This document shows positions 1 through 64,000 of a stretch of DNA of 64,000 nucleotides, piece after piece. How positions within the stretch are numbered: the stretch's first letter is position 1; the number at the start of each line of letters is the position of its first letter. The position numbers and the translations under genes are program-made. Below the pieces are notes generated by a model, which did not search any database, was not told the origin of the DNA, and worked only from the letters and a program-made list of their open reading frames with translations. Source of the stretch: Candidatus Aphodoplasma sp. (GTDB lineage: Bacteria > Bacillota > Clostridia > UBA1381 > UMGS1253); contig JAZNVH010000010.1 in NCBI GenBank assembly GCA_045592745.1, positions 92,783 to 156,782 of the forward strand, given 5' to 3'.

Positions 1-1289
1 TTTTCCTCTATTGCCTTAATGACAACTGCTTCAACGGCAGATGCGTCAAACTTTTTATCAAGACCTTGTTCTTTACAGTAAAGGGCAGGGTCAACGTCGT
101 TTTCAACTACTGCAATTAAGATTTTCTTGCCGGCATTACGGTTAACAGTGCCGTCATTTACCATTTTTATAATACTAAAGAGCTTTTCGGCACTGATTGT
201 TAATTCGTCTATCGTCTTGCCGTCTTTTCTCAAAACGCCAATACAGTCAGTCAAAATCCACGTTGCAGCATCTTTTGCCCCGCATCCCATATTAACAACA
301 TCATCAAGAAGCTTGCTTATCCTGTGGTTTGAAATAAGCATGTCAATTTCTTTTTCGGAAATGCCTGCCAAACGGTAATCCTCAACCTTTTCATCAAGAG
401 CGGCGGGTTTGTTTGCTTTGATTTTTTCAAGCCATTCGTCGTCTATGATTATCGGCATAAGGTTTGCGTCGGGGAAGTAGCGATAATCCGCTTCAGTTTC
501 CTTGTTACGCATAGCAAAGGTTTTTCCGCTGACATCATCAAAACGTCTTGTTTCCTGCACAAGCTCTTCTGTTTCAAATTCCAAAGCATCAATGTGGCGC
601 TGCGCTTCGTAGCGGATTGCACGCTCAATTGCTTCAAATGAGCTCATGTTCTTAATCTCTGTACGTACGCCAAATGTTTCGCTTCCTTCGGGGCGAACAG
701 AAATATTAACGTCGCAGCGCATTGCGCCTTCTTCACATTCTGAAATTCCGGCAGAGCGGAACATTGATTTTAATTTGTTTAAGTAGGTTACAACCTCTTC
801 TGCGCTTCTAAAATCGGGCTGAGTTACAATCTCGATTAGCGGAACGCTGGTACGGTTAAAGTCTACATAAGAATATTTGCCACCATGGACAAGTTTGCCT
901 GCATCCTCTTCCATATGAATCTGCTTAATGCGTATATCACGACTGCCTGCTGATGTTTTAAGTGTTACGCATCCGTTGGTGCAAATAGGATGATTAAGCT
1001 GTGTAATCTGATATGCACACGGAAGGTCAGGATAGTAGTAATTCTTTTTATCAAAGGTTGTGTATCTGTTTATTTCACAGTTAAGCATAAGACCTGCTGT
1101 AACAGCAAGCTCTACAACGCGCTTGTTCATTACAGGCAGCATTCCGGGCATACCGCTGCAGGCAGGGCATACGCAGTCATTAGGCTCGTTAGCGGAGCTG
1201 TGACCGCCACACGAACAGAATATTTTTGATTCGGTACTAAGCTCAACGTGAGTTTCAAGACCGATAACCAATTCGTAATTCATAATCAT
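1..1289 (-). CDS. gatB: Asp-tRNA(Asn)/Glu-tRNA(Gln) amidotransferase subunit B (partial, runs off left edge)
   Basis: Not in the ORF track; translated by hand from ATG at 1289, overlapping the gatA stop (ATGA). It reads MIMNYELVIGLETHVELSTESKIFCSC...CPAC...FDKKNYYYPDL...IHMEEDAG...PLIEIV...DYRYFP. The frame stays open to position 3 (429 codons). Confidence 0.96.
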   Translation of the reverse strand, partial: MIMNYELVIGLETHVELSTESKIFCSCGGHSSANEPNDCVCPACSGMPGMLPVMNKRVVELAVTAGLMLNCEINRYTTFDKKNYYYPDLPCAYQITQLNHPICTNGCVTLKTSAGSRDIRIKQIHMEEDAGKLVHGGKYSYVDFNRTSVPLIEIVTQPDFRSAEEVVTYLNKLKSMFRSAGISECEEGAMRCDVNISVRPEGSETFGVRTEIKNMSSFEAIERAIRYEAQRHIDALEFETEELVQETRRFDDVSGKTFAMRNKETEADYRYFPDANLMPIIIDDEWLEKIKANKPAALDEKVEDYRLAGISEKEIDMLISNHRISKLLDDVVNMGCGAKDAATWILTDCIGVLRKDGKTIDELTISAEKLFSIIKMVNDGTVNRNAGKKILIAVVENDVDPALYCKEQGLDKKFDASAVEAVVIKAIEE

Positions 1290-2464
1290 TCACCCTTCCT
1301 TTCGGCCGCGTCTGCAAAACCAAGAAGCAGAGGCTCGGAAAAATGCTTTCCAATAAGCTGGACACCACCACTAACCATTGCAGGCACGCCAATAAGGTTT
1401 GCCAAAGAGGTGAACACGCTCTCATCAAACACCTTGCCAAAGGCTTCGTGAATATCGTACGCTTCATAAGCTGTTTTACTCATAGCAGGAGTCAAAATAG
1501 CATCGTAATTTTTCATAAGCTCTTCAAATTTTTCTGCTATTACACGGCGTACTTTTAATGATTTATTATAGCATTCTTCGTAACGGTTTTTGGAAAGAAC
1601 ATCAGAGCCATACAAAATCACTGATTTTGTCAAAAAGTTAAAGCCTTCTGTTCTTGAATTTACATATAACTCGTCAATGTCTTTGTATTCTTTGGCGCGA
1701 TGACCAAATTTAACACCGTCATAACGGGAAATATTATTGCACGTTTCTGCTGTCATAAGAATCTGCCATGCCACGTTAACAGCATCAAAAATATCAAATG
1801 AGATTTCTTCTACAACAACACCATTCTCGCGTAGTGCGCCAGCAAAAGCGTTTATGCGTTCTTTTGTCTGCTCATCTGCTTTTTCGACGAGCTCTTTTAC
1901 AATGGCGACCTTTTTGCCCGAAACATTTTCCAAGCTATAGTCATAGCTTTCGTTTCTGAGGCTCGTTCCGTCTTTTTCGTCGTGTCCTGCAATAATCTGC
2001 ATAATCTCTTTAACACCTGATGCATTTTTCGCATATACACCGACTTGCTCACCCGAAGCAGCACACGAAATTACACCATAGCGTGAAACCGTGCCATAGG
2101 TGGGTTTTAAAAAGTCGATGCCAGATAATGCGGCGCTGCGTCTTGTAGCGCCATTCATATCTACGCCAAGAGCGGCTTTTACATCGCCATCTGCAACCGC
2201 CTGTGCGGCTGCGCCTTTTAATGAGCCTTCCTGATTTTCGTAGTATGAAAATTCACCAACAAGGTCAAGACCAAACTCGCCAACATGTGTCTTTCCGGCA
2301 ACTTTATATCCTTTGCTTTCAAGACGTGTTACTGCCTCTGCGCTAAAAAGCGGCTTGAAGCCTTCAAGTATTTTAGAGCCTGCACAGCTTTGAGCGTCTT
2401 TTACTAAAATTGTATCATCAACTGCGATGTTACCATCGCCTAATTTCGTTTTATAATAATTCAT
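1286..2464 (-). CDS. gatA: GatA-like amidase-signature protein, truncated and lacking the catalytic triad
   Basis: Amidase-signature scaffold (LKPTYGTVSRYG, NISRYDGVKFGHR, SLANLIGVPA) between aspS::gatC and gatB. Likely start is ATG 2464 behind GAGGTG (track start GTG 2473). About 392 aa versus about 480 for typical GatA. Confidence 0.9.
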   Translation of the reverse strand: MNYYKTKLGDGNIAVDDTILVKDAQSCAGSKILEGFKPLFSAEAVTRLESKGYKVAGKTHVGEFGLDLVGEFSYYENQEGSLKGAAAQAVADGDVKAALGVDMNGATRRSAALSGIDFLKPTYGTVSRYGVISCAASGEQVGVYAKNASGVKEIMQIIAGHDEKDGTSLRNESYDYSLENVSGKKVAIVKELVEKADEQTKERINAFAGALRENGVVVEEISFDIFDAVNVAWQILMTAETCNNISRYDGVKFGHRAKEYKDIDELYVNSRTEGFNFLTKSVILYGSDVLSKNRYEECYNKSLKVRRVIAEKFEELMKNYDAILTPAMSKTAYEAYDIHEAFGKVFDESVFTSLANLIGVPAMVSGGVQLIGKHFSEPLLLGFADAAERKGE

Positions 2465-2474
2465 CCTGCACACC

Positions 2475-4553
2475 TCACTTTACAAGTCTTGGCACCTGCC
2501 AGCTGTCTTCACTGCGCTCGGGAGCACCTTCTAAGAGGCTCTCACGCGTGAACGGCTGATGGCGGACATCTTCGCGCAGTACATTTGTCATAGGCATAAC
2601 ATGTACCATGGGTTCAACATTTTCTGTATCTATCGTAGAAAGAATTTTTTCTTTTTCGCTCATAGCGGCAAAAATTTTCTGAACCTTATTTTCTTCTTCG
2701 CCTGAAAGGGCGATCTGGTTTAGCTGCTGTGCATTAGAAAATGTCGAGCGCTTGCTCATAGATGATTTACCTGTGTTTGATGGGCCTGATGCACGCTGCG
2801 CGAGTGCGTTTGTATTTCCCAAAAGGTGAACATCTTCAAGCTGTTGATTTGATACAAAGCTTGGCGCACCTAAAAGAAGGTCCTGAGCGTTGCCGTTTAG
2901 AGGGAATGCAATAACGTCTAAAATCTTTTCTTCATCGGTTAACAGCATTACCATTCTGTCGATACCGGGCGCCATACCTGCATGAGGCGGAGCACCGTAT
3001 TGGAATGCTGTATAAAGAGCATTAAAACGCTTTTTAAGCTCTTCCTCTGGATAACCTGCAATTTCAAATGCTTTTTTCATGATGTCTATATCATGGTTAC
3101 GAACAGCGCCCGATGCAAGCTCTATGCCGTTACCAACAAGGTCATACTGATATGCCAGAATTTCGGTAGGGTCTTTTGTAAGAAGAGCATCCATACCGCC
3201 CTGGGGCATAGAAAATGGGTTGTGTGTAAAGATTATTTCGCCTGTATCCTCGTCTTCTTCGTACATCGGGAAGTCTACAACGAAGCAGAACTCGAATGCA
3301 TCTTCGTTAATCAAATCAAGCTGTTCTTTTTTAGCAAGCCATGTGCGTATAAGTCCTGCTTTTTTCTCGGTATCATTCTTTTTATCATCACAGATAAAGA
3401 ACAGTGTTTCGCCTTCTTTTACACCTGTTAATTCAATTATTTCTTCTTTTTGTGCGTCACTTAAGAACTTGGCGATAGGACCTGCAAATATGCCATCTTT
3501 TAAAGTGATATATCCAAGACCGCCAAGACCAACCTCAAGAGATGTTGCATATTTTAAAGAATCCTCAAAGAATTTTTTTGATTTGCCCTGACAGTTTGCC
3601 ACGATTCCGCGCACGGGCTTACCCTTAAAAGCGGGGAAGTCAACGCCAGAAAAGAAATCTGTCAAATCACAGATGATAAGTGGATTTCGAAGGTCAGGCT
3701 TATCAGAGCCGTAATACATCATCGCATCGGCATATGTTATGCGGCGAAACGGCTTTGGTGTAACCTTTTTATCGGAAAATGTTTTAAATGTATCATAGAT
3801 TAAATCTTCGCAAACATCCAAAACTTCTTCTTGCGTAGCAAACGCCATTTCAAAGTCGAGCTGATAAAACTCACCGGGAGAACGATCAGCGCGGGCATCT
3901 TCGTCACGGAAGCACGGAGCAACCTGAAAATATCTGTCAAAGCCCGACACCATCAAAAGCTGTTTAAACTGCTGCGGTGCCTGCGGAAGTGCGTAAAATT
4001 TGCCCGGATGCTTACGGCTTGGTACCAAAAAGTCTCTGGCGCCTTCCGGAGAAGAAGCAGTCAAAATCGGAGTCTGCATATCCAAAAAGCCTTTTTCCTC
4101 CATTTTGTTTCTCAAATGGCGGATAATCTTTGAGCGTTTTACCAAATTATCATGGTTTTTTGGATTACGCAAATCAAGATAGCGGTATTTTAAACGAAGC
4201 TCATCCTTGCTCAGTCTTGAAGTGCGCACATCAAAAGGCAGATTATTAAGACTTTTGCCTAAAATTTCAAGAGTGTCTGCTACAAGTTCTACATTACCTG
4301 TATCAAGCTTGTAGTTTACGGTTTCTTCGTCACGCTTGCTTACGATACCTGTAACAGAAATAACTGTTTCGCGGTTTACATCCTTTACAAGCTTGTCATC
4401 ATGGATGACCACCTGTGTTACGCCTGTGTAATCACGAAGGTCGATAAAAATAACACCACCGTGGTCACGCACAACGTCAACCCAACCGGCAAGTGAAACA
4501 GTTTTGCCGATGTGCTCATCACGTATGTCATTACAATATAGGGTTCTATACAT
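2475..4553 (-). CDS. aspS: Aspartyl-tRNA synthetase (non-discriminating type) fused to a C-terminal GatC-like domain
   Basis: AspRS motifs RDHGGVIFIDLRD, LPQAPQQFKQLLM, CFRDEDARADR.PGEFYQLD, GAPPHAGMAPGIDR. After about residue 585 comes a Ser/Gly/Asn linker, then a GatC-like tail (IDTENVEPMVHV..TNVLREDV...LLEGAPERSEDSWQVPRLVK). Confidence 0.95.
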   Translation of the reverse strand: MYRTLYCNDIRDEHIGKTVSLAGWVDVVRDHGGVIFIDLRDYTGVTQVVIHDDKLVKDVNRETVISVTGIVSKRDEETVNYKLDTGNVELVADTLEILGKSLNNLPFDVRTSRLSKDELRLKYRYLDLRNPKNHDNLVKRSKIIRHLRNKMEEKGFLDMQTPILTASSPEGARDFLVPSRKHPGKFYALPQAPQQFKQLLMVSGFDRYFQVAPCFRDEDARADRSPGEFYQLDFEMAFATQEEVLDVCEDLIYDTFKTFSDKKVTPKPFRRITYADAMMYYGSDKPDLRNPLIICDLTDFFSGVDFPAFKGKPVRGIVANCQGKSKKFFEDSLKYATSLEVGLGGLGYITLKDGIFAGPIAKFLSDAQKEEIIELTGVKEGETLFFICDDKKNDTEKKAGLIRTWLAKKEQLDLINEDAFEFCFVVDFPMYEEDEDTGEIIFTHNPFSMPQGGMDALLTKDPTEILAYQYDLVGNGIELASGAVRNHDIDIMKKAFEIAGYPEEELKKRFNALYTAFQYGAPPHAGMAPGIDRMVMLLTDEEKILDVIAFPLNGNAQDLLLGAPSFVSNQQLEDVHLLGNTNALAQRASGPSNTGKSSMSKRSTFSNAQQLNQIALSGEEENKVQKIFAAMSEKEKILSTIDTENVEPMVHVMPMTNVLREDVRHQPFTRESLLEGAPERSEDSWQVPRLVK

Positions 4554-4584
4554 GATATATTCCTCCTGTAATAGTGTGCTAAAA

Positions 4585-4799
4585 AATAAAAGTCCCGAAA
4601 ATATACAAAAGTATATTTTCGGGACGAGTAAACTAACATTTAACCCGCGGTGCCACCCGCATTGATGCTAAAAGCATCCGCTTTTTATATGAAGCTGTAA
4701 ATAAACGGAGTGTTCCCAAACTTACTACTCATCTCAAATGCGCTTTCAGTCCATGACGCATTCTCCCTTTCAGACTTTCCACAAAAGCCGAGTCTCCGT
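4585..4799 (-). promoter_or_regulatory. T-box riboswitch upstream of aspS::gatC-gatA-gatB, probable Asn (AAC) specifier
   Basis: On the - strand: T-box GCGGGTGGCACCGCG (4660-4646), stem III GATGCT/AGCATC, and terminator GTCCCGAAAATATAC-TTTT-GTATATTTTCGGGAC plus a U-tract. Apical AGGGAG/ACTGAAAG elements and basal stem ACGGAG/CTCCGT are present, with AAC-A at 4714-4711. The UGGC bulge implies a G73 tRNA (Asn/Asp compatible). Confidence 0.88.
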
Positions 4800-4804
4800 A
4801 AGTT

Positions 4805-4833
4805 ATTATAGCAAAAAATGTTTTTATTGTCAA
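4805..4833 (-). promoter_or_regulatory. SigA-type promoter for the T-box/aspS operon
   Basis: Perfect TTGACA-17 nt-TATAAT on the - strand just upstream of the T-box leader. Confidence 0.85.
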
Positions 4834-4900
4834 CATTATTTTGCCTGATTTTTTTGATATTATTAAAGTTGTTTTATTGGGACATTTTTGTATTTTAACC

Positions 4901-4929
4901 TTGATTAGTTGCGTGTTTTGTGATAAAAT
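4901..4929 (+). promoter_or_regulatory. SigA-type promoter for the PHP/AEC genes
   Basis: TTGATT-17 nt-TAAAAT. Confidence 0.5.
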
Positions 4930-4981
4930 TTCTTCTGTATATAATGAAAAAATGCTTGTTGTCTGAAAAGAGGTTTTTTAT

Positions 4982-5071
4982 ATGAGCGAAATATCTAATA
5001 AGGATTATGCTTCGGCGGGCAAGCTGTGGAATGAAGAGAGTAAAATGGCAGTATGGATGCTGATAAAATAA
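4982..5071 (+). CDS. Possible 29-aa small ORF
   Basis: MSEISNKDYASAGKLWNEESKMAVWMLIK with GAGG about 10 nt upstream and downstream of a promoter; no family recognised. Confidence 0.3.
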   Translation: MSEISNKDYASAGKLWNEESKMAVWMLIK

Positions 5072-5117
5072 AAATTTTTTAAATATTTAATTGTAATCGA
5101 CGGGAGAGGTGCAGAGT

Positions 5118-5783
5118 ATGTATAAACTTGAAACACATTGTCATACAGGTGAGGTAAGCGTTTGCGGTAAGGTTAGCGCAAACGATATTGTAGAGGCATA
5201 TATAAAGGCGGGGTACAGCGGTATAGTTATAACCGACCATTTTAACAGAAGGACATTTCTTGAAAAGCCTGAGCTTAAGACGAGCGAAATTGCAGACTAT
5301 TTTCTTACGGGCTACAGAGCAGCGCGCGAAGCGGCAAATGGCAGAATAGATGTGTTTTTGGGTATGGAGCTTACATTTTATGAAAATGATAATGACTATT
5401 TGGTATACGGTATGACAGAAAAGTTTATAAAGAAAAACCCTAACCTTATGGATATGGGTATTGAGCGTTTTTCAAAGCTTGCGCATGATAATAAAATGAT
5501 AATTTTTCAGGCTCATCCGTTCAGGAATCACATGTGCGTCATAAATCCGTCATTACTCGATGGGTATGAGGTGTTTAATGCGAATGCACGCCATGATTCA
5601 AGAAATGATATTGCACAGATGTGGGCAGAAAAATTTGGCAAGTCAATGAGCAGCGGTTCGGATTATCATCGTCTGGAAGATGTAGCAAGAGGCGGCATTA
5701 TAACGAGCAAAAAAATAACGAACAACACTATGCTCAAGGATGCACTTTTAGGAAACGATAAGGACCTTATAAAAATTATTTGA
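5118..5783 (+). CDS. PHP-domain metal-dependent phosphoesterase
   Basis: ETHCHT, ITDH, QAHPFR and SGSDYH PHP motifs. ATG 5118 follows GGGAGAGG. Confidence 0.85.
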   Translation: MYKLETHCHTGEVSVCGKVSANDIVEAYIKAGYSGIVITDHFNRRTFLEKPELKTSEIADYFLTGYRAAREAANGRIDVFLGMELTFYENDNDYLVYGMTEKFIKKNPNLMDMGIERFSKLAHDNKMIIFQAHPFRNHMCVINPSLLDGYEVFNANARHDSRNDIAQMWAEKFGKSMSSGSDYHRLEDVARGGIITSKKITNNTMLKDALLGNDKDLIKII

Positions 5784-5797
5784 CAGGGGAAATATAT

Positions 5798-6730
5798 ATG
5801 GATTTGGCAATAGTTGTTGCCGTGCAGGTGTGCATAATGTTTATTCTCATTATGCTCGGCTTTATAATAAAAAGAATGGGCTTAGTGACAAAAGAAGGCT
5901 CAAAACAGCTTACTAATATTCTTCTTTTTCTTGTTACGCCGTGCGTTCTTATAAAGGCGTATCAGGTCGAGTTTAAAACTGAGCTTGTATTCAATCTTTT
6001 GATAGCTTTTGCAGCGGCGATAGCGATAAATATATTGTCTCTTTTGGTGGCGAAACTGTTTTTTGGCAAAAAAGAGAATGAACATTCTGTTATTAATGAG
6101 TACTGTTGTGCATACTCAAATTGCGGCTTTATGGGAATACCGCTTTTGGAGGCTGTGCTTGGCTCAGTGGGGGTATTTTATGGCTCGACATATCTTGCAA
6201 TATTTAATATATTATACTGGACTCACGGAGTATACATATACAGCGGTGATAAAAAAAGCCTTTCGCTAAAAAAAATAATAATTAATCCCGGTGTTTTGGG
6301 GGTCGTGGCAGGACTTTTTCTGTTCTTTACAAGAATAGAATTGCCAAATATAGTTATGACGGCTGTGGGTTATATGGCAGGGCTTAACACACCTGTGGCT
6401 ATGCTTTTGCTTGGAATATTTTTGGCGGATGTAGATTTAAAAAAGGCGATAAAAAATTCAAAACTTTATTCTGTATCGTTTGTACGCCTTGTTTTAATTC
6501 CTGCATTGGCTGTGATTATATTAAAGCTTGCACACATACCAAACGAGGTTGCTGTTGCTGTTGTAATACCTGTGGCTTGTCCGTGCGCTACAGCATCGGC
6601 TCTTTTTGCAGCAAAGTATGATCTTGATGCCGGATACGCATCCGAGATAGTATCGCTAAATACTCTTATGTCTATAGCGACTTTGCCGTTGATGGTGGCA
6701 TTTAACTCGTTTGTAGAGATGATTTTTTGA
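5798..6730 (+). CDS. AEC (auxin efflux carrier/malate permease) family transporter
   Basis: About 10 hydrophobic segments, SNCGFMGIP and PCATASALFA motifs. ATG 5798 follows GGGGA. Confidence 0.88.
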   Translation: MDLAIVVAVQVCIMFILIMLGFIIKRMGLVTKEGSKQLTNILLFLVTPCVLIKAYQVEFKTELVFNLLIAFAAAIAINILSLLVAKLFFGKKENEHSVINEYCCAYSNCGFMGIPLLEAVLGSVGVFYGSTYLAIFNILYWTHGVYIYSGDKKSLSLKKIIINPGVLGVVAGLFLFFTRIELPNIVMTAVGYMAGLNTPVAMLLLGIFLADVDLKKAIKNSKLYSVSFVRLVLIPALAVIILKLAHIPNEVAVAVVIPVACPCATASALFAAKYDLDAGYASEIVSLNTLMSIATLPLMVAFNSFVEMIF

Positions 6731-6787
6731 TGTTGATTTGATATAAGTTAAAATCATGTTGAAAAATGTTGAAAGGGGAGTATAATA

Positions 6788-7690
6788 ATGAGAAATAAAT
6801 CAGCTATAATTTTTATATTGTTTTTAACGATTTTTATATTTAACGGATGTAGTTCTGCATTAGAAAAGAATGATGTTAGGAAAACAGATGTTGTTAATAA
6901 ACTGTTTGAGTTAAAGGATACATATATAGGGGATGCATCAAAAGTACGCACAATTATAGATTTAGCTAATAACACTGAATATAAGGTTGAAAATATTGAG
7001 TTAAAGACGGATGCAAAGCCTTTTCAGATTACTGTTAATTTTGCAGTAGATAATCGTGCTAATCATAGATACATAGATAATAATGGGTTAAATAGAATGT
7101 CGGGCTTGATTTTTGCTTTAGTAAAAAATGTGGATGAAATATCATATTATTTTTATGATGACTTTGCAGATAGAGACAATCCAGAGAATGCTTTTTCAGG
7201 AACTTATTATACAAAGGAAAATCTGTGTGAAAGAATATCGTCAGATAAAATAACTACTGATTACATTCAAAAATCAACTGATACAATTCAAATATTTGAA
7301 GAATATTATAAAACGATTGTGGCTACCGAGGTTGTAGAGCATGATAGAAGTTTTTTAAATAAAGTCTATGAATTTATTGGTGATGATTGTGAAATTGTGG
7401 TAAATAGCAGTATTGGCGCAGAAATAGAACTAGATAATTATAATGAATCTGATTTTGCTGTAATTAGTGAACAACTTCCAAATGATATTGGGAAATATCA
7501 GGGAGCAGGAATAAAGGCTCACCTTATGTTAAGTGATATTAGAAACTTTAAATCAGGGGAAATTAATCAATGTGTGTTTTTGTATTATGTACATTCAGAT
7601 GTAGGTGTTGTTATGATTGAATCAGATTTTGTTGAACGTGAGAGATATAACAAAATACTGAGATTAATCATGAAAGCTCAAGGCGAATAA
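6788..7690 (+). CDS. AT-rich lipoprotein, DUF4825-like
   Basis: Signal peptide with lipobox-like FNG-C. The KLFELKDTYIGDASKV segment resembles DUF4825 lipoproteins. Visibly more AT-rich than its neighbours. Confidence 0.6.
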   Translation: MRNKSAIIFILFLTIFIFNGCSSALEKNDVRKTDVVNKLFELKDTYIGDASKVRTIIDLANNTEYKVENIELKTDAKPFQITVNFAVDNRANHRYIDNNGLNRMSGLIFALVKNVDEISYYFYDDFADRDNPENAFSGTYYTKENLCERISSDKITTDYIQKSTDTIQIFEEYYKTIVATEVVEHDRSFLNKVYEFIGDDCEIVVNSSIGAEIELDNYNESDFAVISEQLPNDIGKYQGAGIKAHLMLSDIRNFKSGEINQCVFLYYVHSDVGVVMIESDFVERERYNKILRLIMKAQGE

Positions 7691-7803
7691 TTAATTTAAA
7701 CATAAAGTATGCTTTAAGGTCATGTCAAGTCTATAAAAATTAAACATTAGTTTGCCGATTTTGATATTTACATATATAAAACAAAAAATAAAGGTGGTGC
7801 AGC

Positions 7804-9414
7804 GTGCTTCGGATAAACAACATAAAAGTAAATATTGACAGCTTTACAAACGAATACTTGCATATAGCCACAGCACGTGCGCTTAATATAAGTCAAGATA
7901 AAATCAAAACGTTAAAGCTTGTTAAAAAATCAATTGACGCGCGCAAAAAGAGTGATGTTCACTATGTATGCAGCGTTGATGTAGTGCTTAATTGTGATGA
8001 GGACGCTTTATTTGAATTGTTGGAAAAGAAGAATAAAGTAGCAAATATCAAAAAGGTTGTACCAACCTCTTTTGACATTACAAAACCAAAGCGTCTGCCA
8101 GATTTGCGACCTGTTGTATGCGGTTTTGGGCCCGCGGGTATGTTTTGCGCTCTTATGCTCGCAAGGGCAGGATTTCGCCCGATTGTTTTAGAGCGTGGCG
8201 GCGACGTTGATTCGCGCACAAAGGCGGTGGAAAAGTTTTTTAGCGCAGGTGTTCTTGATGAGAGCACAAACGTGCAGTTTGGCGAAGGTGGCGCAGGTAC
8301 GTTTTCTGATGGTAAGCTGACGTGCGGAATAAATGATGAGCGTATGAGCTATATACTTTCCCAGTTTGTGCATTTTGGAGCGGACGAGGACATAATGTAT
8401 ATGGCAAAGCCGCACATCGGCACAGATGTACTAAGGCGCGTGGTTAAAAATTTGCGAAAAGAGATAGAAAATCTTGGTGGTGAGGTGCATTTTAACACTA
8501 AGCTGTGTGACATAAAATTTAAAAATGATATGATAAACGCCGCAGTGTGTGATACTCCCGAAGGCAAGCTTGAGCTTTCGTGTGATACGCTTATAATGGC
8601 GATTGGACACAGTGCTCGCGATACGTTTTCTTTGCTTTATGACAAAGGCTTAGAGTTTTTGCAAAAACCGTTTTCAATAGGGGTGCGTATAGAGCACCTG
8701 CAGAGTATGATAAACCTTTCGCAGTATGGTGAAAAATATCAAAACGGAGAGATTGGCGCTGCGGATTATAAGCTGTCATGCAAGACCTTAGGTGGACGCG
8801 GCGTATATACATTTTGTATGTGTCCCGGAGGCAGCGTCGTAGCTGCTGCGTCAGAGTGTGGCGGCGTTGTTACAAATGGAATGAGTCTTCATGCACGAAA
8901 CGGCAAAAATGCAAATGCTGCGCTTTTGTGTGATGTAAGTACAAGTGATTTTAAAAGTGAGCATCCTTTGGCGGGAATAGAGTTTCAAAGAATATGGGAG
9001 AAGAAGGCGTATATTCTTGGGCAAAGAAGTTATAAAGCGCCTGTAAATCTTGTGGGAGATTTTTTAAAAAATCGTGTTGCCGCTTCTTTTGGGGCTGTTT
9101 TGCCGACATATATGCCCGGCACTGTATTTGCAAATCTTGATGAGTGTTTGCCTGATTTTGCTACTAAGGCATTTAGAGAGGCGCTTATGCAATTTGATAC
9201 TCGCATACACGGGTTTGCAAGTGATGATGCGGTTATGACGGGAGTTGAAACGCGCTCGTCATCACCTGTAAGAATTGTTCGAAATGAAAAGTACGAAAGC
9301 TGCAAAAAGGGAATTTTTCCGTGTGGCGAGGGCGCGGGCTATGCGGGCGGTATAATGAGTGCGGCGCTCGACGGCATTAAGGTAGCGTGCGAGATAATTG
9401 GAAGATTTGAGTAG
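7804..9414 (+). CDS. Uncharacterised NAD(P)/FAD-dependent oxidoreductase (COG2509-like)
   Basis: GFGPAG Rossmann motif, FGEGGAGTFSDGKL, YTFCMCPGG, GVETRSSSP and GEGAGYAGGIMSAA. Confidence 0.88.
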   Translation: MLRINNIKVNIDSFTNEYLHIATARALNISQDKIKTLKLVKKSIDARKKSDVHYVCSVDVVLNCDEDALFELLEKKNKVANIKKVVPTSFDITKPKRLPDLRPVVCGFGPAGMFCALMLARAGFRPIVLERGGDVDSRTKAVEKFFSAGVLDESTNVQFGEGGAGTFSDGKLTCGINDERMSYILSQFVHFGADEDIMYMAKPHIGTDVLRRVVKNLRKEIENLGGEVHFNTKLCDIKFKNDMINAAVCDTPEGKLELSCDTLIMAIGHSARDTFSLLYDKGLEFLQKPFSIGVRIEHLQSMINLSQYGEKYQNGEIGAADYKLSCKTLGGRGVYTFCMCPGGSVVAAASECGGVVTNGMSLHARNGKNANAALLCDVSTSDFKSEHPLAGIEFQRIWEKKAYILGQRSYKAPVNLVGDFLKNRVAASFGAVLPTYMPGTVFANLDECLPDFATKAFREALMQFDTRIHGFASDDAVMTGVETRSSSPVRIVRNEKYESCKKGIFPCGEGAGYAGGIMSAALDGIKVACEIIGRFE

Positions 9415-9448
9415 ATGTATTTTGATAGGCTAAATTAAGCACATAGAC

Positions 9449-9477
9449 TTGCAAAGATATTAAAAATAATATATAAT
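9449..9477 (+). promoter_or_regulatory. SigA-type promoter for trmB and downstream genes
   Basis: TTGCAA-17 nt-TATAAT. Confidence 0.65.
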
Positions 9478-9510
9478 ATAAACTAAAATACAATAGAGGA
9501 TGAAACCCTA

Positions 9511-10149
9511 ATGAGAATGAGAAGAAAAAAACATCGTGAGGAGCGCTATGACGCTTGTATAGACCTTGCGATTGAGAGCTTTGATGATGTTAAAAACTTA
9601 AAAGATATATTTGGTAATGACAAACCGATTCATATGGAAATTGGCTGTGGCAAGGGTAGGTTTATGTTAAATCTTGCAAAGCTCAATCCCGATATAAACT
9701 ATATTGCCATTGAAAAAAATATGGACGTTATAATAATGGCGATGGAAAAAATAAAGCAGGCAGGACTTTGCAATGTTAGATTTTTTGCTGGCGATGTTGA
9801 TGTGCTGAGGGATAAAAGCTTTGACAATCAGATAGAAAGAATTTACATAAATTTTTGCGATCCATGGAAAAAGAGCTGTCAGGCGAAAAGAAGGCTTACT
9901 CATAAGAATTATTTATCCTTGTACGAAAAGCTGTTAAAGCAAAACGGAGAAGTATTTTTTAAAACCGATAATCAAAAGCTTTTTGAATTTTCACTAAATT
10001 CATTTGCCGACTATCCGGTAAAAATGCAAAATATAACGCTTGATTTGCACAATTCAAAATACGAGGGCAATATTATGACGGAATATGAAGAAAACTTTTC
10101 ATCTAAAGGGATGCCGATTTATCGATGTGAGTTGATTTTTAATATATAA
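9511..10149 (+). CDS. trmB: tRNA (guanine-N7)-methyltransferase
   Basis: MEIGCGKG, INFCDPWKK...KRRLTH, FKTDN and MTEYE motifs. Confidence 0.95.
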   Translation: MRMRRKKHREERYDACIDLAIESFDDVKNLKDIFGNDKPIHMEIGCGKGRFMLNLAKLNPDINYIAIEKNMDVIIMAMEKIKQAGLCNVRFFAGDVDVLRDKSFDNQIERIYINFCDPWKKSCQAKRRLTHKNYLSLYEKLLKQNGEVFFKTDNQKLFEFSLNSFADYPVKMQNITLDLHNSKYEGNIMTEYEENFSSKGMPIYRCELIFNI

Positions 10150-10168
10150 AAATCAGGGGGAACTGATT

Positions 10169-10228
10169 ATGAAGTTTAAAATGGAATTTGGATTATTAAA
10201 AACGGAGTATCTCCGATGGCGAAATTAA
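10169..10228 (+). CDS. Possible 19-aa leader peptide upstream of trpB
   Basis: MKFKMEFGLLKTEYLRWRN behind a well-spaced AGGGGGA RBS; single Trp codon at position 17. Confidence 0.35.
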   Translation: MKFKMEFGLLKTEYLRWRN

Positions 10229-10278
10229 ATATATTTTTGTATCACAAAATATTTTAAAATCAAAAGGAGATAGATAAT

Positions 10279-11505
10279 ATGAATAAATATAAGGATTTTG
10301 AAAATTACTTAAAAGAATTTCCAAATAGCGAAGGCTATTTTGGTGAATACGGCGGCTCATATCAGGCACAGGAGCTTATTGAGGCTTTTAAAGAAGCCGA
10401 TGATGCGTATGAGGCAATATGCCACAGTGCACAGTTTATAAATGAGCTTAGAAGAATAAGAAAAGAGTTTCAGGGAAGACCCACTCCCGTATATCACTGT
10501 GAGCGTCTTTCAAAGCTTTTTGGTAACTGCCAGATTTATTTAAAACGTGAGGATCTTAACCATACGGGTGCGCATAAGCTTAACCATTGTATGGGTGAAG
10601 GCCTTTTGGCAAAATATATGGGAAAGAAAAAAATTATCGCAGAAACCGGTGCAGGTCAGCACGGTGTTGCTATTGCGACTGCGGCCGCATACTTTGGCAT
10701 GGAGTGCGATGTATACATGGGTGAGGTTGATATAGAAAAGCAGCATCCAAACGTTATACGCATGAAGATACTCGGCGCAAATGTTATACCTGTAACACGC
10801 GGACTTAAAACACTTAAGGAAGCCTGTGATGCAGCTTTTGAGGCATATCTTAGAGAGTATAAAGATGCAATTTATTGTATCGGTACAGCCGCAGGCCCGC
10901 ACCCATTCCCGAAAATGGTACGTGATTTTCAATCTGTTATCGGTATTGAGGCAAGGGAGCAATTTTTAGAAATGACGGGTATTATGCCTGACGCGATTAC
11001 AGCGTGTGTAGGCGGCGGAAGCAATTCACTCGGTATGTTTACACCATTTTTGGCAGACCCGGTTGAAATCTATGGCGTAGAGCCTCTTGGAAGAGGGGCA
11101 AATGTCGGTGACCATGCGGCAACAATGGCATATGGAACTAAGGGAATTATTCACGGATATTCAAGCTATGTTCTTCAGGACGAAAACGGCGAGCCGCTTC
11201 CTGTTTATTCAATTGCCAGCGGACTTGACTATCCGGGTGTAGGACCTGAGCATGCATATCTTCGTGATGCAGGACGCGTTCATTACGAAACTGTGTCCGA
11301 CGAAGAGGCTATGGAGGCGTTCTTCCTTTTGTCAAGATATGAGGGTATTATTCCTGCAATTGAGAGTGCTCATGCTGTTGCGCATGCAATAAGATATGCA
11401 AAAGAGCATAAGTCGGGTTCAATACTTGCGTGTCTTTCAGGAAGAGGCGACAAAGATATTGATTATGTATACGAAAAATATGGCTGTGGAGAGCAGTATA
11501 AATAA
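10279..11505 (+). CDS. trpB: Tryptophan synthase beta subunit (stand-alone)
   Basis: [12 protein letters not shown] (PLP lysine), [31 protein letters not shown] and LSGRGDKD. No trpA nearby. Confidence 0.93.
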
Positions 11506-11549
11506 TTTTTAATGCTTTGCACTTAAAAAACGAGAAAGTGACTGTTAAT

Positions 11550-13391
11550 ATGATAGATAAAATTGACAAAATTTTAATGTCGGTACAAAAGCCCGTGCAG
11601 TATACGGGCGGAGAGCTTGGCATGGTAAAAAAAGATGCAGACAGCGTTGATATTCGCTTTGCATTTTGTTTTCCTGACAATTATGAAGTGGGTATGTCGC
11701 ATCTTGGTATGAAGATACTTTATCATCTTTTAAATGAGCGCAATGATACCTACTGTGAGCGTGTTTTTGCTCCGTGGCCAGATATGGAAGCAAAGATGCG
11801 CGAAAACGATATGAAGCTTTTTTCACTCGAAACTAAAACGAGTGTGTGCGATTTTGACATAGTAGGTTTTACACTTATGTATGAGCTTTGCTATTCAAAC
11901 GTTATAAATATGCTTGATTTGGCGGGAATAAAAATAAAAAGCAGCGATCGCGGTGAAGGTGAGCCGTTTGTATGTGCAGGCGGTGCGTGTGCGTATAATC
12001 CCGAACCGCTTGCCGACATGATAGACTTTTTTATCATGGGTGAGGGTGAAGAGGTTTTGCCCGAGGTTATGGACGCTTACAGTGAATGGAAAAAGAGTGG
12101 ACAAAAACGCGAAAAGTTTTTAGAATCTATATGCGAAATTGAGGGGATATACGTACCTGCATTTTATGATGTGACGTATAATGAAGATAAAACTATCGCA
12201 TCATTTGAGCCAAATCGCGCGTGTGCAAAAAAGAAAATAAAAAAGCGCATAATCCACGATTTTGATAACTCATATTTTCCAGAGCAGCTTGTTGTTCCGT
12301 ACGCAGAAACCGTTCACGACAGAGTGACACTTGAAATTTTCAGAGGATGTATACGCGGTTGCCGTTTTTGTCAGGCGGGATATGTGTATCGTCCCGTAAG
12401 AGAAAAAAATGCCAAAAAGCTTGTAGAGCTTGCAAAAAAGCTTGTATCGGCAACGGGGTATGAAGAAATTTCTCTTTGCTCTCTCAGTACAAGCGATTAC
12501 ACACAGCTTAGCGAGCTTACCGAAGGGCTTTTGGATGAAATCTGTAAAAAGAAGGTTAATTTATCACTTCCTTCACTTCGTATTGATAATTTTTCGTTAG
12601 ACCTTATGGAAAAGGTGCAGACTGTGCGAAAAAGCGGTATTACCTTTGCGCCCGAAGCGGGAAGTCAGCGCCTTCGTGATGTTATAAAAAAAGGCGTTAC
12701 CGAGCAGGATTTGCTTGATTCTGTTTCGCTTATATTCGGTGGCGGTTGGACAAATGTCAAGCTCTATTTTATGATAGGTCTTCCGACTGAAACGAGTGAG
12801 GATATTCTGGGAATTGGCGCGCTTTCGTCAAAGGTGCTTGACGAGTATTATAAGCTGCCAAAAGAAAGCCGACATGGTGCGCCACGTATAAGCGTAAGCG
12901 CATCAACCTTTGTTCCAAAGCCATTTACGCCTTTCCAATGGGAAAGTCAGGATAATATTGAAACTATATATGAAAAACAAGGTATAGCAAGAAGTTCGAT
13001 AAAATCAAAGCAGATAAAATTCAGTTGGCACGATGCCGAAACAAGCTTTCTTGAAGGCGTGTTTGCCCGAGGAGACAGAAGACTTTGTGATGTACTTATT
13101 GCGGCGCATAAAAATGGCTGTAAGTTTGATGGTTGGAATGAATATTTTGATTTTGAAGCATGGCAAAAATCGTTTGAAGAGTGCGGCGTTGATGCGACAT
13201 TTTATAATCAGCGCAAGCGCAGCTTTGACGAAATACTTCCATGGGACCATATTGATGTCGGCGTAAGTAAGACGTTTTTGGAAAAAGAGGCGCGTCTTGC
13301 ATACGAAGAAAAGCTTACTCCAAACTGCAGAGAACAGTGCACAGGCTGCGGTGCTGCATGTTTTAAAGGGGGTATATGCGTTGAAAGGTAA
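11550..13391 (+). CDS. TIGR03960-family B12-binding radical SAM protein
   Basis: FPDNYEVGMSHLG, CxxxCxxC (RGCIRGCRFCQ), FAPEAGSQRLR and C-terminal PNCR..C..CGA. Start ATG 11550 is inferred. Confidence 0.9.
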   Translation: MIDKIDKILMSVQKPVQYTGGELGMVKKDADSVDIRFAFCFPDNYEVGMSHLGMKILYHLLNERNDTYCERVFAPWPDMEAKMRENDMKLFSLETKTSVCDFDIVGFTLMYELCYSNVINMLDLAGIKIKSSDRGEGEPFVCAGGACAYNPEPLADMIDFFIMGEGEEVLPEVMDAYSEWKKSGQKREKFLESICEIEGIYVPAFYDVTYNEDKTIASFEPNRACAKKKIKKRIIHDFDNSYFPEQLVVPYAETVHDRVTLEIFRGCIRGCRFCQAGYVYRPVREKNAKKLVELAKKLVSATGYEEISLCSLSTSDYTQLSELTEGLLDEICKKKVNLSLPSLRIDNFSLDLMEKVQTVRKSGITFAPEAGSQRLRDVIKKGVTEQDLLDSVSLIFGGGWTNVKLYFMIGLPTETSEDILGIGALSSKVLDEYYKLPKESRHGAPRISVSASTFVPKPFTPFQWESQDNIETIYEKQGIARSSIKSKQIKFSWHDAETSFLEGVFARGDRRLCDVLIAAHKNGCKFDGWNEYFDFEAWQKSFEECGVDATFYNQRKRSFDEILPWDHIDVGVSKTFLEKEARLAYEEKLTPNCREQCTGCGAACFKGGICVER

Positions 13392-14049
13392 ATATACATA
13401 CAGATTTCGCTATGAAAAAACGCCCGAGGTAAGATACGTTTCGCATCTTGATTTTGTCAGAGTATTAAACCGCACTGTGCGTCGTTCGGGACTGCCAATA
13501 ACGTATACAGAAGGTTTTAATCCGCATCCTGTAATGATGGTTGCGATGCCGCTTTCTGTTGGTGTTACCAGCGAGGATGAGTATATCGATATAGATTTTG
13601 ACGAAAAAGTAGCTGAGCAGGAAGTGCTAAAGCGCTTTAATGATGCGTTTGGCGGTGGATTTATCGCTACGGCGGTAAAATGTCTTGGTGAAGGCGATTT
13701 AAGCCTTAAAAAGCTTGACGAGGCAAGATACAGAGTAATCGTAGAGCAGGAAGGAACGGACATCCCTGACATAGATGCTTTTTTGTCGCGTGATACGATT
13801 GTTGTATCTAAAAAAAGTAAGAGCACAACAAAAGATGTAGATATTAAAAATGATATAAAATCGCTCAAAATTGTGAGCACAGAGGGAAATTATATCACGT
13901 TTGATATCGATGTTCCTGCAGGAAATGAATATAATTTAAAACCGGAGCTTGTTATACATGCGATGGACAAGTATCTTGATGGTTTTAATGTTAAATTTGT
14001 ACTCGCTCACAGAACTGCACTTTTATGCAAAGGACAAAGATTTATATAA
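13381..14049 (+). CDS. TIGR03936-family radical SAM-associated protein (DUF2344)
   Basis: RYVSHLDF..VLNRTVRRSGLPI.YTEGFNPHP. TTG start at 13381 behind GGGGGT; overlaps the upstream gene end. Confidence 0.88.
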   Translation: MKGKYTYRFRYEKTPEVRYVSHLDFVRVLNRTVRRSGLPITYTEGFNPHPVMMVAMPLSVGVTSEDEYIDIDFDEKVAEQEVLKRFNDAFGGGFIATAVKCLGEGDLSLKKLDEARYRVIVEQEGTDIPDIDAFLSRDTIVVSKKSKSTTKDVDIKNDIKSLKIVSTEGNYITFDIDVPAGNEYNLKPELVIHAMDKYLDGFNVKFVLAHRTALLCKGQRFI

Positions 14050-14088
14050 GCTTTATATAAATATAAATTAAACTTAGGAGGAATAAAA

Positions 14089-14475
14089 ATGGTAAAAGGA
14101 ATTGAACATGTAGCTATATTTTCAAAGGATTCAAAGGCACTAAGTGATTGGTACAAAGAGATGTTTGATTTAAAAATCGTATATGATAACGGCAAGGGAA
14201 CATACTTTTTGGCTTTTGAGAGCGGCGATATGATTGAGTTTTGTATGACAGATGTGCTTGAAGACAAAAAGCATGAAAAGACATCGGGTATTCGCCATTT
14301 TGCATTCTCAATTGATGATGCTGATTTTGAGCCTATGGTTAAAAAGTTAAAGGACTCGGGTGCAGAGGTTGTAGCTGATGTTGTGGCGAACGCAAAGGGA
14401 ATCAAGACATTCTTTTTCCGTGATATAGACGGAAATGTATCACATCTTATTGTAAGACCTGAGCCGCTTGTATAA
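14089..14475 (+). CDS. VOC/glyoxalase family protein
   Basis: IEHVAI, GIRHFAF and FFRDIDGN motifs; 128 aa. Confidence 0.88.
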   Translation: MVKGIEHVAIFSKDSKALSDWYKEMFDLKIVYDNGKGTYFLAFESGDMIEFCMTDVLEDKKHEKTSGIRHFAFSIDDADFEPMVKKLKDSGAEVVADVVANAKGIKTFFFRDIDGNVSHLIVRPEPLV

Positions 14476-14493
14476 GCAGTCTGGAGGAAAAAC

Positions 14494-15132
14494 ATGGAAG
14501 CTATAAAAAGATGGCGCAGAGAGTGCGTTGCAAAGCAAACTATAGAAGCTTTGAAAGATAAAGGGTATAATGCTGTTTATGTTGAAAATATTGATGCTGT
14601 ACGTGCTGTAGTAGCGTCGCTTATACCTCAGGGAGCGAGCGTGGCTGTTGGAGGAAGTGTGACACTTAATGAAACGGGTGTGCTTTCGGACATACAAAGC
14701 GGTGCATATAATTTTATTGACCGCTATAATCAGGCAAGCAGTGAGGATACATACAAAAAGCTTCGCGAAAGCTTTTTTGCAGACTTTTTTGTGACAAGCA
14801 CAAATGCGATTACAAAAAACGGCGAGCTTATAAATATTGACGGTACGGGCAACAGAACGAGCGCAATGGAGTTTGGACCAAAAAACGTAATTGTTATTGC
14901 GGGCGCAAACAAAATTGTGCGTGATATAAATGAAGGCATAGTGCGTGTAAAACAGATTGCACCCATGAATGCTAAGCGTTTAAATCGCTCCACTCCGTGC
15001 ACAGTTGACGGAAAATGCCATGAATGTACGTGCGAGCAGAGGATATGTAACATCACAAGTATCATACATAACTGTTACAGATTTCCGGGTAGGATTACAG
15101 TGATTTTGGTTCCTGAAGAGCTTGGTTATTAA
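14494..15132 (+). CDS. LUD/LutC (YkgG)-domain protein
   Basis: VAVGGSVTL, TSTNAIT..GELINIDGTGNR, AGANKIV and the C-terminal PC...G.C..C.C..RIC cluster. Confidence 0.85.
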   Translation: MEAIKRWRRECVAKQTIEALKDKGYNAVYVENIDAVRAVVASLIPQGASVAVGGSVTLNETGVLSDIQSGAYNFIDRYNQASSEDTYKKLRESFFADFFVTSTNAITKNGELINIDGTGNRTSAMEFGPKNVIVIAGANKIVRDINEGIVRVKQIAPMNAKRLNRSTPCTVDGKCHECTCEQRICNITSIIHNCYRFPGRITVILVPEELGY

Positions 15133-15142
15133 AAACGATAAG

Positions 15143-15179
15143 AAAATACCCTTGAAAGTGAAATTTCAAGGGTATTTTT
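15143..15179. terminator. Bidirectional intrinsic terminator between the LUD gene and valS
   Basis: AAAATACCCTTGAAA/TTTCAAGGGTATTTT inverted repeat between convergent genes. Confidence 0.85.
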
Positions 15180-15191
15180 ATATGCGGTAAA

Positions 15192-17822
15192 TTATTTCAA
15201 AGCTGCAATGCTTTCTTCAACCTTTTTAAGCATTTCGGCATATTTTTTGCCCTTAGCGGCCTCTGCTTCTACAACAGCGGCAGGCGCTTTGTCGGTAAAG
15301 CCTTTGTTTGAAAGCTTGCTTTCGACTCTTTTTATCTCACTAATAAGAGTTTGCTTTTCCTTTTCAAGACGCGTCAGCTCTTTTTCTTTGTCAACAAGCT
15401 CTTCCATAGGAAGATATATGCTTGCGCCTTCAACAACGATGCATACACTGCCTTCCGATATGCCGCCGTTGTCTTTTACAACGCTCACGCCCTGAGCGCT
15501 TGCAAGCTTTTCGAAAAATCCGATTCCGCTTGAAAATACGTCTGTAAGCTCTGTTACAATTATAAGACTGCACTTCTTTGAAGGCGGAACATTCATTTCG
15601 CTTCTTGTATTACGGATGCTCTTGATTGCCTCCATAATAAGTGACATATTTTTCTCATCGGCTGCAAAATTAAGCTTTTCATCATATTTTGGCCAGTCGC
15701 TTATCATAATGCTTTCGCCAACGTGTGGCAAATGTTGCCATATTTCTTCAGTGATAAAGGGCATAAACGGATGAAGTAGTTTCATTGTTTCTGACAAAAC
15801 GTATGTGAGTACATACTGAGCAGTTATACGCGACGGATTTTCAGTGTCAAACAGACGCGGTTTTACAAGTTCGATATACCAGTCGCAATAATCGTCCCAT
15901 ATAAAGTCGTAAATCTTTGAAAGTGCAACGCCAAGCTCGAATTTGTCAAGATTGTCGGTAACTTCTTTTACGACGTTATTAAACTTACTTATAATCCACT
16001 TATCTTCGAGTGCAAGCTCGCTCGCATCGGGAAGTTTGTTATCATTGATTTCAAGATTCATCAAAACAAAACGCGATGCGTTCCATATCTTATTTGCAAA
16101 GTTACGGCTTGCCTGTACCTTTTTATCTGAAAAACGCATATCGTTTCCTGGCGCATTACCTGTTATAAGTGTAAAACGAAGTGCGTCTGCACCATATTTT
16201 TCGATGATTTCGAGCGGGTCAATACCGTTTCCAAGCGATTTTGACATTTTGCGTCCCTGCTCATCACGAACAAGACCATGTATAAATACATGCTTAAACG
16301 GCTCACTCTTCATATGCTCTGCGCTTGAGAAAATCATTCTTGCAACCCAGAAGAATATGATATCATATCCCGTTACGAGTACTGATGTGGGGAAGAACTT
16401 TTCAAGCTCGGTTGTCTTATTTGGCCAGCCAAGTGTCGAAAACGGCCATAGTGCTGATGAAAACCATGTATCAAGAACGTCGGGGTCCTGCTTTACGCTG
16501 CCCCCGCACTTGGGACATACATCTACGGGTGTTTTTGAAACAACTGTTTCGCCGCACGCGTCGCAGTAATATGCGGGTATTCTGTGTCCCCACCAAAGCT
16601 GACGCGAAATGCACCAGTCGTGCACATTTTCCATCCAGTTTAAATATGTCTTTGTAAATCTTTCGGGAACAAACTGTGTTTTTCCTTCTGTTACGATTTT
16701 TATAGCCTCTTTTGCAAGCGGCTCCATTTTAACAAACCACTGCTTTGATGTGATAGGCTCAACTGTTGTGCCGCAACGATAGCACTGACCCACATTGTGT
16801 GAATGTGGCTCGATTTTTACAAGAAAACCACCTTCTTCAAGGTCAGCTACAATCTGTTTTCTTGCTTCGTAACGGTTAAGTCCTTCATATTTTCCACCAA
16901 AGGAGTTTATAGTTGCATCGTCGTTCATAACCTTTATTTGCTCAAGGTTATGACGAAGACCAACCTCAAAGTCATTCGGGTCATGCGCAGGTGTAATTTT
17001 AACTGCGCCTGTACCAAAATCTTTGTCAACGTATTCGTCGGCAATAATCGGTATCTCACGTCCAACAAGCGGAAGCACAAGCATCTTTCCAACAAGGTGA
17101 GTATATCTTTCGTCATCAGGATGAACTGCAACAGCAGTATCTCCCAAAAGTGTTTCAGGACGTGTTGTTGCGATTGTAAGATATTCGTCAGAATCTTTTA
17201 CATAATATCTTATGTGCCAGAAATTTCCTTCGTGCTCTTCATACTCAACCTCAGCGTCAGAAAGCGCCGTAGCACAGCTTGGACACCAGTTTATAATTCT
17301 GCTGCCCTGATATATAAGTCCTTTTTTATAAAGGTTTACAAATACCTCAAGAACGGCATCGGAGCATCCTTCGTCCATAGTAAAGCGCTCGCGGTCCCAG
17401 TCGCATGAACAACCGATTTTTTTAAGCTGGCTGATAATTCTGTCGCCGTATTGTTTTTTCCAGTCCCATACACGCTCCAAAAACGCCTCACGTCCAAGGT
17501 CGTAGCGGGTTTTGCCTTCTTCTTTTCGAAGAACTTCTTCAACCTTTATCTGTGTTGCGATACCTGCGTGGTCAGTGCCGGGAATCCAAAGAGCCTCAAA
17601 GCCTGACATACGCTTATAACGAATAAGGATATCCTGAAGTGTTTCGTCAAGAGCATGTCCCATGTGAAGCTGACCGGTAACGTTCGGGGGAGGAATTACA
17701 ATTGTGAAAGGCTCTTTGTCGCTCTTTTCATCTGCATGAAAAAAGCCATTTTCCGTCCAGAATTTGTATAATCTGTCCTCAAACTGGGATGGTTCATAAG
17801 TTTTAGCAATATTGTCATTCAT
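15192..17822 (-). CDS. valS: Valine--tRNA ligase
   Basis: [38 protein letters not shown] and KMSKS motifs; C-terminal coiled coil. Confidence 0.98.
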
Positions 17823-17843
17823 AGTTTATTAAACCTCCAAAAG

Positions 17844-18035
17844 TCATATATAATCGGGAAGCACCGCAAGCACGGCGCATATTATTACAAGTATAAGCAT
17901 CAAAAACTTAAATTTTATTATCTGTTGTTCTTCTGGCTCATTTTTTGTGACGGCGTAGAGCACCTTTTTTGAAAGAAAAGAGGTGACGCCGAAAATGACG
18001 GCAAAAACAGCAACAGCTATTTTATAAATAAGCAT
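17844..18035 (-). CDS. Small two-TM membrane protein
   Basis: Two hydrophobic helices. Start ATG 18035 behind GGAG; the longer track start runs into the promoter leader. Confidence 0.6.
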   Translation of the reverse strand: MLIYKIAVAVFAVIFGVTSFLSKKVLYAVTKNEPEEQQIIKFKFLMLILVIICAVLAVLPDYI

Positions 18036-18104
18036 AAAAATCTCCGTTCTACTGCGTGAAAGCAGCAAAAATTTTTTAATTTTTAATACAAACATACATA
18101 ATAT

Positions 18105-18133
18105 AGTTTAGTGCAAACAGCTTAAAAAGTCAA
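18105..18133 (-). promoter_or_regulatory. SigA-type promoter for the small membrane gene and valS
   Basis: TTGACT-17 nt-TAAACT on the - strand. Confidence 0.65.
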
Positions 18134-18228
18134 GTAAAATATGGCATTTGTAATAAAAATGTCGATTTGTGTGCGCATATGTATATGTTTCATGTCATGA
18201 AGAATATGTTAATGATATATATTTATTT

Positions 18229-18257
18229 TTGACAAATTATATAAGATATGTTATAAT
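18229..18257 (+). promoter_or_regulatory. SigA-type promoter for the M50-scpA-scpB operon
   Basis: Perfect TTGACA-17 nt-TATAAT with TG extension. Confidence 0.85.
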
Positions 18258-18293
18258 AGATATAAATATAAAAAACAAAACGGAGGAGATTTT

Positions 18294-18986
18294 TTGCTTC
18301 TGTCATCTATTGGCTCATCTGATAGCCTTGTTCAGCTTTTGATTGAACTTATAATGCGTTTGCCGGCGGTAATACTTGCAATTTCGTTTCACGAGGCGGC
18401 GCATGGATATATAGCGTATAAATGCGGCGACCCTACGGCAAAAATGATGGGGCGTGTTACGATGAATCCGGTTGCGCATTTTGATTTAATCGGCACGCTT
18501 AGTATGCTTTTGGCAGGTTTTGGATGGGCAAAGCCCGTTGTAGTAAATTCGAGAAATTTTAGACATATAAGACTTGATAGTGCGCTTGTTGCACTTGCAG
18601 GGCCTATGGCGAACTTTATAATGGCATTTGTTGCTGCTTTGGTTTACCGGTTTGTCTTGACTTTCGTCGAATTTTCCGGCGCGGCAGGACAGCTTGTAGG
18701 TATCGCAGCAAATATGGTATTTCAAATAGTGCTTATGAATATAAGCCTTATGATTTTTAACCTTATTCCGATTCCACCGCTTGACGGGTCAAAGGTGCTG
18801 TTTTCGTTTTTGCCGGCAAAAGCGTATAATTTTATATTAAAGTATGAGCGTTATGGCTTTTTGATACTTTTTGTCGTAATTATGGTTGGAATACTTGATA
18901 TACCAATAAGTATGGCGATGAGCTGGGTGCTTGGTATTTTATTTAATATGGCACACTGGATATTTTCCGTTTTCGGACTTTTTTAG
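18294..18986 (+). CDS. Site-2 protease (M50) family membrane metalloprotease
   Basis: HEAAH, ALAGPMAN and NLIPIPPLDG motifs. Confidence 0.92.
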   Translation: MLLSSIGSSDSLVQLLIELIMRLPAVILAISFHEAAHGYIAYKCGDPTAKMMGRVTMNPVAHFDLIGTLSMLLAGFGWAKPVVVNSRNFRHIRLDSALVALAGPMANFIMAFVAALVYRFVLTFVEFSGAAGQLVGIAANMVFQIVLMNISLMIFNLIPIPPLDGSKVLFSFLPAKAYNFILKYERYGFLILFVVIMVGILDIPISMAMSWVLGILFNMAHWIFSVFGLF

Positions 18987-19022
18987 ACTCGCGCAAAGAT
19001 TTTGTAGACAGAGAGGATAAAA

Positions 19023-19796
19023 ATGGATAAGCTTACATTTAAACTTGAGGTGTTTGAGGGGCCACTTGATTTGCTTTTGCACCTTATAAGTAAAAATAAA
19101 GTCAGTATTTATGATATACCGATTGTTACTATTACCAATCAGTATTTTGAAGCGCTCTCTGTTATGCAGGAGCTCGATTTGGAAATTTCAAGTGAGTTTT
19201 GTGTGATGGCGGCACAGCTTTTGTATATAAAGTCAAAGATGCTTTTGCCAAAGCCGACGCTTGAAGAGGAGGAAGACCCACGCGAAGAGCTTGCAAAAAG
19301 ACTTTTGGAATATCAAAAATATAAGCAGGCGTCGCAAAAGCTTAAAGAACGTGAATTTTATTATAAATATATGTATTTTAAAGAGCCAGACGAGATTGAG
19401 CCATTAACGCCGCCACCACCTGACAGCTACCCTATAGAAAAGCTTATGGAGGCGTTTTACGATGTGCTTGAACGCACAAAAAGAAGGGCGCCACCACCAA
19501 AGAAAAACTTTGATGGTATAGTAAAAAGGCGCGTTGTGTCGGTGCGCGATAGGGCAAACAGAATTGTAAATATGCTCGGCGCAAAAAAACGCATAAGTTT
19601 TACATCGCTTTTTGATGGTGATACAGACAAGCCCGAGCTTGTGGCGACATTTTTAGCGCTTCTGGAGCTTATACGTATGAATATGGTATATGCGCAGGAC
19701 GAAAATGGTCAGATTGTTTTAAGCTGTGCACAAAATGGCGATAATGTAAATGGAGAAGATAGTATAAATGGAGAAGAATTTACAGGGAATTATTGA
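19023..19796 (+). CDS. scpA: Segregation and condensation protein A
   Basis: FEGPLDLLLHLI..NK.SIYDIPI and C-terminal VATFLALLEL. Confidence 0.96.
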   Translation: MDKLTFKLEVFEGPLDLLLHLISKNKVSIYDIPIVTITNQYFEALSVMQELDLEISSEFCVMAAQLLYIKSKMLLPKPTLEEEEDPREELAKRLLEYQKYKQASQKLKEREFYYKYMYFKEPDEIEPLTPPPPDSYPIEKLMEAFYDVLERTKRRAPPPKKNFDGIVKRRVVSVRDRANRIVNMLGAKKRISFTSLFDGDTDKPELVATFLALLELIRMNMVYAQDENGQIVLSCAQNGDNVNGEDSINGEEFTGNY

Positions 19797-20322
19797 GAGC
19801 ATACTCTTTGCAGCAGGCGAAGCGGTAAGAACAGATAAAATTGCACAGATTGCTGATATATCGGTCGCACTCGCAAAGGAGGAGCTTGAAAAGCTTTCGG
19901 CATATTATACCGAGCAGCAACGTGGTTTTGCTCTTATAGAGCTTGATGACGGATATCAGATTTGTACAAGACCTGAGTATTATACATATGTACAGGCTAT
20001 GGCAGGAATGAAAAGACAGCAGGGACTTTCAAACGCTGCATTTGAGGCTCTTAGCATTATTGCATACAATCAGCCCGTAACCAAAGCGACGATAGAGTTT
20101 ATACGCGGTGTAAACAGCGATGGCGCGGTACAGCGCCTTGTCGAGCGTGGACTTGTTGAGGAGCGCGGAAGGCTCGATTCGCCCGGCAAGCCAATACTTT
20201 ATGGTACTACACAGGAATTTTTGCGCACCTTTGGGCTTAAAACACTTGGTGATTTGCCCGAGGTTGAGGCGCCGCTTCCAATGGAAGATGAAAATGAAAA
20301 TCAGTTAAAGCTTGATATATAG
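19768..20322 (+). CDS. scpB: SMC-Scp complex subunit ScpB
   Basis: ESILFAAGE, LSNAAFEALSIIAYNQPVTK..IEFIRGV and LYGTTQEFL..FGL. Confidence 0.96.
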   Translation: MEKNLQGIIESILFAAGEAVRTDKIAQIADISVALAKEELEKLSAYYTEQQRGFALIELDDGYQICTRPEYYTYVQAMAGMKRQQGLSNAAFEALSIIAYNQPVTKATIEFIRGVNSDGAVQRLVERGLVEERGRLDSPGKPILYGTTQEFLRTFGLKTLGDLPEVEAPLPMEDENENQLKLDI

Positions 20323-20333
20323 CTAATTAGGAG

Positions 20334-20957
20334 ATGAGGCATATGTGGATATGGATTTGCGCACTAATATTGATTATATGCGCGCTGACAATTCTTATAT
20401 TTAAGCGTATGCCGATTGAGATTATATATGCGGCAAGTGCAAAGCATAAAAAGCAGGCTTTTAGAGTAAAGGTATATTCGATAGATATCATACGCGATAA
20501 AAGTAAAAAATCTGCCAAGTCAAAAAAGAAGAAGGACAAAAAGAGCAAAGGAAAAAAAGATTTTAGTTTTGAAAAGTTTATGAAATGGCTTTCGTGGGTA
20601 AAAGACATATACAAGGCGATAAAGGATTGTCTTACAGAGGTTTTTGAGTATCTCGGCAAAAAAGCTCAGTGCAGAAACTTTACCGTGCATCTTGATTTGG
20701 GCTTTGAAAGTGCTGCAGATACTGGAATCGCAGCCGGAGCGGCGTATGGAAGCGTATACGGCGCAGCAAGTCTTGTGTATAACAACCTTGACATAAAAAA
20801 AGAAGAGCTTGATATACGCGTGACCCCACACTTTGACAATCCGTGCGGCGACCTGTATGTAAAAGGCATATTTTATCTTTCGATAGCACATATTATAAAA
20901 GTGGTACTGATGTTACTTAAAGTAAATAAAAAAATAAAACAAATTATTAAACAATAA
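20334..20957 (+). CDS. DUF2953 (YtfI-like) protein
   Basis: N-terminal TM, Lys-rich linker, AADTGIAAG motif; lies directly before ytfJ. Confidence 0.75.
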   Translation: MRHMWIWICALILIICALTILIFKRMPIEIIYAASAKHKKQAFRVKVYSIDIIRDKSKKSAKSKKKKDKKSKGKKDFSFEKFMKWLSWVKDIYKAIKDCLTEVFEYLGKKAQCRNFTVHLDLGFESAADTGIAAGAAYGSVYGAASLVYNNLDIKKEELDIRVTPHFDNPCGDLYVKGIFYLSIAHIIKVVLMLLKVNKKIKQIIKQ

Positions 20958-20975
20958 GAAAAGGCGGTGTGTTTT

Positions 20976-21404
20976 ATGGGAAATCATCCTATCGATGGTC
21001 TTATGTCCACAGCAATGCAAAACATTAAAGAAATGGTAGACGTTGACACTATTGTCGGCGCGCCGGTAGAATCACCTGATGGCAGCGTGATAATTCCGAT
21101 TTCGCGTGTAGCTTTTGGCTTTGCAGCAGGCGGCAGCGAATTTGGTAAAAAGCAAAACGAGGCTGATGCAATGTTTGGCGGCGGCTCAGGCGGCGGTGTT
21201 TCAATTTCTCCGGTAGCTTTTATGGTTGTAGGTCAGGGTCAGATTAAGCTTTTGCCTATCGGGGCAAATCTTACTCCTGTTGACAGAATACTTGACTTTA
21301 TTCCGGGACTTATTGAAAAGATAAACGATAAGATTGGTCACAAAAAGGTTGAGAAGGTTGACAAGAAAAAGCCTGTAACTGTTGAGGCGGTTTTTAACGA
21401 CTAA
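20976..21404 (+). CDS. ytfJ: GerW/YtfJ family sporulation protein
   Basis: MQNIKEMVDVDTIVG.P, IIPISRVAFGFAAGGSEF and FGGGSGGGVSISPVAF. Confidence 0.92.
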   Translation: MGNHPIDGLMSTAMQNIKEMVDVDTIVGAPVESPDGSVIIPISRVAFGFAAGGSEFGKKQNEADAMFGGGSGGGVSISPVAFMVVGQGQIKLLPIGANLTPVDRILDFIPGLIEKINDKIGHKKVEKVDKKKPVTVEAVFND

Positions 21405-21420
21405 ATTTTAGGGACATAGA

Positions 21421-21698
21421 GGCCACCACCAGATAAGGCAGTTTTGTCCTAAAAGACTTACTTTTGGCGAATTTCTACGTTAAAAAAGCGGATAAACCTC
21501 ACGGTTTATCCGCTTTTTTGACTTAAACTTCATCCAAAATTAAATTTTTTAGGATGCACGGCAGTTTTGAATTGAGATATTTTTCGTTTAGACAAATCAT
21601 AAAAAATCTCGATATACTCGCGTATTTTGGGATTTTTTTGTGTAGTACAAGCGGAAAATAGCCATTCAAAACCAATACTTCCTTATCTGGTGGTGGCC
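21421..21698. repeat. 18-bp perfect inverted repeat pair (GGCCACCACCAGATAAGG)
   Basis: Copy 1 at 21421-21438 (+); reverse-complement copy at 21681-21698; partial similarity extends about 8 nt further inward. Confidence 0.9.
21482..21519. terminator. Bidirectional intrinsic terminator
   Basis: AAAAAA-GCGGATAAACC-TCAC-GGTTTATCCGC-TTTTTT. Confidence 0.9.
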
Positions 21699-21740
21699 AA
21701 AGCGTATGCAAATATTGCATACGCTTTAATATTTTATATA

Positions 21741-22673
21741 TTATTCGGCAAAATTTATTCTCTTTGTTTTTTCTTTCTTTCTGTAATGAAGAGGAGTCAT
21801 CTTTTCATATTTTTTAAATATATCATTAAAACGCTGCTGGCTTGAAAAACCGATTTCTTTTGCGATATCATTGATTTTCTGGTCGGTATTTGCAAGTAAA
21901 TCTTTAGCGGCTTCAATGCGAACATTCAAAAGATATTTTTTTGGGCTTATACCAAATTCGTCCTTAAAAGTATGTGCAAAATAGCTTTCGCTTAAAAATA
22001 TGTATCCGGCTATGTCTGAGAGTGATAATTCTCTGCTGTAATTTGTATTTATATATTCTTTTGAAATATTTAAAAGCTCTTTAAGCTTTACGCTGCGGCT
22101 TCGTATATTTTGCTCCCATTCTTGTTTAAGATTACGGCTTACTAAAATAAACAGCTCCATTATCAGAAGATAGCACAAATAATCGCCCCATATTTGCTGA
22201 CGGTCGTGCTCTTTGAGTATGCGGTTCATTACGCCGACAATTTCGTTTTTGCGGCTGAGTTTAAGATTTATAAAAGCAGTTGAATCATCATTTACAAACT
22301 CGATAAAGTCTGCGAGCGACAAATCAGAAGCGTCAGGGTCTTTTGTGTTTGCAAATTTAAAGCTGAGCACCAAAAACTCACAGCCGCCTTTTGAACGAAC
22401 AATAAATTTATGAGCCTGATGAGGTTTTATTATGATTATATCGTTTACACCCATTGGCACGTCCGTGCCTGCGACCTGAAATATGGCGTCTCCGCGTTTT
22501 AAGTATACCATTTCAAAGTGGTCATGATAATTTATGTTCATTGAACAGTTTGCATCATGTATTTTTTCAATTGTTTTAACAATTACAGGCAAAAAGGTTT
22601 GTGCCCCAAAAAGCGATTCCCAAGTGCGCGGGAGCTTTGTGTGTGGCATATTCTCCATGTTATCACTTCCCAT
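21741..22673 (-). CDS. AraC-family transcriptional regulator (cupin plus HTH)
   Basis: HDHFEMVY cupin domain; C-terminal LSLSDIAG...SESYFAHTFK and IAKEIGFSSQQRFNDIFKK. Confidence 0.92.
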   Translation of the reverse strand: MGSDNMENMPHTKLPRTWESLFGAQTFLPVIVKTIEKIHDANCSMNINYHDHFEMVYLKRGDAIFQVAGTDVPMGVNDIIIIKPHQAHKFIVRSKGGCEFLVLSFKFANTKDPDASDLSLADFIEFVNDDSTAFINLKLSRKNEIVGVMNRILKEHDRQQIWGDYLCYLLIMELFILVSRNLKQEWEQNIRSRSVKLKELLNISKEYINTNYSRELSLSDIAGYIFLSESYFAHTFKDEFGISPKKYLLNVRIEAAKDLLANTDQKINDIAKEIGFSSQQRFNDIFKKYEKMTPLHYRKKEKTKRINFAE

Positions 22674-22861
22674 GAGTTTATATCTACATTATAACTGTTA
22701 TAAAAAGCTTTTTCAACATAAAAATCAATAAATTAACAAAAATCGCAAAAATTGATTAGCAATGATACAAATTTTTATAATTGCTATATGCAAGTTTTAA
22801 GGTAAAATCATTATATCTTGTTTACAAATTTAAATAATTTGATATAATGATATAAAAGGTA

Positions 22862-24019
22862 TTGTGTTTATGGAAGGTTGGTTCAATAAAAATGGTACAA
22901 CACAAACAATTTGGTAAAAAAATACTTGACAGCATTGATCCTGTTTTAGTATGTCTTTGTATAACGGCATCGATTTTAGGCATTGTTGCAATTTTTTCAG
23001 CTACATACAGTATGGGTACGTACAGGCTTGTTATAGTGCAAAGCTGTGCATTTGTGGTGGGTGTTATTGCTATGCTTTGTATAAGCCGTGTTGATTATGA
23101 GCTGTGGGGCGAGGCGACAAAGCTTATATATATAGGAAATGTAATTCTTTTGGTACTTGTACTTTTTATCGGAATGGGACGTGATACAACGGGTACAAAG
23201 GGTTGGATTGATATTGGACCGGTAAGCCTTCAGCCTGCAGAATTTGTAAAGCTTGGCTTTGTTTTAACGTTTGCAAAGCATTTGCAGGCAGTAAAAGACG
23301 ATGTGAATTATATCCCCACGCTTATTTTGCTTACACTTCATATGGCACTCATTGTGGGACTGATTCTTCTTCAGCCTGATGCAGGTACAGCAATGGTATT
23401 TGTATTCATCTTCTTATCGATGCTTTTTGCGGCAGGTTTTAGTTATAAATATCTTGCGGCAGGAACGATAGCTTTTGTAGTTGCAGCACCAATTTTCTGG
23501 TATTTTAAAGAAAGCTTTTTATCAACGTATCAGATTAACCGATTTTTAGTATTTTTTGACCCTTACCGCGACCCCGCAGGTGCAGGATACAATGTAATTC
23601 AGTCTGAAATATCAATTGGCTCAGGACAGCTTGCAGGTCAAGGGTATTTACAGGGAAGCCAAAATCAGCTTGAGTATCTTCCTGCAAAGCATACAGATTT
23701 TATATTTGCAACGATAGGCGAGGAGTGGGGCTTTATTGGCGCAATTGTTGTTGTAGCACTCTTAGTGTTTATAATTATGCGCTCTCTCTCGATTGCACGC
23801 AAGGTAAATGATGATTATGGCTGCTTTATATGTGTAGGAATTGCGTCGATGTTTGCTTTTCATATGATTGAAAATATAGGAATGTGTTTGCAGCTTATGC
23901 CCGTTACGGGTATACCGCTCCCGTTTTTTAGTTATGGTGGTTCGTCACTTTTAACAAACCTTATGGCAATAGGCTTTGTCAATTCTGTCAGCAGGCGAAC
24001 GCGTGGACTAAATTTTTAA
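22862..24019 (+). CDS. rodA: SEDS-family peptidoglycan polymerase, RodA type
   Basis: QPAEFVK, QPDAGT, GAGYNVIQS.ISIGSG, LPAKHTDFIF and PFFSYGGSS. Exact start is uncertain (possibly ATG 22892). Confidence 0.85.
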   Translation: MCLWKVGSIKMVQHKQFGKKILDSIDPVLVCLCITASILGIVAIFSATYSMGTYRLVIVQSCAFVVGVIAMLCISRVDYELWGEATKLIYIGNVILLVLVLFIGMGRDTTGTKGWIDIGPVSLQPAEFVKLGFVLTFAKHLQAVKDDVNYIPTLILLTLHMALIVGLILLQPDAGTAMVFVFIFLSMLFAAGFSYKYLAAGTIAFVVAAPIFWYFKESFLSTYQINRFLVFFDPYRDPAGAGYNVIQSEISIGSGQLAGQGYLQGSQNQLEYLPAKHTDFIFATIGEEWGFIGAIVVVALLVFIIMRSLSIARKVNDDYGCFICVGIASMFAFHMIENIGMCLQLMPVTGIPLPFFSYGGSSLLTNLMAIGFVNSVSRRTRGLNF

Positions 24020-24035
24020 ATAAAATAGTTAAAAG

Positions 24036-24066
24036 AAAAAAGGAGAACAATTTGTTCTCCTTTTTT
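24036..24066. terminator. Bidirectional intrinsic terminator (rodA / HAD gene)
   Basis: AAAAAAGGAGAACA/TGTTCTCCTTTTTT. Confidence 0.85.
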
Positions 24067-24080
24067 ACACTTATTTACAC

Positions 24081-24722
24081 TTACATAAGCTCATCAAAGC
24101 TGAGTATATACATATCAGCCGTTTTTATTATTTTATCCGTATCTTTTTTTGAGTACTCCTCATGCACGCCTATGGTATAAAAGCCGGCGCTCTTTGCACT
24201 GTTTATACCTGAAAAAATATCTTCAAATACAACGCATTTTTCGGGTGCTATACCGAGCTTTTGTGCAGTGAGAAGATAAATATCAGGAAAATCTTTTCCA
24301 CGCGAAACCTCATCTGCATGCGTAATAGCATCAAATAAATCATATATGCCAAGATTTTTTAGTGCAGGCACATAAATTTCGGGATCAGATGCCGTCGCTA
24401 TACCGAGTTTTATACCTTGCTTTTTAAGGTTATGTAAATACTCATGCGCACCGGGCTTCATATTTACGTTGCTCTTATATTCTTTTAATGCGAGCATATT
24501 CCATTCTTTTATCAAATCCTGTGGTGTGTCGGACAAAGAAAAACGCTCAATAGTATACTCCGCTGTTTGAATGACGCCCATTGGGTTAATTATATCCATA
24601 TAATCATCGGGCACGTCAATTCCGCGGCGTCCAAGAAAATTTTTATCAACCTCGTCCCATACCCATAACGAATCGAGCAGTGTTCCGTCTAAATCAAAAA
24701 TTGCGCCTTCAAAATCTTTCAT
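24081..24722 (-). CDS. HAD-family phosphatase
   Basis: FDLDGTLLDS, GKDFPDIY and VFED motifs. Confidence 0.9.
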   Translation of the reverse strand: MKDFEGAIFDLDGTLLDSLWVWDEVDKNFLGRRGIDVPDDYMDIINPMGVIQTAEYTIERFSLSDTPQDLIKEWNMLALKEYKSNVNMKPGAHEYLHNLKKQGIKLGIATASDPEIYVPALKNLGIYDLFDAITHADEVSRGKDFPDIYLLTAQKLGIAPEKCVVFEDIFSGINSAKSAGFYTIGVHEEYSKKDTDKIIKTADMYILSFDELM

Positions 24723-24800
24723 TATTTTACTCCTGTTTGTAAATCTGTATTTAATAATTATAATAACACATTTTTCTTTGTTTGTGAATACGCTTTTTAT

Positions 24801-24835
24801 AAAAAAACACAGATGGTCTTAGCCATCTGTGTTTT
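24801..24835 (-). terminator. Intrinsic terminator after uxuAB
   Basis: AAAACACAGATGG/CCATCTGTGTTTT stem with a U-tract on the - strand. Confidence 0.75.
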
Positions 24836-24854
24836 CTATGCTTAAAAATATTTT

Positions 24855-25697
24855 TTATACACCTGAATATGCTGAGAAGCCACCATCAACGGGAATTACA
24901 ACACCTGTAACAAAAGCTGACTGTTCATTGTCAACAAGATACAAAAGTGTGCCAAGAAGATCCTCGGGTACACCAAAACGCTTCATTGGTGTTGCGTTTA
25001 AAATCTTGTGTGAACGCTCAGTATAGCTGCCGTCTTCATTTGTAAGAAGAGACTTGTTCTGCGCTGTAAGGAAGAATCCCGGTGCGATTGCGTTTACACG
25101 AATTCCTGTCTTGGCAAAGTGTACTGCAAGCCACTGTGTAAAGTTTGATATAGCAGCTTTTGCACCCGAGTATGCGGGTATTCTTGTAAGCGGACAAAAC
25201 GCATTCATTGATGAAACGTTAAGAATAATACCGTCTTCGTTTCTTGCCATATCCTCTGCAAAAACCTGAGTCGGAAGCAGTGTTCCAAGGAAGTTTAGGT
25301 CAAATACAAAACGGATTCCGTCGGGGTCTAAATCAAAGAATGATTTTACAGCCTCGTCATCTATATCACCCGGCTCGTATGTGTCTTTTTGTGTAGAGCC
25401 TTTGGGATTGTTTCCGCCGGCACCATTTATAAGAACATCAACCTTACCAAGCTTTTCGTTTATTATCTTTTTTGCTTCTACCAAAGAATCGCGAACTAAA
25501 ACATTACATCCGACTGCGATTGCGTTTCCACCGTTTTTGTTTATTTCTTCTGCAACATTTGCTGCAGCCTGCTCATTTAAGTCAAGCAGTGCAATTTTTG
25601 CGCCGCACTCGCCGAGTGCTTTTGCAAATTCACTGCACAAGATACCGCCTGCGCCTGTTACAACGCAAACCTTGCCACTTAAATCAATCTTTCTCAT
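24855..25697 (-). CDS. uxuB: D-mannonate oxidoreductase (SDR family)
   Basis: [34 protein letters not shown] (YxxxK); overlaps the uxuA stop (ATGA). Confidence 0.85.
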
Positions 25698-26749
25698 GCT
25701 TTGATACCGTCCTTTGCATTTTTGTCAATTGCTTCCCAAAGGCCGTTTATATAAGTTGCACCAAGTGCTCTGTCGAAAAGACCATAACCCGGGCGGCCTT
25801 TTTCACCCCAGATCATACGACCGTGGTCGGGACGCACATACATATCAAAGCCTATTTCATGCATTGCTTTCATAATTTCATACATATCAAGTGAACCGCA
25901 GGAAGAAAGATGAGCTGCTTCTTCAAAGCAATGATCATCTGTGATTTTAATGTTACGAAGGTGAATAAAGTGTGCTCTTTCGCCATATTTGCGGATAATT
26001 GCCGGCAAATCATTTGCGGGTGATGCTCCAAGGCTGCCTGTGCAAACTGTGAAACCATTGTTGATGCTTGGACAGATTTTAATCATCTTATCATAGCTGT
26101 CAGCACCTGTGATTATGCGCGGAAGTCCGAAAATCGGCCACGGCGGGTCATCGGGGTGGATTGCCATTTTCATATCTACCTCGTCGCATACCGGAATGAT
26201 GGCGTTAAGGAAGTATGCAAAGTTTTCCCAAAGCTTGTCTGCGTCAATATCTTTATACTCGTCCAAAAGCTTGTTAAGACCATCTTTTGTATAGCTTGAA
26301 TCCCAGCCGGGAAGTGACAAATCCGATGTGCGCGGATTCATAGCGTCAACCTCTGCCTGTCTGAAGATAAGCGCGCTTGAATTGTCGTCAAGCTTGTAAT
26401 CAAGGTCTGAACGGAGCCAGTCAAATACAGGCATAAAGTTATAGCAGATAACCTTTATACCATATTTTGCAAGATTTCTTATTGTCTGGCAATAATTAGC
26501 AAGATATCTGTCGCGCGAAGGCTTTCCGAGCTTGATATCCTCGTGTACAGGAACACTTTCAATTACGTCGAGCTTGAGTCCTGCATTTTCAACCTTTTTT
26601 ACCAACGCAGCAATGCTGCCTTCGTCCCACACTTCGCCAACAGGGATATCGTAAATTGCGCTTACGATAGAATACATGCCTGGAATCTGGCGTATGTACT
26701 CGAGTGTTACCGGGTCAGAATCGCCATACCAGCGAAATGACATTTTCAT
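25694..26749 (-). CDS. uxuA: Mannonate dehydratase
   Basis: [39 protein letters not shown] and [11 protein letters not shown]. Confidence 0.96.
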
Positions 26750-26910
26750 AATAATTTCACGAACCTTTCTGTCTAATATTGTTTGAATTACTTTATATAT
26801 GTACGCATGTGCGCCATAATACTTTTTTATATTGTTTTAGTGAACTGCACTCATATTATCCTATATCTATAATACAAAAATTGATTTTATCCATAAATTG
26901 TTCTCTCTTT

Positions 26911-26939
26911 ATTTTACAATATAAATCAAATAGTTTCAA
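26911..26939 (-). promoter_or_regulatory. SigA-type promoter for uxuAB, flanked by 13-bp direct repeats
   Basis: TTGAAA-17 nt-TAAAAT on the - strand; ATATTATCCTATA at 26853-26865 and 26985-26997. Confidence 0.6.
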
Positions 26940-27037
26940 GTACTTTATTTAAAGAATTATATGCAAGAGTAAAAGCGTTAAGATATATTATCCTATAAAT
27001 GATTAATTCTACAATTTTTGATGTTGTTTTTATAAAG

Positions 27038-27071
27038 AAATAGCTGCTGAAATATCATCAGCAGCTATTTT
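27038..27071 (-). terminator. Intrinsic terminator after rhaB
   Basis: AAATAGCTGCTGA/TCAGCAGCTATTT stem. Confidence 0.75.
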
Positions 27072-27094
27072 GAATTAAAAAACTTTACATATAC

Positions 27095-28549
27095 TTATTT
27101 GCATATTTCGATGTACTTTTCGTATGCCTTATCCCACAAATCCATATCCTGAGGCTCGTAACGAACGAGGTTATACGAATTTTCAACAACCTCGCGCGCA
27201 GCTTCAAGCGAATTAATCTCGCCAAGCGCCACATACTGCATAAGTGCGTTTCCTATGCTTGTAGCTTCTACCGGACCTGCAATTACTGGAATTTTTGTCG
27301 CATTTGCAATAAACTGACAAAGTATCTTACTCTGTGTGCCACCGCCAACAGCGTGGATTGCTTCGATTTTTTCCGGAAGCATTGTCGAAATCTCTTTTAC
27401 AGATTTTGCACACTCAAGTGCAAGACTTTCAATAATTGTGCGGTTAAGCTCGCCAAGTGTTTCGGGCTTATTTTGATTTGTCATTTTGGCAAATTTTTCA
27501 ATACGGGCTACCATATCGCCGGGGCGTGAGAATGCATCATAATTAGGATTGATAATGCATTTAAACGGCTCAGCCTTTACTGCAGCATCCTCAAGTTCTT
27601 GATATGAAACTGTGGTGCCTTTGCGTGCAAGTGCACGACGGCTTTCCTGCTGAATCCAGAGTCCCATTATATTATGAAGGAAACGATATGTTCCAAAAAC
27701 GCCTCCCTCGTTTGTATAGTTATAAGACTGACTCTGCTCGGTTATAATAGGCTCTGTTGTTTCAGCGCCGAGCAGTAGCCATGTTCCGCAGCTTATATAT
27801 AAATTCTTGTTTGGATTTTTCATCGGTGCGGCAACAACCGCGGATGCTGTATCATGAGATGCAACAGCAATCACAGGAACGCTTTCTACACCAAGCTCTT
27901 CGCATATTTCATCGCTTAGATTGCCGATAATACTGCCGGGCATTACGATGTCTGCAAATTTGTTATCAAGGTCAAAGCTTTTCAAAAGCTCATTATCAAA
28001 ATCACGTGATTTTGCATTAAGCATCTGACTTGTTGATGCAATTGTGTACTCTGTTTTTTTCACGCCTGTAAGCATATAGTTAAACAGGTCGGGAATAAAG
28101 AGGGCGCTGTCAGCTGCGGCAAAAACGGGTTCCTTTGCAGAACACATATACTGGAAAAGTGTGTTGATAAAAGCAAACTGTATACCGGTTTTATCAAAGA
28201 TATTTTGCTTTTGCTCATCTGTAAGAACTATTGCATCGGTACGTGTATCGCGGTAGTGATACGGATTTTGCAAAAGGCGACCGTCTTTGTCAAGAAGACC
28301 ATAATCAACGCCCCATGTGTCTATACCGATAGCACCAAATTTTTTGCCTGCATTTTTACATTTTAAAATGCCCTGTTTGATTTCGTGAAAAAGTCTTAAC
28401 ACATCCCAGTGATAGTTTCCGCGAACCATTACGGGGTCATTATCAAAACGGTGAATTTCCTCATAGGTAAGCTTGCCGTTTTCATAAGAGAAAATCAGCG
28501 CACGTCCGCTTGAGGCACCAAAGTCAAATGCGAGAACATTTTTACTCAT
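27095..28549 (-). CDS. rhaB: Rhamnulokinase (FGGY family)
   Basis: AFDFGASSGR, GIDTWGVDYGL, VASHDTASA, YISCGTW and HAVGGG; downstream of rhaA. Confidence 0.9.
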   Translation of the reverse strand: MSKNVLAFDFGASSGRALIFSYENGKLTYEEIHRFDNDPVMVRGNYHWDVLRLFHEIKQGILKCKNAGKKFGAIGIDTWGVDYGLLDKDGRLLQNPYHYRDTRTDAIVLTDEQKQNIFDKTGIQFAFINTLFQYMCSAKEPVFAAADSALFIPDLFNYMLTGVKKTEYTIASTSQMLNAKSRDFDNELLKSFDLDNKFADIVMPGSIIGNLSDEICEELGVESVPVIAVASHDTASAVVAAPMKNPNKNLYISCGTWLLLGAETTEPIITEQSQSYNYTNEGGVFGTYRFLHNIMGLWIQQESRRALARKGTTVSYQELEDAAVKAEPFKCIINPNYDAFSRPGDMVARIEKFAKMTNQNKPETLGELNRTIIESLALECAKSVKEISTMLPEKIEAIHAVGGGTQSKILCQFIANATKIPVIAGPVEATSIGNALMQYVALGEINSLEAAREVVENSYNLVRYEPQDMDLWDKAYEKYIEICK

Positions 28550-28605
28550 AGAGTTTTCTTCCTTTCTACCGCTTGTGTGCGTTTTGATTTATATAAAAGT
28601 AAGAT

Positions 28606-29841
28606 TTATCTTTTTGAAAGAACGTCTTTTTCGTACTTTTTAACCTCGCCGAGCCATTCAAGTGAGCCGGGTACGTTTGCGCGATTTAAGAACTCATCCC
28701 ATACAGCGCTCCATGGCATAGCCTTCATTTCTTCCATAAGAGCAAGGCGTGATGAATAGTCACCATTCTTCTCGATATCAAACAATGTCTTTGTAGGCTC
28801 CAAAAGACCCATAAGAATTGCTTTTTGTGTATTTCTTATACCAATTACCCATGCAGCAATACGGTTAATGCTTGCATCGAAGAAATCAAGACCGATATAT
28901 ACTTTATTAAACAAGTCGTGTCTTGCAATTTCGCTCATAATGCGCATAAGCTCGTCATCTAATACTACAACGTGGTCACTGTCCCAACGTACAGGACGGC
29001 TTGTATGAAGAAGTATACCGGGCACATAATCAATTATACCTGTGATTTTATCTGACACATACTCTGTGGGATGGAAGTGGCCTGTATCAAGAGTAAGAAG
29101 TGTCTGATTTTTTACAGCGTAGCCTGTATAGAACTCGTGTGAGCCTACTGTATAGCTTTCTGCGCCAATACCGAAAACTTTACTTTCAACAGAATCAAGA
29201 TTGTAAGGAGTCTTCTTTGCAAATACTTTATCAAGTGAATCTGCAAGTCTTTGTCTGTATATGTATCTGTTTGCGGGAGTATCTTTAAAGCCGTCGGGAA
29301 TCCACACGTTTGTTACGGCTTTGCTATCAAGCTTTTTGCCGATGTTATCAGCAATTTCTCTCATAGCGATACAATGCTCAACCCAGAAATCTCTGATGCC
29401 GTCATCGAGGCTTGAAAGTGTAAAACCGTCAGCCTTTGGATGTGCAAAAAGTGTTGGGTTAAAATCAAGACCTATACCTTCGCTCTGTGCAAACTCGAGC
29501 CAGTTTTCAAAATGCTCGGGCAAAAGGTTGTTACGCTCAACCACCTTGCCGTTTGTTTCTGCATAATTTGCATGAAGGCTTATGCGGTGCTTACCACCGA
29601 TGAGTGAAAACACCTTTTTGATATCCTCGCGAAGCTCTGATGGAGTTGTTGCTTTGCCCGGATAATTACCGGTAGCTGCAATACCTCCTGAAAGCTCGTT
29701 CTGAGAAACCTCGAAGCCATCAATATCATCGCCCTGCCAGCAGTGTACTGATATAGGTGTGTTAAATAATTTTTCAATTGCCGCCTCGGTATCTACTCCG
29801 ATTTCGGCATATTTTTGTTTTGCTAATTCGTACATAGTCAT
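28606..29841 (-). CDS. rhaA: L-rhamnose isomerase
   Basis: SVHCWQGDD, TGNYPG, VWIPDG, ESKVFGIG.ESYTVGSHEF, LDTGHFHPTE and RPVRWDSDH. Start ATG 29841 behind GGAGG. Confidence 0.95.
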   Translation of the reverse strand: MTMYELAKQKYAEIGVDTEAAIEKLFNTPISVHCWQGDDIDGFEVSQNELSGGIAATGNYPGKATTPSELREDIKKVFSLIGGKHRISLHANYAETNGKVVERNNLLPEHFENWLEFAQSEGIGLDFNPTLFAHPKADGFTLSSLDDGIRDFWVEHCIAMREIADNIGKKLDSKAVTNVWIPDGFKDTPANRYIYRQRLADSLDKVFAKKTPYNLDSVESKVFGIGAESYTVGSHEFYTGYAVKNQTLLTLDTGHFHPTEYVSDKITGIIDYVPGILLHTSRPVRWDSDHVVVLDDELMRIMSEIARHDLFNKVYIGLDFFDASINRIAAWVIGIRNTQKAILMGLLEPTKTLFDIEKNGDYSSRLALMEEMKAMPWSAVWDEFLNRANVPGSLEWLGEVKKYEKDVLSKR

Positions 29842-29881
29842 AATAATTGCCTCCTTAGTAGTTTTTAATAATAACATAAAT

Positions 29882-29910
29882 ATTTTACCATATAAATAAA
29901 AAATAGACAA
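29882..29910 (-). promoter_or_regulatory. SigA-type promoter for rhaAB
   Basis: TTGTCT-17 nt-TAAAAT on the - strand. Confidence 0.6.
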
Positions 29911-29978
29911 TAGGCAAATATATTTTTTTGCTATTTTTTAAGCTGAAGAAAAAATATGAATAAAATTAAAAAAAACAC

Positions 29979-30007
29979 TTGACAAAAAAAAAGTAATATG
30001 ATATATT
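29979..30007 (+). promoter_or_regulatory. SigA-type promoter for the Leu T-box operon
   Basis: TTGACA-17 nt-TATATT with TG extension. Confidence 0.7.
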
Positions 30008-30021
30008 TACTCCATTATCAC

Positions 30022-30299
30022 ATAAACGCAGTGATGCGGAATAGTAGGCAAAATACTTTCGCCAAAAGAGAGATGCCGGTTGGTGCAAGGCATTGGGAAA
30101 GATTTGCCGAACTCACCGCGGAGCGGCTGCCGTGAAATGTTTGGAGAGTAGGGGCAGACGGGAACTCCCGTAACAGAGTAAAGATGTGTTGGCATCTTGA
30201 GGGCATCCTTTGTGGATGAAGAAGAGTGGTACCGCGGAAGCAAAAAAGGATTTTACGCTTTCGTCTCTTTGAATAAACGAAGAGACGAAAGCTTTTTTT
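30022..30299 (+). promoter_or_regulatory. Leucine T-box riboswitch (specifier CUC)
   Basis: Stem I with AGUA/GAA loop E, AGAGAG bulge, GGTGCAAG loop and GAA-CTC-A at 30109-30115. T-box AGAGTGGTACCGCG at 30223-30236. Terminator GCTTTCGTCTCT/AGAGACGAAAGC plus T7 (30257-30299). The UGGU bulge matches the A73 discriminator of tRNA-Leu. Confidence 0.95.
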
Positions 30300-30353
30300 G
30301 TAAATTGAAAAAGCTTTGGGAAATGAGCTTTGAAAGGGAAGGGGTTTTATCCA

Positions 30354-31742
30354 ATGAGAAAAATCAACGTATCGGACATTACATTAAAAAAACTGGCACA
30401 AACAAGAGAGGTTGCACTGCTATTTCGTGAAAAGACAGCGATTGCTGCGTGCGCAGACGCTCTCGGCGTAGATGCTATTGAACTTGCGGCAATTAAAAAT
30501 TTGCGTGAAGATACTATCGTTTATAAAACGATTGCAAAAAATATTCAAAAAAGTATTGTTGCAATTCCGGTTGGTTTTTCTTTTGATGACGTGGCAAATG
30601 CGTGGGAATGTGTAAAGGAAGCCGCAAAACCGAGACTGCAGGTAGAAGTGCCCACATCAACAGTTCAGATGGAGTATATGTATCATCTTAAAGCAGACAA
30701 AATGATAGCAAAAATCGCCGAGCTTGTTACAGAAGCGAAAAAGCTTTGTGATGATGTAGAGCTTGTTGCAACTGATGCTACACGTGCTGATGAAGAGTTT
30801 TTGATTGAAGCTGCAAAGACAGCCGAACAAAATGGCGCAAAGATTATTACAATCTGTGACGATGCGGGTGTGGCTTTGCCTGAGGAAATTGCAGAGCTTG
30901 TTTCTAAAGTAAAGCAGGCTGTAAATGCAGATGTTTATGTGCAGGTATCAGACAGTATCGGTATGGCAGTATCGGCGGCGGTATCTGCAATCGGAGCGGG
31001 CGCAGATGGACTAAAATGTGCAATGGCAGGAGAAGATTCGCTTTCTATGGGCGCTTTGGCAAAAATGGTTTCAGCACGCGGAGATGCGATTGGCGCTTCG
31101 GTAGCTTTGGAGAATACAAAAATTCACGCAAGTATCGAGGATATGCTTTCTAAAATCAATCATGCAGGATATGAAAGTGCAGATGACGTTAGCGAGAAAA
31201 AGAAGATTTTGCTTGATGAGGATAGTACACTTTCTGATGTGGCATATGCGGCAAATGTGCTTGGTTATGATTTGTCCGACGAGGATAATGGAAAGGTTTA
31301 TAAGGCACTTATGCAGGTTTGTGAGAAGAAAGGCTCTGTCGGAGTAAAAGAATTTGAAGCACTTATTGCAAGCAGTGCAATGCAGGCACCGTCAACATAT
31401 CATTTTGAAAGCTATTCGACAAGTTGTGGTAATTTAACAAGTGCAATGTCACAGGTAACGCTAAGATGCGGTGATGAAATTCTTTGCGGTGTAAGCACGG
31501 GCGACGGTCCGATTGATTCGGTATTTCGTGCAATAGAGCAAAGCATAGGATATCATTATGAGCTTGACGATTTCCAGATTCAGTCGGTAACAGATGGCAA
31601 GGAAGCGCTTGGCTCTGCCTTGGTAAAGCTTCGCGTAGGCGGCAAGCTCTATTCAGGTAACGGCAGCTCTACTGATATTGTTGCAGCAAGTATAAGAGCA
31701 TACATAAATGCGCTTAACAAGATTGTGTTTGAGGAGGCGTAA
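30354..31742 (+). CDS. LeuA (2-isopropylmalate synthase)-like pseudoenzyme with intact C-terminal regulatory domain
   Basis: Colinear with LeuA (AAKPRLQV, LCDDVEL..TDATR, GDGPIDSVF.AI, SGNGSSTDIVAASIRAYINALNK), but LRDGEQ reads LKKLAQ and HCHND reads QVSDS. Start ATG 30354 behind GAAGGGG. Confidence 0.88.
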   Translation: MRKINVSDITLKKLAQTREVALLFREKTAIAACADALGVDAIELAAIKNLREDTIVYKTIAKNIQKSIVAIPVGFSFDDVANAWECVKEAAKPRLQVEVPTSTVQMEYMYHLKADKMIAKIAELVTEAKKLCDDVELVATDATRADEEFLIEAAKTAEQNGAKIITICDDAGVALPEEIAELVSKVKQAVNADVYVQVSDSIGMAVSAAVSAIGAGADGLKCAMAGEDSLSMGALAKMVSARGDAIGASVALENTKIHASIEDMLSKINHAGYESADDVSEKKKILLDEDSTLSDVAYAANVLGYDLSDEDNGKVYKALMQVCEKKGSVGVKEFEALIASSAMQAPSTYHFESYSTSCGNLTSAMSQVTLRCGDEILCGVSTGDGPIDSVFRAIEQSIGYHYELDDFQIQSVTDGKEALGSALVKLRVGGKLYSGNGSSTDIVAASIRAYINALNKIVFEEA

Positions 31743-31744
31743 GG

Positions 31745-34204
31745 ATGAAACTGACCTTTTCTACAAAAAACGTAAACAGGGCATCGTTTTTTGATACCTG
31801 CCGTTATGCATACGATTACGGATATGCAGGTTTTGAAATTTATGATGCAATTAAAGAGAGAAAACAACACTATGACAGCATTCTTCGAAGTGAACGCACA
31901 GCAGACTCAAAAAGAAAGCTTTTTAACCGTGGACTTAACGTTTCTGCATTGGTGTATCCGTATCCGATAGAAAGTAGCGAAGCGACACCTGAATCTGTTG
32001 TAAAATATGTTGATATGGCGACAAATGCGGGAATTGAGCGCGTTATTTTGCGTATCGAGGAAAAGACTTCAAACGATGTGCTTTATGAAAAACTCAGTGA
32101 GGCTGTCAAAAAAGCCGGAAAGGCTGATGTTCAGATATTGTTTGAAACATCGGGCTATCTTGCAAAAACTGAGAATGTAATTGATATTATAAACTTTTTT
32201 TCATCTGCGGCAATAGGTGTTTCGTGGAATACGCGTGAAACGTATTTTAAAGCGGGCGAGAGTGCAGACACAACCATTAAAACACTTGGCGCGTATATAA
32301 AATATGTGCGTCTTGGTGATATGAAAGATGGCAAAAGCGTCTTAATCGGTGAGGGAGAGCTTCCTGTTACAAATGTTATTAATGCGCTTTCTTCACTTAA
32401 TTTTGACGGATATATTTGCGTGGCGTGGAATGAAGAAATTCAGGATGCTGACATTGTACTTACGCATTTCACAAATTATATTGCTGGACTTTCTCGAAAG
32501 AAAAAAGAAAAAGACGGTGCATATTATAATCGCTCAAAGACGGGTACATTTGTATGGAAAAAATACGATGTTATTGATGCAACTTTTTCCGATGTGCTTG
32601 ATACGATGGTTGAAAAGTACCCTGACCAGTATGCGTTTAAATATACAACGCTTGATTACACAAGAACGTATTCGCAGTTTCGCCGTGATGTAGATGAATG
32701 TGCGGCGGCACTTATATCGCTTGGCGTAAAGGCGGGCGACCAGGTTGCTATATGGGCGACGAATGTGCCGGCGTGGTTTATTACCTTTTGGGCAACGACA
32801 AAAATCGGCGCAGTACTCGTTACAGTTAATACCGCATATAAAATTCATGAGATTGAATATCTTTTAAAGCAGTCGGATACGCATACGCTTGTTATGATTG
32901 AGGATTGTAAGGATATTAATTATATAGAAATTATCGAGGAGCTTTGTCCCGAACTTAAAAGCATAAATCCAGGAGAGCCGCTTTATTCAAAAAATCTTCC
33001 GTTCCTGCGAAATGTAGTTACAGTCGGTTTTTCAATGGATGGATGTCTTACATGGGAACAGATGCTTGAGCGTTCTGCACTTGTGCCTCAGCAGGAGGTG
33101 CGTCGCAGAGCCTCGCTTGTAAAGCCCGACGATGTTTGTAATATGCAATATACATCGGGCACTACGGGATTTCCAAAGGGCGTAATGCTTACGCACAGAA
33201 ACATTGTCAACAACGGAAAAACCATTGGTGACAGAATGGATTTGTCAACAGCAGACCGTATGATGATTCAGGTGCCGATGTTCCATTGTTTTGGTATGGT
33301 GCTTTCCATGACATCAATGATGACACATGGCGGTACACTTTGTCCAATGCCATATTTTTCGCCAAAGTCATCACTTGCATGTGTAAACGATGAACACATA
33401 ACCTGCTTTAATGGTGTACCGACTATGTTTATAGCAATGTTTAACCATGCCGATTTTGCAAAGACGGACTTTTCGTATATGCGTACGGGAATTATGGCGG
33501 GAGCAAACTGTCCGGCAGATTTGATGCGTCGTGCGGCAGATGAGATGAATATGCGTGAGATTATTTCTGTATATGGTCAGACCGAGGCTTCGCCCGGATG
33601 CACAATGGGTGAGGTAAACGAAGATCTTGACCACAGAGTTGAAACTGTTGGAAGTGCATTTCCCGGTGTTGAATGTAAGATTATTGACCCTGAAACAGGC
33701 GAGGAACTACCCGATGGTGAGAGCGGCGAATTTGTTGCGCGTGGCTTTAACATTATGAAGGGCTATTATAAAATGCCTGAAGCAACTGCACAGACAATTG
33801 ACGCAGACGGATGGCTTCATTCGGGAGATATTTGCTGTAGAACAAGCGATGGATATTATAAGGTTACAGGACGTCTTAAAGATATGATTATTCGTGGAGG
33901 CGAAAATCTTTACCCGCGTGAGATAGAGGAGTTTTATCTTACACACCCGAAGGTGCGCGACGTGCAGGTAGTAGGTGTGCCTGACGAAAAGTACGGCGAA
34001 GAGTGCTGTGCGTGGATTATTCTTCATAAAGGTGAAGAGTCTGATGAAAACGAGATGCGCGAGTATGGTAATGCTTCTATTGCACGCCACAAAGTGCCAA
34101 AGTACTTTGTATTTGTTAAAGAATTTCCAATGAACGCTGCAGGCAAAATTCTAAAATATAAGATGCGTGATGAGTCAGTGGAGATTTTAGGATTAAAAAA
34201 GTAA
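31745..34204 (+). CDS. Fusion: degenerate xylose-isomerase-like TIM barrel plus AMP-forming acyl-CoA synthetase
   Basis: The N-terminal ~255 aa follow the sugar-phosphate isomerase/epimerase pattern (YAGFEI, LIGEGELP, FDGYI). The C-terminal part has intact ANL motifs YTSGTTGFPKG, YGQTE, WLHSGD, GRLKDMIIRGGEN and AGKILK. Confidence 0.9.
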   Translation: MKLTFSTKNVNRASFFDTCRYAYDYGYAGFEIYDAIKERKQHYDSILRSERTADSKRKLFNRGLNVSALVYPYPIESSEATPESVVKYVDMATNAGIERVILRIEEKTSNDVLYEKLSEAVKKAGKADVQILFETSGYLAKTENVIDIINFFSSAAIGVSWNTRETYFKAGESADTTIKTLGAYIKYVRLGDMKDGKSVLIGEGELPVTNVINALSSLNFDGYICVAWNEEIQDADIVLTHFTNYIAGLSRKKKEKDGAYYNRSKTGTFVWKKYDVIDATFSDVLDTMVEKYPDQYAFKYTTLDYTRTYSQFRRDVDECAAALISLGVKAGDQVAIWATNVPAWFITFWATTKIGAVLVTVNTAYKIHEIEYLLKQSDTHTLVMIEDCKDINYIEIIEELCPELKSINPGEPLYSKNLPFLRNVVTVGFSMDGCLTWEQMLERSALVPQQEVRRRASLVKPDDVCNMQYTSGTTGFPKGVMLTHRNIVNNGKTIGDRMDLSTADRMMIQVPMFHCFGMVLSMTSMMTHGGTLCPMPYFSPKSSLACVNDEHITCFNGVPTMFIAMFNHADFAKTDFSYMRTGIMAGANCPADLMRRAADEMNMREIISVYGQTEASPGCTMGEVNEDLDHRVETVGSAFPGVECKIIDPETGEELPDGESGEFVARGFNIMKGYYKMPEATAQTIDADGWLHSGDICCRTSDGYYKVTGRLKDMIIRGGENLYPREIEEFYLTHPKVRDVQVVGVPDEKYGEECCAWIILHKGEESDENEMREYGNASIARHKVPKYFVFVKEFPMNAAGKILKYKMRDESVEILGLKK

Positions 34205-34213
34205 ATTAAGCAT

Positions 34214-34247
34214 AAAAAAACTGTTCACTTTTGTGAACAGGTTTTTT
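34214..34247. terminator. Bidirectional intrinsic terminator (acyl-CoA ligase / rnj)
   Basis: A7-CTGTTCAC-TTTT-GTGAACAG-G-T6. Confidence 0.85.
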
Positions 34248-34258
34248 ATTTTTACATA

Positions 34259-35941
34259 TCAAACTTCCATAATAACGGGAAGTATCATTGGTGAGCGTTT
34301 TGTTTTTTCATACATATAGTCGCTTAAAGTGTTTTTCATTGCAAGTTTTAGTGCAGTCCAGTCGGTTGCGCCCTTTAAAACGCACTCATCAAGTGCTTCT
34401 TTTGTAACCTGACGCGCCTCTTCCATTAGTTCCTCGGCTTCTCTTACGTATACAAAGCCGCGAGATATAATGTCAGGACCTGCGACGATTTCGCCATTGT
34501 CTGCACTGATTGAAACGACGCAAACAATGAGTCCGTCGTTTGAAAGGTGTTTTCTGTCGCGAAGTACAATGTTTCCGACATCACCTACGCCGAGACCGTC
34601 AACCAAAAGCTTGCCCGATGGTACGGTAGTAGTCATTTTTGCACTTTCATTATCAAGTTCAAGCACACGGCCGTTTTCCATGATGAATACATTTTTTTCT
34701 TCAACGCCCATAAGAGTGCCAAGCTGTGAATGACGGTGCAAATGACGGTATTCGCCGTGCACAGGCATGAAATATTTCGGCTTTGTAAGCGCAAGCATAA
34801 GCTTTAATTCTTCCTGACATGCGTGTCCCGAAACGTGAACTTCGGCAAGGGATTCGTATATAACCTCTGTTCCTTGCTTGAAAAGCTCGTTTATAACACG
34901 CGAAATTGTTTTTTCATTACCGGGAATTGGGCTTGCAGATACTATGATAAGGTCATTTTGTGTAAGCTCTACTTTGCGGTGGTCAGAATACGCCATTCTG
35001 AAAAGCGCACTCATGGCCTCGCCTTGCGAGCCTGTTGTTACTATGACAAGCTGATTATCATTATAGCGATTTATATCGTCGATACTGATGAGCGTTTTTT
35101 CAGGGATTGTCATATAACCAAGAAGTATCGCAACTTCGATAATATTTTCCATGCTTCTTCCTGAAACGGCAACTTTTCTTCCGTATTTTGCAGCGGTATT
35201 TATAATTTGCTGAACTCTGTGAACATTTGAAGCAAATGTGGCTACAATAATACGTTTTTCGCAGTTTTTAAAGATTTCATCAAAGGTTGAGCCGACGCTT
35301 CGCTCACTCATGGTGTAGCCTGCGCGTTCAACGTTTGTCGAATCGCTCATCAAAAGAAGTACTCCTTCGCGCCCAAGCTCGCCAAGTCTTGTAAGGTCAA
35401 TCATTTCTCCATCTATTGGGGTCGAATCAATCTTAAAGTCGCCCGTATGAACAACTGTACCGACAGGGGTCTTTATTGCAAGAGCAACAGAGCCTGCAAT
35501 TGAATGGTTTGAGTGTATAAATTCAACAGAAAACGCGCGACCAATTTTTATACTGTCTCCCGGTTTTACACGGTTTAATTTAACTGTTGATAATATGTTG
35601 TGCTCTTTAAGTTTGGTTTCGATAAGTCCTATTGTAAGCTTTGTTGCATACACGGGCACATTGACTTTCTTTAAAAAGAAGGGTAGGGCACCGATGTGAT
35701 CTTCGTGTCCGTGTGTGATTACTACGCCACGTACCCTTTCAATATTTTTTTCAAGATACGACGTATCAGGTATGACAAGATCAATGCCGGGCATATCATC
35801 GTCCGGAAAAGCAATTCCGCAGTCAACAACAAAGATGTCGTCGCCGTACTCGAATACCGTCATGTTTTTGCCAATTTCGTTCAGGCCACCTAACGGTATA
35901 ATTTTAAGTTTTTGTTTTTTTGGCACTAAAAAATCCTCCAT
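34259..35941 (-). CDS. rnj: Ribonuclease J
   Basis: PLGGLNEIGKN, THGHEDHIG, HTGDFKID, TGSQGE and HVSGHA. Confidence 0.97.
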   Translation of the reverse strand: MEDFLVPKKQKLKIIPLGGLNEIGKNMTVFEYGDDIFVVDCGIAFPDDDMPGIDLVIPDTSYLEKNIERVRGVVITHGHEDHIGALPFFLKKVNVPVYATKLTIGLIETKLKEHNILSTVKLNRVKPGDSIKIGRAFSVEFIHSNHSIAGSVALAIKTPVGTVVHTGDFKIDSTPIDGEMIDLTRLGELGREGVLLLMSDSTNVERAGYTMSERSVGSTFDEIFKNCEKRIIVATFASNVHRVQQIINTAAKYGRKVAVSGRSMENIIEVAILLGYMTIPEKTLISIDDINRYNDNQLVIVTTGSQGEAMSALFRMAYSDHRKVELTQNDLIIVSASPIPGNEKTISRVINELFKQGTEVIYESLAEVHVSGHACQEELKLMLALTKPKYFMPVHGEYRHLHRHSQLGTLMGVEEKNVFIMENGRVLELDNESAKMTTTVPSGKLLVDGLGVGDVGNIVLRDRKHLSNDGLIVCVVSISADNGEIVAGPDIISRGFVYVREAEELMEEARQVTKEALDECVLKGATDWTALKLAMKNTLSDYMYEKTKRSPMILPVIMEV

Positions 35942-36040
35942 TTCATTTTATTTTTCCGCTCATTAATAATAAAAAATAATTTTTATGATTTAATTAAATA
36001 TAATATGGTACTGCATTTTCCGATCACAACATATTAACTT

Positions 36041-36069
36041 ATTTTACCATAAATTTAAGTAAGAGTCAA
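36041..36069 (-). promoter_or_regulatory. SigA-type promoter for rnj
   Basis: TTGACT-17 nt-TAAAAT on the - strand. Confidence 0.7.
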
Positions 36070-36170
36070 TTGGTGCAATAAAAAAACGCCACAAATATAT
36101 GTTATATGTAATTTTTACATATATGACAACATTTATACATAAATTTGCGGCGAAAAGTTTTTATTAAATT

Positions 36171-36989
36171 TTATCGAAATTGTGAGCAAAGCTTGTCATA
36201 GCAAGCCTTCACTTGTGGTATTTTATAGCCCTTTTTATCTGTTATTTCAAAAGGTATAGGTCCTGTATATCCTGATTTTAAAAGAAGTGAAAAAATCGTT
36301 TTCCAGTCATTTATGCCCTCATAAGGAAGCCAGTGTCTTTCGTCAGTGCGATCATAATCACTTACGTGTATAGTAATGATTCTGTCGCCAAAAGCTTTTA
36401 TAAAAGCCTCATTTGTATCTGTAAGAAGATGGTTTGTATCAAAGCATATACGGAGTCTTAAATCGGACGAAACAATTTTTGCCATACTGTCAATATTATT
36501 GCCAAGACATGTGCGGGGCAAATTCTCCACCGCGATTTGTGCACCGAATTTTTCTGCTTCATCTGCAAGCTTTCTCAAAGATGCTTTTGCATTTTCCGTT
36601 TGAATAAATCTGTTTTCTGGCAAAATCGGCTCAAACGAAGGATGAACTACAAATATTTTTATATCTGTGTTCTGGCACACAAAACGAATCATATCAAGCT
36701 GACGCTCAATTGCATTTTGACGAATATTTTTGTCAAGCGAAGCAATATCATACGGATCCCAAAAAGAAAGATGTGCTGACCAAAGCTTGATACCTGTTTT
36801 TTTGCACGAATCAATAAGGCGTAGCCAGTAGTCCTGTATTACTTTATTTTCCATGCCGGGACATGCACCGCCAATTGAGAGTTCTAACATTTCAATTCCG
36901 TTATCTTTGCACTCTTTTAGCACCTCATAATCGGGTGATGGTAAAAATGCGCTTGAAAGTGCAAGCGGATTATTTGAAAGCTTTATCAT
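36171..36989 (-). CDS. Sugar-phosphate isomerase/epimerase (xylose isomerase-like TIM barrel)
   Basis: Intact metal ligands ENLP, FDTNH, HVSD and FE. Confidence 0.85.
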   Translation of the reverse strand: MIKLSNNPLALSSAFLPSPDYEVLKECKDNGIEMLELSIGGACPGMENKVIQDYWLRLIDSCKKTGIKLWSAHLSFWDPYDIASLDKNIRQNAIERQLDMIRFVCQNTDIKIFVVHPSFEPILPENRFIQTENAKASLRKLADEAEKFGAQIAVENLPRTCLGNNIDSMAKIVSSDLRLRICFDTNHLLTDTNEAFIKAFGDRIITIHVSDYDRTDERHWLPYEGINDWKTIFSLLLKSGYTGPIPFEITDKKGYKIPQVKACYDKLCSQFR

Positions 36990-37029
36990 AAGTTAACACG
37001 CCTTTCTGTTTTGTATATGTAAGATAAGT

Positions 37030-40000
37030 CTATCCGAGAAGGTCTTCAAGTGACATCTGCGAGCTTGCCTGCATTCCGTTAAAGCAACCACTTTGTTCGA
37101 GCGAATCGAGTGCAGTTTTACTGATTTTTGTTCTCCTGTGAAGGTCTTCTATCGAGTGGAAAATGCCCTTTTCACGCTCTTCGCATATTGTAGTAGCTTG
37201 TGCAATGCTTACGTTTGGCAGACTTGAGAGCGGGGGAAGAATTTTATCGCCTTTGGGCAAAAAGTTCTTTGAGTCTGACTCATACAAATCCACCGGCAAA
37301 AAGTCAAATCCGCGTGCATACATTTCGCGGCAAAGCTCAAGTGTAGTGTATAAATCCTTGTCTTTTTGCGTTGGGAGAGGAATGTTTTTTATATTCTTCA
37401 TTGCACTAAGCACTGTTTCCATTCCATGACACATAATGCTTGCATCAAATGCGCCAAGTGCGCGTATCGTAAAGTATGCACAGTAATATGCGATAGGGTA
37501 GTGCACTTTGCAGTAAGCGATACGAAAAGCCATCATTACATATGCAACCGCATGTGCTTTTGGGAACATATACTTTATTTTGTTACACGAATCGATATAC
37601 CACTGCGGAATGTCGTGTGCTTTCATCTCAATTTCGTCGTCACTGCTAAGGCCTTTTCCCTTACGAACCTTTTCCATTATTGTAAACGCAAGTTTTGGCT
37701 CAAGTCCCATGTGTATAAGATAAATCATTATATCATCACGGGTACATATAGCCTCTGAAAGAACAATCTCTCCGCTTTGAATATAGTCCTGAGCATTGTT
37801 TGTCCAAACGTCCGTACCGTGTGAAAGTCCCGATATACGAAGAAGCTCTGAAAACTTTGTTGGTTTTGTATCGACGAGCATTTGACGAACAAAGTTTGTA
37901 CCAAATTCGGGCACGCCAAACGTACCGACATCGCTTCCGATATCGTTAGGGGTAACGCCAAGTGCTTCTGTATTTAAAAACAGCGAAAGTGTAGGCTTGT
38001 CATCGAGTGGAATTTTCTTTGCGTCAATTCCGGTCAAATCCTCAAGCATTCTTATAACCGTCGGGTCATCGTGTCCGAGTATATCAAGCTTTAAAAGGTT
38101 ATCGTGTATAGAATGATAGTCAAAATGTGTAGTTATAATTGTACTGTCGGCATCGTCGGCAGGGTGCTGTACGGGACAGAACTGATGTATATCATTTGCC
38201 TTTGGCAAAATGATTACACCGCCCGGATGCTGACCCGTTGTGCGTTTTACGCCGGTACAGCCGAGCGAAATGCGTTTGATTTCAGCATTATGAGCAACAA
38301 TTGAGCGTTCATCAAAATATTTTTTTGCATATCCAAAGGCTGTTTTTTCAGCGATTGTGCCGATTGTTCCTGCACGAAAGACATGTCCTTCGCCAAACAG
38401 CTCTTCTGTATACTTATGCGCGACGCTCTGGTATTCACCCGAGAAGTTAAGGTCGATATCAGGCTCTTTATCGCCTGCAAAACCGAGAAATGTTTCGAAT
38501 GGAATGTCATGTCCGTCTTTTGCATAATTTTCGCCGCAAATTGGACATATCTTGTCTGGAAGGTCACAACCAGATAAACCCGAGCCGTCCGTGATAAACT
38601 CACTGTGTTTACATTTTTTGCAAATATAATGCGCCGGAAGAGCGTTAACCTCTGTAATTCCCGATAAAAATGCAACAAAAGATGAGCCAACAGAACCACG
38701 CGAGCCAACAAGATATCCGTCAGATAGGGACTTGCTCACAAGCTGCTGAGCAATTTTATACATAACTGAAAATCCGTATGTGGTAATTGATTTAAGCTCT
38801 TTATCCATGCGCTGTTTTACAATGTCAGGCAGCGGCTCACCATATATTTCCTTTGCCTTTTCGTTTGACATATTTATTATATCCTCCTGAGCGCCTTCAA
38901 TACTCGGCGGATACGTTCCTGAGCGCACGGGTGCAAGCTCCTCGGTCATCTCACTTATAATATTTGGATTTGCTACTACAACCTCGTATGCAAGCTCGGG
39001 CTCAAGATAGTCAAATTCATCAAGCATTTCCTGGGTTGTGCGAAGGTATAACGGCGCCTGAAAATCGGCATCATCAAAGCCTTTTCCAGCCATTAATACA
39101 CGGCGAAAAACCTCGTCCTCAGGATCCAAAAAGTGAACGTCACCCGTAGCAACGGTGAGCTTGCCATGTTTTTTTCCAAGAGCGATAATTTTTTTATTAA
39201 TATCCTGTAAATCTTCTTTTGAGCCTACCTGACCATTTCTTAGCATAAACTCATTGTTTCCAAGAGGCTGAATTTCAAAATAGTCATAAAATGCGGCAAT
39301 ATTGTCGATTTCCTGCGCACTGCGGCCTGAAAAAATTGCCTGATAAAGCTCGCCTGACTCACACGCGGAACCAATAATTAAGCCTTCGCGGTATTTGTTT
39401 ATGAGGCTTTTTGGCATACGCGGTGTGCGATAAAAATAGTCAAGATGCGATGCAGAAATAAGCCTGTAAAGATTTTCAAGTCCGACAGGATTTTTTGCAA
39501 GTATGATTATATGATGTGACGGTATGCCGCGCACATCAATTTTATTTCCAAAACACGTGTTTAGCTCTCGTACGTCACTTACGCTCATTTTTGAGAGCGC
39601 TTCGAGCATTTTTTTAAATATATTAGCCGTTGCAAGGGCATCATCGACAGCTCTGTGATGATTGTCAAGAGTTACTTTTAAATGCTTTGTAAGATTGTTT
39701 AATTTGTGGTTTTTAAGCTCGGGATAAAGCTTTCTCGCAAGCGAAAGTGTGTCAACATAGCACTCTGAAAAGTTTTTGCCCATTCTTTCAAGACTCGCAC
39801 GTATAAAACCTGTGTCAAAATTTGCATTATGAGCAACAAGAACACAGCCTTCGCAAAAGCGCATAAAGTCGGTTACGGCTTTTTCTTCTTTCGGCGCACC
39901 CTTTACCATTGAATCATTGATTCCAGTAAGCTCGGTGATTTTTTGCGGTATTGGCACTGGAGGCTCTACAAAGGTGGAAAAAGAGTCTACAATTTCGCCT

Positions 40001-41049
40001 TCTTTAATTTTTACTGCGCCGATTTCTATAATAAAGTTTGTTTCACAAGAAAGCCCGGTTGTTTCAAGGTCAAAGACAACAAATGTATCATTTAACTTGT
40101 GTGATTTTTCGTTGTATGTTATCAGTGAGCGGTCATCTACGACATAGCCTTCCACGCCATAAATCACTTTTATGCCATTTGATTTTGCAGCTTTTGCTGC
40201 TTCGGGGAATGCCTGAACAACGCCATGGTCAGTTATGGCGATTGCTTTATGTCCCCAAGAAGCCGCGCGTGCTATAAGGTCCGTCGCACTCGACACTCCG
40301 TCCATAGTTGACATTTGCGTATGCATATGAAGCTCGACGCGCTTTTCTTTTGCATCATCAGTTTTCTTTGGAGGAGCTTCAAGCTCATTTATATCATAAG
40401 CGGTGATAACAGTATCACGCGAATATTTATCGTATGCAACATCACCATATACTGATACCCAAGTGCCTTTTTTAAGACGCTTTTCAACCTTTTCTTTTAA
40501 TACGCCGTCGCGCGCTTGACTAAAAGAGCCGTCGGCATTTTTTCTTGGCTGAAGATTGCAAAAAAGCTTTACTGTGCGCGAATCCTTTTTATCTGTGATA
40601 TCAAAAGTCACAATCCACGAATGGTCTTTTCTTTCGAGCCATTCTACACAAAAAATTTCACCGCTTGTGCGTACACGTCCTGCCTCGGGTGTTACTTCGT
40701 CAAGAGATAGAAGTTTTCCCTTGATTTTTTTGCCACAGATAACCTCACTTGGTTTATTTGTGCCAAGCTGTGACTCGAATTGTTTTATAAGAGCCTCCTC
40801 CTGAGCACGCTGACGAAGCATTGCTTCGGTAATTACATTTGCCTGTGGAAGCTGTATATGTATATCATCAAGTTTATATTTAGTTATAAATGTCTCTTTA
40901 AGCATTGCAAGCTGACTCTCGGTAAGCATTGCCGTATCAGAAAGCTCAATTGACATTGTGCGCTGCTTTTTATTTACGCTGATTTTTGAAAGCTCGATTT
41001 CGGCGAGTGTATCGTCGCAACCGGCAATCAAATCCTTGATTTTTGTCAT
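37030..41049 (-). CDS. polC: DNA polymerase III alpha subunit, PolC type
   Basis: PHP motif ELHMHTQMS, DEDDh exonuclease FDLETTG/AHNA.FD, GSRGSVGSS, PDIDLNFSG and KLDILGHDDPT. Confidence 0.98.
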   Translation of the reverse strand: MTKIKDLIAGCDDTLAEIELSKISVNKKQRTMSIELSDTAMLTESQLAMLKETFITKYKLDDIHIQLPQANVITEAMLRQRAQEEALIKQFESQLGTNKPSEVICGKKIKGKLLSLDEVTPEAGRVRTSGEIFCVEWLERKDHSWIVTFDITDKKDSRTVKLFCNLQPRKNADGSFSQARDGVLKEKVEKRLKKGTWVSVYGDVAYDKYSRDTVITAYDINELEAPPKKTDDAKEKRVELHMHTQMSTMDGVSSATDLIARAASWGHKAIAITDHGVVQAFPEAAKAAKSNGIKVIYGVEGYVVDDRSLITYNEKSHKLNDTFVVFDLETTGLSCETNFIIEIGAVKIKEGEIVDSFSTFVEPPVPIPQKITELTGINDSMVKGAPKEEKAVTDFMRFCEGCVLVAHNANFDTGFIRASLERMGKNFSECYVDTLSLARKLYPELKNHKLNNLTKHLKVTLDNHHRAVDDALATANIFKKMLEALSKMSVSDVRELNTCFGNKIDVRGIPSHHIIILAKNPVGLENLYRLISASHLDYFYRTPRMPKSLINKYREGLIIGSACESGELYQAIFSGRSAQEIDNIAAFYDYFEIQPLGNNEFMLRNGQVGSKEDLQDINKKIIALGKKHGKLTVATGDVHFLDPEDEVFRRVLMAGKGFDDADFQAPLYLRTTQEMLDEFDYLEPELAYEVVVANPNIISEMTEELAPVRSGTYPPSIEGAQEDIINMSNEKAKEIYGEPLPDIVKQRMDKELKSITTYGFSVMYKIAQQLVSKSLSDGYLVGSRGSVGSSFVAFLSGITEVNALPAHYICKKCKHSEFITDGSGLSGCDLPDKICPICGENYAKDGHDIPFETFLGFAGDKEPDIDLNFSGEYQSVAHKYTEELFGEGHVFRAGTIGTIAEKTAFGYAKKYFDERSIVAHNAEIKRISLGCTGVKRTTGQHPGGVIILPKANDIHQFCPVQHPADDADSTIITTHFDYHSIHDNLLKLDILGHDDPTVIRMLEDLTGIDAKKIPLDDKPTLSLFLNTEALGVTPNDIGSDVGTFGVPEFGTNFVRQMLVDTKPTKFSELLRISGLSHGTDVWTNNAQDYIQSGEIVLSEAICTRDDIMIYLIHMGLEPKLAFTIMEKVRKGKGLSSDDEIEMKAHDIPQWYIDSCNKIKYMFPKAHAVAYVMMAFRIAYCKVHYPIAYYCAYFTIRALGAFDASIMCHGMETVLSAMKNIKNIPLPTQKDKDLYTTLELCREMYARGFDFLPVDLYESDSKNFLPKGDKILPPLSSLPNVSIAQATTICEEREKGIFHSIEDLHRRTKISKTALDSLEQSGCFNGMQASSQMSLEDLLG

Positions 41050-41078
41050 GGTTTTCTCCTTTTAAGTACAAGGTGAGT

Positions 41079-42128
41079 TTACATTTTTTCGATTTCCTGC
41101 ATAAGTGTCTCTGCTATATTTTCCTGAGGTACTTTTTTTACAATTTCACCTTTTTTGAAAATAAGCCCTACACCATCTCCGCCTGCAATTCCTATGTCGG
41201 CGTCGCGTGCTTCACCGGGGCCGTTTACAGCGCAGCCCATAACGGCAATCTTAATGTCTTTATCAATATTTTTTGTAAGCTCATATATTTTATTTGCAAT
41301 TTCGATAAGATTAATGCGACATCTACCACAGGTAGGACACGATACAAACGTAACACCGCTTTTTCTAAGACCGAGCGATTTTAATATTTCGATTCCTGCA
41401 TAAACCTCTTTTACGGGGTTGTCGGTGAGTGAAACACGAATTGTATTACCAATACCTTCTGCAAGAAGTGTTCCTATACCGACAGACGATTTTACAATTC
41501 CGCTTTCGTATGTACCTGCTTCGGTAACGCCCAAATGAAGCGGGTAGTCGCATTTTTCGTGCGCAAGGCGATATGCCTTAATCATAGTGGGCACATCCGA
41601 TGCTTTAAGTGAAAGTGCAATGTCGTAAAAGTTACATTCTTCTAAAAGCTTTGCATGCGAAAGAGCACTTTCAACAAGCGCCTCGGCAGTAGGTGAGCCA
41701 TATTTTTGCAAAATAGATTTTTCAAGCGAACCACCATTTACGCCTATGCGTATCGGTATGTTTTTGCTTTTTGCCATATCACAAACGGCGCGTATTTTGT
41801 CTTTGTCGCCAATGTTGCCGGGGTTTATTCGTACTTTGTCTACGCCGCCCTGCATACAAAGAAGGGCGAGTTTGTAATCAAAGTGTATATCACATACCAG
41901 TGGTATGGTTATTTTCTGTTTTATTTTGCCGACTGCAATTGCTGCAGCCTCGTCGGGTACAGCTACGCGTACAATGTCACAGCCTGCCTTGGCAAGCTCA
42001 TTTATCTGCTTGATTGTTGCCTCAACGTCGCGTGTGTCGGTGTTTGTCATTGACTGCACGCTTATAGGATTATTGCCGCCTATCTTTAAAGAGCCAACAG
42101 TTATTTCTTTTGTAGTTTTATTATTCAT
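41079..42128 (-). CDS. ispG: (E)-4-hydroxy-3-methylbut-2-enyl-diphosphate synthase
   Basis: [26 protein letters not shown] and [10 protein letters not shown]. Confidence 0.97.
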
Positions 42129-42164
42129 AAAAATCAAATCCTTATTATATAATCGTGGTTACTT

Positions 42165-43313
42165 TTATGAAAATAACCTGATAACATCATTATAAGTTGC
42201 AAAAAGCATTAAAGCGATTAAAAGTGCAAAGCCAACAAGCTGAATTATTCCTTCGTGCTCAGGCTTTAGCTTTTTGCGGGTAATGGTTTCAGCCAAAATT
42301 ATCCATAGCTTGCAGCCGTCAAGGGCAGGAATAGGTAAAAGGTTCATAACACCCAAGTTTACACTTAAAAGCGCAACAAGATTAAAAAGTGTTGCCAGGT
42401 TAATTCGTGATGCCTGACCGATAACGTTTATTATACCGATGGGGCCACTTATCTGAGAAGCGGGAACTGCGCCGCGTATAAGCTCGTATAGTGATACATA
42501 TACGATTTTAATATTATAAATTGTAAGATAGAACGCATTTTTTATTACGCCTATAAAGCTTTGTTTTTGCACCTCGGGGACAAAACCGAGGATATAGCGT
42601 GACTGCGACTGCGTCGTGCCGATGAGCGCTCTGTATTCATCCGAATCAGGAGCGGCAATCGTTTGACGCTCATCTTCAACACCGTTGATAGTTGATATAA
42701 CGCTAAATTCATCTTCGTCGTAGATATATGTTACCTCTTGAAGAGAGGGGGTAACAGTTTGCGTAATTATTTGTCCGTTTCGCTCTGCACGCACTTCTAC
42801 GGGGGTGCTGTTTACACGGCTAAGCTCAAAGGAAAGGTCTTCAAATATATTTATTTTCGAACCGCCAACCGATACAATTCTGTCGCCTTTTTGAAAGGTG
42901 GAACTTACAAGATTGGTGTTTGGTGTAAAATCCGCGATTGTCGTTGTAGTTATTGTATTCGTTGATACCTGTATACATAAAAATATGATAAAGCCCAAAA
43001 CAATATTAAGCGTCGCACCTGCAATTACAACTATAAAGCGTTTATACCACGTTGCTCTGTTAAATGAGCGCTCATCATCGCTGTCTTCTGTTTCGCCCTC
43101 CATTTGACAAAAGCCACCCATAGGGATAGCGCGCAGTGAATATAGTGTTTCACCGTAGCGCTTTTTCCATATTGCAGGGCCCATGCCTATTGCAAATTCA
43201 TTTACACGTATTTTAAAAAGCTTTGCCGCACCAAAATGTCCAAATTCATGGATGGCAACCATAAGGGCAAAAACTAAAATAGCTGTAACGATTGTACCAA
43301 TACTGCCTAACAA
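42165..43313 (-). CDS. rseP: RIP metalloprotease RseP/RasP
   Basis: HEFGH, AIPMGGF, a PDZ domain and NLLPIPALDG. Confidence 0.93.
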   Translation of the reverse strand: MLGSIGTIVTAILVFALMVAIHEFGHFGAAKLFKIRVNEFAIGMGPAIWKKRYGETLYSLRAIPMGGFCQMEGETEDSDDERSFNRATWYKRFIVVIAGATLNIVLGFIIFLCIQVSTNTITTTTIADFTPNTNLVSSTFQKGDRIVSVGGSKINIFEDLSFELSRVNSTPVEVRAERNGQIITQTVTPSLQEVTYIYDEDEFSVISTINGVEDERQTIAAPDSDEYRALIGTTQSQSRYILGFVPEVQKQSFIGVIKNAFYLTIYNIKIVYVSLYELIRGAVPASQISGPIGIINVIGQASRINLATLFNLVALLSVNLGVMNLLPIPALDGCKLWIILAETITRKKLKPEHEGIIQLVGFALLIALMLFATYNDVIRLFS

Positions 43314-43335
43314 ATAATCACGTCCTTAAATACTT

Positions 43336-44487
43336 TTATAAAAATCTTTTATAAACATATTCGCGTGCCCAGCTGTCTGCGGCACATATGTTTTCAAGAG
43401 TGTCTGCATCAGTGTTAGTATATGCGCTCATAGCTTCACCTATAACATCTGCAATTTCAAGGTATTTTATTTTTCCTTTAAAGAACATATCTACACACGC
43501 TTCGTCCGCGGCATTATATACCGCGCTCATTGTACCGCCCTCTCTTAGAGCACTGTATGCGAGTGGAAGGGCAGGGAAGGTGTCTGTATCAGGCTTATCA
43601 AATGTAAGCGTAGATATTTTTGCAAGGTCAAGAGGCACGCCTCCGATGTCTGTTCTGTCAGGATAGGTAAGAGCGTACGCAATCGGAAGATGCATATCGG
43701 GCTGACCAAGCTGAGCAATAACTGAGCCGTCTATATACTCGACCATAGAATGTATAATGCTTTGAGGATGCACCAACACGTCTATATTATCAGGCTCTGT
43801 GTCAAAAAGCCATCTCGCCTCGATTACCTCAAGTCCCTTATTTACAAGTGTAGATGAATCGATGGTTATTTTTGCGCCCATACTCCAGTTTGGGTGTTTT
43901 AACGCCATTTCAGGTGTTATGTTTTCAAGCTCGGAGCGTTTTTTCTTATAAAACGGGCCGCCTGATGCTGTAAGTATAATTTTACGCACTTGTTTTTTAT
44001 CCTGCATACCAGATAGCGACTGGAAAATGGCGCTGTGCTCGCTGTCAACGGGAAGAATTGATATGTTATGCTTTTTTGCAAGCTTTGTAACGAGCAGACC
44101 TGCTGCAACCATGGTTTCCTTGTTTGCAAGAGCAATGTTTTTGCCACTTTCTATTGCGGCAATTGTAGGGCGAAGTCCTGCAAACCCCATAACAGCGGTC
44201 AATACGGTATCAATTTCATCAATAGTTGCCACCTGACACATACCTTCTGTGCCGCTTACCACCTTTACACAGGTATCTGCAAGCTTTATTTTAAGCTCGG
44301 CAGCTTTTTTTTCATCATAAGCACACACAAGCTTTGGTTTAAACTTTCTTGCCTGCGCTTCGAGTAATTCTATATTATTATTTGCACAAAGCCCCAATAC
44401 ATTTATATCGGGGCTTTTTGAAACGATGTCAAGACTCTGTGTACCGATTGAACCGGTAGAGCCTAAAATTGATATATTGTGTGCCAT
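43336..44487 (-). CDS. dxr: 1-deoxy-D-xylulose-5-phosphate reductoisomerase
   Basis: LGSTGSIG, LANKE, PVDSEHSA, TASGGPF and HPNWSMGAKITIDS. Confidence 0.97.
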   Translation of the reverse strand: MAHNISILGSTGSIGTQSLDIVSKSPDINVLGLCANNNIELLEAQARKFKPKLVCAYDEKKAAELKIKLADTCVKVVSGTEGMCQVATIDEIDTVLTAVMGFAGLRPTIAAIESGKNIALANKETMVAAGLLVTKLAKKHNISILPVDSEHSAIFQSLSGMQDKKQVRKIILTASGGPFYKKKRSELENITPEMALKHPNWSMGAKITIDSSTLVNKGLEVIEARWLFDTEPDNIDVLVHPQSIIHSMVEYIDGSVIAQLGQPDMHLPIAYALTYPDRTDIGGVPLDLAKISTLTFDKPDTDTFPALPLAYSALREGGTMSAVYNAADEACVDMFFKGKIKYLEIADVIGEAMSAYTNTDADTLENICAADSWAREYVYKRFL

Positions 44488-44519
44488 TTTACACAACCTT
44501 CTTTTGTTTTTATTTAAAG

Positions 44520-45347
44520 TTAAAATACATTTATGCCATTATAACTTAGTAGTGCACATACTAAAAATACAAAAGGTGCAATCATAATTGCGCTGTCAAA
44601 ACGGTCAAGCAAACCACCATGACCGGGCATTATATTTCCGAAATCCTTTACGCCGCAATTTCTTTTAATAAGCGATGCTGTCAAATCTCCAAGCTGTGAA
44701 AGACATGAACCTACTATGCCGATTATAGAAAGTACTATATAATTTGCATTTGTTTTTGACACAAGAACCGAAACAATGCCGAGTATAACACAGCCAACTG
44801 CTGCAAAAACAATACCGCCTATGCTTCCTTCAACAGTTTTTTTGGGACTTATTTCGGGCGCAAGCTTATGACGTCCAAAACAGCAGCCTATAAAATATGC
44901 ACCCGTATCGCTCATCCATGCACTTGTAAAAATCAGGCAAAGATAGTATATACCAAAGTCAAAACAACTTCTCATAAGACCTATAAACGAAGAGAATATG
45001 CTTATATATAAAGTTGCAAAAAGGACTTTTGATATATTATCAAAGCTTATAGTCTTGTGACATAAAATAGACTCTATTGCAAGCACGCCTATATATGCAA
45101 TTATTGTAAAGCTAAGCAATACATGATTGGTTGTAAAGGTCGCATATATCATTGGTAGCGCACCGACAAGCGCGGTTATAACAAGCACTATGGAGAATCC
45201 AAAGGCATGCAAAAATTCATAAAGCATAAATAATATGACTACTCCAAGAACGATTTCAAACACGGGAGTGCCCGAAAGAGCTACCGCAAAAAATACGACA
45301 AGCCCGATTAGCGCTGAAATAACTCTTGTCAATGTATTTTTCCCCAT
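44520..45347 (-). CDS. cdsA: Phosphatidate cytidylyltransferase
   Basis: SDTGAYFIG, ISPKKTVEG and KDFGNIMPGHGGLLDRFDS. Confidence 0.96.
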   Translation of the reverse strand: MGKNTLTRVISALIGLVVFFAVALSGTPVFEIVLGVVILFMLYEFLHAFGFSIVLVITALVGALPMIYATFTTNHVLLSFTIIAYIGVLAIESILCHKTISFDNISKVLFATLYISIFSSFIGLMRSCFDFGIYYLCLIFTSAWMSDTGAYFIGCCFGRHKLAPEISPKKTVEGSIGGIVFAAVGCVILGIVSVLVSKTNANYIVLSIIGIVGSCLSQLGDLTASLIKRNCGVKDFGNIMPGHGGLLDRFDSAIMIAPFVFLVCALLSYNGINVF

Positions 45348-45387
45348 AAGATACCTCCGCTTACGATAAATATTTTAAATGCACATC

Positions 45388-46125
45388 TCAGCGTCCGCCA
45401 AAACGTCTGTTTCTTGATAAGTATTCGTCAATAGCCTGTGTAAATTCCTTTTCGCCAAAATCGGGCCAAAGTACAGGTGTAAAATAAAATTCGCTGTAAG
45501 AGCTTTGCCACAAAAGGTAATTGCTAAGACGCATTTCACCGCTTGTGCGAATCACAAGGTCAGGGTCAGGCATATAGTTTGTATAAAGTTTTGATGAAAA
45601 TAGGTTTTCATCAATAGCGTTTTCATCAAGAGAACCGTTTTTTACATCAAGTGCGATGTTTTTTGTGGCGCGAAGAATCTCGTCGCGGCCACCATAGTTG
45701 AGCGCAAGAGTAACAGTAACCGATTTGTTGTTTTGTGTAAGCTTTTCAACACGCACAATCTGCTCTTTGATTTCGTCGGAAAAACGTGATGTATCGCCGA
45801 TAACACGTATGCGCACATCGTCGCCACCAAGTTCTTTTTCGGCATTTTTTAAATACTCTAAAAGTAGCGACATAAGCCCGTTTACCTCTTCGTCCGAGCG
45901 TTTCCAGTTTTCTGTTGAAAAAGCATATACGGTTATATATTCTATGCCTATATTTCCGGCAAAACGGCTCACCTTACGAAGTGCGTCTGCACCTGCACGG
46001 TGTCCCATCATGCGTGGCAGCGAGCGCTTTTTTGCCCATCTGCCGTTGCCGTCCATTATTATTGCCACATGCTTTGGCAAAGATGATTTGTCATACTCTT
46101 TTGTTTTCTTTTTAAAAAGTGCCAT
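45388..46125 (-). CDS. uppS: Undecaprenyl pyrophosphate synthase
   Basis: HVAIIMDGNGRWA, YAFSTENWKR and IRTSGEMRLSNYLLWQ. Confidence 0.97.
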   Translation of the reverse strand: MALFKKKTKEYDKSSLPKHVAIIMDGNGRWAKKRSLPRMMGHRAGADALRKVSRFAGNIGIEYITVYAFSTENWKRSDEEVNGLMSLLLEYLKNAEKELGGDDVRIRVIGDTSRFSDEIKEQIVRVEKLTQNNKSVTVTLALNYGGRDEILRATKNIALDVKNGSLDENAIDENLFSSKLYTNYMPDPDLVIRTSGEMRLSNYLLWQSSYSEFYFTPVLWPDFGEKEFTQAIDEYLSRNRRFGGR

Positions 46126-46158
46126 AAAAACCTCCGCCCATAAGCTTTATACAGGTTA

Positions 46159-46713
46159 TCATACCTCTAAGATTTCTTTTTCTTTCTTAGCAAGCATTGC
46201 GTCAATTTCTTTTACATACTCATCTGTAAGAGATTGAATGTTTTTCTCAATTTCCTTAAGGTCATCTTCGGTGATTTCACCTGCTTTTTTCTGTGCCTTA
46301 AAACCTTCGATAGCATCACGGCGAATTGAACGTATAGCAACCTTTGCTTCCTCTGCGCGCTTGTGGATATCCTTTACGAGCTCCTTTCTGCGCTCCTCTG
46401 TAAGAGGCGGGAAGGAAAGACGAATTGACTTGCCGTCATTGTTGGGGTTGATGCCAAGCTCTGATTTCAAAATTGCTTTTTCAACCTCTTTTACAGCACT
46501 TACATCCCACGGCTGAATAAGAAGTGTGCGTGCTTCGGGGACAGAAACACTGCCAAGCTGAGGGATAGGTGTAGGTGTTCCATAATAATCTACCATAATT
46601 TTGTCAAGAATTGCAGGGTTTGCACGACCTGCACGAATTGATTGCAAATCTGCGCCGTAAACGCTGATAGTTTTATCCATTTTTGTTGAAATTTCAGGGT
46701 ATTTTGATGCCAT
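46159..46713 (-). CDS. frr: Ribosome recycling factor
   Basis: IRAGRANP, INPNNDG and PPLTEERRK. Confidence 0.97.
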   Translation of the reverse strand: MASKYPEISTKMDKTISVYGADLQSIRAGRANPAILDKIMVDYYGTPTPIPQLGSVSVPEARTLLIQPWDVSAVKEVEKAILKSELGINPNNDGKSIRLSFPPLTEERRKELVKDIHKRAEEAKVAIRSIRRDAIEGFKAQKKAGEITEDDLKEIEKNIQSLTDEYVKEIDAMLAKKEKEILEV

Positions 46714-46770
46714 AATAATTTCCTCCTTGAATGTTTGTTTTATTAAAATTTTATGTGTATATTTTCTGAT

Positions 46771-47583
<813 letters not shown>

Positions 47584-47594
47584 TTATTTTACCA

Positions 47595-48497
47595 TTATTT
47601 TATCATGTTTGCAACCTCATCTGCAAAATTATCTTCTCTTTTTTCAAGACCTTCGCCTTTTTCAAGTCTTGCAAACTTTGTAACAGCTATATCAGCACCA
47701 AGTTTAGCCGCAACCTCTTTGATAACAGCGCTTACAGATTTGTCGCCATCCTTGATAAACGGCTGCTCAAGAAGACATACATCTTTATAGTACTTCTTAA
47801 TTCTACCTTCAACCATTTTTTCAGCAATATTTGCAGGCTTACCTTCGTTAATTGCCTGTGCTGTAAGAATTTCTCTTTCCTTAGCAACAACCTCTGCAGG
47901 AACATTTTCGGGAGCAACATACTGCGGGAATATAGCAGCAATCTGCATTGCGATGTCCTTTGCAAGAGCTTTGAAATCTTCTGTAGCAGCAGCCTCAGCT
48001 GTTGTATCAAAACCAACGATAACACCGATTCTTCCGCCACCATGGATGTATGTTTCAACAATACCTTCGTATCTTTCGAAACGTCTGATGTTCATGTTTT
48101 CGCCGATTTTTGCAATCTTTTCTGTAAGAGCATCACGAACGCTCTGCTCACCGTAAAGGCCCATCTCCAAAAGTGCATCAACATCAGCTGGAGCACCTGT
48201 TGCAATTTTCTTTGCTACGTCCGTTACGAATGTACGGAACTCGTCGTTCTTTGCAACGAAGTCTGTCTCAGCGTTAACCTCAACCAATACGCCTACATTA
48301 CCTTCTGTATAAGCTTCAACGATACCTTCAGCAGCAATTCTGCCTGATTTTTTAGCAGCAGTAGCAAGACCTTTTTCTCTCAAAAACTCGATAGCCTTTT
48401 CCATATCGCCGTTCGATTCTGTAAGAGCCTTTTTGCAGTCCATCATACCGCAGCCTGTTTTTTCTCTCAAATTTTTAACGTCCATTGCGCTAAACAT
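47595..48497 (-). CDS. tsf: Elongation factor Ts
   Basis: [28 protein letters not shown] and LLEQPFIKD. Confidence 0.98.
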
Positions 48498-48615
48498 TTG
48501 TCATCAATCCTTTCGATATATAAATTGTTTTTTATCTAAAATAAAGCGGCCTTTGCGTCTTTTCGCAAAAGACTTAAAAGACCGCCGTAATACTGTTTTT
48601 GTAAAAAATTAAATT

Positions 48616-49356
48616 TTACTCTTCTGTGCTTTCTTCAGCAACAGTTTCATCAGCAACAGTTTCAATCTGCTCGCCTTGTCTGCCTTCGATGATAGCGTTT
48701 GCCATAGCAGCTGCGATAAGCTTAACGGCACGGATAGCATCGTCATTGCCGGGGATTACGTAATCAACCTCTTCCGGATCACAGTTTGTGTCAACGATTG
48801 CAACAACCGGAATACCAAGCTTCTTAGCTTCTGCGATAGCGATTTTCTCTTTGCGTGGATCAACGATAAAGAGTGCTCCGGGGAGCTTTTTCATATCTTT
48901 GATACCGCCAAGATACTTCTCAAGCTTTTCACGCTCTGCCAAAAGGTTGCTTACTTCCTTTTTGGGGAGAAGGTCAAATGTACCATTTTCTTCCATCTGG
49001 TTAAGCTGACTGAGTCTGTCGATACGCTTTTTGATTGTCTTAAAGTTTGTGAGCATACCGCCGAGCCATCTTGCATTTACGTAGTACATACCAACACGAA
49101 GAGCTTCTTCTTTAATAGAATCCTGTGCCTGTTTCTTTGTACCAACGAACAAAATGTCGTCGCCGTTAGCAGCAACTTCACGGATGAAGTTGTATGCTTC
49201 TTCTACTTTCTTTACAGTTTTCTGAAGGTCGATAATGTAGATACCGTTTCTCTCTGTAAAGATGTACTCTGCCATTTTGGGGTTCCAGCGTCTTGTCTGA
49301 TGTCCAAAGTGAACACCTGCTTCAAGAAGCTGTTTCATTGAAATTACGTTTGCCAT
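48616..49356 (-). CDS. rpsB: 30S ribosomal protein S2
   Basis: [26 protein letters not shown] and [10 protein letters not shown]. Start ATG 49356. Confidence 0.98.
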
Positions 49357-49369
49357 TTTAAATAGCACC

Positions 49370-49490
49370 TCCGGTTTTAATTTTTTTCGTCAAGGCTATG
49401 CCTTGTCCGATAATACCTCCGCTTCGCTCATCGCTTTCGGGAGCCAAAAAACGGCACCGCCCGTGGGCTTACAAAGCGTGTGTATTTTTT
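49370..49490 (-). promoter_or_regulatory. rpsB 5' leader (S2 autoregulatory RNA)
   Basis: Leader contains CACACGC...GCGGTGCC...GGAGG, resembling rpsB leaders as I recall them; TTGCTT-17-TATTCT promoter just upstream. Confidence 0.55.
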
Positions 49491-49576
49491 ACGCCATAAT
49501 AGAATAACATATTATGAAGCAAAAAGCAAGCATTTTTTTTAAAATATATAAAATTTTTATTTATGTTTGTTTTTAA

Positions 49577-51907
49577 TTACACGCCAATAGTATTTTTAAC
49601 GTTTTCTTCGCTAAATGATGCATCTGTAAATTCATTCATAAATGCCTCAAATGAGCCTGATTCATTTTTATCGGAGCAGCGAACAACCCATGCGATTGTA
49701 TCACCATAAGCACGATAATCGCAGTCCATTACTGCGTCATTATTGTTAAGCTCGAGTGTTTTTGAACACCATACGCCCATATAAGAGTTGTTAACGCGGG
49801 CAAACATAAAGCCATCACGCTTTATTTCTTCATCCATTGCAAATGAAGGCCAGTAAATATGGGTAAGCTTTGTCGGATGCTCGTCGGGGATATTATAGTA
49901 GCAGTAAAGCGTATTGTCATCTTGCTTTAGTGCAGGAAATACGCCATTTCCATACCAATAATCAGGACGTATACCGCCAAAGTCTTTTTCTGTGCCCGGA
50001 TGATTTACGAATGTATAACAGCGGTTTGAAAGAGCCGCATACCAAAGATGCTGCTGATAGCCATATTTGCCGGGAACAAACAAAGACGTTCCGTGAAACC
50101 ACTCGTTCATGATCTTTGTCTTATAATATTCTGTATCTGTATATTTTTCTTCAGGGAGTGGCGTGCGTCTTGGAGAAGCAACCGATGTAAGCATATAGTT
50201 TTTCGTTTTTTTTGTAGTAATGCTTGCACGTCCCGAATCAAATGTAACATTGGCATTATTGCGCATAAGTTCCGTCAAATCATCAGGCATTTTATATGAG
50301 CTGTAATAGAAGTATATAAGCCAACCACTGTATGCTTGGGCGCAGTTTTCGTCGAGCAGATACAAAAGACTTTGCAGTCCTGACTCGTATGGAGTGAGCG
50401 AGCTTCTGTATATTCTTCCCATAGGAGCCATATGTATACCGTCAAAGCATTGAAGTGCTGTTTCACGAAGAATTCGGTCAAGAGCGTTTTTTGCGCGGGA
50501 CTTGATAACTTCGTTTGTTGAAAAATCATAAAGGACAAGAAGCGGAGCAGTTGTAACAAGCAGATATCCGCCTGCCAAAAATTCTTCAAAGCCCTCGTGC
50601 TCAATTACATCAAACCACTCGTTTATACGGGCTATGCCTTTTTTATACTGGTCTATGCCGCGTTTGCCTGAATGACGGAAAAACTCCTCGGGCCATATAC
50701 TTCCTGCGAGCATCTGGCAAACAAAGAATGTGAGCGCGTGATTTTCGCTCCAAAAGCACATTGCATCTGCACCTTCCTCGTCCATCCAGTATCTAAAGTC
50801 AAGAGCGGCATCGTGTATCTTCTTTTTGTATTCATCACTTATTGGTAAAAGCTTGTATATGTAAAGAAGACTCATAAGTGCAAAGTCAGAACAATCTCTA
50901 CAAGTGCGTACAAAGTCAAGAGGCATATCAAAATGCGCATAATCTTTTTCGCAGATAGACTGTTTTATGTAGTAACTGGCAAGAAATTTGAAAGTATCTA
51001 AATAAGAGTGAGCTTTTGTGTCAGCTATATTTTTCAATATTGAATCTGCTTTATCTTTCTTTGATTCAAATTTATTAAACACAAGCTTTTCATTCTGAAG
51101 AATATCAAATCGGCGCATAAACTTTTGTGCGCATACTTCAAACGATACTTGGATATTTCTTTCTCTGTTTATATCATAGGTGTTGCCTTCGCTCCATACG
51201 CTCTCATTTTCTCCAAGCTTAACTGTTACAGGTAATGGCGGTTGTGTTTTTGAAATAAGCTTTGCATCATCACAACGCAAATCACAAAGCCAGTTTTCAG
51301 CGTCTTTAAGCTTTGCAAGAGTATCTTCCTTGACAGGAAGAGTTACACATATACCGTCTGTATCAAAAAGCTGAAGTGAGAACATATTTCTGGTGTCGCG
51401 TACACCAAAGTTCTGGAGGCATACAAATATATCATTAACGCCTTTCTTTAGGTCTAATGTTATGTCAAGATAGTTTATCGGTTTATATACGGGGTCTTTA
51501 ATGTTTGCACAGTGGACACCGTTTAGCCACATATCAACAGTACAGTATGACCAGATTCGAGCGCGAACAGTTTTTGCTTTGTCACTTACAAGCTGAGTTA
51601 GTGCATGAATATTAACACTCGTAAGAGTGAAGTAGAAGGTTGAGAAATCTATGTATGTATTACGGTTTTTTGCATAAAATTTCCACACCGCACCAAGTGA
51701 GCTTTCTTCGCCGAGAGTGCCCCATGCGGGTACTTTTTCCATAGGCTTTGCGAAAATTTTTCGCATATCAGCCTCGAATTTTAGCTGATTTTTATCTGTA
51801 TGGGGTGCTACAAAAGGCTCAGTAACAGCCTCAGTTGTAAGATAGTTTAGAACATATCCCTCTTTTGAAAGTGAAAAACATACTTTTGAATCAGTCAACA
51901 TAAACAC
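49577..51907 (-). CDS. 776-aa cytoplasmic protein of unknown function, possibly carbohydrate lyase-like
   Basis: Long intact ORF with no signal peptide. Beta-rich N-terminus, helical core with FRYWMDE/FWSENH and a beta-rich C-terminus (YGYQQHLW). The fold assignment is inference. Confidence 0.6.
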   Translation of the reverse strand: MFMLTDSKVCFSLSKEGYVLNYLTTEAVTEPFVAPHTDKNQLKFEADMRKIFAKPMEKVPAWGTLGEESSLGAVWKFYAKNRNTYIDFSTFYFTLTSVNIHALTQLVSDKAKTVRARIWSYCTVDMWLNGVHCANIKDPVYKPINYLDITLDLKKGVNDIFVCLQNFGVRDTRNMFSLQLFDTDGICVTLPVKEDTLAKLKDAENWLCDLRCDDAKLISKTQPPLPVTVKLGENESVWSEGNTYDINRERNIQVSFEVCAQKFMRRFDILQNEKLVFNKFESKKDKADSILKNIADTKAHSYLDTFKFLASYYIKQSICEKDYAHFDMPLDFVRTCRDCSDFALMSLLYIYKLLPISDEYKKKIHDAALDFRYWMDEEGADAMCFWSENHALTFFVCQMLAGSIWPEEFFRHSGKRGIDQYKKGIARINEWFDVIEHEGFEEFLAGGYLLVTTAPLLVLYDFSTNEVIKSRAKNALDRILRETALQCFDGIHMAPMGRIYRSSLTPYESGLQSLLYLLDENCAQAYSGWLIYFYYSSYKMPDDLTELMRNNANVTFDSGRASITTKKTKNYMLTSVASPRRTPLPEEKYTDTEYYKTKIMNEWFHGTSLFVPGKYGYQQHLWYAALSNRCYTFVNHPGTEKDFGGIRPDYWYGNGVFPALKQDDNTLYCYYNIPDEHPTKLTHIYWPSFAMDEEIKRDGFMFARVNNSYMGVWCSKTLELNNNDAVMDCDYRAYGDTIAWVVRCSDKNESGSFEAFMNEFTDASFSEENVKNTIGV

Positions 51908-51990
51908 GACCTTTTGGTTTTTTATAAAATTCAGCTATATTATAGTCTATATGAGTTTAAAAATAAATATAAAAAATAAAAAACAAGTCT

Positions 51991-54462
51991 TCATGCTTGT
52001 TTTTTACGTCGGGAAAGTTTTGACAGTGACTTGATAATAATATTGTGCAATTTATAAAGTGCATAAAAAAGCTTTGTCATATAGCGGAGAACAGGCTCTG
52101 TTGCAATTATAAATACACCTAAGAGCATACTTGCTTTTAAAGAAAGTGGAGTAATACCAAACAAATCATTTAAGAATATGCTTGAGAAAATGAGACCTGC
52201 AAGCATTGCGCCCCAAATACACCAGCGCAGAACGTTCATTGGCTTGCTCATTCGGTACAAAAACAGCATACCGACTGTTGACAAAAGAAGAGCAGAAACT
52301 GTCGACATATCCGTTTCGTTCACACCAAATACCTGGGCAAAAAGCATAAGTGCTGCAACTATAATAAATCCCGTAAGACCTGCGGGCATTGCAGCGCCGA
52401 GTACGTTTGGCAAAAACTTTCCTTTAATAATATTTTTATTCGGCTCAAGCGCAAGAAAGAATGCGGGCACTCCGATTGTGAACATACTTACAAGTGAAAT
52501 CTGTGACGGAAGGAGCGGATAATTTATAACAAAAATCATTGAGAACAGTGCCATCATCATTGAAAAGATGTTTTTCACCAAAAACAGCGATGCCGAGCGT
52601 TCAATATTGTTTACTACGCGTCTTCCTTCAAGTACGACAGACGGCATACAGGCAAAATCCGAGTCAAGAAGTACAAGCTGGGAAACGTGAGTAGCGGCTT
52701 CGCTGCCCGATGCCATAGCAATACTGCAATCGGCTTTTTTGAGTGCAAGAACATCGTTCACACCGTCACCTGTCATTGCAACTGTTTTTCCGGCTTTTTT
52801 GAGAGCGAGAACAAATTGCTTTTTTTGCTGAGGTGTTACTCTGCCGAATACTGTATATTTCATCACAGCTTCATTAATTTGCTCCTCTGTTACAAGGGTG
52901 CTTGCATCAATATAGTTTTCGCAGTTTTTGATGCCTGCACGTTTTGCGACCTCGGACACAGTAAGTGGGTTATCGCCCGAAATCACCTTTATTTCAACAC
53001 CCTGCTCATCAAAGTATTCAAAAGTCTTTTTTGCATCTTTTCTGATGGGGTTTGATGCGATAACAAGACATAGCGCAGTTACATCTTCTGTGAGTGCACT
53101 GCCATCAGGGATATCGTCATATTTTGCAAAAACCAATACACGCTGCCCGCGTTTTGAATAGTTTTCGATTTGCTCTTTGTATTCTTCATAGCGCCCTCGC
53201 AGTATAAATTCGGGTGCGCCAAGCACATACGCATCTTCTCCAAAAATCGCGGCTGAGTATTTTGTAGCTGAAGAAAACGAAATTATGCTGTCTGCCTGTG
53301 CGCCGCTGTTTTCTGTAAAGCGCTCTTTTATGGCAGCCATAGTTGCATTATCTTCATTCATATTTGCCGCAAAATCACCAAGAAGAATTTCAGCAGAAGG
53401 TTCATTTTCACCGAAAATATATTCATCAAGCTCTATAAGCTCGTCTATTTTCATATTGTTTTCTGTAATAGTACCCGTTTTGTCAACGCACAAAACATTT
53501 ACGCGTGCGAGAGTTTCTATACATGACAGCTCATGCACAAGCACACGTTTTTTTGCAAGGCGCATTACGCTTAAAACCATTGCAACGCTTGCTAAAAGGT
53601 AAAGTCCCTCAGGAATCATACCAATAAGCGCCGCCACCATTGATACAACGCTTTGTGCCAATGTTTCTCCGAGCTTAAAATAATGCTGACAAAACATTAT
53701 AACACCAATTGGTATTATTACTATTCCAACAATAGCAATAAGGCGATTTAAAGAGAGAATCATTTCTGAGCGCTCGCCCTTTTTTTCGGCTTTTGCCTCA
53801 ATCATAAGCTTTGATATATACGAATCTTTGCCCACTGTAGTAAGCTGTGTCATACAACGCCCCGACACAACAAAGCTGCCTGACATAAGGGCATCGCCGC
53901 TTTTTTTTGTGATTTCGTCTGCCTCTCCTGTAAGAAGCGATTCATTTACATTTACTTCGCCGTCGACTACTATCCCATCGGCACAAATCTGATTTCCTGC
54001 ATCAAATATGACAATGTCATCTACAACAAGCTTTTCACACTCTATTATGCTTATTTGACCGTCACGAAGCACACGTGCTTTTGGAGCGTTCATAATTGAG
54101 AGTTTGTCTAAAACGCGTTTTGAACGTATTTCCTGTATAATACCAATAAGAGTATTTAAAATAATTACTGGAAGAAAAGTAAGCTCGCGAAATGAACCCA
54201 CAAAAATTAAAAGAAGAGCAAGCAGGGCAAATACAAAGTTAAAATATGTAAAAATGTTGTTTGCAATAATTTGAGGAATTGTTTTTGAAGGTGTATCAAC
54301 ATTTTCGTTTAACAGTCCCGCATCCTCACGCTCGGCGATCTCATGGCGCAAAAGCCCCGTATTTATATCGGTATAAATTATTTGACTTTCATACTCTGAA
54401 CTTACGGTTTCGTTTGTTCTTCTCATTATTTCCTCCATATACTTTAAATCGTTTGTTGCCAA
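51991..54462 (-). CDS. Cation-translocating P-type ATPase, CtpE-like
   Basis: ESLLTGE, IPEGL, DKTGT phosphorylation site and MTGDGVND. Confidence 0.92.
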   Translation of the reverse strand: MATNDLKYMEEIMRRTNETVSSEYESQIIYTDINTGLLRHEIAEREDAGLLNENVDTPSKTIPQIIANNIFTYFNFVFALLALLLIFVGSFRELTFLPVIILNTLIGIIQEIRSKRVLDKLSIMNAPKARVLRDGQISIIECEKLVVDDIVIFDAGNQICADGIVVDGEVNVNESLLTGEADEITKKSGDALMSGSFVVSGRCMTQLTTVGKDSYISKLMIEAKAEKKGERSEMILSLNRLIAIVGIVIIPIGVIMFCQHYFKLGETLAQSVVSMVAALIGMIPEGLYLLASVAMVLSVMRLAKKRVLVHELSCIETLARVNVLCVDKTGTITENNMKIDELIELDEYIFGENEPSAEILLGDFAANMNEDNATMAAIKERFTENSGAQADSIISFSSATKYSAAIFGEDAYVLGAPEFILRGRYEEYKEQIENYSKRGQRVLVFAKYDDIPDGSALTEDVTALCLVIASNPIRKDAKKTFEYFDEQGVEIKVISGDNPLTVSEVAKRAGIKNCENYIDASTLVTEEQINEAVMKYTVFGRVTPQQKKQFVLALKKAGKTVAMTGDGVNDVLALKKADCSIAMASGSEAATHVSQLVLLDSDFACMPSVVLEGRRVVNNIERSASLFLVKNIFSMMMALFSMIFVINYPLLPSQISLVSMFTIGVPAFFLALEPNKNIIKGKFLPNVLGAAMPAGLTGFIIVAALMLFAQVFGVNETDMSTVSALLLSTVGMLFLYRMSKPMNVLRWCIWGAMLAGLIFSSIFLNDLFGITPLSLKASMLLGVFIIATEPVLRYMTKLFYALYKLHNIIIKSLSKLSRRKKQA

Positions 54463-54570
54463 TATTAATTATTCTCAAAATGGTTATATTATATTACCAT
54501 ATAATTTAGAGTTCTTCAACAAAAAAATATAAAAGTTAATATATTGTTTTTAAACTTATAAAATATGATA

Positions 54571-54596
54571 AAAAGCAGTGCGGTTCTCCGCACTGC
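54571..54596 (-). terminator. Intrinsic terminator
   Basis: GCAGTGCGG/CCGCACTGC stem with a U-tract on the - strand. Confidence 0.7.
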
Positions 54597-54608
54597 CCAT
54601 TTAACAAA

Positions 54609-55124
54609 TCATTTTGACTTTTTTACTTTTTTTGTAAGCCTTTTAATAAGTATTCCATGATATACAAATGTGAATACAAGGTATATAAGCATCAGATAAG
54701 CGACTACATAATACTCATAACGTGTATTCTTAAGGAAAACCAATATCGAACGAAAAGCAGCAGGTGCTGTTTCAACGGGCATCCATCTTGTATAGAAGGG
54801 AAGGTTAAGATAAAACGTTACAAGGCATACCGCAAGAGTCATATGAGCGTAGTTTTTAAACGTTTGTGAATACCCTTCAAGCTTTGGAAGCTTCGAGTAT
54901 GAAAGCGTATACAACGCTACTGTGCCAAGAGCAAGTAATACAAATATAGCACACATTACATAACGATAGGTTAAGATGTTACCTATACGTCCCATTGCGT
55001 AAAGATAAAATGCATACAAAAGCACATAACCCAAAAGGGTATAGCCGAAATTTATAAGCATACGGTTAGTAAGCTTTTCTTCGATTTGCTTTTTATTCAT
55101 ATTTGTCATATCTTTGATTTTCAT
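54609..55124 (-). CDS. Hypothetical membrane protein (about 4 TM)
   Basis: Four hydrophobic segments, basic termini, GGGGGA RBS. Confidence 0.7.
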   Translation of the reverse strand: MKIKDMTNMNKKQIEEKLTNRMLINFGYTLLGYVLLYAFYLYAMGRIGNILTYRYVMCAIFVLLALGTVALYTLSYSKLPKLEGYSQTFKNYAHMTLAVCLVTFYLNLPFYTRWMPVETAPAAFRSILVFLKNTRYEYYVVAYLMLIYLVFTFVYHGILIKRLTKKVKKSK

Positions 55125-55164
55125 GTAAAAAAATCCCCCTTGTATCCTTATCCTGTGTTTATAA

Positions 55165-55902
55165 TCAAAGTAAAAATTCGTAATTTATCATAGAAAGTAC
55201 GGTTTCTCCGGCAGTTTCTGTACGAAGTATCCGCTTACTAAGACTGACTGTTGAAATTTCTAAATCCTTTATTTTTTCAAGCTCACCTTCAGAAATGCCG
55301 CCTTCAGGGCCTATAACGAAGGCGATGCTTTTTACACCTTTGGCATTTTTAAAAATATCTTTAATAGTTGTACCATCTTCGTTTTCGTATGCTGTAAAGC
55401 TCAAATCATATTCTTTCATTAAGCTAAGCATCTTATCAAACTTAACAGGCATCTCTACCGAAGGAACAATACCTCGTCCTGATTGCTTTGCCGCTGCAAG
55501 AGCGATGCTTTGATAACGTTGCACCTTCTTTTTTGCATCAGCCTCACTATTTAATTTTACAACACATCTGTCCATAATGCAAGGAATAATTTTATTAATT
55601 CCAAGTTCGGTGCATTTTTGAATGATATATTCCATTTTGCCGGACTTTGGAAGCGCCTGAAAAAGCGTTATTTCAATATCCGGTTCGGACTCACTCTTTT
55701 TTTGAGAAAAGATAGTTGCACTGACACAGTCTTTGTCCGATTTTTCTATCTTTGCCTCATAATCACTGCCACAGCCGTCGCATAGTGTAATAGTTTCGCC
55801 TGCTTTCATTCGAAGAACTTTCGATATGTGCTTTGCATCTTCGCCGCATATTGTTATATGAGAATCCAAAATGTCGTTTTTATCAATAAAAAATCGCGGC
55901 AT
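55165..55902 (-). CDS. rsmE: 16S rRNA (uracil-1498-N3)-methyltransferase
   Basis: MPRFF, HISKVLRM, IIQKCTELG, IGPEGG and RILRTETAG. Confidence 0.95.
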   Translation of the reverse strand: MPRFFIDKNDILDSHITICGEDAKHISKVLRMKAGETITLCDGCGSDYEAKIEKSDKDCVSATIFSQKKSESEPDIEITLFQALPKSGKMEYIIQKCTELGINKIIPCIMDRCVVKLNSEADAKKKVQRYQSIALAAAKQSGRGIVPSVEMPVKFDKMLSLMKEYDLSFTAYENEDGTTIKDIFKNAKGVKSIAFVIGPEGGISEGELEKIKDLEISTVSLSKRILRTETAGETVLSMINYEFLL

Positions 55903-56051
55903 AATCCACCCCACAGGCTCTCTTGCAATAATTTTTTTTCATAAAGTTATTTAAACCTTACATAAATATATTATCAAATTCAAACAAAAAAATCAATACA
56001 TAAAACGAAAAATCGAATATAAATTTTATATCCGATTTTTTAAGCAGGATT

Positions 56052-57017
56052 TTATTTTGCAACTATTGATGCCCATTCGCCCTTTTCGTGCACCTGCATA
56101 ATTTCAAAATCTGCTTTTGTAAGAGCGTTTTTTACATCGTCAATTCTTTCAAGTATTATTCCTGAGCAGATAAATACGCCCTCTGTTTTCATAACGGATT
56201 TTGCAAAGGGTGCAAGAGCGATTATAACGTCTGCAACGATGTTTGCAAGCACTATATCATATTTTTGCGAAGAAATTTTCTCTCTTGCATCGGTATCAGA
56301 CAAAACATCTGCAGCCAACGTGATGTACTCAGGCTCGCCAAAACCGTTTCTTTCGGCATTTTCCATTGCTGTTTTTGCAGCGTTGGGGTCAATGTCAACT
56401 GCAAGTGCATTTTTTGCCTTCAAAAGCAGTGCGATAATTGACAAAATACCGCTTCCGCATCCAAGATCAAGCACATTGTCGCCCTCTTTTATGTAGTTTT
56501 CGAGGCTTTCGATACAAAGCTGTGTGCTTTGGTGTGTGCCTGTTCCAAAACTCATTCCGGGGTTTATGTTAAATACAGTGCGTCCCTCGTCATCGTCAAG
56601 TATTTCCCATTCGGGTTTTACGAGAATGTGCTTGCCGACTTTGAGCGGTTTATAGTACTGTTTCCAGTTTTCTGCCCAGTCCTGCTCGGACATATCGACA
56701 AGAGAAATGTCGAGTGTGCCGAAAACACCCTCTGTATCAAAGGCCTTCAGCGCAGCCATCGCTTCTTTGACTGCGAGAAGCTGCTCATGGCCGCTTTCGT
56801 TTTCAGTTACATAAATTTTTACAAGCGTAGGTGCGCTTTTTTTATACATAAGAGATTCATCTATATAATCCCAGTATTTTGTTTCGTTTTCCAAAAAGTC
56901 GTTAAAGTCAGCAGCGTCCTCAATTTCTGTTCCTGTAATACCTATCGAATAAAGGCGACCGCATACCGGCTCTATACCCTCGGTTGTTGTTTGTATTGAA
57001 ACCTGAATCCAATTCAT
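56052..57017 (-). CDS. prmA: Ribosomal protein L11 methyltransferase
   Basis: WAENWKQYY, NPGMSFGTGTHQST, LDLGCGSGIL and ANIVADVI. Start ATG 57017 behind GAGG. Confidence 0.95.
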   Translation of the reverse strand: MNWIQVSIQTTTEGIEPVCGRLYSIGITGTEIEDAADFNDFLENETKYWDYIDESLMYKKSAPTLVKIYVTENESGHEQLLAVKEAMAALKAFDTEGVFGTLDISLVDMSEQDWAENWKQYYKPLKVGKHILVKPEWEILDDDEGRTVFNINPGMSFGTGTHQSTQLCIESLENYIKEGDNVLDLGCGSGILSIIALLLKAKNALAVDIDPNAAKTAMENAERNGFGEPEYITLAADVLSDTDAREKISSQKYDIVLANIVADVIIALAPFAKSVMKTEGVFICSGIILERIDDVKNALTKADFEIMQVHEKGEWASIVAK

Positions 57018-57210
57018 ATTATCATACCTCTTTTTCAAAATGTAAATCCTGCATAATTATTATAATTAGTATTTATGTTTTCTGCAAGTATTTTTTTAAC
57101 AATAACTTATAATGAGTAAACAAATTATGAATATATTTCTAAAACAATTGATTTTTTCCGGAAAAAGAGGTAAAATTTTAAATGAGAAACTGATAAAGGA
57201 GTGCAAATGT

Positions 57211-58941
57211 GTGTCGACAGTAGCAAAATATTTAAAACCATATATTCCATATATGTTTTTAGTGCTTATATTTGTATTTACAAGAGTGCTTTGCGACCTT
57301 GCTCTTCCGGGATATATGTCCGAAATTGTGGATAACGGAATTGCAAAAGGAAATATTTCTTATATTATATCAACAGGCGTTACGATGCTGCTTATATCAC
57401 TTTTGGGTATTAGTGCGGCGGCAGCAAACAGCTTTACCGCGTCGTATATAGGTGCAAATACCGCAAAGAATCTTCGTAATGACGTGTTTAAGAAGACAGA
57501 GGCGTTTTCACTTGCTGAGTTTGATAAGTTTTCAACAGCATCGCTTATTACAAGAACGACAAACGATATCGTTCAGCTTCAAAATATAATAATAATGTTT
57601 ATGCGCTTTATGATAACTGCGCCTATAATGGGTATAGGCGGAATTGTGCTTGCCCTTCGCAAAAGTATTTCAATGTCGTGGACAATAGCGCTCGGCGTTA
57701 TTATAATACTTGGTATGGTTACAGTGCTGTTTTCACTTACTATGCCGCGATTTAAAATTATACAAAAGCTTATTGACAGATTAAATCTTGTGAGCCGCGA
57801 GGGTCTTAGCGGTGTAATGGTAATACGCGCATTTAAAAATCAGACGTTATGGCAACAGCGCTTTGAAGATTCCAACAGTGCGCTTACACAAAACAACCTT
57901 TTTACCAACAGAGTAATGAGCCTTATGCATCCTGCGATGATGCTTGTTATGAACTTTATCACTGTAATAATTGTGTATATAAGCGCTCAGTATATTGACA
58001 TAGGTGCTCTTGATGTAGGTGATATGATGGCGTTTATACAGTACGCATCACAGATTATGAGTTCGTTTTTAATGATGTCTATGATGTCAATACAGCTTCC
58101 GCGTGCTATAGTTTCGGCAAACAGAGTAAAAGAGGTTTTAAAAACAGAGCCGAGCATACAAGACCCGAAAGAGCCTGTCCAATTTGACGAGAGCAAACGT
58201 GGTGAGGTCAGATTTGAAAACGTAAGCTTTTATTATCCGGACGCAGATGAGGCGGCGCTTAAAAACATTTCTTTTGTTGCGGAGTCCGGGAAAACTACGG
58301 CAATAATCGGAAGCACAGGCTCAGGCAAATCGACGCTTGTAAATCTTATAATGCGTTTTTATGATGCAACCGACGGCGAGGTAAAGCTTGACGGAGTAAA
58401 CGTGAAAAACGTATGCCAGAAAGATTTAAGAGAGCGTATCGGCTATGTTCCGCAAAAGGGCATACTGTTTTCGGGTACTATAGAGTCAAACCTTCGTTAT
58501 GGCGATGAAAATGCTGATTGGCAGACTATTTTGTCGGCGAGCCAGACAGCACAGGCGGCAGAATTTATAGAAGAAAAAGAAAAGAGCTATGAGAGCGAAA
58601 TTTCTCAGGGCGGTACAAATGTGTCGGGCGGACAAAGACAAAGATTGTCGATTGCCCGTGCACTTGTAAAAAAGAGTGAAATATATATTTTTGATGACAG
58701 CTTTTCGGCACTTGATTTTAAAACGGATGCCGCACTTAGAAGTGCACTTAAAGAAAAGATGCAGGGAGCAACGCTTATAATTGTTGCACAAAGAATCAAT
58801 ACAATTATGAACGCTGACCGCATAGTTGTTATGGACGAAGGAAGAGTGGTGGGCACAGGCACACACCGCGAGCTTTTAAATGACTGTGATATATACAGAC
58901 AGATTGCATATACACAGCTTTCAGAGGAGGAATTAGCATGA
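57211..58941 (+). CDS. Heterodimeric ABC exporter, subunit with degenerate Walker B/H-loop
   Basis: TMD plus NBD: GSTGSGKS, VSGGQRQR, IYIFDDS (no catalytic Glu), VAQR. Likely GTG start 57211 behind AAGGAG. Confidence 0.92.
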   Translation: MSTVAKYLKPYIPYMFLVLIFVFTRVLCDLALPGYMSEIVDNGIAKGNISYIISTGVTMLLISLLGISAAAANSFTASYIGANTAKNLRNDVFKKTEAFSLAEFDKFSTASLITRTTNDIVQLQNIIIMFMRFMITAPIMGIGGIVLALRKSISMSWTIALGVIIILGMVTVLFSLTMPRFKIIQKLIDRLNLVSREGLSGVMVIRAFKNQTLWQQRFEDSNSALTQNNLFTNRVMSLMHPAMMLVMNFITVIIVYISAQYIDIGALDVGDMMAFIQYASQIMSSFLMMSMMSIQLPRAIVSANRVKEVLKTEPSIQDPKEPVQFDESKRGEVRFENVSFYYPDADEAALKNISFVAESGKTTAIIGSTGSGKSTLVNLIMRFYDATDGEVKLDGVNVKNVCQKDLRERIGYVPQKGILFSGTIESNLRYGDENADWQTILSASQTAQAAEFIEEKEKSYESEISQGGTNVSGGQRQRLSIARALVKKSEIYIFDDSFSALDFKTDAALRSALKEKMQGATLIIVAQRINTIMNADRIVVMDEGRVVGTGTHRELLNDCDIYRQIAYTQLSEEELA

Positions 58942-60785
58942 GTCCGCCGCCAATGATGGGGCCTAAAGGTAGACCGGGTAACGGGGCAGGAGTTGCAGGA
59001 CCCATGGCACGTATGATGCCCGGTGTAAAGGCCAAGAATTTTAAACAGACAGTATCAAGACTTTTTGAGTATATGGGGCCTTATAAGATTGCACTTTTGA
59101 TGACGGTTATTTTTGCAGTATTTTCAACAATGTTTGAAATATTTGCGCCGCTTGTTCTCGGTGATGCTACGACGCTTATATTTAATGGTGTTGTACGCGA
59201 TAAAACGGGCGTCGATTTTGTAGCTATAGGGCGCATTATTATGAAGCTTGCGGCTGTATATTTTGCGTGTACGTTCTTTTCGTTTCTTCAAAGCTATCTT
59301 ACGGCGGGAATATCGCAAAAAATTTCTTATAAGCTTCGTTATGATATTGCAAAGAAAATTGACCGCTTGCCTGTAAGTGTATTTGAATCCACAACACACG
59401 GCGAGATACTCAGCCGTATAACAAATGACGTTGATACTGTGGCACAAACGCTTAATCAGGGTATTGCACAGTCTATTACATCTGTGGTTACTATATGCGG
59501 TATAATTATAGTAATGTTTTCCATTAATATATGGATGAGTCTTGTAACGCTTATAATATTGCCCGTAGTGCTTGTGTTTGTGCGCCTTATTGTAAAGGCG
59601 TCAAGCAAGTTTTACCGCGCTCAGCAAAAAACGCTTGGTCAGATTAACGGTCATGTTGAAGAGATGTATTCAGGACATAATGTTGTAAAGGCGTTTAACG
59701 GCGAAGAGTCATCCGTAAAAACTTTTACAGAGTACAGTGATATATTGTGCAAAACCGCATGGAAATCGCAGGCGCTTTCAGGACTTATGATGCCGATGGT
59801 AAACTTTGTAGGAAATGTCGGCTACGTTGTAATATGTATAATGGGTGGTGCCTTTGTTCTTGCAGGAAGGCTTGAGGTAGGAAATATACAATCCTTCATC
59901 CAGTATATGCGCCACTTTACCCGCCCTATAAGCGAGGTTTCAAATATAGCAAACGTATTTCAGTCTACAGCGGCTGCGGCAGAAAGAGTGTTTGAGTTTT
60001 TGGACAGCGAGGAAGAGTGCGAGCAAACAAAAACACCTGCAAGCACTAAAAATATAACTGGAACGGTAACATTTGAGCATGTACGCTTTGGATATTTAAA
60101 GGATAAAATTGTAATCAAGGATTTTTCCTGCGAGGTACAAAGCGGTATGCAGGTTGCAATTGTCGGCCCTACCGGTTCAGGTAAGACCACAATCGTAAAG
60201 CTTTTGATGCGATACTATGATGTAAATGAAGGAAGCATTAAAATAGATGGTGTTGATATACGCGATTTTACAAGAGATGATTTGCGCTCACAATTTGCAA
60301 TGGTGCTTCAGGATACGTGGCTGTTTAATGATACAGTAATGGAGAATATTAGATACGGAAAACCTGATGCAACTGATGAAGAGGTTATTGCCGCGGCAAA
60401 AACGGCGTGCGTTGACCGGTTTATACATCAGCTTGCGGGCGGATATAATATGGTGATAAACGAAGAGGCTAATAATATATCCCAGGGACAAAAGCAACTT
60501 ATCACAATTGCAAGAGCAGTTCTGGCAAATCCGCCGATGCTTATTTTGGACGAGGCGACAAGTTCTGTCGATACAAGAACGGAGTCACTTATACAAACGG
60601 CGATGAAAAACCTTATGAAAGACAGAACGAGCTTTGTAATTGCACACCGTCTTTCAACAATACGCGATGCGGATATGATATTGGTTGTAAATGACGGTGA
60701 TGTTATTGAAAGAGGTAACCATACAGAGCTTATGGCTAAAAACGGATTTTATGCCGAGCTTTATAACAGTCAGTTTAAAAAATAA
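58938..60785 (+). CDS. Heterodimeric ABC exporter, subunit with consensus Walker B
   Basis: GPTGSGKT, ISQGQ, LILDEATSS and IAHR; ATGA overlap with its partner (TM287/288-, EfrAB-like pair). Confidence 0.92.
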   Translation: MSPPPMMGPKGRPGNGAGVAGPMARMMPGVKAKNFKQTVSRLFEYMGPYKIALLMTVIFAVFSTMFEIFAPLVLGDATTLIFNGVVRDKTGVDFVAIGRIIMKLAAVYFACTFFSFLQSYLTAGISQKISYKLRYDIAKKIDRLPVSVFESTTHGEILSRITNDVDTVAQTLNQGIAQSITSVVTICGIIIVMFSINIWMSLVTLIILPVVLVFVRLIVKASSKFYRAQQKTLGQINGHVEEMYSGHNVVKAFNGEESSVKTFTEYSDILCKTAWKSQALSGLMMPMVNFVGNVGYVVICIMGGAFVLAGRLEVGNIQSFIQYMRHFTRPISEVSNIANVFQSTAAAAERVFEFLDSEEECEQTKTPASTKNITGTVTFEHVRFGYLKDKIVIKDFSCEVQSGMQVAIVGPTGSGKTTIVKLLMRYYDVNEGSIKIDGVDIRDFTRDDLRSQFAMVLQDTWLFNDTVMENIRYGKPDATDEEVIAAAKTACVDRFIHQLAGGYNMVINEEANNISQGQKQLITIARAVLANPPMLILDEATSSVDTRTESLIQTAMKNLMKDRTSFVIAHRLSTIRDADMILVVNDGDVIERGNHTELMAKNGFYAELYNSQFKK

Positions 60786-60794
60786 AAAATGGCA

Positions 60795-60835
60795 GCAGGG
60801 CTTTGCAAATACAGCAGAGTCCTGCGTTAAATTTT
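60795..60835 (+). terminator. Probable terminator after the ABC exporter
   Basis: GCAGGGCTTTGC/GCAGAGTCCTGC stem followed by GTTAAATTTT. Confidence 0.55.
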
Positions 60836-60947
60836 ATGTAAAAAAATAATTTAGTAAAAAAATCTTTGACAAACGGATAAATTTGTAGTAATGTATTAAA
60901 TCGTAGAGTATATTAAAATGAAGTTTTAAAAATGGGGGAGGGATAAT

Positions 60948-62165
60948 ATGTCTAAAGAGCAGTATTGGCTATGGCTTGTAAATTTGCCGTCCATAAGCTC
61001 TGCAAAAATTACCCTTCTTTTAGAAAAATTTGAAACAGTTGAAAAAATATATCATGCACAAAAGAGCGATTTTGAAGGCATTTATAAAATAGGAAAACGT
61101 GAAATAGATGCTCTTTGCAACAAAGATATTACAAAAGCAAATGAAATTATAAAAAAGCTTGATAAGGCAGGAGCGTATACGCTTTGTTTTGACGATGAAA
61201 ATTATCCCGATATGCTAAGGTATTGTTATGACCCACCGTATGTTTTGTATGCTATGGGCGAAAAGCTTGACTTTGATAAAATGCTTTTTATTTCGGTAGT
61301 AGGTTCTCGCGAGTGTAGTGAATATGGTATAGATGCTACTGACGAAATATGTACCGAACTTGCCCAGAAAGGTGTTGTTATTGTAAGCGGTATGGCTAGA
61401 GGAATTGATTCTGCGGCGCACAGAAGCGCACTAAAAGCAGGCGCTAAGACGGTTGCGTTTTTAGGATGCGGAATTGACGTGGTTTATCCGCCGGAAAATG
61501 ATGAACTTATGCATGCAATTGCTCAAAATGGTATGGTTATAACCGAGTTTGCACCGGGTACACCGCCATATTCTAAAAATTTTCCAATACGAAACAGACT
61601 TATTGGGGCGTTTTCGAGAGGAGTTTTGCTCATTGAGGCAAGAGAAAAAAGCGGAACGCTTATTACGGCAAGATGGGCACTTGAAAATGGAAGAGATGTT
61701 TTCTCTTTGCCGGGAGATTATAATCGTGAAGGCTCGGCAGGTTGTAACGAGCTTATAAAAAGCGGCGGGGCAAAGCTTGTAACGTGTGCAGAGGATATAC
61801 TCGAAGAATATGTCTATGAGCTTGAAAATATGGATATGGGAAGATATGGCAAAGCTGAACCTGTATTTGTAGAGGTTGGCATAAGAGGGCAGAATAAAAA
61901 GCGTACAAACGCAAATGATAGTGTAAATAATGAAAGTAATAAAGATAACAATAGAAACATTGATGTAAACAATCCTCGATATGACGTGCTTGATGAAAAG
62001 CAAAAGCATATAATTGAGCTTTTGGCACAGGGGGATATGCATATTGACCAGATATGCAGAGCCGTTGATATGAGCGCATCGGAGGCGGCAGCGGCGATGA
62101 CTATAATGGAGCTTTATGGCTTTGTTATTGCGCTTGCGGGAAAAATGTTTACATTAAACGTATAA
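60948..62165 (+). CDS. dprA: DNA-processing protein DprA
   Basis: SVVGSR, VSGMARGIDSAAH, GCGIDVVYP, NFPIRNRLI, EAREKSGTLITA and a C-terminal winged helix. Confidence 0.96.
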   Translation: MSKEQYWLWLVNLPSISSAKITLLLEKFETVEKIYHAQKSDFEGIYKIGKREIDALCNKDITKANEIIKKLDKAGAYTLCFDDENYPDMLRYCYDPPYVLYAMGEKLDFDKMLFISVVGSRECSEYGIDATDEICTELAQKGVVIVSGMARGIDSAAHRSALKAGAKTVAFLGCGIDVVYPPENDELMHAIAQNGMVITEFAPGTPPYSKNFPIRNRLIGAFSRGVLLIEAREKSGTLITARWALENGRDVFSLPGDYNREGSAGCNELIKSGGAKLVTCAEDILEEYVYELENMDMGRYGKAEPVFVEVGIRGQNKKRTNANDSVNNESNKDNNRNIDVNNPRYDVLDEKQKHIIELLAQGDMHIDQICRAVDMSASEAAAAMTIMELYGFVIALAGKMFTLNV

Positions 62166-62244
62166 AAGGAGCATATTCTGTCAGCTTTCAGATGGAATAT
62201 GTAAGGCTTATAAAGATTTGCGAAAAGAAAGGCTGGAAAATAAA

Positions 62245-64000
62245 ATGTCAAAAAAGCTTGTTATAGTTGAGTCGCCGTCAAAGGCGAAAACAATCAAAAA
62301 ATATCTTGGCTCGACATACAGTGTTGAGGCTTCGATGGGACATATTATAGACCTTCCCAAAAGTAATATGGGTGTCGATATTGACAAGGATTTTGAGCCG
62401 CACTATATCACAATAAGGGGAAAAGGGGAGCTTCTTTCAAGACTTAAAAAGGAAGCAAAGACGGCGGATAAGGTTTACCTTGCAACTGACCCTGACCGCG
62501 AAGGTGAGGCTATAAGCTGGCATTTGGCGCACGCACTTGAGCTTGATGAAAATGCAGTTTGCCGTGTCACTTTTAATGAAATTACAAAGGCTGCGGTGCA
62601 AAAGGCTATAAAAGATCCAAGAAGCATTGACCAAAGCCTTGTTGATGCGCAGCAGGCAAGACGTGTGCTTGATAGAATTGTTGGTTACAAGATAAGCCCT
62701 ATTTTGTGGAAGAAGGTTAAAAAAGGACTTAGTGCAGGTCGTGTGCAATCTGTTGCAACACGTCTTATTTGTGACCGCGAAGAAGAGATTGAGGCATTCG
62801 TGCCACAGGAGTACTGGACAATTGTCGCAGAACTTACAGAGCCAAATTCCAAAAAAAGCTTTAAGGCGACATATCATGGTAAGGGCAAAAACAAGGTTGA
62901 GATAAAAAATGAAAAGGAAGCACTTTCGATATATAATGAGGTAAAGGATGCCGATTTTGTTGTATCGAGCGTAAAAACAACCGACGTAAAGCGCTCACCT
63001 GCACCGCCGTTTACTACATCAACTATGCAGCAGGAGGCATCAAGAAAAATAAACTTCCAGTCAAGAAAAACAATGCAGACGGCGCAGACTCTGTACGAAG
63101 GTGTGGATGTAAAGGGAATTGGAACTGTCGGACTTATTACGTATATGCGTACCGACTCGACACGTATAGCGACAGAGGCACAGTACGCTGCACGTGATTA
63201 TATTAATGCAAATTATGGCGAAAATTATGCACCGAAAAGCTTTCGTTACTATAAGAGCCGTAAAAACGCTCAGGATGCTCACGAGGCAATCAGACCGACT
63301 GATGTAATGCTTACACCTGCTCGCATAAAAGAATCGCTTACAAATGACCAATACAAGCTTTATAAGCTTATCTGGGAGCGCTTTGTGGCAAGCCAGATGG
63401 AAAATGCTATTATAGAGTCTACAATGTGTGACGTTGAAGCGAACGGACATATATTTAAGGCGACAGGTACAAAGGTAAAGTTTGACGGCTTTATGAAGGT
63501 GTATATTGAGGGTACAGATACGGAAAAGCAAAAGGAAACAGCTCTTCCGGAGATTACAGAAAAAGAAAACCTTAAGTTAAAAGATATTGAAAAAAAGCAG
63601 CATTTCACACAGCCACCTGCACGTTATACAGAGGCAAGCCTTGTAAAGACGCTTGAAGAAGAGGGAATAGGAAGACCGTCAACCTTTGCGCCGACGATCA
63701 CCACAATTCTTGCACGTGGATATGTTACACGTGAGAAAAAGTCGCTTATGCCAACAGAACTTGGACGTGTGACGACAAAGCTTTTGAAAGAGAATTTTAC
63801 AAATATTGTTGATGTGGATTTTACAGCAAATATGGAAAGTCAGCTTGACAGCGTTGAAAGCGGCAATGCAAAATGGAAGGAAATTATAAAAGAGTTTTAC
63901 TATCCGTTTGATGAGAGCGTAAAGGCAGCCGAGGAAAGTGTGAGCCGCATAAAGATCGCAGATGAGGTCAGCGACGTTAAATGCGAAAAGTGCGGACGTA
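62245..64000 (+). CDS. topA: DNA topoisomerase I (partial, runs off right edge)
   Basis: Not in the ORF track; translated from ATG 62245: MSKKLVIVESPSKAKTI..GHIIDLP, ATDPDREGEAISWH, SAGRVQS, LITYMRTDS and QDAHEAIRPT. Confidence 0.97.
   Translation, partial: MSKKLVIVESPSKAKTIKKYLGSTYSVEASMGHIIDLPKSNMGVDIDKDFEPHYITIRGKGELLSRLKKEAKTADKVYLATDPDREGEAISWHLAHALELDENAVCRVTFNEITKAAVQKAIKDPRSIDQSLVDAQQARRVLDRIVGYKISPILWKKVKKGLSAGRVQSVATRLICDREEEIEAFVPQEYWTIVAELTEPNSKKSFKATYHGKGKNKVEIKNEKEALSIYNEVKDADFVVSSVKTTDVKRSPAPPFTTSTMQQEASRKINFQSRKTMQTAQTLYEGVDVKGIGTVGLITYMRTDSTRIATEAQYAARDYINANYGENYAPKSFRYYKSRKNAQDAHEAIRPTDVMLTPARIKESLTNDQYKLYKLIWERFVASQMENAIIESTMCDVEANGHIFKATGTKVKFDGFMKVYIEGTDTEKQKETALPEITEKENLKLKDIEKKQHFTQPPARYTEASLVKTLEEEGIGRPSTFAPTITTILARGYVTREKKSLMPTELGRVTTKLLKENFTNIVDVDFTANMESQLDSVESGNAKWKEIIKEFYYPFDESVKAAEESVSRIKIADEVSDVKCEKCGR

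Follow-up and report, generated by a model that had tools for sequence, protein, structure and literature searches.

GatCAB is the textbook case of coupling by a gated ammonia tunnel, which links its glutaminase to a tRNA-dependent kinase/transamidase. Some ammonia-dependent enzymes, carbamoyl-phosphate synthetase I of ureotelic vertebrates among them, use free ammonia and still carry a vestigial glutaminase domain whose catalytic residues are lost. Clostridium acetobutylicum carries redundant AspRS and GatCAB sets (summarised in PMC4206432), and Saad et al. 2012 reportedly described a T-box-controlled operon for tRNA-dependent amidation in this species. The joining of AspRS to GatC in one protein is also already known, as the bifunctional AspRS/GatC family of NCBIfam (NF009460 / PRK12820). 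The earlier note on this DNA knew of no described natural system like this; as a claim of novelty, this is too broad. No paper describing a dead GatA was found in the literature search.

The window, i.e., the whole stretch of 64,000 nucleotides analysed here, starts with an operon on the minus strand. The order is leader, aspS::gatC, gatA and gatB, and gatB runs past the window edge at position 1. The gatA product has lost the glutaminase triad and is called dead GatA below. We give about an even chance to the reading that the operon encodes a hard-wired, Asn-regulated Asn-transamidosome with an amidotransferase that has stopped producing ammonia itself. The features are as follows.

4805..4833, minus strand: sigma-70 promoter, TTGACA, 17-nt spacer with TG extension, TATAAT; 12/12 match
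4592..4803, minus strand: divergent T-box leader, from the Rfam RF00230 match, leader covariation and terminator
4799-4705, minus strand: T-box Stem I
4714-4712, minus strand: T-box specifier AAC (Asn), then purine A4711
4658-4646, minus strand: conserved T-box sequence GGGUGGCACCGCG, with the UGGN bulge
4655-4652, minus strand: antiterminator bulge UGGC
4625-4592, minus strand: intrinsic terminator, 15-bp stem and U tract
4553-2475, minus strand: aspS::gatC, 692 aa; Pfam OB fold, tRNA-synt_2, GAD and GatC (residues 616-686)
2805..4553, minus strand: AspRS module, residues 1-583; bacterial type with OB fold, class II core and GAD insert
2733..2804, minus strand: variable linker of about 24 residues (584-607), in place of the aspS stop codon and spacer
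2475..2732, minus strand: GatC module, residues 608-692 and stop codon; PF02686 (E 1e-11), TIGR00135
1286..2464, minus strand: gatA, 392 aa, N-terminally truncated GatA-fold protein (PF01425, E 1e-55)
1..1283, minus strand: gatB, 427 of about 472 aa visible, 3' end beyond the window edge

The leader was matched by the Rfam T-box model RF00230 at 4842-4617 with 47.1 bits (E 4e-9), under the gathering score of 93, and homologous leaders scored 36-56 bits. RNAalifold on nine leaders gave 26 pairs, 15 of them with compensatory changes. The 3' strand of the antiterminator overlaps the terminator, i.e., the two structures are mutually exclusive, and if transcription passes the terminator, aspS::gatC, gatA and gatB would be expressed. 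Stem I is reduced, with a specifier bulge of 4 nt; it has motifs resembling the AG bulge and the distal loop, and no K-turn was found in the window's Stem I. Alignment of the leaders shows the same sigma-70 promoter kept in L001 and L008-L013.

The AAC specifier followed by a purine (A or G) is invariant in all nine leaders. Other readings of the specifier were rejected. CAC (His), which overlaps AAC, varies at the third base (CAC or CGC), and UGGC would mismatch the discriminator C73 of tRNA-His. The distal-loop GAC reads GGC in L013 and L004, and GAA, also overlapping AAC, is UAA or CAA in L011 and L004. The leader is thus predicted to be an Asn (AAC) T-box with uncharged tRNA-Asn as its effector, because the specifier is AAC plus purine and the UGGC bulge matches discriminator G73, a base common to tRNA-Asp too. 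Discriminator G73 is reported for tRNA-Asn (PMC9499178).

The AspRS module of the fusion passed its NCBIfam equivalog test (NF001750, 740 bits against a cutoff of 443), i.e., an intact AspRS lies in the same operon as the amidotransferase; its dN/dS was about 0.03. The GatC subunit test was also passed (TIGR00135, 53.1 bits against a cutoff of 47.1), with GatC placed as the C-terminal domain of AspRS. The linker is the least conserved segment among 120 fused homologues, with a mean identity to consensus of 0.71 versus 0.83-0.96 elsewhere. In unfused relatives, AspRS ends with IRIR or IQIRE directly before the stop codon. The same fusion of 689-693 aa was found in more than 120 clusters (90% identity), with one exception, a gene call of 741 aa. 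The fusion appears, from these comparisons, to have arisen within the dead-GatA clade from adjacent aspS and gatC genes. Both the T-box ahead of the operon and the AspRS-GatC fusion proposed in the earlier note were borne out, the former specifically as Asn (AAC) by its conserved specifier and the latter by Pfam and NCBIfam matches. An independent fusion of another kind, GatB::ND-AspRS, was seen in L070.

GatB passed its equivalog test (NF004012, 513 bits against a cutoff of 338). An alternative gatB start, the ATG at 1289, overlaps the gatA stop codon. The PF02637 match is partial, with the window's gatB visible to residue 427 only; the homologue in L001 has 472 aa and a full GatB_Yqey domain (YqeY tail). 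The metal, kinase and transamidase residues, i.e., E10, H12, E14, E125, E126, D127 and E151, are all kept. Changed positions in the window are C89, K79, Y83, T94, H230 and N274. Among near-universal GatB residues, K88, which we take to be a tunnel residue, is replaced by a small residue, and R78K, S93T and a Q to H change are also present. Replacement of K/Q89 by a small residue was found in 14/14 partner GatBs of the acidic-residue clade versus 0/51 canonical GatBs, and the partner GatBs of dead GatA carry R79K in 13/14 and Q230H in 13/13. The earlier note had seen a GatB with intact metal ligands but altered tunnel motifs, and these counts agree with it. However, all 13 full-length partner GatBs fall into a single clade nested among canonical Clostridia GatBs, so the substitutions, common to one monophyletic clade, could be lineage markers rather than adaptations. 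The dN/dS was 0.03-0.07 for gatB versus 0.06-0.15 for gatA, and relaxed selection on the two genes (dN/dS near 1), which the earlier note had named as part of a refuting condition, was not seen.

The nested position of the clade also bears on the strongest of the rival explanations, which we still regard as unlikely: an accessory or non-catalytic paralogue. In it, Asn-tRNA-Asn would come from a canonical GatCAB or AsnRS encoded elsewhere, and the complex from this operon would only bind, protect or sequester Asp-tRNA-Asn, or carry out the kinase step only, in a regulatory or quality-control role. The dead clade is a separate lineage, and its MAGs carry the labels of several families, a pattern like that of a paralogue or of horizontal spread. 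Redundancy of the C. acetobutylicum type would fit as well, and the genome may carry a canonical gatCAB, asnS or asnA/asnB at another place. However, every catalytic residue of GatB is kept under strong constraint, and control by an Asn-specific T-box suits genes that supply charged tRNA-Asn. A kinase-only reaction would be a futile cycle wasting ATP.

Dead GatA lacks about 60-65 N-terminal residues and the 9-residue loop preceding GGSSGG. Aligned with S. aureus GatA (2df4_A), K79 corresponds to D16, S154 to L82 and S178 to A106, i.e., the Lys-cisSer-Ser triad is gone, as the earlier note had read from an intact frame. T175 of S. aureus GatA corresponds to M103, and two columns of canonical GatA, R (97%) and D (96%), are V282 and S349. 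We take these two columns to be R358 and D425 of S. aureus GatA, the presumed Gln anchors, and R200, D211 and T175 of S. aureus GatA are presumably tunnel residues. The source for both sets, and for K88 of GatB, is reportedly Nakamura 2006 and papers of the Hendrickson laboratory. The residues at the R200 and D211 sites are kept. Yeast R334 and D418, the presumed equivalents of the Gln anchors, are described in PMC4027206. The protein failed the GatA equivalog test (TIGR00132, 273 bits against a cutoff of 481). Its AlphaFold2 model reached a pLDDT of 92.6 and matched GatA chains 3h0l_A, 2df4_A and 4wj3_A in Foldseek with TM 0.92-0.93; in this model the GatA fold is intact.

The same GatA of 392-394 aa was found in more than 120 clusters (90% identity). 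A pseudogene or relaxed selection was rejected by this constant length together with the gatA dN/dS. An assembly artefact or chance was rejected by the same dN/dS and by constant length across more than 120 dead-GatA and more than 120 fusion clusters. Since it is under purifying selection, dead GatA is kept for a function. At the Lys site, dead GatA has a conserved acidic residue, Asp or Glu; in 120 close clusters D16 is fixed, whereas the nucleophile site varies freely as S/A/T/F. The earlier idea of GatA kept only as a scaffold may fall short: Asp/Glu at the Lys site and the kept R200 and D211 sites, presumed tunnel residues, fit a glutaminase pocket rebuilt as an ammonium entry.

The amide-donor explanation, in which dead GatA still frees ammonia from Gln, Asn or another amide by non-canonical catalytic residues, is improbable. 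Much of the amidase-signature segment is kept (D102, G105, R108, KPTYG.VSRYG, S137), and the nucleophile position is Ser in about half of close homologues and Ser or Thr in about two-thirds of close clusters. However, it is Ala in 40/120 close clusters and Phe in one, and because S, A, T and F all occur there, the site is unconstrained. None of the Lys, the cis-Ser, T175 and two more near-universal columns is kept, the GGSSGG loop has been lost, and an alternative invariant pair of nucleophile and base is not evident.

Slightly less probable again is that a separate, unlinked ammonia-generating enzyme, e.g., a glutaminase, asparaginase or class I GATase, docks on dead GatA and feeds the kept tunnel. 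The R200 and D211 sites and a pocket without its N-terminal segment would suit such docking. However, no conserved donor-enzyme gene was found beside the operon, and the neighbours differ at every locus examined. Very improbable is the least parsimonious reading, that GatB activates Asp-tRNA-Asn for attack by a nucleophile other than ammonia, giving a non-canonical aminoacyl-tRNA: GatB does have replacements at near-universal residues near its tunnel and active site, but the leader would sense tRNA-Asn charging as for ordinary Asn decoding and associated biosynthetic genes are absent.

Dead GatA is distributed more widely than the fusion. It was found in a deep Clostridia clade with gatC-gatA-gatB operons, and gatA adjoins gatB or gatC in every context examined. 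L002, L088 and L089 have dead GatA with a free GatC and without aspS, and L004 and L014 have dead GatA with unfused aspS and gatC. Fusion and triad loss as a single event were therefore rejected, since dead GatA is present in unfused loci. To judge from the sequences compared, the N-terminal truncation followed triad loss, and the aspS-gatC fusion was the last step. MAGs with the operon include JAFQAZ01 (RGIG1655), JAFTXJ01 (RGIG4236), CACYNO01 (RUG12106), DUNU01 and GCA_052840685.1, and unfused forms occur in GCA_964545475.1 and GCA_009778595.1. The suggestion that fusion, triad loss and GatB changes occur together held in part: GatB changes do accompany dead GatA (14/14), but triad loss, N-terminal truncation and fusion are nested events and not one package. 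A peptide-pattern scan of contigs, with a pattern common to canonical GatA, gave at least seven dead-clade loci among the 80 loci listed. Every member found is an uncultured MAG, obtained from a gut, rumen or digester sample, and no cultured representative was found in cluster look-ups. The sequencing runs in which the sequence occurs are all DNA runs.

Returning to the ammonia-dependent, hard-wired transamidosome, its steps can be proposed as follows. AspRS would charge tRNA-Asn with Asp, on the basis of the Asn T-box and the linkage to gatCAB. The GatC belt would assemble dead GatA and GatB on each synthetase subunit. GatB would phosphorylate Asp-tRNA-Asn with ATP and then amidate it with free NH3 or NH4+ of an ammonia-rich gut or rumen cytoplasm. 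Ammonia would most likely enter through the remodelled ex-glutaminase pocket, in which the N-terminal segment and loop are lost, Lys is replaced by a conserved Asp/Glu, GG is changed to NG and the R200 and D211 tunnel sites are kept. Alternatively, it may enter by the GatB tunnel without the K88 side chain. Because the GatA glutaminase is dead and GatB is intact, we infer that Asn-tRNA is probably made from free ammonia and not from glutamine. This has a precedent in yeast GatFAB, where NH4Cl supports transamidation with the glutaminase bypassed, and more strongly so after truncation of the peptide that caps the GatA site (PMC4027206).

A wider version of this mechanism is tentative, and we hold it to be doubtful. 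All Asn-tRNA-Asn of the deep gut, rumen and digester Clostridia clade would be made by an ammonia-dependent GatCAB, with the ex-glutaminase pocket serving ammonium capture or entry. The most derived branch would be welded to ND-AspRS, and the genomes would have neither AsnRS nor a canonical GatCAB. Such a GatCAB would be the first tRNA-dependent amidotransferase to work in nature without glutamine.

If the ammonia-dependent reading is true, coupling of glutaminase to transamidase would be dispensable in ammonia-rich anaerobic habitats, and translation of Asn codons would be tied directly to ammonium supply in abundant uncultured gut and rumen bacteria. The clade would also offer a natural mutant series for tunnel gating, i.e., full-length dead GatA, truncated GatA and then fusion, with co-varying GatB residues. 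As covalent 1:1 transamidosomes, the AspRS::GatC fusion and the GatB::ND-AspRS fusion of L070 should be easier structural targets. In current annotation by NCBI pipelines, dead GatA goes under 'hypothetical protein', 'amidase family protein' or 'GatA', and the fusion simply under 'aspartate--tRNA ligase'.

Compared with known systems, carbamoyl-phosphate synthetase I is an analogy only, as its vestigial domain has a class I GATase fold rather than the amidase signature and its chemistry is unrelated. In AtzE-AtzG (6C62, a Foldseek match), a GatA and GatC pair was likewise recruited from the canonical glutaminase role, to s-triazine catabolism. However, AtzE is an active amidase without GatB, whereas this operon keeps GatB and its GatA is inactive. 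The N-terminal-domain truncation mutants of yeast GatFAB (PMC4027206) resemble the operon, as NH4Cl-driven transamidation rises on uncapping of the GatA site, but they were engineered from a glutamine-dependent enzyme, whereas the loss in the operon is natural, ancient and fixed. The window fusion shares with NF009460 the order of AspRS and then GatC domain; it is not a member of that equivalog, because it scored 454 bits against a cutoff of 1379. Like the operon reported for C. acetobutylicum (Saad et al. 2012 and 2013, cited in PMC4206432), this one places the indirect Asn-tRNA pathway of a Clostridia genome under T-box control, but in the window the specifier is AAC only, Stem I is reduced, GatA is dead and GatC is fused. 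With the canonical Asn-transamidosome the operon shares its components and the predicted two-step chemistry, with a bacterial-type AspRS with GAD domain and clear homologues of GatA, GatB and GatC. The canonical assembly is a tRNA-dependent non-covalent complex, whereas here AspRS and GatC are one polypeptide, and GatA is without the glutaminase triad and the presumed Gln-anchor columns.

The operon lies on the minus strand, and its three closely spaced genes are placed 3' of a leader, as follows.

4833-4805, minus strand: sigma-70 promoter, perfect match (TTGACA, 17 nt with TG extension, TATAAT)
4625-4592, minus strand: intrinsic terminator, 15-bp stem and U tract
4553-2475, minus strand: aspS::gatC ORF, 692 codons
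2464-1286, minus strand: gatA* ORF, 392 codons, ATG 10 nt past the aspS::gatC stop
from 1283, or from 1289 with overlap of the gatA* stop, minus strand: gatB ORF, 427 codons within the window, continuing past its edge

The AspRS-GatC fusion that the earlier note proposed was confirmed as a single ORF. It clears the NCBIfam equivalog for bacterial AspRS (740 bits, cutoff 443), its C-terminal GatC clears TIGR00135 (53.1, cutoff 47.1), and its Pfam domains are the OB fold, class II core, GAD, and GatC. The third ORF is a bona fide GatB, i.e., its product scores 513 bits against 338 in the GatB model. The gatA* product is an amidase-signature protein with gatA as its top model, yet the match reaches 273 bits where the cutoff is 481, and it begins at profile position 61.

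An Rfam T-box was found between promoter and terminator with 47.1 bits (E 4e-9, 800-nt search), clearly below the gathering score of 93. The leaders of nine loci aligned well and have the promoter in common. In RNAalifold, Stem I (4705-4799, minus strand) showed 26 pairs, 15 with compensatory changes. Its lower part consists of a base helix, a small 3'-side bulge, and an 8-bp helix; above a conserved internal loop come a 4-bp helix, the AG-bulge-like motif GGGAG, another 8-bp helix, and a distal loop similar to the canonical platform. The specifier, an invariant AAC with A or G after it (4714-4711), lies in this bulge, of 4 nt, instead of a large S-turn loop, the apparent transcript start is only a few nt ahead of the base helix, and a K-turn was looked for in this Stem I and not found. 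This atypical Stem I probably accounts for the low Rfam score, and T-box control can be kept as first described. The antiterminator bulge, UGGC, matches G73, the discriminator of tRNA-Asn (PMC9499178). Alternative specifiers, i.e., GAA, CAC, and GAC in the distal loop, were not conserved across the homologous leaders. The tRNA-Asp also has G73. Because AAC plus purine is invariant, UGGC fits G73, and the other codons are unconserved, the predicted effector is uncharged tRNA-Asn, which argues that the operon serves to provide charged tRNA-Asn. The operon sequence was found in no RNA-seq run.

The remaining 59 kb of the window encode ValRS, PolC, EF-Ts, dxr, ispG, and rhamnose and uronate genes; no asnS, gatCAB, asnA/asnB, or tRNA genes were among the ORFs annotated there. 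A second T-box, strong and canonical (30022-30271, plus strand, 131.5 bits), has GAA-CUC-A (Leu) and a UGGU bulge. It is followed at 30330-34204 (plus strand) by a LeuA-like gene (HMGL-like and LeuA_dimer) and by a gene for an 819-aa protein of unusual make-up, in which a xylose-isomerase-like TIM barrel is fused to an AMP-binding enzyme. At 49577-51907 (minus strand), a 776-aa ORF matched no Pfam family at E <= 1e-5.

GatA* was aligned residue by residue to solved GatA chains in S. aureus numbering. The catalytic Lys K79 is D16, the cis-Ser S154 is L82, and the nucleophile S178 is A106, which bears out the reading of a GatA without catalytic triad in an intact frame. At T175, R200, and D211, which we take to be tunnel residues, GatA* has M103, the retained R128, and E139, where the acid is retained. 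The N terminus is short by about 60-65 residues, and 9 residues are deleted before the GGSSGG loop. Two more columns hold V282 and S349, where 97% of the canonical representatives have R and 96% have D, respectively; their positions correspond to S. aureus R358 and D425, presumably the Gln-binding pair. In yeast, R334 and D418 are described as the equivalent pair (PMC4027206). The AlphaFold2 model of GatA* (35 family members) had pLDDT 92.6 and pTM 0.92, with TM of 0.89-0.93 to the GatA chains in five crystal structures of GatCAB or transamidosomes and in one integrative model of GatA-GatC. The replaced residues and the confident GatA-like model indicate that GatA* is a well-folded GatA whose glutaminase site is gone.

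At 90% identity, the matches to GatA* fell into more than 120 clusters, each of 391-394 aa and 75-88% identical to it, from Clostridia and Ruminococcaceae MAGs; where named they are 'hypothetical protein' at NCBI, and two are 'GatA' at JGI. D16 is fixed among them, and the ex-nucleophile site has drifted (S 65, A 40, T 14, F 1), as expected of a position that catalysis no longer uses. Pairwise Nei-Gojobori dN/dS, rough because dS is saturated, was 0.06-0.15 for gatA*, 0.09-0.11 for the gatC module, 0.03-0.07 for gatB, and 0.03-0.04 for the aspS module. These values speak against relaxed selection on gatA and gatB (dN/dS near 1), a point raised in the earlier note, and gatA* is maintained with no decay.

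When 1.84 billion representatives at 50% identity were searched, 131 near-full-length neighbours were found. The catalytic Lys was absent in 62, and 40 of these had Asp or Glu there (acidic type). In a rough neighbour-joining tree, 39 non-Lys sequences, query included, formed one all-non-Lys clade, and about 14 further small non-Lys lineages were scattered among canonical GatAs, including representative proteins P0226, P0256, P0216, P0223, P0225, P0260, and P0253 (locus L090). From this scatter, GatA glutaminase may have been lost repeatedly. Genomic context was looked up for one of these lineages, P0253. Its locus L090, a Logan contig from ERR13731180, carries a gatC-gatA-gatB operon (GatA 2181-3662, GatB 3662-5119); its GatA has Ala for K, S, and S of the triad ('PMALADV', 'PGGASGG', 'DAGGAVR'), is canonical otherwise, and stands beside a canonical GatB, which looks like a recent, independent inactivation.

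GatA* adjoins gatB or gatC in all genomic contexts looked up. Fused aspS::gatC was found in loci L001 and L008-L013, unfused aspS and gatC with full-length dead GatA in L004 and with truncated dead GatA in L014, and gatC-gatA*-gatB with no aspS in L002, L088, and L089. The co-occurrence of fusion, triad loss, and GatB changes, put up for testing in the earlier note, holds in part: dead GatA also occurs without the fusion, and the GatB changes accompany dead GatA of the acidic type. The spread of arrangements puts triad loss first, N-terminal truncation next, and fusion last. The fusion put a linker of about 24 residues, the least conserved segment of the protein, in place of the aspS stop (unfused AspRS ends ...IRIR* or ...IQIRE*). 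The fusion is present in at least 120 clusters (90% identity), which NCBI names just 'aspartate--tRNA ligase'. All named members are uncultured MAGs, from sources including goat caecum, roe deer colon, reindeer, rumen, and anaerobic digester.

GatB residues in partners of canonical GatA (51 GatBs) and of acidic-type dead GatA (14 GatBs)
Position 89 (S. aureus K88): canonical K or Q 51/51; dead-partner C, G, A, T, or S 14/14
Position 79: canonical R 51/51; dead-partner K 13/14
Position 94: canonical S 46/51; dead-partner T 14/14
Position 230: canonical Q 50/51; dead-partner H 13/13
Position 83: canonical F 50/51; dead-partner Y 12/14
Position 274: canonical D 51/51; dead-partner N 9/13

Catalytic E10, H12, E14, E125, E126, D127, and E151 are unchanged in the dead-GatA partners (partial L088 spans the first five only), in agreement with the first description of GatB as having intact ligands and altered motifs. 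K88 of S. aureus is, we assume, the tunnel gate together with E125, and K89, the corresponding residue in H. pylori, was reportedly studied as a tunnel residue. Since the 13 partner GatBs of full length group in one clade, nested within Clostridia GatBs, the changes could be co-adaptations or shared ancestry. The L090 GatB keeps the canonical states (K89, R79, Q230), except T94.

The best reading of these sequences is an ammonia-dependent transamidosome. GatB would perform ATP-dependent activation and amidation; GatA* would make no ammonia, so free NH3 or NH4+ would have to serve. As a published precedent, yeast GatFAB is active with NH4Cl when glutaminase is bypassed, and more so without the peptide capping the GatA site (PMC4027206). 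The ammonia could otherwise come from an external donor enzyme or from cryptic hydrolysis by GatA*; a new nucleophile could be used in place of ammonia, or the operon could be an accessory or regulatory paralogue. Within the ammonia-dependent reading, the earlier note kept GatA only as a scaffold. The conserved acid at the Lys site, the change of GG to NG, the lost N-terminal segment and pre-GGSSGG loop, and the kept R200 and D211 positions suggest that the former glutaminase pocket became an ammonium entry and is not inert.

In many Lachnospiraceae/Clostridia genomes, canonical gatC-gatA-gatB has directly upstream a class II gene with about 30% identity to the window AspRS; in L015, L019, L022, L023, L030, L034, L044, L048, and L060, this gene lies some 1.5 kb ahead of the GatA match. 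The L015 copy, the only one scanned, is an archaeal-type ND-AspRS (NF003483, 568 bits). From these loci, dedicated transamidosome operons appear common in Clostridia. In the Ruminococcus sp. RGIG8501 MAG (L070, JAGAJO010000009.1, 7228-10107, plus strand), a single 960-codon ORF combines a whole GatB (625 bits) with an ND-AspRS of archaeal type (520 bits for NF003483 'aspartate--tRNA(Asn) ligase', cutoff 353) and lies beside a canonical K/S/S GatA. It is predicted to be a second, independent covalent transamidosome, through another subunit than aspS::gatC.

In a full-text literature search, with most subscription journals outside its reach so that absence is no proof, no paper was found on a GatA without catalytic activity, a GatCAB that depends on ammonia, or a fusion of AspRS with GatC. 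The supposed novelty does not extend to the AspRS-GatC architecture, which NCBIfam NF009460 already models, with the window protein below its cutoff. A T-box-controlled operon for tRNA-dependent amidation, cited in PMC4206432, has reportedly been published for C. acetobutylicum.

Follow-up and report, generated by a model that had tools for sequence, protein, structure and literature searches.

The glutaminase of GatA, together with a gated tunnel leading to GatB, is the accepted defining logic of GatCAB. Why, then, does a 64-kb stretch of DNA from Candidatus Aphodoplasma sp. (the window, meaning the whole stretch analysed here) carry a GatA homologue with its catalytic residues replaced, and from where would its GatB partner take nitrogen? 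This homologue, here called pGatA, was first pointed out in an initial annotation made from the letters alone, which read it as a non-catalytic subunit maintained by structural selection. Literature searches for inactive or pseudo GatA returned nothing relevant, and no paper describing such a system was found.

Loss of the glutaminase site

The features of the locus are collected in Table 1. The reading frame of pGatA is open over 2464..1286 on the minus strand, in agreement with the initial annotation that no frameshift is present, and it starts at an ATG at 2464 with GAGGTG ahead of it. A mis-called start hiding the N-terminus was considered and rejected, since the upstream gene stops at 2475 and leaves no room for a longer one. 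The protein matches Pfam Amidase (E 1.2e-55) and scores 273.2 bits against TIGR00132 (NCBIfam gatA), under the cut-off of 481.1; the canonical GatA paralogue of a related genome, L015, scores 648 bits.

Table 1. Features at the pGatA locus, in window positions.
Feature	Position	Strand	Description
gatB2	1..1283	-	first 427 aa, truncated at the window edge; full length 472 aa in relatives
pGatA (dead GatA)	1286..2464	-	392 aa including stop codon; Pfam, NCBIfam, alignments, AlphaFold model
aspS::gatC	2475..4553	-	692 aa; Pfam tRNA_anti-codon, tRNA-synt_2, GAD, GatC
GatC domain of AspRS fusion	2481..2744	-	C-terminal residues 604-691; Pfam, NCBIfam
Leader region	4592..4842	-	promoter, T-box-like RNA, intrinsic terminator

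The active-site columns were set by alignment to A. aeolicus 3h0l_A and S. aureus 2df4_A, and the two alignments agree that all three catalytic residues are replaced, as had been claimed. IAVKDN reads IAVDDT, S. aureus K79 corresponding to D16 (codon 2419-2417); PGGSSGGS reads EGSLKGAA, with cis-Ser154 at L82 (codon 2219-2221) because the alignment is ungapped between EGSLKGAA and the nucleophile; and GSDTGGSIRQPA reads GVDMNGATRRSA, in which the nucleophile S178 has become A106 (codon 2149-2147). The N-terminal truncation, originally estimated at about 60 residues, is borne out, pGatA residue 13 aligning with residue 69 in A. aeolicus and 76 in S. aureus, i.e. about 56-63 residues are absent. 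A further deletion of nine residues lies directly ahead of the GGSS motif. The downstream GatA motifs that had been listed as preserved were all found.

Column statistics on the pGatA family (120 homologues and the query, n=121) show D16 in 121/121 and Leu or Ile at position 82 in 121/121. The former active-site motifs are invariant in the family and now read DD...VDMNG..RR. This invariance of the remodelled DD, VDMNG and RR motifs, and the presence of Ser at position 106 in 67 of the 121 sequences, would suit a hydrolase working through other residues. However, position 106 is otherwise Ala (40), Thr (13) or Phe (1), position 107 also varies, position 81, adjoining the cis-Ser column, is Ser in just 7/121, and the Lys and cis-Ser are replaced throughout. 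Alternative residues rebuilding the triad, which the initial annotation had named as evidence that would speak against it, were looked for, and no conserved Ser, Thr or Cys, and with that no conserved nucleophile, was found in or beside the motifs (n=121). In addition, W233, V282 and S349 do not vary within the pGatA family; they correspond to S. aureus Y309, R358 and D425, which we take to be Gln-binding residues, and across 68 canonical GatAs conservation at the same columns is 96-97%. These replacements support the view that the loss of the glutaminase site reaches past the triad into the Gln pocket, and they too argue against a hydrolase of another kind. With the triad and the three presumed pocket columns replaced, pGatA is predicted from its sequence to be non-catalytic, in line with the original reading.

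Selection, fold and distribution

A decaying pseudogene is the other way in which the altered motifs might be explained, and this was rejected because dN/dS is near 0.1, the ORF is intact in 81 loci and the fold is predicted with confidence; taken together, hydrolysis by other residues and pseudogene decay are very improbable. The dN/dS among close homologues, an estimate that had been proposed at the outset, is 0.05-0.13 in unsaturated pairs, dS being saturated in most pairs so that only the closest were used. Between two matched genomes pGatA is 81% identical, compared with 78% for their own canonical GatA. The AlphaFold model of pGatA has a pLDDT of 94.3 and a pTM of 0.93, and its top Foldseek matches are GatA chains, with a TM of 0.92-0.93 and an rmsd of 2.1-2.5 A against solved GatA. 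The low dN/dS, the conserved operon, the confident GatA fold and the matched-genome identity support structural selection on this subunit. Catalytic residues that are gone from a gene kept by purifying selection are the mark of a pseudoenzyme, and on its sequence pGatA qualifies as one.

Among gut Oscillospiraceae-like Clostridia, relatives of pGatA are encoded in at least 154 genomes, counted at species level, the related loci deriving from gut MAGs in 80/80 cases, and Congzhengia and Fumia are the genus labels on some of these. Current annotation lists the proteins as 'hypothetical', as 'amidase family' or even as 'GatA'.

Operon and leader

The gene order is a T-box-like leader, aspS::gatC, pGatA and an intact gatB2, and aspS::gatC - pGatA - gatB2 is found in 81/81 loci where contig extent allows. 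A Tse8-type toxin mimicking GatA was rejected because in each genome the gene shares its operon with gatB and aspS::gatC. The fusion consists of a bacterial-type AspRS (anticodon-binding OB, class II core and GAD), a linker of about 25-40 aa and GatC; it scores 740 bits against NF001750 and 53.1 bits against TIGR00135 gatC, above the cut-off of 47.1, and is present in every related locus whose contig reaches aspS. GatB2 keeps the catalytic motifs IGLETH, HMEEDAGK, PLIEIVT and RCDVNIS, scores 513 bits to NF004012 and 396 bits to A. aeolicus GatB, and is strongly conserved. From the retained motifs and profile scores GatB2 looks active. Its DLPK motif reads DLPC (C89). The 64-kb window contains no tRNA genes, and a search of RNA runs turned up none that carries the locus.

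The leader has a consensus promoter, TTGACA-17-TATAAT, at 4833-4805, a T-box-like RNA (4842-4617) containing GGGUGGCACCGCG and an intrinsic terminator at 4625-4592; of 67 leaders, 66 keep the promoter, the T-box sequence and the terminator. The T-box-like leader of the window scores 47.1 bits (E 3.8e-9), the Rfam gathering score being 93. Leaders of the window family have an invariant, covariation-supported GACUG in a hairpin loop, in which GAC (Asp) is the only invariant triplet; an Asn specifier (AAC/AAU) was looked for, and no AAC was found in this conserved loop. The sister operon L082 has a T-box of 124.5 bits with the specifier loop GAA-A-AAC-A, an Asn codon, so that its expression answers to uncharged tRNA(Asn), and in the sister locus L083 an AAC specifier is probable.

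A probable second amidotransferase with an altered GatB

In the genomes of two family members, canonical gatCAB accompanies the pGatA operon: L015 carries it on the same contig, with an intact GatA triad, and the MAG JAFQAZ01 has the pGatA operon on contig 24 but its canonical genes on contig 11. This separate canonical set would make the pGatA operon a second amidotransferase. Second class II synthetase matches in L024 and L051 were considered as AsnRS and rejected, both being LysRS.

Among Clostridia, dead GatAs have more than one origin. Sister operons have the order aspS - gatC - gatA* - gatB, where gatA* is the dead copy, and in L094 dead and live gatCAB operons stand in tandem. Across five lineages with dead GatAs, the partner GatBs show C/T/T/A at the position of the DLPK lysine, a residue that is kept in six canonical GatB partners and in five bacterial PDB GatBs (alignments inspected). 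In part from the column statistics obtained here, we take this lysine to be an inter-subunit tunnel residue, and its loss could signal that the tunnel was abandoned and not re-used.

The coexistence of canonical gatCAB in L015 and JAFQAZ01, and the tandem dead and live operons of L094, would also agree with pGatA being a regulatory or assembly decoy, such that canonical GatA serves GatB2, or pGatA and GatB2 titrate components, while amidation stays glutamine-dependent. We consider this improbable, as the pGatA and GatB2 genes are adjacent or overlapping in one operon at every locus, GatB2 is only 43% identical to canonical GatB, and pGatA is more conserved than canonical GatA between the matched genomes; that GatB2 lost its DLPK lysine in parallel with the dead GatA speaks for two partners dedicated to each other.

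Since canonical GatCAB is available, there is no necessity for the dead complex to be an amidotransferase. It may have ceased to amidate, its tRNA-binding and kinase scaffold being reused for sequestering or proofreading of Asp-tRNA(Asn), for modulation of AspRS, or for other chemistry on the phosphorylated intermediate. The loss of both the glutaminase and the tunnel lysine of GatB2 is compatible with such a change, as is the gene for an AlaX-like editing protein downstream in 16 loci. The intact catalytic motifs and high conservation of GatB2 speak against it, and the Asn-specifier T-box of the sister operon fits a supply of Asn-tRNA(Asn), so that this possibility too appears a slim one.

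The source of nitrogen

With the GatA active site lost, the second copy must take its nitrogen otherwise, probably as free ammonia. The reading that we favour, with a probability of roughly 55%, is a dedicated second Asp-tRNA(Asn) amidotransferase in the form of a transamidosome with a covalent tether, GatA being its scaffold and free ammonia its donor. We infer a single complex of AspRS::GatC, pGatA and GatB2 with Asp-tRNA(Asn) as its substrate for amidation, a non-discriminating AspRS in the fusion and free ammonia as the nitrogen donor. In this arrangement AspRS would carry GatC at its C-terminus, and GatC would clamp the GatA-like subunit to the intact GatB2. Unable to bind or hydrolyse glutamine, pGatA would be kept as a structural partner for the assembly of GatB and GatC, and it may double as a remodelled ammonium entry, a suggestion prompted by old active-site motifs that are invariant yet rewritten. 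GatB2 would activate the Asp of Asp-tRNA(Asn) by phosphorylation and then amidate it from free NH3/NH4+ in place of glutamine-derived ammonia, uncharged forms of the relevant tRNA would, through the T-box-like leader, switch on the operon, and the separate canonical GatCAB would cover glutamine-dependent reactions. A more specific form of this proposal is tentative, and we hold it at somewhat less than even: that a glutamine-independent AspRS-GatC/dead-GatA/GatB enzyme makes Asn-tRNA(Asn) from free ammonium, with the acidic D16, D17 and D102 as the entry, and that it evolved repeatedly in gut Clostridia.

Free NH3/NH4+ is abundant in the caecum, colon and rumen. AsnA stands beside AsnB as its ammonia user, and the proposed machine would relate to GatCAB in like manner. 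In vitro, NH4Cl can serve amidotransferases as donor, and a GatFAB variant whose glutaminase site is destabilised makes better use of it than the full-length enzyme does (PMC4027206). It must be noted that this use of free ammonia in vitro needed 20 mM NH4Cl (PMC4027206), which counts against free ammonia as the donor.

A different source is suggested by the genes downstream of gatB2. About 28/81 loci have, on the same strand and at a median of 214 nt past gatB2, a gene for an asparaginase/GatD-like protein of 330-365 aa. The protein has a Pfam Asparaginase match, falls under the NCBIfam cut-offs for both type I asparaginase and GatD, finds its best PDB sequence matches in GatD (1zq1_A, 2d6f_A) and keeps the GGTIC and HGTDT motifs. 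At L094, an asparaginase with GatD as its best NCBIfam match is likewise encoded 5 kb away from the tandem gatCA*B-gatCAB. By analogy with archaeal GatDE, ammonia might come from such an amidohydrolase docking on the complex, with pGatA as adaptor or conduit, and the position of the gene points to a protein-bound ammonia source in at least part of the family. As an explanation we find this unlikely. The gene is absent from beside the operon in the nearest relatives of the window (L001-L019) and has no match in the 64-kb window, in which the region past gatB2 falls beyond the edge; the protein is without the GatD N-terminal domain and has a conserved Gln at the catalytic-Lys position, as judged from pairwise alignment only. 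Moreover, under a GAC-type leader an asparaginase could just supply Asp, and pGatA would fill the face of GatB meant for a glutaminase.

Relation to known systems

The window system shares with canonical GatCAB (S. aureus 2DF4, A. aeolicus 3H0L) the GatA fold, the gatC/gatA/gatB set and an intact GatB. It differs in that pGatA is without the Ser-cisSer-Lys triad, the Gln-pocket residues, some 60 residues at the N-terminus and a loop of nine residues and lies under the TIGR00132 cut-off, in that GatC is fused to AspRS, and in that GatB is without the DLPK lysine. The Asn-transamidosome (T. thermophilus 3KFU, P. aeruginosa 4WJ3), whose GatA chains give some of the best fold matches to the pGatA model, likewise pairs AspRS with GatCAB, and action on tRNA(Asn) is proposed for the window system. 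The known partners are non-covalent, whereas the AspRS and GatC of the window are encoded as a single polypeptide and the glutaminase is predicted to be dead. The bifunctional AspRS/GatC of NF009460 has the same domain order, AspRS then GatC, but the window fusion scores 454.3 bits to a cut-off of 1379 and so belongs to a different fusion lineage.

Beside its housekeeping set, C. acetobutylicum has an additional aspS-gatCAB operon controlled by a T-box for tRNA(Asn) (Saad 2012, as cited in PMC4206432). The likeness lies in an additional AspRS and GatCAB in Clostridia under T-box control, in the window by a T-box-like leader, to which the AAC specifier of the sister L082 corresponds, and the difference lies in the atypical leader of the window, with GAC in its conserved loop. 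To our knowledge, neither inactivity of the additional C. acetobutylicum GatA nor an AspRS-GatC fusion in that operon has been reported.

In yeast GatFAB, NTD-deletion variants also bypass the glutaminase with free ammonia (PMC4027206), which for the window is a proposal only; those are engineered mutants given 20 mM NH4Cl, whereas the window lineage lost the site naturally. In archaeal GatDE a GatB-type kinase/amidase is served by an asparaginase-family subunit, which resembles the GatD-like gene after gatB2 in about one third of the relatives, but the window family keeps a GatA-like subunit and GatC. Mitochondrial carbamoyl-phosphate synthetase I keeps a degenerate glutaminase module as structure and takes NH3 as substrate; its fold and pathway are unrelated, and it serves as an analogy only.

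Significance

A large and highly conserved natural family, spread over at least 154 gut species, keeps the body of GatA without its chemistry, with GatB changed in step. Under the present labels of pGatA-family proteins, pathway predictions for gut MAGs may misjudge the nitrogen donor. The Congzhengia and Fumia labels on related MAGs make experiments feasible. If free ammonia is indeed the donor, tRNA-dependent Asn synthesis would be separable from glutamine, a natural system would be at hand for the study of how ammonia enters and travels through such enzymes, and there would be a reason why some Clostridia retain two amidotransferases.

Operon layout and loss of the GatA active site

On the minus strand of the window a leader, an AspRS-GatC fusion gene (aspS::gatC), a GatA-like ORF (product: pGatA) and gatB2, which is cut by the window edge, are consecutive, and the gatB2 start abuts or overlaps the pGatA stop codon. 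The fusion protein combines anticodon-binding OB, class II core, GAD and C-terminal GatC domains in Pfam, and in NCBIfam it matches aspartate-tRNA ligase (740 bits) and GatC (53.1 bits, cut-off 47.1). The order aspS::gatC, pGatA, gatB is constant in every related locus where the contig reaches, with identities of 83-97%, 72-88% and 78-96%, respectively. The remaining window is ordinary Clostridia chromosome (ValRS, PolC, RNase J, rhamnose genes, ABC transporters) and includes an ORF of 776 aa that neither Pfam nor NCBIfam recognises.

Coordinates of features in the window and in two other loci
Feature	Locus	Position	Strand	Remark
Leader	window	4842-4592	-	upstream of aspS
aspS::gatC	window	4553-2475	-	692 aa; Pfam and NCBIfam
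GatA-like ORF (pGatA)	window	2464-1286	-	392 aa
gatB (gatB2)	window	1283-1	-	NF004012, 513 bits; cut by window edge
GatB2 C89 codon	window	1017-1019	-	DLPK Lys position
T-box	window	30022-30271	+	131.5 bits, full score
2-Isopropylmalate-synthase-like gene	window	30330-31742		470 aa; below equivalog cut-offs
ORF	window	49577-51907	-	776 aa
AlaX-like gene	L044	5917-7071	+	
Tandem gatC-gatA*-gatB-gatC-gatA-gatB	L094	6681-13247		gatA*, dead gatA

The initial annotation had described the ORF as a GatA pseudoenzyme with its Lys replaced by Asp, its nucleophile Ser by Ala and its cis-Ser lost, and alignments to the A. aeolicus and S. aureus GatAs agree: S. aureus K79 aligns with D16, S178 with A106 and, since no gap separates the two Ser motifs, S154 with L82. 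The annotated codon positions were correct, and the N-terminal deletion was borne out, pGatA residue 13 aligning with A. aeolicus residue 69 and S. aureus residue 76; no N-terminus is concealed, because the preceding gene ends at 2475. Another 9 residues are absent immediately ahead of the GGSS motif. Across 120 pGatA homologues of 391-394 aa, with 75-88% identity, every sequence has D16 and L or I at position 82, while position 106 drifts (S67/A40/T13/F1) and positions 81 and 107 vary, and thus these homologues hold no conserved replacement nucleophile. When 68 canonical, triad-bearing GatA representatives were compared with the dead forms, columns conserved at 96-100% in active GatAs were found changed in pGatA (Y309 to W233, R358 to V282, D425 to S349, T175 to M103, and Gly to N104 and F118), and hardly any family member departs from these replacements. 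We take S. aureus Y309, R358 and D425 to be the glutamine-binding residues. Judged by its residues, the glutaminase site of pGatA is dead.

Selection and coexistence with a canonical gatCAB

With each species represented by a single genome, a pGatA relative occurs in at least 154 genomes. All of the best 80 are MAGs from the guts of goat, sheep, buffalo, deer, cattle and other hosts, and they carry the labels Oscillospiraceae, Acutalibacteraceae, Congzhengia, Fumia and, more loosely applied, Lachnospiraceae. Among relatives, Nei-Gojobori estimates restricted to pairs without dS saturation put dN/dS at 0.05-0.13 for pGatA, at 0.03-0.06 for the AspRS-GatC fusion and at 0.01-0.04 for GatB. The AlphaFold model of pGatA is confident (pLDDT 94.3, pTM 0.93), and its top structural matches are solved GatA chains (query-normalised TM 0.92-0.93). 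The low dN/dS, the constant operon order and the confident GatA fold uphold the earlier proposal of a structurally selected subunit and rule out a wreck.

A tblastn search of related-locus DNA with a canonical GatA query revealed a second gatA-gatB pair in L015, on the same contig and 7 kb from the pGatA operon. Its GatA has KDN, GGSSGGS and GSDTGGSIRQPA intact and scores 648 bits against TIGR00132; the accompanying GatB shares 43% identity with GatB2. Close homologues of this GatA are 74-90% identical, a family depth close to that of pGatA, and lie in a conserved gatC-gatA-gatB-x-mnmE-murJ neighbourhood. In the MAG JAFQAZ01 the canonical homologue is on contig 11 and the pGatA operon on contig 24. 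Between L015 and JAFQAZ01 pGatA is 81% identical as against 78% for canonical GatA, and GatB2 91% as against 77% for canonical GatB; the machine with the dead GatA is therefore better conserved than the canonical set. pGatA is part of a second amidotransferase beside canonical gatCAB.

Co-variation of GatB and dead GatAs elsewhere

GatB co-varies with the dead GatA. A few fixed positions separate GatBs with a dead partner (74 family members, three other dead-GatA loci, L082, L083 and L093, and the first GatB of a fourth, L094) from those with a live partner. The most distinct of these is the lysine in DLPK(G/A)YQISQ, which in the alignments inspected is K in 6 canonical partners and five bacterial PDB GatBs, C in pGatA-family GatBs, and T, T or A among L082, L083, L093 and L094. 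This is presumably the GatB lysine probed in H. pylori tunnel studies. T36 to D/E, S94 to T and Q230 to H are also common to GatBs with a dead partner, and catalytic motifs are otherwise kept in GatB2.

Among 1.8 billion representatives searched there are many triad-less GatA-like proteins, some N-terminally truncated (about 360-420 aa) and others full length (about 450-480 aa), with the Lys changed to Asp or Glu in most. In a rough NJ tree one large group, separate from canonical GatAs, takes most of them, and additional dead forms are dispersed within the canonical group; loss of the site has thus occurred more than once. Two representatives (P0123, P0133) lie in aspS-gatC-gatA*-gatB operons with GatC unfused, and P0173 (Peptococcaceae) in a gatC-gatA*-gatB context. 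The first GatA of the L094 tandem (P0279), followed by a canonical one, has K to D and S to A changes yet its Gln pocket still has the usual residues, a sign that this loss may be younger. Three full-length proteins in the canonical group (P0253, P0199, P0265) have Ala or Met at the three triad positions in an otherwise canonical motif context, e.g. GGASGGS and GTDAGGAVRQPA, and may be further independent losses.

Leader and regulation

Upstream of aspS are a perfect promoter (TTGACA-17-TATAAT), a T-box match (47 bits, E 3.8e-9, Rfam cut-off 93) containing GGGUGGCACCGCG, and a 15-bp terminator; 66 of the 67 related leaders keep all three. Stem I is atypical, as its 5' half in the Rfam model coincides with the conserved sigma-70 type promoter; since the promoter occupies this strand, the distal-platform hairpin seems to be where the RNA begins. 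Across loci L001-L081 the terminal loop of a separate hairpin with compensatory changes always reads GACUG, with one exception (L031, GGC), and this would be an unusual architecture for Stem I. GAC is an Asp codon, and one may speculate that it pairs with the tRNA(Asn) anticodon GUU via one G-U pair. The T-box of L082 is canonical (124.5 bits) with an Asn specifier (loop GAA-A-AAC-A), and the specifier of L083 is probably AAC. Induction of a dead-GatA operon by uncharged tRNA(Asn), as these specifiers indicate, is the best indirect evidence for continued Asn-tRNA(Asn) supply. Elsewhere in the window another T-box precedes the 2-isopropylmalate-synthase-like gene, which is followed by a gene for an 819-aa protein with an acyl-CoA ligase as its C-terminal 540 aa.

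Nitrogen source and proposed mechanism

In about 28 of the 81 related loci a type I asparaginase/GatD-like gene (330-365 aa) directly follows gatB2, at a median of 214 nt (L020, L021, L023-L026, L028, L030, L033, L037, L043, L044, L047, L054, L056, L058, L059, L063, L065-L068, L073, L077, L078, L080, L081); it is on the opposite strand in L040, and L074 has remnants. The product might deliver ammonia, by analogy with GatD in GatDE, or might simply convert Asn to Asp. Archaeal GatD chains are its best PDB sequence matches and both Thr motifs (GGTIC, HGTDT) are kept; the catalytic Lys position is apparently a conserved Gln in pairwise alignment. The loci bearing it belong to family members that share 72-76% identity with the protein in the window; in the relatives nearest to the window no such gene adjoins the operon. 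An AlaX-type tRNA-editing gene (tRNA_SAD and DHHA1; AlaXM match below cut-off) often comes next in the extended operon (16 loci). In L094 an asparaginase with GatD as best NCBIfam hit lies 5 kb upstream of the tandem on the opposite strand.

In the literature searched we found no description of an inactive, pseudo or non-catalytic GatA or of an AspRS-GatC fusion; the closest case described is C. acetobutylicum with its extra aspS-gatCAB set (PMC4206432). Amidotransferases can use NH4Cl once the glutaminase is bypassed, and in yeast GatFAB a weakened GatA site gives higher ammonia-dependent activity (PMC4027206); the only glutamine-independent route to Asn-tRNA(Asn) known to a review is AsnA with AsnRS (PMC2330236). 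We therefore propose that the operon encodes an ammonia-dependent, covalently tethered Asn-transamidosome. Beyond the observed operon, dead site, selection, coexistence with the canonical set and co-variation, we infer that the proteins form a complex, that the AspRS has relaxed specificity and that the complex amidates with ammonia as donor. In such a transamidosome pGatA would be the scaffold and possibly the entry port.

Follow-up and report, generated by a model that had tools for sequence, protein, structure and literature searches.

GatB substitutions at positions 88 and 274 mark a bacterial clade whose adjoining GatA homologue lacks the glutaminase catalytic triad

Introduction

GatCAB is the textbook example of a glutaminase that is coupled to a tRNA-modifying kinase via a long hydrophilic ammonia tunnel, and how ammonia is carried and gated in this tunnel is still debated. 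Lys88 of S. aureus (Sa) GatB is reportedly one of the tunnel residues (Nakamura 2006, Zhao 2012). Structures of bacterial GatCAB are available from S. aureus (2DF4, 2F2A, and 3IP4), A. aeolicus (3H0L), and T. maritima (3AL0), and the GatA residues Y309, R358, and D425 bind glutamine (10.1101/733030). AspRS and the amidotransferase work jointly on tRNAAsn in the Asn-transamidosome (ND-AspRS:tRNAAsn:GatCAB; T. thermophilus 3KFU, P. aeruginosa 4WJ3). Bifunctional AspRS/GatC proteins, in which AspRS is followed by GatC, are also classified (NCBIfam NF009460, PRK12820).

Several systems depart from the glutamine-dependent scheme. Tse8, a type VI secretion system (T6SS) effector of P. aeruginosa, is a GatA homologue without glutaminase activity and with divergent Gln-binding residues; it binds GatB and GatC in place of GatA and is toxic when inserted into the canonical complex (10.1101/733030). 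Amidotransferases of the GatCAB family accept NH4Cl instead of glutamine in vitro, and a weakened GatA active-site scaffold can raise this NH4Cl-driven activity; in yeast GatFAB with a truncated GatF N-terminal domain, NH4+ suffices when the glutaminase is impaired, sometimes beating the full-length enzyme (PMC4027206). NAD synthetases, which are either ammonia- or glutamine-dependent, offer an analogy: the members of one synthetase family may have or lack a functional glutaminase module (PMC3376133). In the literature that we searched, we found no description of a native GatA partner without the catalytic triad.

Here we analyzed a stretch of 64,000 nt from Candidatus Aphodoplasma sp. (GCA_045592745.1, contig JAZNVH010000010.1, positions 92,783–156,782), hereafter the window, in which gatB adjoins the gene of a divergent GatA homologue, designated GatA'. 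The window GatB is 38–42% identical to the GatB of the bacterial structures, has the same fold and the same Mg/ATP/transamidase residues, and is encoded alongside GatC and a GatA-fold subunit. Unlike bacterial GatCAB, the window has a GatA' from which the Ser-cisSer-Lys triad is missing, as are the Gln-binding residues and some 60 residues at the N-terminus, a GatB with K88C, D274N, R78K, F82Y, G145S, and Q231H, and a GatC fused to AspRS. AspRS and the amidotransferase, which cooperate in the Asn-transamidosome, are here encoded in one operon, and related operons carry a T-box with an Asn specifier; in the subclade of the window, however, the association is covalent (AspRS-GatC) and the 3_10 turn of GatB is two residues short. 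The domain order of the fusion is that of the bifunctional AspRS/GatC proteins, but it scores 454 bits against the NF009460 equivalog (cutoff 1379), so that the fusion is probably independent. Whereas the toxin Tse8 impairs the complex and still has the triad, GatA' is a native, vertically inherited partner that has lost it. The yeast enzyme differs in being engineered and assayed in vitro with 20 mM NH4Cl, its GatA otherwise intact (PMC4027206), and the NAD synthetases differ in fold, in reaction, and in that their glutaminase domain is absent rather than retained as a seemingly dead subunit (PMC3376133).

Results

An operon for a probable asparagine-type amidotransferase

A single minus-strand operon, consisting of a leader, an aspS-gatC fusion, gatA', and gatB, takes up the window's first 4.85 kb (Table 1). 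The gatB start codon (ATG at 1289) overlaps the stop codon of GatA', an arrangement that suggests translational coupling. The 60 kb beyond this operon contain no asnS, glnS, asnA/asnB, glnA, or amtB and no tRNA genes.

Table 1. Features of the operon in the window. Positions are those of the window; Sa indicates the S. aureus residue.
Feature	Position (nt)	Strand	Remarks
gatB	1–1289	−	cut by the window edge, 429/474 codons present; full-length GatB is P0001
D274-A275-N276 = Sa E272-P273-D274	462–470	−	gac gca aac
His232 = Sa Q231	594–596	−	H in 28/28 dead-partner GatBs
Ser148 = Sa G145	846–848	−	clade-signature substitution (position scan)
Cys91 = Sa K88	1017–1019	−	Cys in 14/28 dead-GatA' loci, TGT and TGC codons
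Tyr85 = Sa F82	1035–1037	−	clade-signature substitution (position scan)
Lys81 = Sa R78	1047–1049	−	R throughout the canonical GatBs (100%); K in 26/28 GatBs with a dead partner
GatA'	1286–2464	−	392 aa, amidase-signature protein without catalytic triad
GatA' Ala106 = nucleophile Ser178 position	2147–2149	−	GSDTGGSIR -> GVDMNGATR
GatA' Leu82 = cis-Ser154 position	2219–2221	−	GGSSGG -> EGSLKG
GatA' Asp16 = catalytic Lys79 position	2417–2419	−	IAVDDT vs canonical AIKDN
aspS-gatC fusion	2475–4553	−	692 aa; in-frame bacterial-type AspRS with GAD domain and C-terminal GatC
GatC domain of the AspRS fusion	2481–2744	−	residues 604–691; TIGR00135 53.1 bits (cutoff 47.1), PF02686
operon leader	4563–4842 (approx.)	−	TTGACA-17-TATAAT promoter; atypical T-box-like element GGGTGGCACCGCG

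The gatB product contains the Pfam domains GatB_N (PF02934) and GatB_Yqey (PF02637) and exceeds the cutoffs of both NCBIfam equivalog NF004012 (513.7 bits, cutoff 338) and TIGR00133 (456.8 bits, cutoff 314.8), and it matched GatB chains in the PDB down to E 1e-117. Its AF2 model (pLDDT 82, pTM 0.72) matched 3ip4_B and 2f2a_B with a Foldseek probability of 1.00, which indicates that the positions compared below are homologous. The aspS-gatC product scored 740 bits against NF001750 (AspRS) and contains the Pfam domains tRNA-synt_2, GAD, and GatC; a GatC domain thus adjoins gatA' and gatB by way of the AspRS fusion. The fusion is restricted to the subclade of the window; in deeper lineages, gatC is a separate gene. 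The window subclade has also lost two residues from the 3_10 turn of GatB, an element that in S. aureus reads the U1-A72 pair (PMC2811023).

The leader carries the T-box sequence and a perfect 15-bp terminator hairpin with a U run behind it. Its Stem I is atypical, and it scored 47.1 bits against the Rfam T-box family RF00230 (gathering score 93; local E 2.6e-9). An alignment of seven leaders revealed the conserved GGGAACAC, a putative Asn specifier, and AAC is conserved in the leaders of the window clade. At two related loci, canonical T-boxes with an AAC specifier precede aspS and score above the Rfam threshold (L021, 135.5 bits; L029, 99.5 bits). Together with the AAC of the window clade, these T-boxes make it most likely that uncharged tRNAAsn induces the operon and that its product is Asn-tRNAAsn. 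A search for RNA-seq runs returned none containing the locus. The window GatB is most likely, as predicted from the operon, the kinase/transamidase subunit of an Asn-dedicated tRNA-dependent amidotransferase.

GatA' lacks the residues of a glutaminase

GatA' matched GatA structures at about E 1e-58 and the amidase family PF01425 at 1.2e-55, and its score against TIGR00132 was 273.5 bits, under the equivalog cutoff of 481.1. It is shorter than canonical GatA, lacking about 60 N-terminal residues and a 10-aa C-terminal loop. The triad of Sa K79, S154, and S178, with the GGSSGG and GSDTGGSIR motifs, is absent. The column of Lys79 holds Asp or Glu in 31/31 GatA' rows (28 distinct loci) and Lys in 58/58 canonical GatAs. 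Some 40 positions with a conservation of at least 90% in GatA carry other residues in GatA'; among them are the counterparts of the Gln-binding Y309, R358, and D425, which across GatA' are W, then A, V, or T, and then S or N, respectively. Loss of the glutaminase at this locus, on which an earlier reading of the sequence (the first-pass annotation) had built, is therefore borne out by the whole triad (K79->D, S154->L, S178->A) together with the Gln-binding residues.

The dN/dS ratio was 0.05–0.15 for GatA' at saturated dS (dS above 0.7) and 0.04–0.07 for GatB. Both are thus under purifying selection, and GatA' is therefore not a pseudogene but a non-catalytic subunit that is being maintained. 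Judged by its residues, the GatA' that adjoins gatB is a catalytically dead GatA homologue, a relic of the glutaminase.

GatB is altered at Sa 88 and 274 and retains its catalytic residues

The first-pass annotation had reported two altered motifs in GatB, and both are present. Minus-strand translation from the ATG at 1289 gives NYYYPDLPCAYQITQ where YPDLPCAYQ had been read, with the Cys codon tgt at 1019–1017 and NYYYPDLPCAYQ as the surroundings of Cys91, and it gives EADYRYFPDANLMP for DYRYFPDAN, with gac gca aac at 470–462. The assignment of these positions to S. aureus K88 and E272/D274 was also correct, as shown by HMMER alignment with the S. aureus chain 2df4_B (E 4.7e-96) and by counting. 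Sequencing noise does not explain the changes, because YYYPDLPCAYQ and DYRYFPDAN each occur in 119 of the 120 closest GatB homologues (85–100% identity, Ruminococcaceae/Clostridia MAGs).

The catalytic and Zn motifs that had been described as intact, namely GLETHVEL (H14 = Sa H12), HMEEDAG (E124/E125), PLIEIV (E150), and CxC...CxxC, are all present, and the four Zn cysteines are retained. Sa E10, H12, K79, E124, E125, and E150 occur in the window GatB and at every locus with a dead partner, that is, the catalytic residues of GatB are invariant in the 28 dead-GatA' loci described below. E125, the proposed gate, is unchanged in the GatA'-partnered GatBs.

We surveyed the rarity of the changes by searching 1.84 billion representatives of 50%-identity clusters and aligning the 150 top matches to the GatB of S. 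aureus. At Sa 88, Lys occurs in 132/149, the remainder being Q (7), N (3), S (2), A (2), T (1), R (1), and M (1); none of the 150 nearest representatives has Cys there outside the dead-GatA' clade. Sa 273 is P in 142; at Sa 274, D occurs in 140 and N in 7. At Sa 272, E (99) and D (50) both occur. The term near-invariant, which had been applied to the motifs, therefore calls for qualification. The E272D change is an ordinary variant of about one third of GatBs, and Aquifex GatB, whose GatA is active, likewise reads DYRYFPDPD; it is thus unremarkable and drops out as evidence for a changed tunnel. Ala at Sa 273 is confined to the fusion subclade. Of the conserved hydrophilic residues attributed to the ammonia tunnel, the window GatB thus lacks both K88 and the candidate D274, which are replaced by C and N. 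Across the representative clusters, non-K88 and non-D274 were weakly associated (3/17 against 6/132), and we therefore claim no general coupling between 88 and 274.

Substitutions at 88 and 274 accompany dead GatA' across species

A scan with the GatA' alignment, taking one genome per GTDB species, yielded 80 loci, in which the relatives of GatA' grade into canonical GatAs. The triad columns of GatA and the adjoining GatB were extracted from each locus. The comparison set comprised 28 dead-GatA' loci (26 from the scan, the window, and L001), and the intact set comprised 28 loci with a triad-intact GatA and an adjoining gatB. The 26 GatA' MAGs are labelled Acutalibacteraceae, Oscillospiraceae, Eubacteriales, Clostridia, Candidatus Copromorpha, Eggerthellaceae (two), Lachnospiraceae (one), and Spirochaetes (one), and they come from the guts of deer/ruminants, goats, and termites and from an anaerobic reactor. 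The gene order is conserved over at least 26 species. On the short contigs of P0121 and P0128, only GatA'-type C-termini are visible beside GatB, and no gatA adjoins P0266 or P0257 at those loci.

All 28 dead-GatA' loci have Asp or Glu in the Lys79 column and have lost the cis-Ser, which in most relatives, as in the window, is replaced by Leu; most also lack the nucleophile Ser, which is still there in five. Their GatB residue 88 is C (14), A (6), N (3), T (3), or G (2), never Lys, and residue 274 is Asn (26) or Glu (2). In the 28 triad-intact loci, K88 is found in 27 and D274 in all. The tabulation by GatA state, which had been proposed as a check, thus separated 28/28 GatBs with neither K88 nor D274 beside dead GatA' from GatBs that are K88 in 27/28 and D274 in 28/28 beside intact GatA. 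Of 409 aligned positions, just six combine a conservation of at least 90% in canonical GatB with a retention of no more than 20% among the partners of GatA', and these carry the changes R78K, F82Y, K88x, G145S, Q231H, and D274N/E. On this alignment, Sa 88 and 274, two of the three positions singled out by the first-pass annotation, are real clade markers. The complete six-site combination was found only alongside dead GatA', and so was Cys at 88.

The association is one event and has counterexamples

The GatA'-partnered GatBs are monophyletic in a neighbour-joining GatB tree, so the association of dead GatA' with altered 88/274 represents a single evolutionary event. The substitutions had been offered as independent support for a changed nitrogen source; that independence is lost, the association being one event and also statistically tied to the GatA finding itself.

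Similar substitutions also occur beside a triad-intact, full-length GatA, as was found in all four lineages tested outside the dead clade: K88Q in L005 (P0124), K88A in L091 (P0152), K88N with D274N in L007 (P0263), and D274N in L093 (P0189). The pairing of such changes with a dead partner is therefore not exclusive, and this objection to the tunnel interpretation holds in part. L005, sister to the dead clade, has the same gene order, aspS-gatC-gatA-gatB; since it combines K88Q with an intact GatA, the loss of Lys88 may predate that of the glutaminase. L007 is a single MAG, the relatives of its GatA reach at most 56% identity, and neither L007 nor L091 is linked to aspS. We considered L007 as an independent loss of the glutaminase, from the Ala that its GatA has at the Lys of the 'ASK(M/I)L' motif, and rejected this, that column being K, R, H, or A in 120 canonical GatAs. 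Catalysis depends instead on the K in '(A/G)(I/V)KDN', which is Lys79, so the L007 GatA is triad-intact and the locus stands as a counterexample.

Discussion

We favor, at slightly better than even odds (probability about 0.55), an ammonia-dependent Asn amidotransferase in which the charged pair at 88/274 was replaced after coupling to the glutaminase had been lost. The complex would amidate Asp-tRNAAsn with ammonia from solution. With the native A subunit dead, ammonia must come another way, and free ammonia is the simplest source; it is also a likely one, because the hosts are anaerobes of gut, rumen, and digester. Lys88 and Asp274 would once have served glutaminase-coupled delivery of ammonia and, in this proposal, gave way to small neutral residues because no such coupling is left. 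We infer that free ammonia is used, that 88 and 274 lie on its path, and that their change followed from the loss of the glutaminase; such a consequence is plausible for both sites. Of the suggestion that the tunnel co-evolved with glutaminase loss, the part that survives is that 88 and 274 mark the dead-GatA' clade; set against it are the ordinary E272D and the similar changes beside intact GatA. A more specific version is tentative, and we would not bet on it: the relic pocket of GatA', with Asp or Glu at the old Lys, may serve as an ammonium-capture entrance into a neutralized tunnel (K88 small and neutral, D274 to Asn, Q231 to His), so that Asn-tRNAAsn would be made from environmental ammonia with AspRS tethered via GatC.

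The present residues may alternatively have no role in ammonia entry. Once the glutaminase was dead, the constraint on Lys88 and Asp274 would have gone and both would have drifted. Position 88 does take five identities across the clade (C, A, N, T, or G) and is N, S, or A inside the P0121 lineage alone, and GatA' appears to decay stepwise, with the nucleophile Ser left in five loci. We nevertheless regard pure relaxation as rather unlikely. Residue 88 differs between GatA' subclades, but only small uncharged residues are seen and Lys or Arg is never regained. Within subclades it is held over saturated synonymous divergence, Cys being encoded by TGT and TGC and Ala by GCC, GCT, and GCA; this retention despite codon turnover points to selection within subclades and against free drift. 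Asn274 likewise uses both AAC and AAT, and N274, H231, and K78 are essentially fixed clade-wide. As far as codons and residues can tell, the pattern at 88 fits a requirement for no charged side chain or a weak constraint on size.

The substitutions may also be unrelated to the nitrogen source, either as tolerated lineage variation or as specialization of an aspS-linked, Asn-only amidotransferase. In line with this, K88Q, K88A, K88N with D274N, and D274N each occur with a triad-intact GatA, K88 is absent from about 11% of the nearest representative clusters and D274 from 6%, and the aspS-linked sister lineage L005 already has K88Q. Nonetheless, the full six-site set and Cys88 were found only with dead GatA', and Asn specialization leaves L007 and L091, which are not aspS-linked, unexplained; we consider this account improbable. 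That the operon is a decaying, non-functional paralogue, with Asn-tRNA supplied by AsnRS, would agree with the loss of some 40 conserved residues from GatA', yet it hardly deserves any weight given the dN/dS of 0.04–0.15 for GatA' and GatB, the invariant GatB catalytic residues in 28 loci, the gene order kept across at least 26 species, and a promoter, a T-box-like leader with terminator, and a start/stop overlap that suggests coupling.

On the reading that we favor, ammonia from solution feeding a GatB with a dead partner, asparagine decoding in these organisms would hinge directly on the supply of ammonia. A widespread natural lineage that keeps GatB, GatC, and what we take to be a dead GatA scaffold is found in at least 26 species-level genomes of gut bacteria of the Oscillospirales type, with copies also in MAGs labelled Eggerthellaceae, Lachnospiraceae, and Spirochaetes. 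It amounts to a natural experiment that may separate the GatB residues needed for delivery from the glutaminase (candidates 78, 82, 88, 145, 231, and 274) from the catalytic ones. The GatB and GatA' proteins are presently auto-annotated as ordinary GatB and 'amidase'.

Residues of the dead GatA′ pocket

In every GatA′, the GatA homologue lacking the catalytic triad, the former catalytic Lys79 is replaced by Asp, or sometimes by Glu, and an Arg always follows the old IR motif (RR). This was seen in the window and in the compared loci L010-L033, L042, and L057. The dead GatA′ pocket has thereby gained two conserved features, the acidic residue at Lys79 and the RR.

Deletion in the GatB 3_10 turn

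In S. aureus, the 3_10 turn of GatB serves to discriminate U1-A72 (PMC2811023). In the window GatB, this turn (residues 183-186, ISEC-EEG) has lost two residues, equivalent to S. aureus K183-M184, and the deletion is found only in the GatC-AspRS fusion subclade (the window, L001, and L011-L018). Separately, several GatB representatives are far longer than 480 aa, namely P0122 (1090 aa), P0135 (955 aa), P0223 (724 aa), and P0172 (589 aa); in these, GatB may be fused to another subunit or domain.

GatA′ operons under other taxonomic labels

A Clostridia-type gatC-gatA′-gatB operon is present in two Eggerthellaceae-labelled (Actinomycetota) MAGs, L027 and L028; an upstream aspS match was found in L027 alone. 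Both carry the same GatB signature (K78, Y82, A88, S145, H231, and N274), and the operon's presence under this label is due to horizontal transfer or else to mis-binning. A separate branch, characterised by T88 and FPNPE, consists of L042 (Spirochaetes) and L057 (Lachnospiraceae, termite).

Leader of aspS-gatC and other window content

The promoter of the aspS-gatC leader reads TTGACA-17-TATAAT, and its terminator is a perfect 15-bp stem. Its T-box-like element is atypical, scoring 47 bits, below the Rfam threshold, with an unusual Stem I; conserved GGGAACAC is the putative Asn specifier. Canonical T-boxes with an AAC specifier occur in the relatives L021 and L029. On the sister-lineage contig L005, the gene for an IMP cyclohydrolase is preceded by a ZMP/ZTP riboswitch (13170-13250, 58.7 bits).

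The 64,000-nt window contains no tRNA gene and no asnS, glnS, asnA/B, glnA, or amtB. A strong T-box, with a CUC specifier, precedes a LeuA-like gene, which is followed by a gene for an unusual protein, a xylose-isomerase-like TIM barrel fused to an AMP-binding (adenylate-forming) enzyme.

Positions of features in the window
Feature	Position	Strand	Remarks
GatA′ Lys79 site	2417-2419	-	
GatB 3_10 turn	~735-745	-	
aspS-gatC leader	4563-4842	-	promoter, T-box-like element, terminator
T-box, CUC (Leu) specifier	30022-30271	+	strong, 131.5 bits
LeuA-like gene, then 819-aa fusion	30330-34204	+	HMGL-like and LeuA_dimer in LeuA-like gene
Ordinary housekeeping genes	15192-17822, 37030-41049, 41079-49368	-	ValRS; PolC; rpsB-tsf-pyrH-frr-uppS-cdsA-dxr-rseP-ispG cluster
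ORF, 776 aa	49577-51907	-	without Pfam match
ORF, 171 aa	54609-55124	-	without Pfam match
ORF, 162 aa	14007-14495	-	without Pfam match
ORF, 156 aa	63061-63531	-	without Pfam match

Follow-up and report, generated by a model that had tools for sequence, protein, structure and literature searches.

An AspRS–GatC fusion behind a predicted tRNA-Asn T-box leader in gut Clostridia: a likely covalently tethered Asn-transamidosome with a GatA-like pseudo-glutaminase

AspRS followed by GatC in a single polypeptide is an architecture that NCBIfam has already modelled in another lineage (NF009460, or PRK12820, named 'bifunctional aspartyl-tRNA synthetase/aspartyl/glutamyl-tRNA amidotransferase subunit C'), and in the literature that we searched for a natural AspRS–GatC fusion, for the PRK12820 name and for an inactive GatA, nothing relevant was found. 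In Clostridium acetobutylicum, an aspS-gatCAB operon is reported to be under the control of a T-box(Asn) (Saad et al. 2012 JBC; 2013 PNAS). The Asn-transamidosomes of T. thermophilus, H. pylori and P. aeruginosa (PDB 3KFU, 4WJ3) bring together non-discriminating (ND) AspRS, GatC, GatA, GatB and tRNA-Asn, and the characterised ones are dynamic and held largely by the tRNA (PMC3367201). Fusions involving pieces of the same machinery have also been reported. For instance, GatC-GatA fusion mutants of Mycobacterium smegmatis came out of a laboratory screen and raised mistranslation (PMC7541841), and the GlnRS of D. radiodurans carries a C-terminal YqeY/GatB-like domain (PMC1865053). Finally, the P. 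aeruginosa T6SS toxin Tse8 is a GatA-like protein that lacks Tyr309, Arg358 and Asp425 and is proposed to take the place of GatA beside GatB and GatC (bioRxiv 10.1101/733030).

We describe here a locus within a 64-kb stretch of DNA (the window) that is likely to be an operon of a T-box(Asn) leader, an aspS::gatC fusion, a GatA-like gene (gatA′) and gatB, encoding an Asn-transamidosome that is covalently tethered, controlled by tRNA-Asn and probably supplied with free ammonia. It resembles the C. acetobutylicum operon in being clostridial, in combining AspRS with the amidotransferase and in having a T-box that senses tRNA-Asn; four separate proteins are reported there, whereas in this locus a single gene covers both aspS and gatC. 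Unlike the NT-box of C. acetobutylicum, the leader in this locus has a minimal specifier loop (A / AACA). The GAAC specifier context that the 2013 study by Saad and colleagues reportedly describes is also present here. To our knowledge no defect has been reported in the GatA of C. acetobutylicum, whereas the GatA′ of this locus is without its active site.

With the known Asn-transamidosomes the locus shares its partners and the presumed purpose of retaining Asp-tRNA-Asn; their assembly is non-covalent, whereas the link between AspRS and GatC is here a peptide bond, independent of tRNA. The M. smegmatis mutants are alike in that a stop codon was lost and GatC was joined to the product of a neighbouring gene, but in them it is the C-terminus of GatC that is joined to GatA, whereas here its N-terminus is joined to AspRS in an arrangement fixed by selection in many species. 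The D. radiodurans GlnRS is likewise an aminoacyl-tRNA synthetase with a C-terminal piece of amidotransferase machinery, though its appendage serves the direct pathway by binding tRNA and is not a subunit that recruits an amidotransferase. Tse8 and GatA′ are both amidase-signature homologues of GatA without the glutamine-binding residues; Tse8 keeps the triad and poisons foreign cells, whereas GatA′ has lost it and is a resident partner encoded in the operon. The 723-position NF009460 profile aligns to aa 5–665 of the fusion with 454.3 bits, well short of its equivalog cut-off of 1379, and gives nearly the same score (450 bits) to the unfused AspRS of a sister lineage; the fusion thus belongs to another lineage and is probably independent of the one modelled by NCBIfam.

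The fusion gene is an uninterrupted reading frame encoding 692 aa (2475–4553; positions here and below are those of the window, and all features named lie on the minus strand), preceded by the Shine–Dalgarno (SD) sequence AGGAGG (4567–4562) and closed by a TGA stop codon (2477–2475). An earlier note on this DNA had claimed that AspRS carries a full-length GatC at its C-terminus, and domain searches bear this out: the protein consists of a complete bacterial AspRS, a linker of about 19 aa and a full-length GatC. The AspRS moiety (aa 1–579; 2817–4553) comprises an OB anticodon-binding domain, a class II catalytic core and a GAD insertion as judged by Pfam and NCBIfam, with Pfam matches to tRNA_anti-codon (aa 19–98), tRNA-synt_2 (aa 117–553) and GAD (aa 325–393) and a score of 740 bits against the NCBIfam aspS profile NF001750 (cut-off 443; aa 1–577), which marks it as a bacterial-type AspRS. 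The GatC domain (aa 599–692; 2475–2759 including the stop) matches PF02686 in Pfam over aa 616–686 with 45.2 bits against a cut-off of 23, so both of the families that the note had expected, this one and tRNA-synt_2, are found. It also matches TIGR00135 with 53.1 bits against a cut-off of 47.1 (aa 604–691, profile positions 5–92 of 93), and the 94-aa tail scored alone reaches 58.4 bits. No separate gatC lies ahead of gatA′, as the note had also stated; gatA′ starts 10 nt past the fusion stop.

The linker (aa 580–598; 2760–2816) is rich in Ala, Ser and Gly and has no predicted secondary structure. Over 79 sequences the span from DVHLLG to KRSTF measures 19–22 aa, with a composition of 24% A, 20% S and 17% G, and it is the fastest-evolving segment (pN 0.2–0.5). 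Purifying selection acts on both the GatC domain and GatA′, with pN values of 0.10–0.23 against a saturated pS of 0.63–0.8. An AF2 model of the fusion with 56 close homologues was poor overall (mean pLDDT 56) and gave the linker as a low-pLDDT coil.

Upstream of the fusion gene lies a predicted T-box leader (4582–4799; RF00230 and covariation) with an Asn specifier, which would sense tRNA-Asn. It follows a sigma-70 promoter (4805–4833; TTGACA, 17 nt, TATAAT, with an extended -10 TG) whose hexamers match at 12 of 12 positions; this is the best site in the region, and its TATAAT is kept in most of 66 related leaders. Rfam scores the leader at 47.1 bits (E = 3.3e-9) for RF00230, below the gathering score of 93; its alignment of the 5′ part overlaps the promoter and was rejected. 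A T-box with a UGGN bulge (core GGGUGGCACCGCG, 4658–4646) and a competing terminator and antiterminator are present upstream of the synthetase gene, the intrinsic terminator (4625–4592) having 15 pairs followed by a U-run. The T-box motif occurs in 66 of 70 related leaders, and conservation of the leader extends over 66 species. Stem I (4799–4705) has 25 pairs that are 98.7% paired, 12 of them with compensatory changes, values that were reached in none of 500 shuffles. The specifier AAC (4714–4712, with a purine A following at 4711) lies in a loop of the form A / AAC-A(G) adjoining the base helix, and across the leaders AAC is invariant and a purine follows. We rejected as specifier a GAC in the distal loop of Stem I: that loop is terminal, the nucleotide after the triplet is U, and two species have GGC instead. 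The leader had gone without mention in the earlier note.

The RDHGG motif of the AspRS contains a His (His31, codon 4463–4461) that is invariant among 56 homologues. In P. aeruginosa, H31 and G83 are said, after the work of Bernard and colleagues in 2006, to be the anticodon-domain residues of a non-discriminating AspRS. We take the RDHGG His to correspond to that H31; where Gly83 would be expected, the clade has Glu or varies (KRDxETVN), so that a single residue of the specificity pair is matched. The proposal that this His is a hallmark of the non-discriminating enzyme stands only in part: the residue is invariant, but its partner is not Gly. The T-box leader with its AAC specifier, itself predicted, is the stronger evidence for a role with tRNA-Asn. 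Where a non-discriminating AspRS occurs, an amidotransferase is always present alongside (PMC6523644), and such a companion is found here, with GatC fused and gatA′ and gatB downstream. The fused AspRS is a putative tRNA-Asn-charging enzyme.

The second gene, gatA′ (1286–2464; PF01425), encodes a GatA-like pseudo-glutaminase of 392 aa. Its SD sequence, GAGG, overlaps the fusion stop, and its own stop overlaps the start of gatB (ATGA); these overlaps are tight coupling signals, and gatA′ is predicted to be translationally coupled to gatB. A GTG start giving an ORF of 395 aa was replaced by the ATG at 2464, which has an SD sequence and matches the 392-aa genes of relatives. GatA′ keeps an amidase fold (PF01425, 190 bits), yet its 273.5 bits against TIGR00132, with a cut-off of 481.1, place it outside the GatA equivalog. 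Compared to a GatA of about 470–485 aa, it is without about 55–60 N-terminal residues and 9 residues ahead of the signature motif. In S. aureus GatA numbering K79 is replaced by D, S154 is lost, S178 is A, Y309 is W, R358 is V and D425 is S, and GGSSGG is replaced (by GSLKGA in the window). Across 78 GatA′ sequences the Lys79 position is Asp in 77, and the S178 position is Ala in 38, Ser in 31 and Thr in 7. The glutamine-binding residues of GatA, Tyr309, Arg358 and Asp425 (bioRxiv 10.1101/733030), have become Trp (78/78), Val (76/78) and Ser (74/78). Judged by these residues, GatA′ is without both the Ser-cisSer-Lys triad (S. aureus K79, S154, S178) and glutamine binding, and its glutaminase is predicted to be lost. 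This state is found in 77 species, and the dN/dS of GatA′ is about 0.1.

The gatB gene (1–1289) runs off the window edge after its first 429 codons. A full-length orthologue of 472 aa in one related locus (L001) scores 564.6 bits against a cut-off of 338 for NF004012, and the 429 aa of the window align throughout; GatB is intact. An amidotransferase with a dead GatA may be weak, may have a partner encoded elsewhere or may play another role. That GatA′ is defective is a point absent from the earlier note.

In the reading that we prefer, uncharged tRNA-Asn would pair with the AAC specifier and stabilise the antiterminator, leading to read-through of the operon. The C-terminus of AspRS would continue through a flexible tether of about 19–22 residues into a complete GatC. 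GatC has a role in GatA folding and in complex formation (PMC2330236); needed for GatA folding and for GatB to join, it would provide each AspRS protomer with its own GatA′/GatB module. The outcome would be a permanent covalent Asn-transamidosome with a fixed 1:1 stoichiometry, in which the tethered GatB would act on Asp-tRNA-Asn, phosphorylating and amidating it, ahead of its arrival at EF-Tu. Since a gatA-like gene and gatB follow directly downstream, a physical coupling of mischarging with correction, as had been suggested for this DNA, is the natural reading of the gene order, though the correction need not be that of a canonical, glutamine-dependent GatCAB when GatA′ is without its triad. 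With the triad and the glutamine-binding residues lost, the amide nitrogen would most probably come from free ammonia. Free ammonia is plentiful in the gut and rumen. The architecture, its conservation, the leader with its specifier and the lost active site of GatA′ are observed, whereas we infer complex formation (from the covalent AspRS–GatC link), tRNA-Asn charging, channelling and the ammonia source. A broader version, which we put forward only tentatively, is that a large clade of Clostridia from ruminants and other animal guts may make its Asn-tRNA-Asn with a tethered transamidosome that has a GatA pseudoenzyme, that is, a glutamine-independent and ammonia-dependent GatCAB in which GatA′ would be only a scaffold or ammonia entry port and AspRS–GatC the organising subunit.

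Several other explanations have to be weighed against this one. The window belongs to a metagenome-assembled genome, and 4 of 80 relatives have frame breaks elsewhere in the gene, both of which would suit an artefact in which a stop codon or the frame was lost at the aspS–gatC junction during assembly or sequencing. However, GatC is in frame with the AspRS C-terminus in 80 of the 80 species-representative genomes recovered, and more than 120 protein clusters of 689–693 aa, drawn from independent metagenomes of different studies, share this set of four Pfam domains. The junction is also confirmed by a Logan contig of independent origin (run X1, 1318 nt), which covers 2300–3000 with 5 substitutions and no indels and whose ORF is identical save for one Ser-to-Cys change; an artefact is scarcely credible. 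When a 50%-clustered representative library was searched with the tail, free 93-aa GatC relatives and fragments of fusions surfaced, full-length fusions being absent there because ordinary AspRS represents their clusters. Those free relatives, with 66% and 55% identity, match the fusion over their whole length beginning at Met599, and this internal ATG (2759–2757), which stands exactly where the ancestral gatC began and has a weak AGGT just upstream, raises the question of whether the fusion is a mere translational vehicle. Initiation at Met599, or proteolysis of the flexible and fast-evolving linker, would then give a free 10-kDa GatC and the behaviour of an ordinary aspS-gatCAB operon. This is improbable: of 79 sequences, 4 have the Met, most have Gln, Ser or Ala at its position and at most 5 more have Val or Leu, no promoter-like site was found upstream of it on the coding strand, and the linker is held to its narrow range of lengths between conserved flanks, which would be needless for a mere spacer. 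The free GatC that had been proposed to arise from the internal ATG is thus not upheld, and since the free 93-aa relatives begin exactly there, Met599 is most readily understood as what is left of the start codon of an ancestral gatC.

The remaining alternatives concern what the amidotransferase genes do. GatA′ could be a scaffold that receives glutamine-derived ammonia from a canonical GatA or another glutaminase elsewhere in the genome, or the operon could be auxiliary or regulatory beside a second, complete gatCAB. Such duplication has a precedent in C. acetobutylicum, with its duplicated gatCAB and three aspS genes, and our inspection covered about 10 kb around the operon in each genome. 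Within that scope tblastn found no other gatC, gatA, gatB or aspS/asnS-like paralogue in the 64-kb window, and none of AsnRS/AspRS, GatA, GatB or GatC in the flanks of 88 loci (815 kb in all); moreover GatA′ occupies the GatA slot, shows strong conservation and is, by its overlap, coupled in translation to gatB, all of which makes this explanation rather unlikely. It could also be that the GatC-like tail is an appendage of AspRS, for tRNA binding or stability, that forms no amidotransferase complex, and that GatA′ and GatB have drifted to another function. A new activity is conceivable for GatA′, whose pocket is remodelled and conserved (the substitutions at Lys79, Tyr309, Arg358 and Asp425 given above, together with a VDxNGxxRR motif that is also conserved), but the tail is full length and above the GatC equivalog cut-off, GatB is far above its own, and a tRNA-Asn T-box fits Asn-tRNA synthesis and nothing else obvious. 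We consider it very improbable. The tethered Asn-transamidosome is the reading that we carry forward.

The order aspS::gatC, gatA′, gatB is identical in every related locus. A sister lineage (L007) is unfused, with aspS, a terminator and then gatC; its aspS is also under an AAC T-box, and a promoter-like AT-rich stretch and the terminator precede gatC. Another lineage (L008), more distant than L007, is also fused, through an unrelated linker. That the distant lineage is fused and the closer one is not suggests that fusion is recurrent, and it has probably arisen more than once. In our reading, the fusion described here arose from an arrangement of aspS and a separate gatC-gatA′-gatB cluster, such as the sister lineage retains, through loss of the aspS stop and of a 200-nt spacer containing the terminator, an event that also put gatC-A′-B under T-box control. 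The unfused sister lineage was likewise no part of what had been noted before.

In public annotation the fusion is an 'aspartate--tRNA ligase' and GatA′ is labelled 'hypothetical protein' by NCBI, a gap through which metabolic reconstructions of these abundant gut MAGs miss the pathway. Channelling of Asp-tRNA-Asn has so far been argued from transient, tRNA-dependent complexes, whereas here the synthetase would be hard-wired to the amidotransferase. If our reading is true, the fusion would offer a stable particle for structural work, and the unfused sister operon a natural control for what tethering buys. The broader version, if true, would make the locus a natural experiment on why transamidosomes exist, and the first known case of an amidotransferase of the GatCAB family dispensing with its glutaminase. 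The inactive GatA would challenge the textbook picture of GatCAB, in which glutamine is the obligate donor, and would tie tRNA-dependent asparagine synthesis in these bacteria to the ammonia-rich gut.

The AspRS of this operon is encoded by a single uninterrupted ORF of 692 codons (window 4553..2475, minus strand) that runs on into a GatC domain. Pfam places the OB fold (aa 19-98), the class II core (aa 117-553) and the GAD insertion (aa 325-393) of AspRS ahead of a GatC domain at aa 616-686, which scores 45.2 bits where the gathering score is 23. Among the NCBIfam models, NF001750 (aspS) matches aa 1-577 at 740 bits, and the gatC equivalog TIGR00135 reaches 53.1 bits (cut-off 47.1) on aa 604-691, its alignment taking in profile positions 5-92 of 93; the tail of 94 residues alone scores 58.4 bits against this model. 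The single ORF and the scores from both collections thus bear out the claim of the earlier note that AspRS carries a full-length GatC at its C-terminus, and the Pfam scan that it called for finds both the tRNA-synt_2-type core and GatC, the latter above its gathering score.

Over 120 protein clusters, 689-693 aa long and with identities of 85-100%, were recovered by sequence search from NCBI, ENA, JGI and Logan assemblies, each showing the four Pfam domains seen here. Using an alignment of this GatC type as query, with one genome per species, we matched at least 545 species genomes. The best 80 of these are gut MAGs whose hosts include goat, sheep, deer and buffalo as well as other animals, under the labels Acutalibacteraceae, Oscillospiraceae, Ca. 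Fimenecus, Congzhengia or Monoglobaceae; in all 80 GatC is in frame with the AspRS C-terminus, within stop-to-stop frames of 692-773 codons where the contig permits. Additionally, an independently assembled contig from the public sequencing run X1 spans window 2300-3000 with five substitutions and no indels, and keeps the fusion ORF open with a single Ser-to-Cys change. The clusters, the 80 best genomes and the X1 contig rule out an assembly artefact at the junction: the fusion is real, and is fixed in a large clade of gut Clostridia. In four of the 80 (L009, L022, L046 and L064) the frame is broken farther upstream, within the AspRS body, the junction being in frame nonetheless; one of the four is the closest relative, L009, a MAG contig with a coverage of ~2. 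These breaks are probably sequencing errors in low-coverage MAGs, not pseudogenes.

The segment joining the two proteins, between the conserved motifs DVHLLG and KRSTF, is Ala/Ser/Gly-rich and in 79 sequences has a length of 19-22 residues. Of the three parts it evolves fastest, with pN of 0.2-0.5 compared to 0.04-0.09 for AspRS and 0.10-0.18 for GatC. Free GatC proteins of 93 aa were also found, 66% and 55% identical to the fusion tail, and their residue 1 aligns to Met599. One of the two belongs to an unfused sister lineage, L007 (GCA_024684435.1), in which the order is aspS, a 201-nt spacer, gatC, a gene for a 393-aa amidase and gatB. The L007 AspRS ends in ...QQLLEANISIRE, and in the spacer (L007 5800-6000) a hairpin terminator precedes a promoter-like, AT-rich stretch; gatC-gatA'-gatB and aspS, the latter with its Asn T-box, seem to be transcribed separately there. 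Given this order of aspS, spacer and gatC in an unfused relative, the fusion would most simply have arisen when the aspS stop was deleted along with the greater part of the spacer. A more distant lineage, L008, is likewise fused (L008 215-985), with a linker (YGSVVTKAAYREHTDDSSNTAF) unrelated in sequence and different in length and a GatC identity of 43%; there are hints that this fusion is independent of that in the window. As the window is nearer to unfused L007 than to fused L008 in all three genes compared, the comparison of these three taxa points either to fusion having occurred twice, independently, or to a single fusion plus a fission.

The ATG at 2759 (Met599) and the AGGT upstream of it are present as first described, though the proposal that they yield free GatC did not hold up. 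Met599 occurs only in the window and three relatives among the 79 sequences, Gln, Ser and Ala being commonest at this position, and no promoter-like site was found upstream of it on the coding strand. The system therefore does not conserve a route to free GatC by internal initiation, and Met599 would be a remnant of the former gatC start.

The next gene, gatA' (2464..1286, minus strand; 392 aa), starts 10 nt past the fusion stop, which its SD overlaps, and shares an ATGA overlap with gatB. The product, named "hypothetical protein" by NCBI, has an amidase fold (PF01425, 190 bits) and GatA chains as its best PDB relatives. It lies below the GatA equivalog cut-off (273.5 vs 481.1 bits) and is missing some 55-60 N-terminal residues. 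The GatB is a normal one, a full-length orthologue of it scoring 565 bits vs a cut-off of 338. When GatA' is aligned to S. aureus GatA, the catalytic Lys79 is replaced by Asp16, the GGSSGG motif with the catalytic cis-Ser154 by GSLKGA, and the nucleophile Ser178 by Ala106 (for the triad roles see PMC2330236), while the glutamine-binding residues Tyr309, Arg358 and Asp425, listed in the Tse8 preprint (bioRxiv 10.1101/733030), become Trp, Val and Ser. Among 78 GatA' sequences, Asp replaces Lys79 in 77, the nucleophile position is variable (Ala 38, Ser 31, Thr 7) and the glutamine-binding positions are fixed for their replacements (Trp 78, Val 76, Ser 74). Serine amidase activity of any known kind is ruled out for GatA'. 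The gene is nonetheless not decaying, since its length is constant (390-395 aa in 77 species), 109 residues are invariant and pN is low (0.11-0.23) against saturated pS. The same defect is found in unfused L007 and in distant L008, whose GatA' is also triad-less (AIED, DVNGAPRR), and is thus older than the fusion.

Upstream of the fusion, on the minus strand, lie a sigma-70 promoter (4833..4805; 12/12 matches plus a TG extension), an Rfam T-box leader match (4842..4617; 47 bits, E = 3e-9, under the gathering score) and a 15-bp terminator hairpin with a U-run (4625..4592). The region 4582-4833 (minus strand) reads as a sub-threshold T-box in which the terminator is strong and the specifier loop, with AAC (Asn), is minimal. 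The T-box core GGGUGGCACCGCG occurs in 66 of 70 related leaders, and the full leader can be aligned across 66 species. RNAalifold, applied to 32 of these 66 leaders, folds Stem I into four helices, with pairing in 98.7% of cells and two-sided changes at 12 of the 25 pairs; none of 500 shuffles attains the observed values, and slid controls fall to 20-50% pairing. A minimal internal loop separates the base helix from its neighbour, with a single A in the 5' strand and AAC-A in the 3' strand (AAC-G in a few species, and in the same leader before the unfused L007 aspS), the AAC being invariant. In T-boxes the specifier position is a triplet followed by a purine, against the 3' strand of the lower helix, and AAC is an asparagine codon; the leader carries an Asn specifier. 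Stem I is without a K-turn base, as the conserved sequence starts at the helix below the specifier. In C. acetobutylicum, a tRNA-Asn-dependent T-box reportedly precedes an aspS-gatCAB operon (Saad et al. 2012, 2013, as cited by others).

That NT-box operon follows the same logic, though its proteins are separate, whereas AspRS and GatC are fused here. The AspRS-GatC architecture is already catalogued in NF009460/PRK12820, in yet another lineage; the cut-off of this equivalog is 1379 bits, and the window fusion, at 454 bits, falls outside it, scoring about the same as an unfused relative. The literature searched yielded no account of a natural fusion between AspRS and GatC. Besides the NT-box operon, the nearest systems that have been studied are the transamidosomes of T. 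thermophilus, H. pylori and P. aeruginosa, which are non-covalent, and a laboratory GatC-GatA fusion in M. smegmatis, which is joined at the other end of GatC and is deleterious (PMC7541841). For GatA', the nearest precedent is Tse8 (bioRxiv 10.1101/733030), a GatA homologue proposed to associate with GatB and GatC and not to act as a glutaminase.

Elsewhere in the window, a canonical T-box leader (30022-30271, plus strand; 131.5 bits) with the specifier CUC (Leu) precedes a LeuA-like gene (HMGL-like plus LeuA_dimer) at 30330-31742. Directly 3' of this gene, an 819-aa ORF (31745-34204, plus strand) has a xylose-isomerase-like TIM barrel (AP_endonuc_2) at its N-terminus, joined to a complete enzyme of the AMP-binding, adenylate-forming type, an unusual pairing. 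A 776-aa ORF (49577-51907, minus strand) has no Pfam match at E <= 1e-5. The presence of valS (15192-17822, minus strand), with no T-box upstream at the Rfam gathering threshold, and of a PolC-type DNA polymerase III alpha subunit (37030-41049, minus strand) is consistent with a Bacillota chromosome.

The operon thus comprises aspS::gatC, gatA' and gatB, with coupling signals. We propose that AspRS-GatC would carry GatA' and GatB and, as AspRS is a dimer, would form a particle (AspRS-GatC)2(GatA')2(GatB)2, where a tether of constrained length would keep GatB close enough to receive Asp-tRNA-Asn. GatC is required for GatA folding and GatA-GatB assembly (PMC2330236), so that an AspRS bearing GatC would be expected to bear GatA'/GatB. 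The idea put forward earlier, that the fusion couples mischarging with correction, is a reasonable one. The weakest step is the nitrogen source. With GatA' lacking glutaminase activity, free ammonia would be the simplest donor; ammonium is accepted by GatCAB enzymes in vitro, and the host organisms inhabit ammonia-rich guts. A trans-acting glutaminase or a second amidotransferase encoded elsewhere in the genome may be involved instead, which we consider less likely. We read the locus as a putative covalently tethered transamidosome with a pseudo-GatA, under the control of an Asn T-box. It is invisible in present annotation, and richer than the earlier note described.
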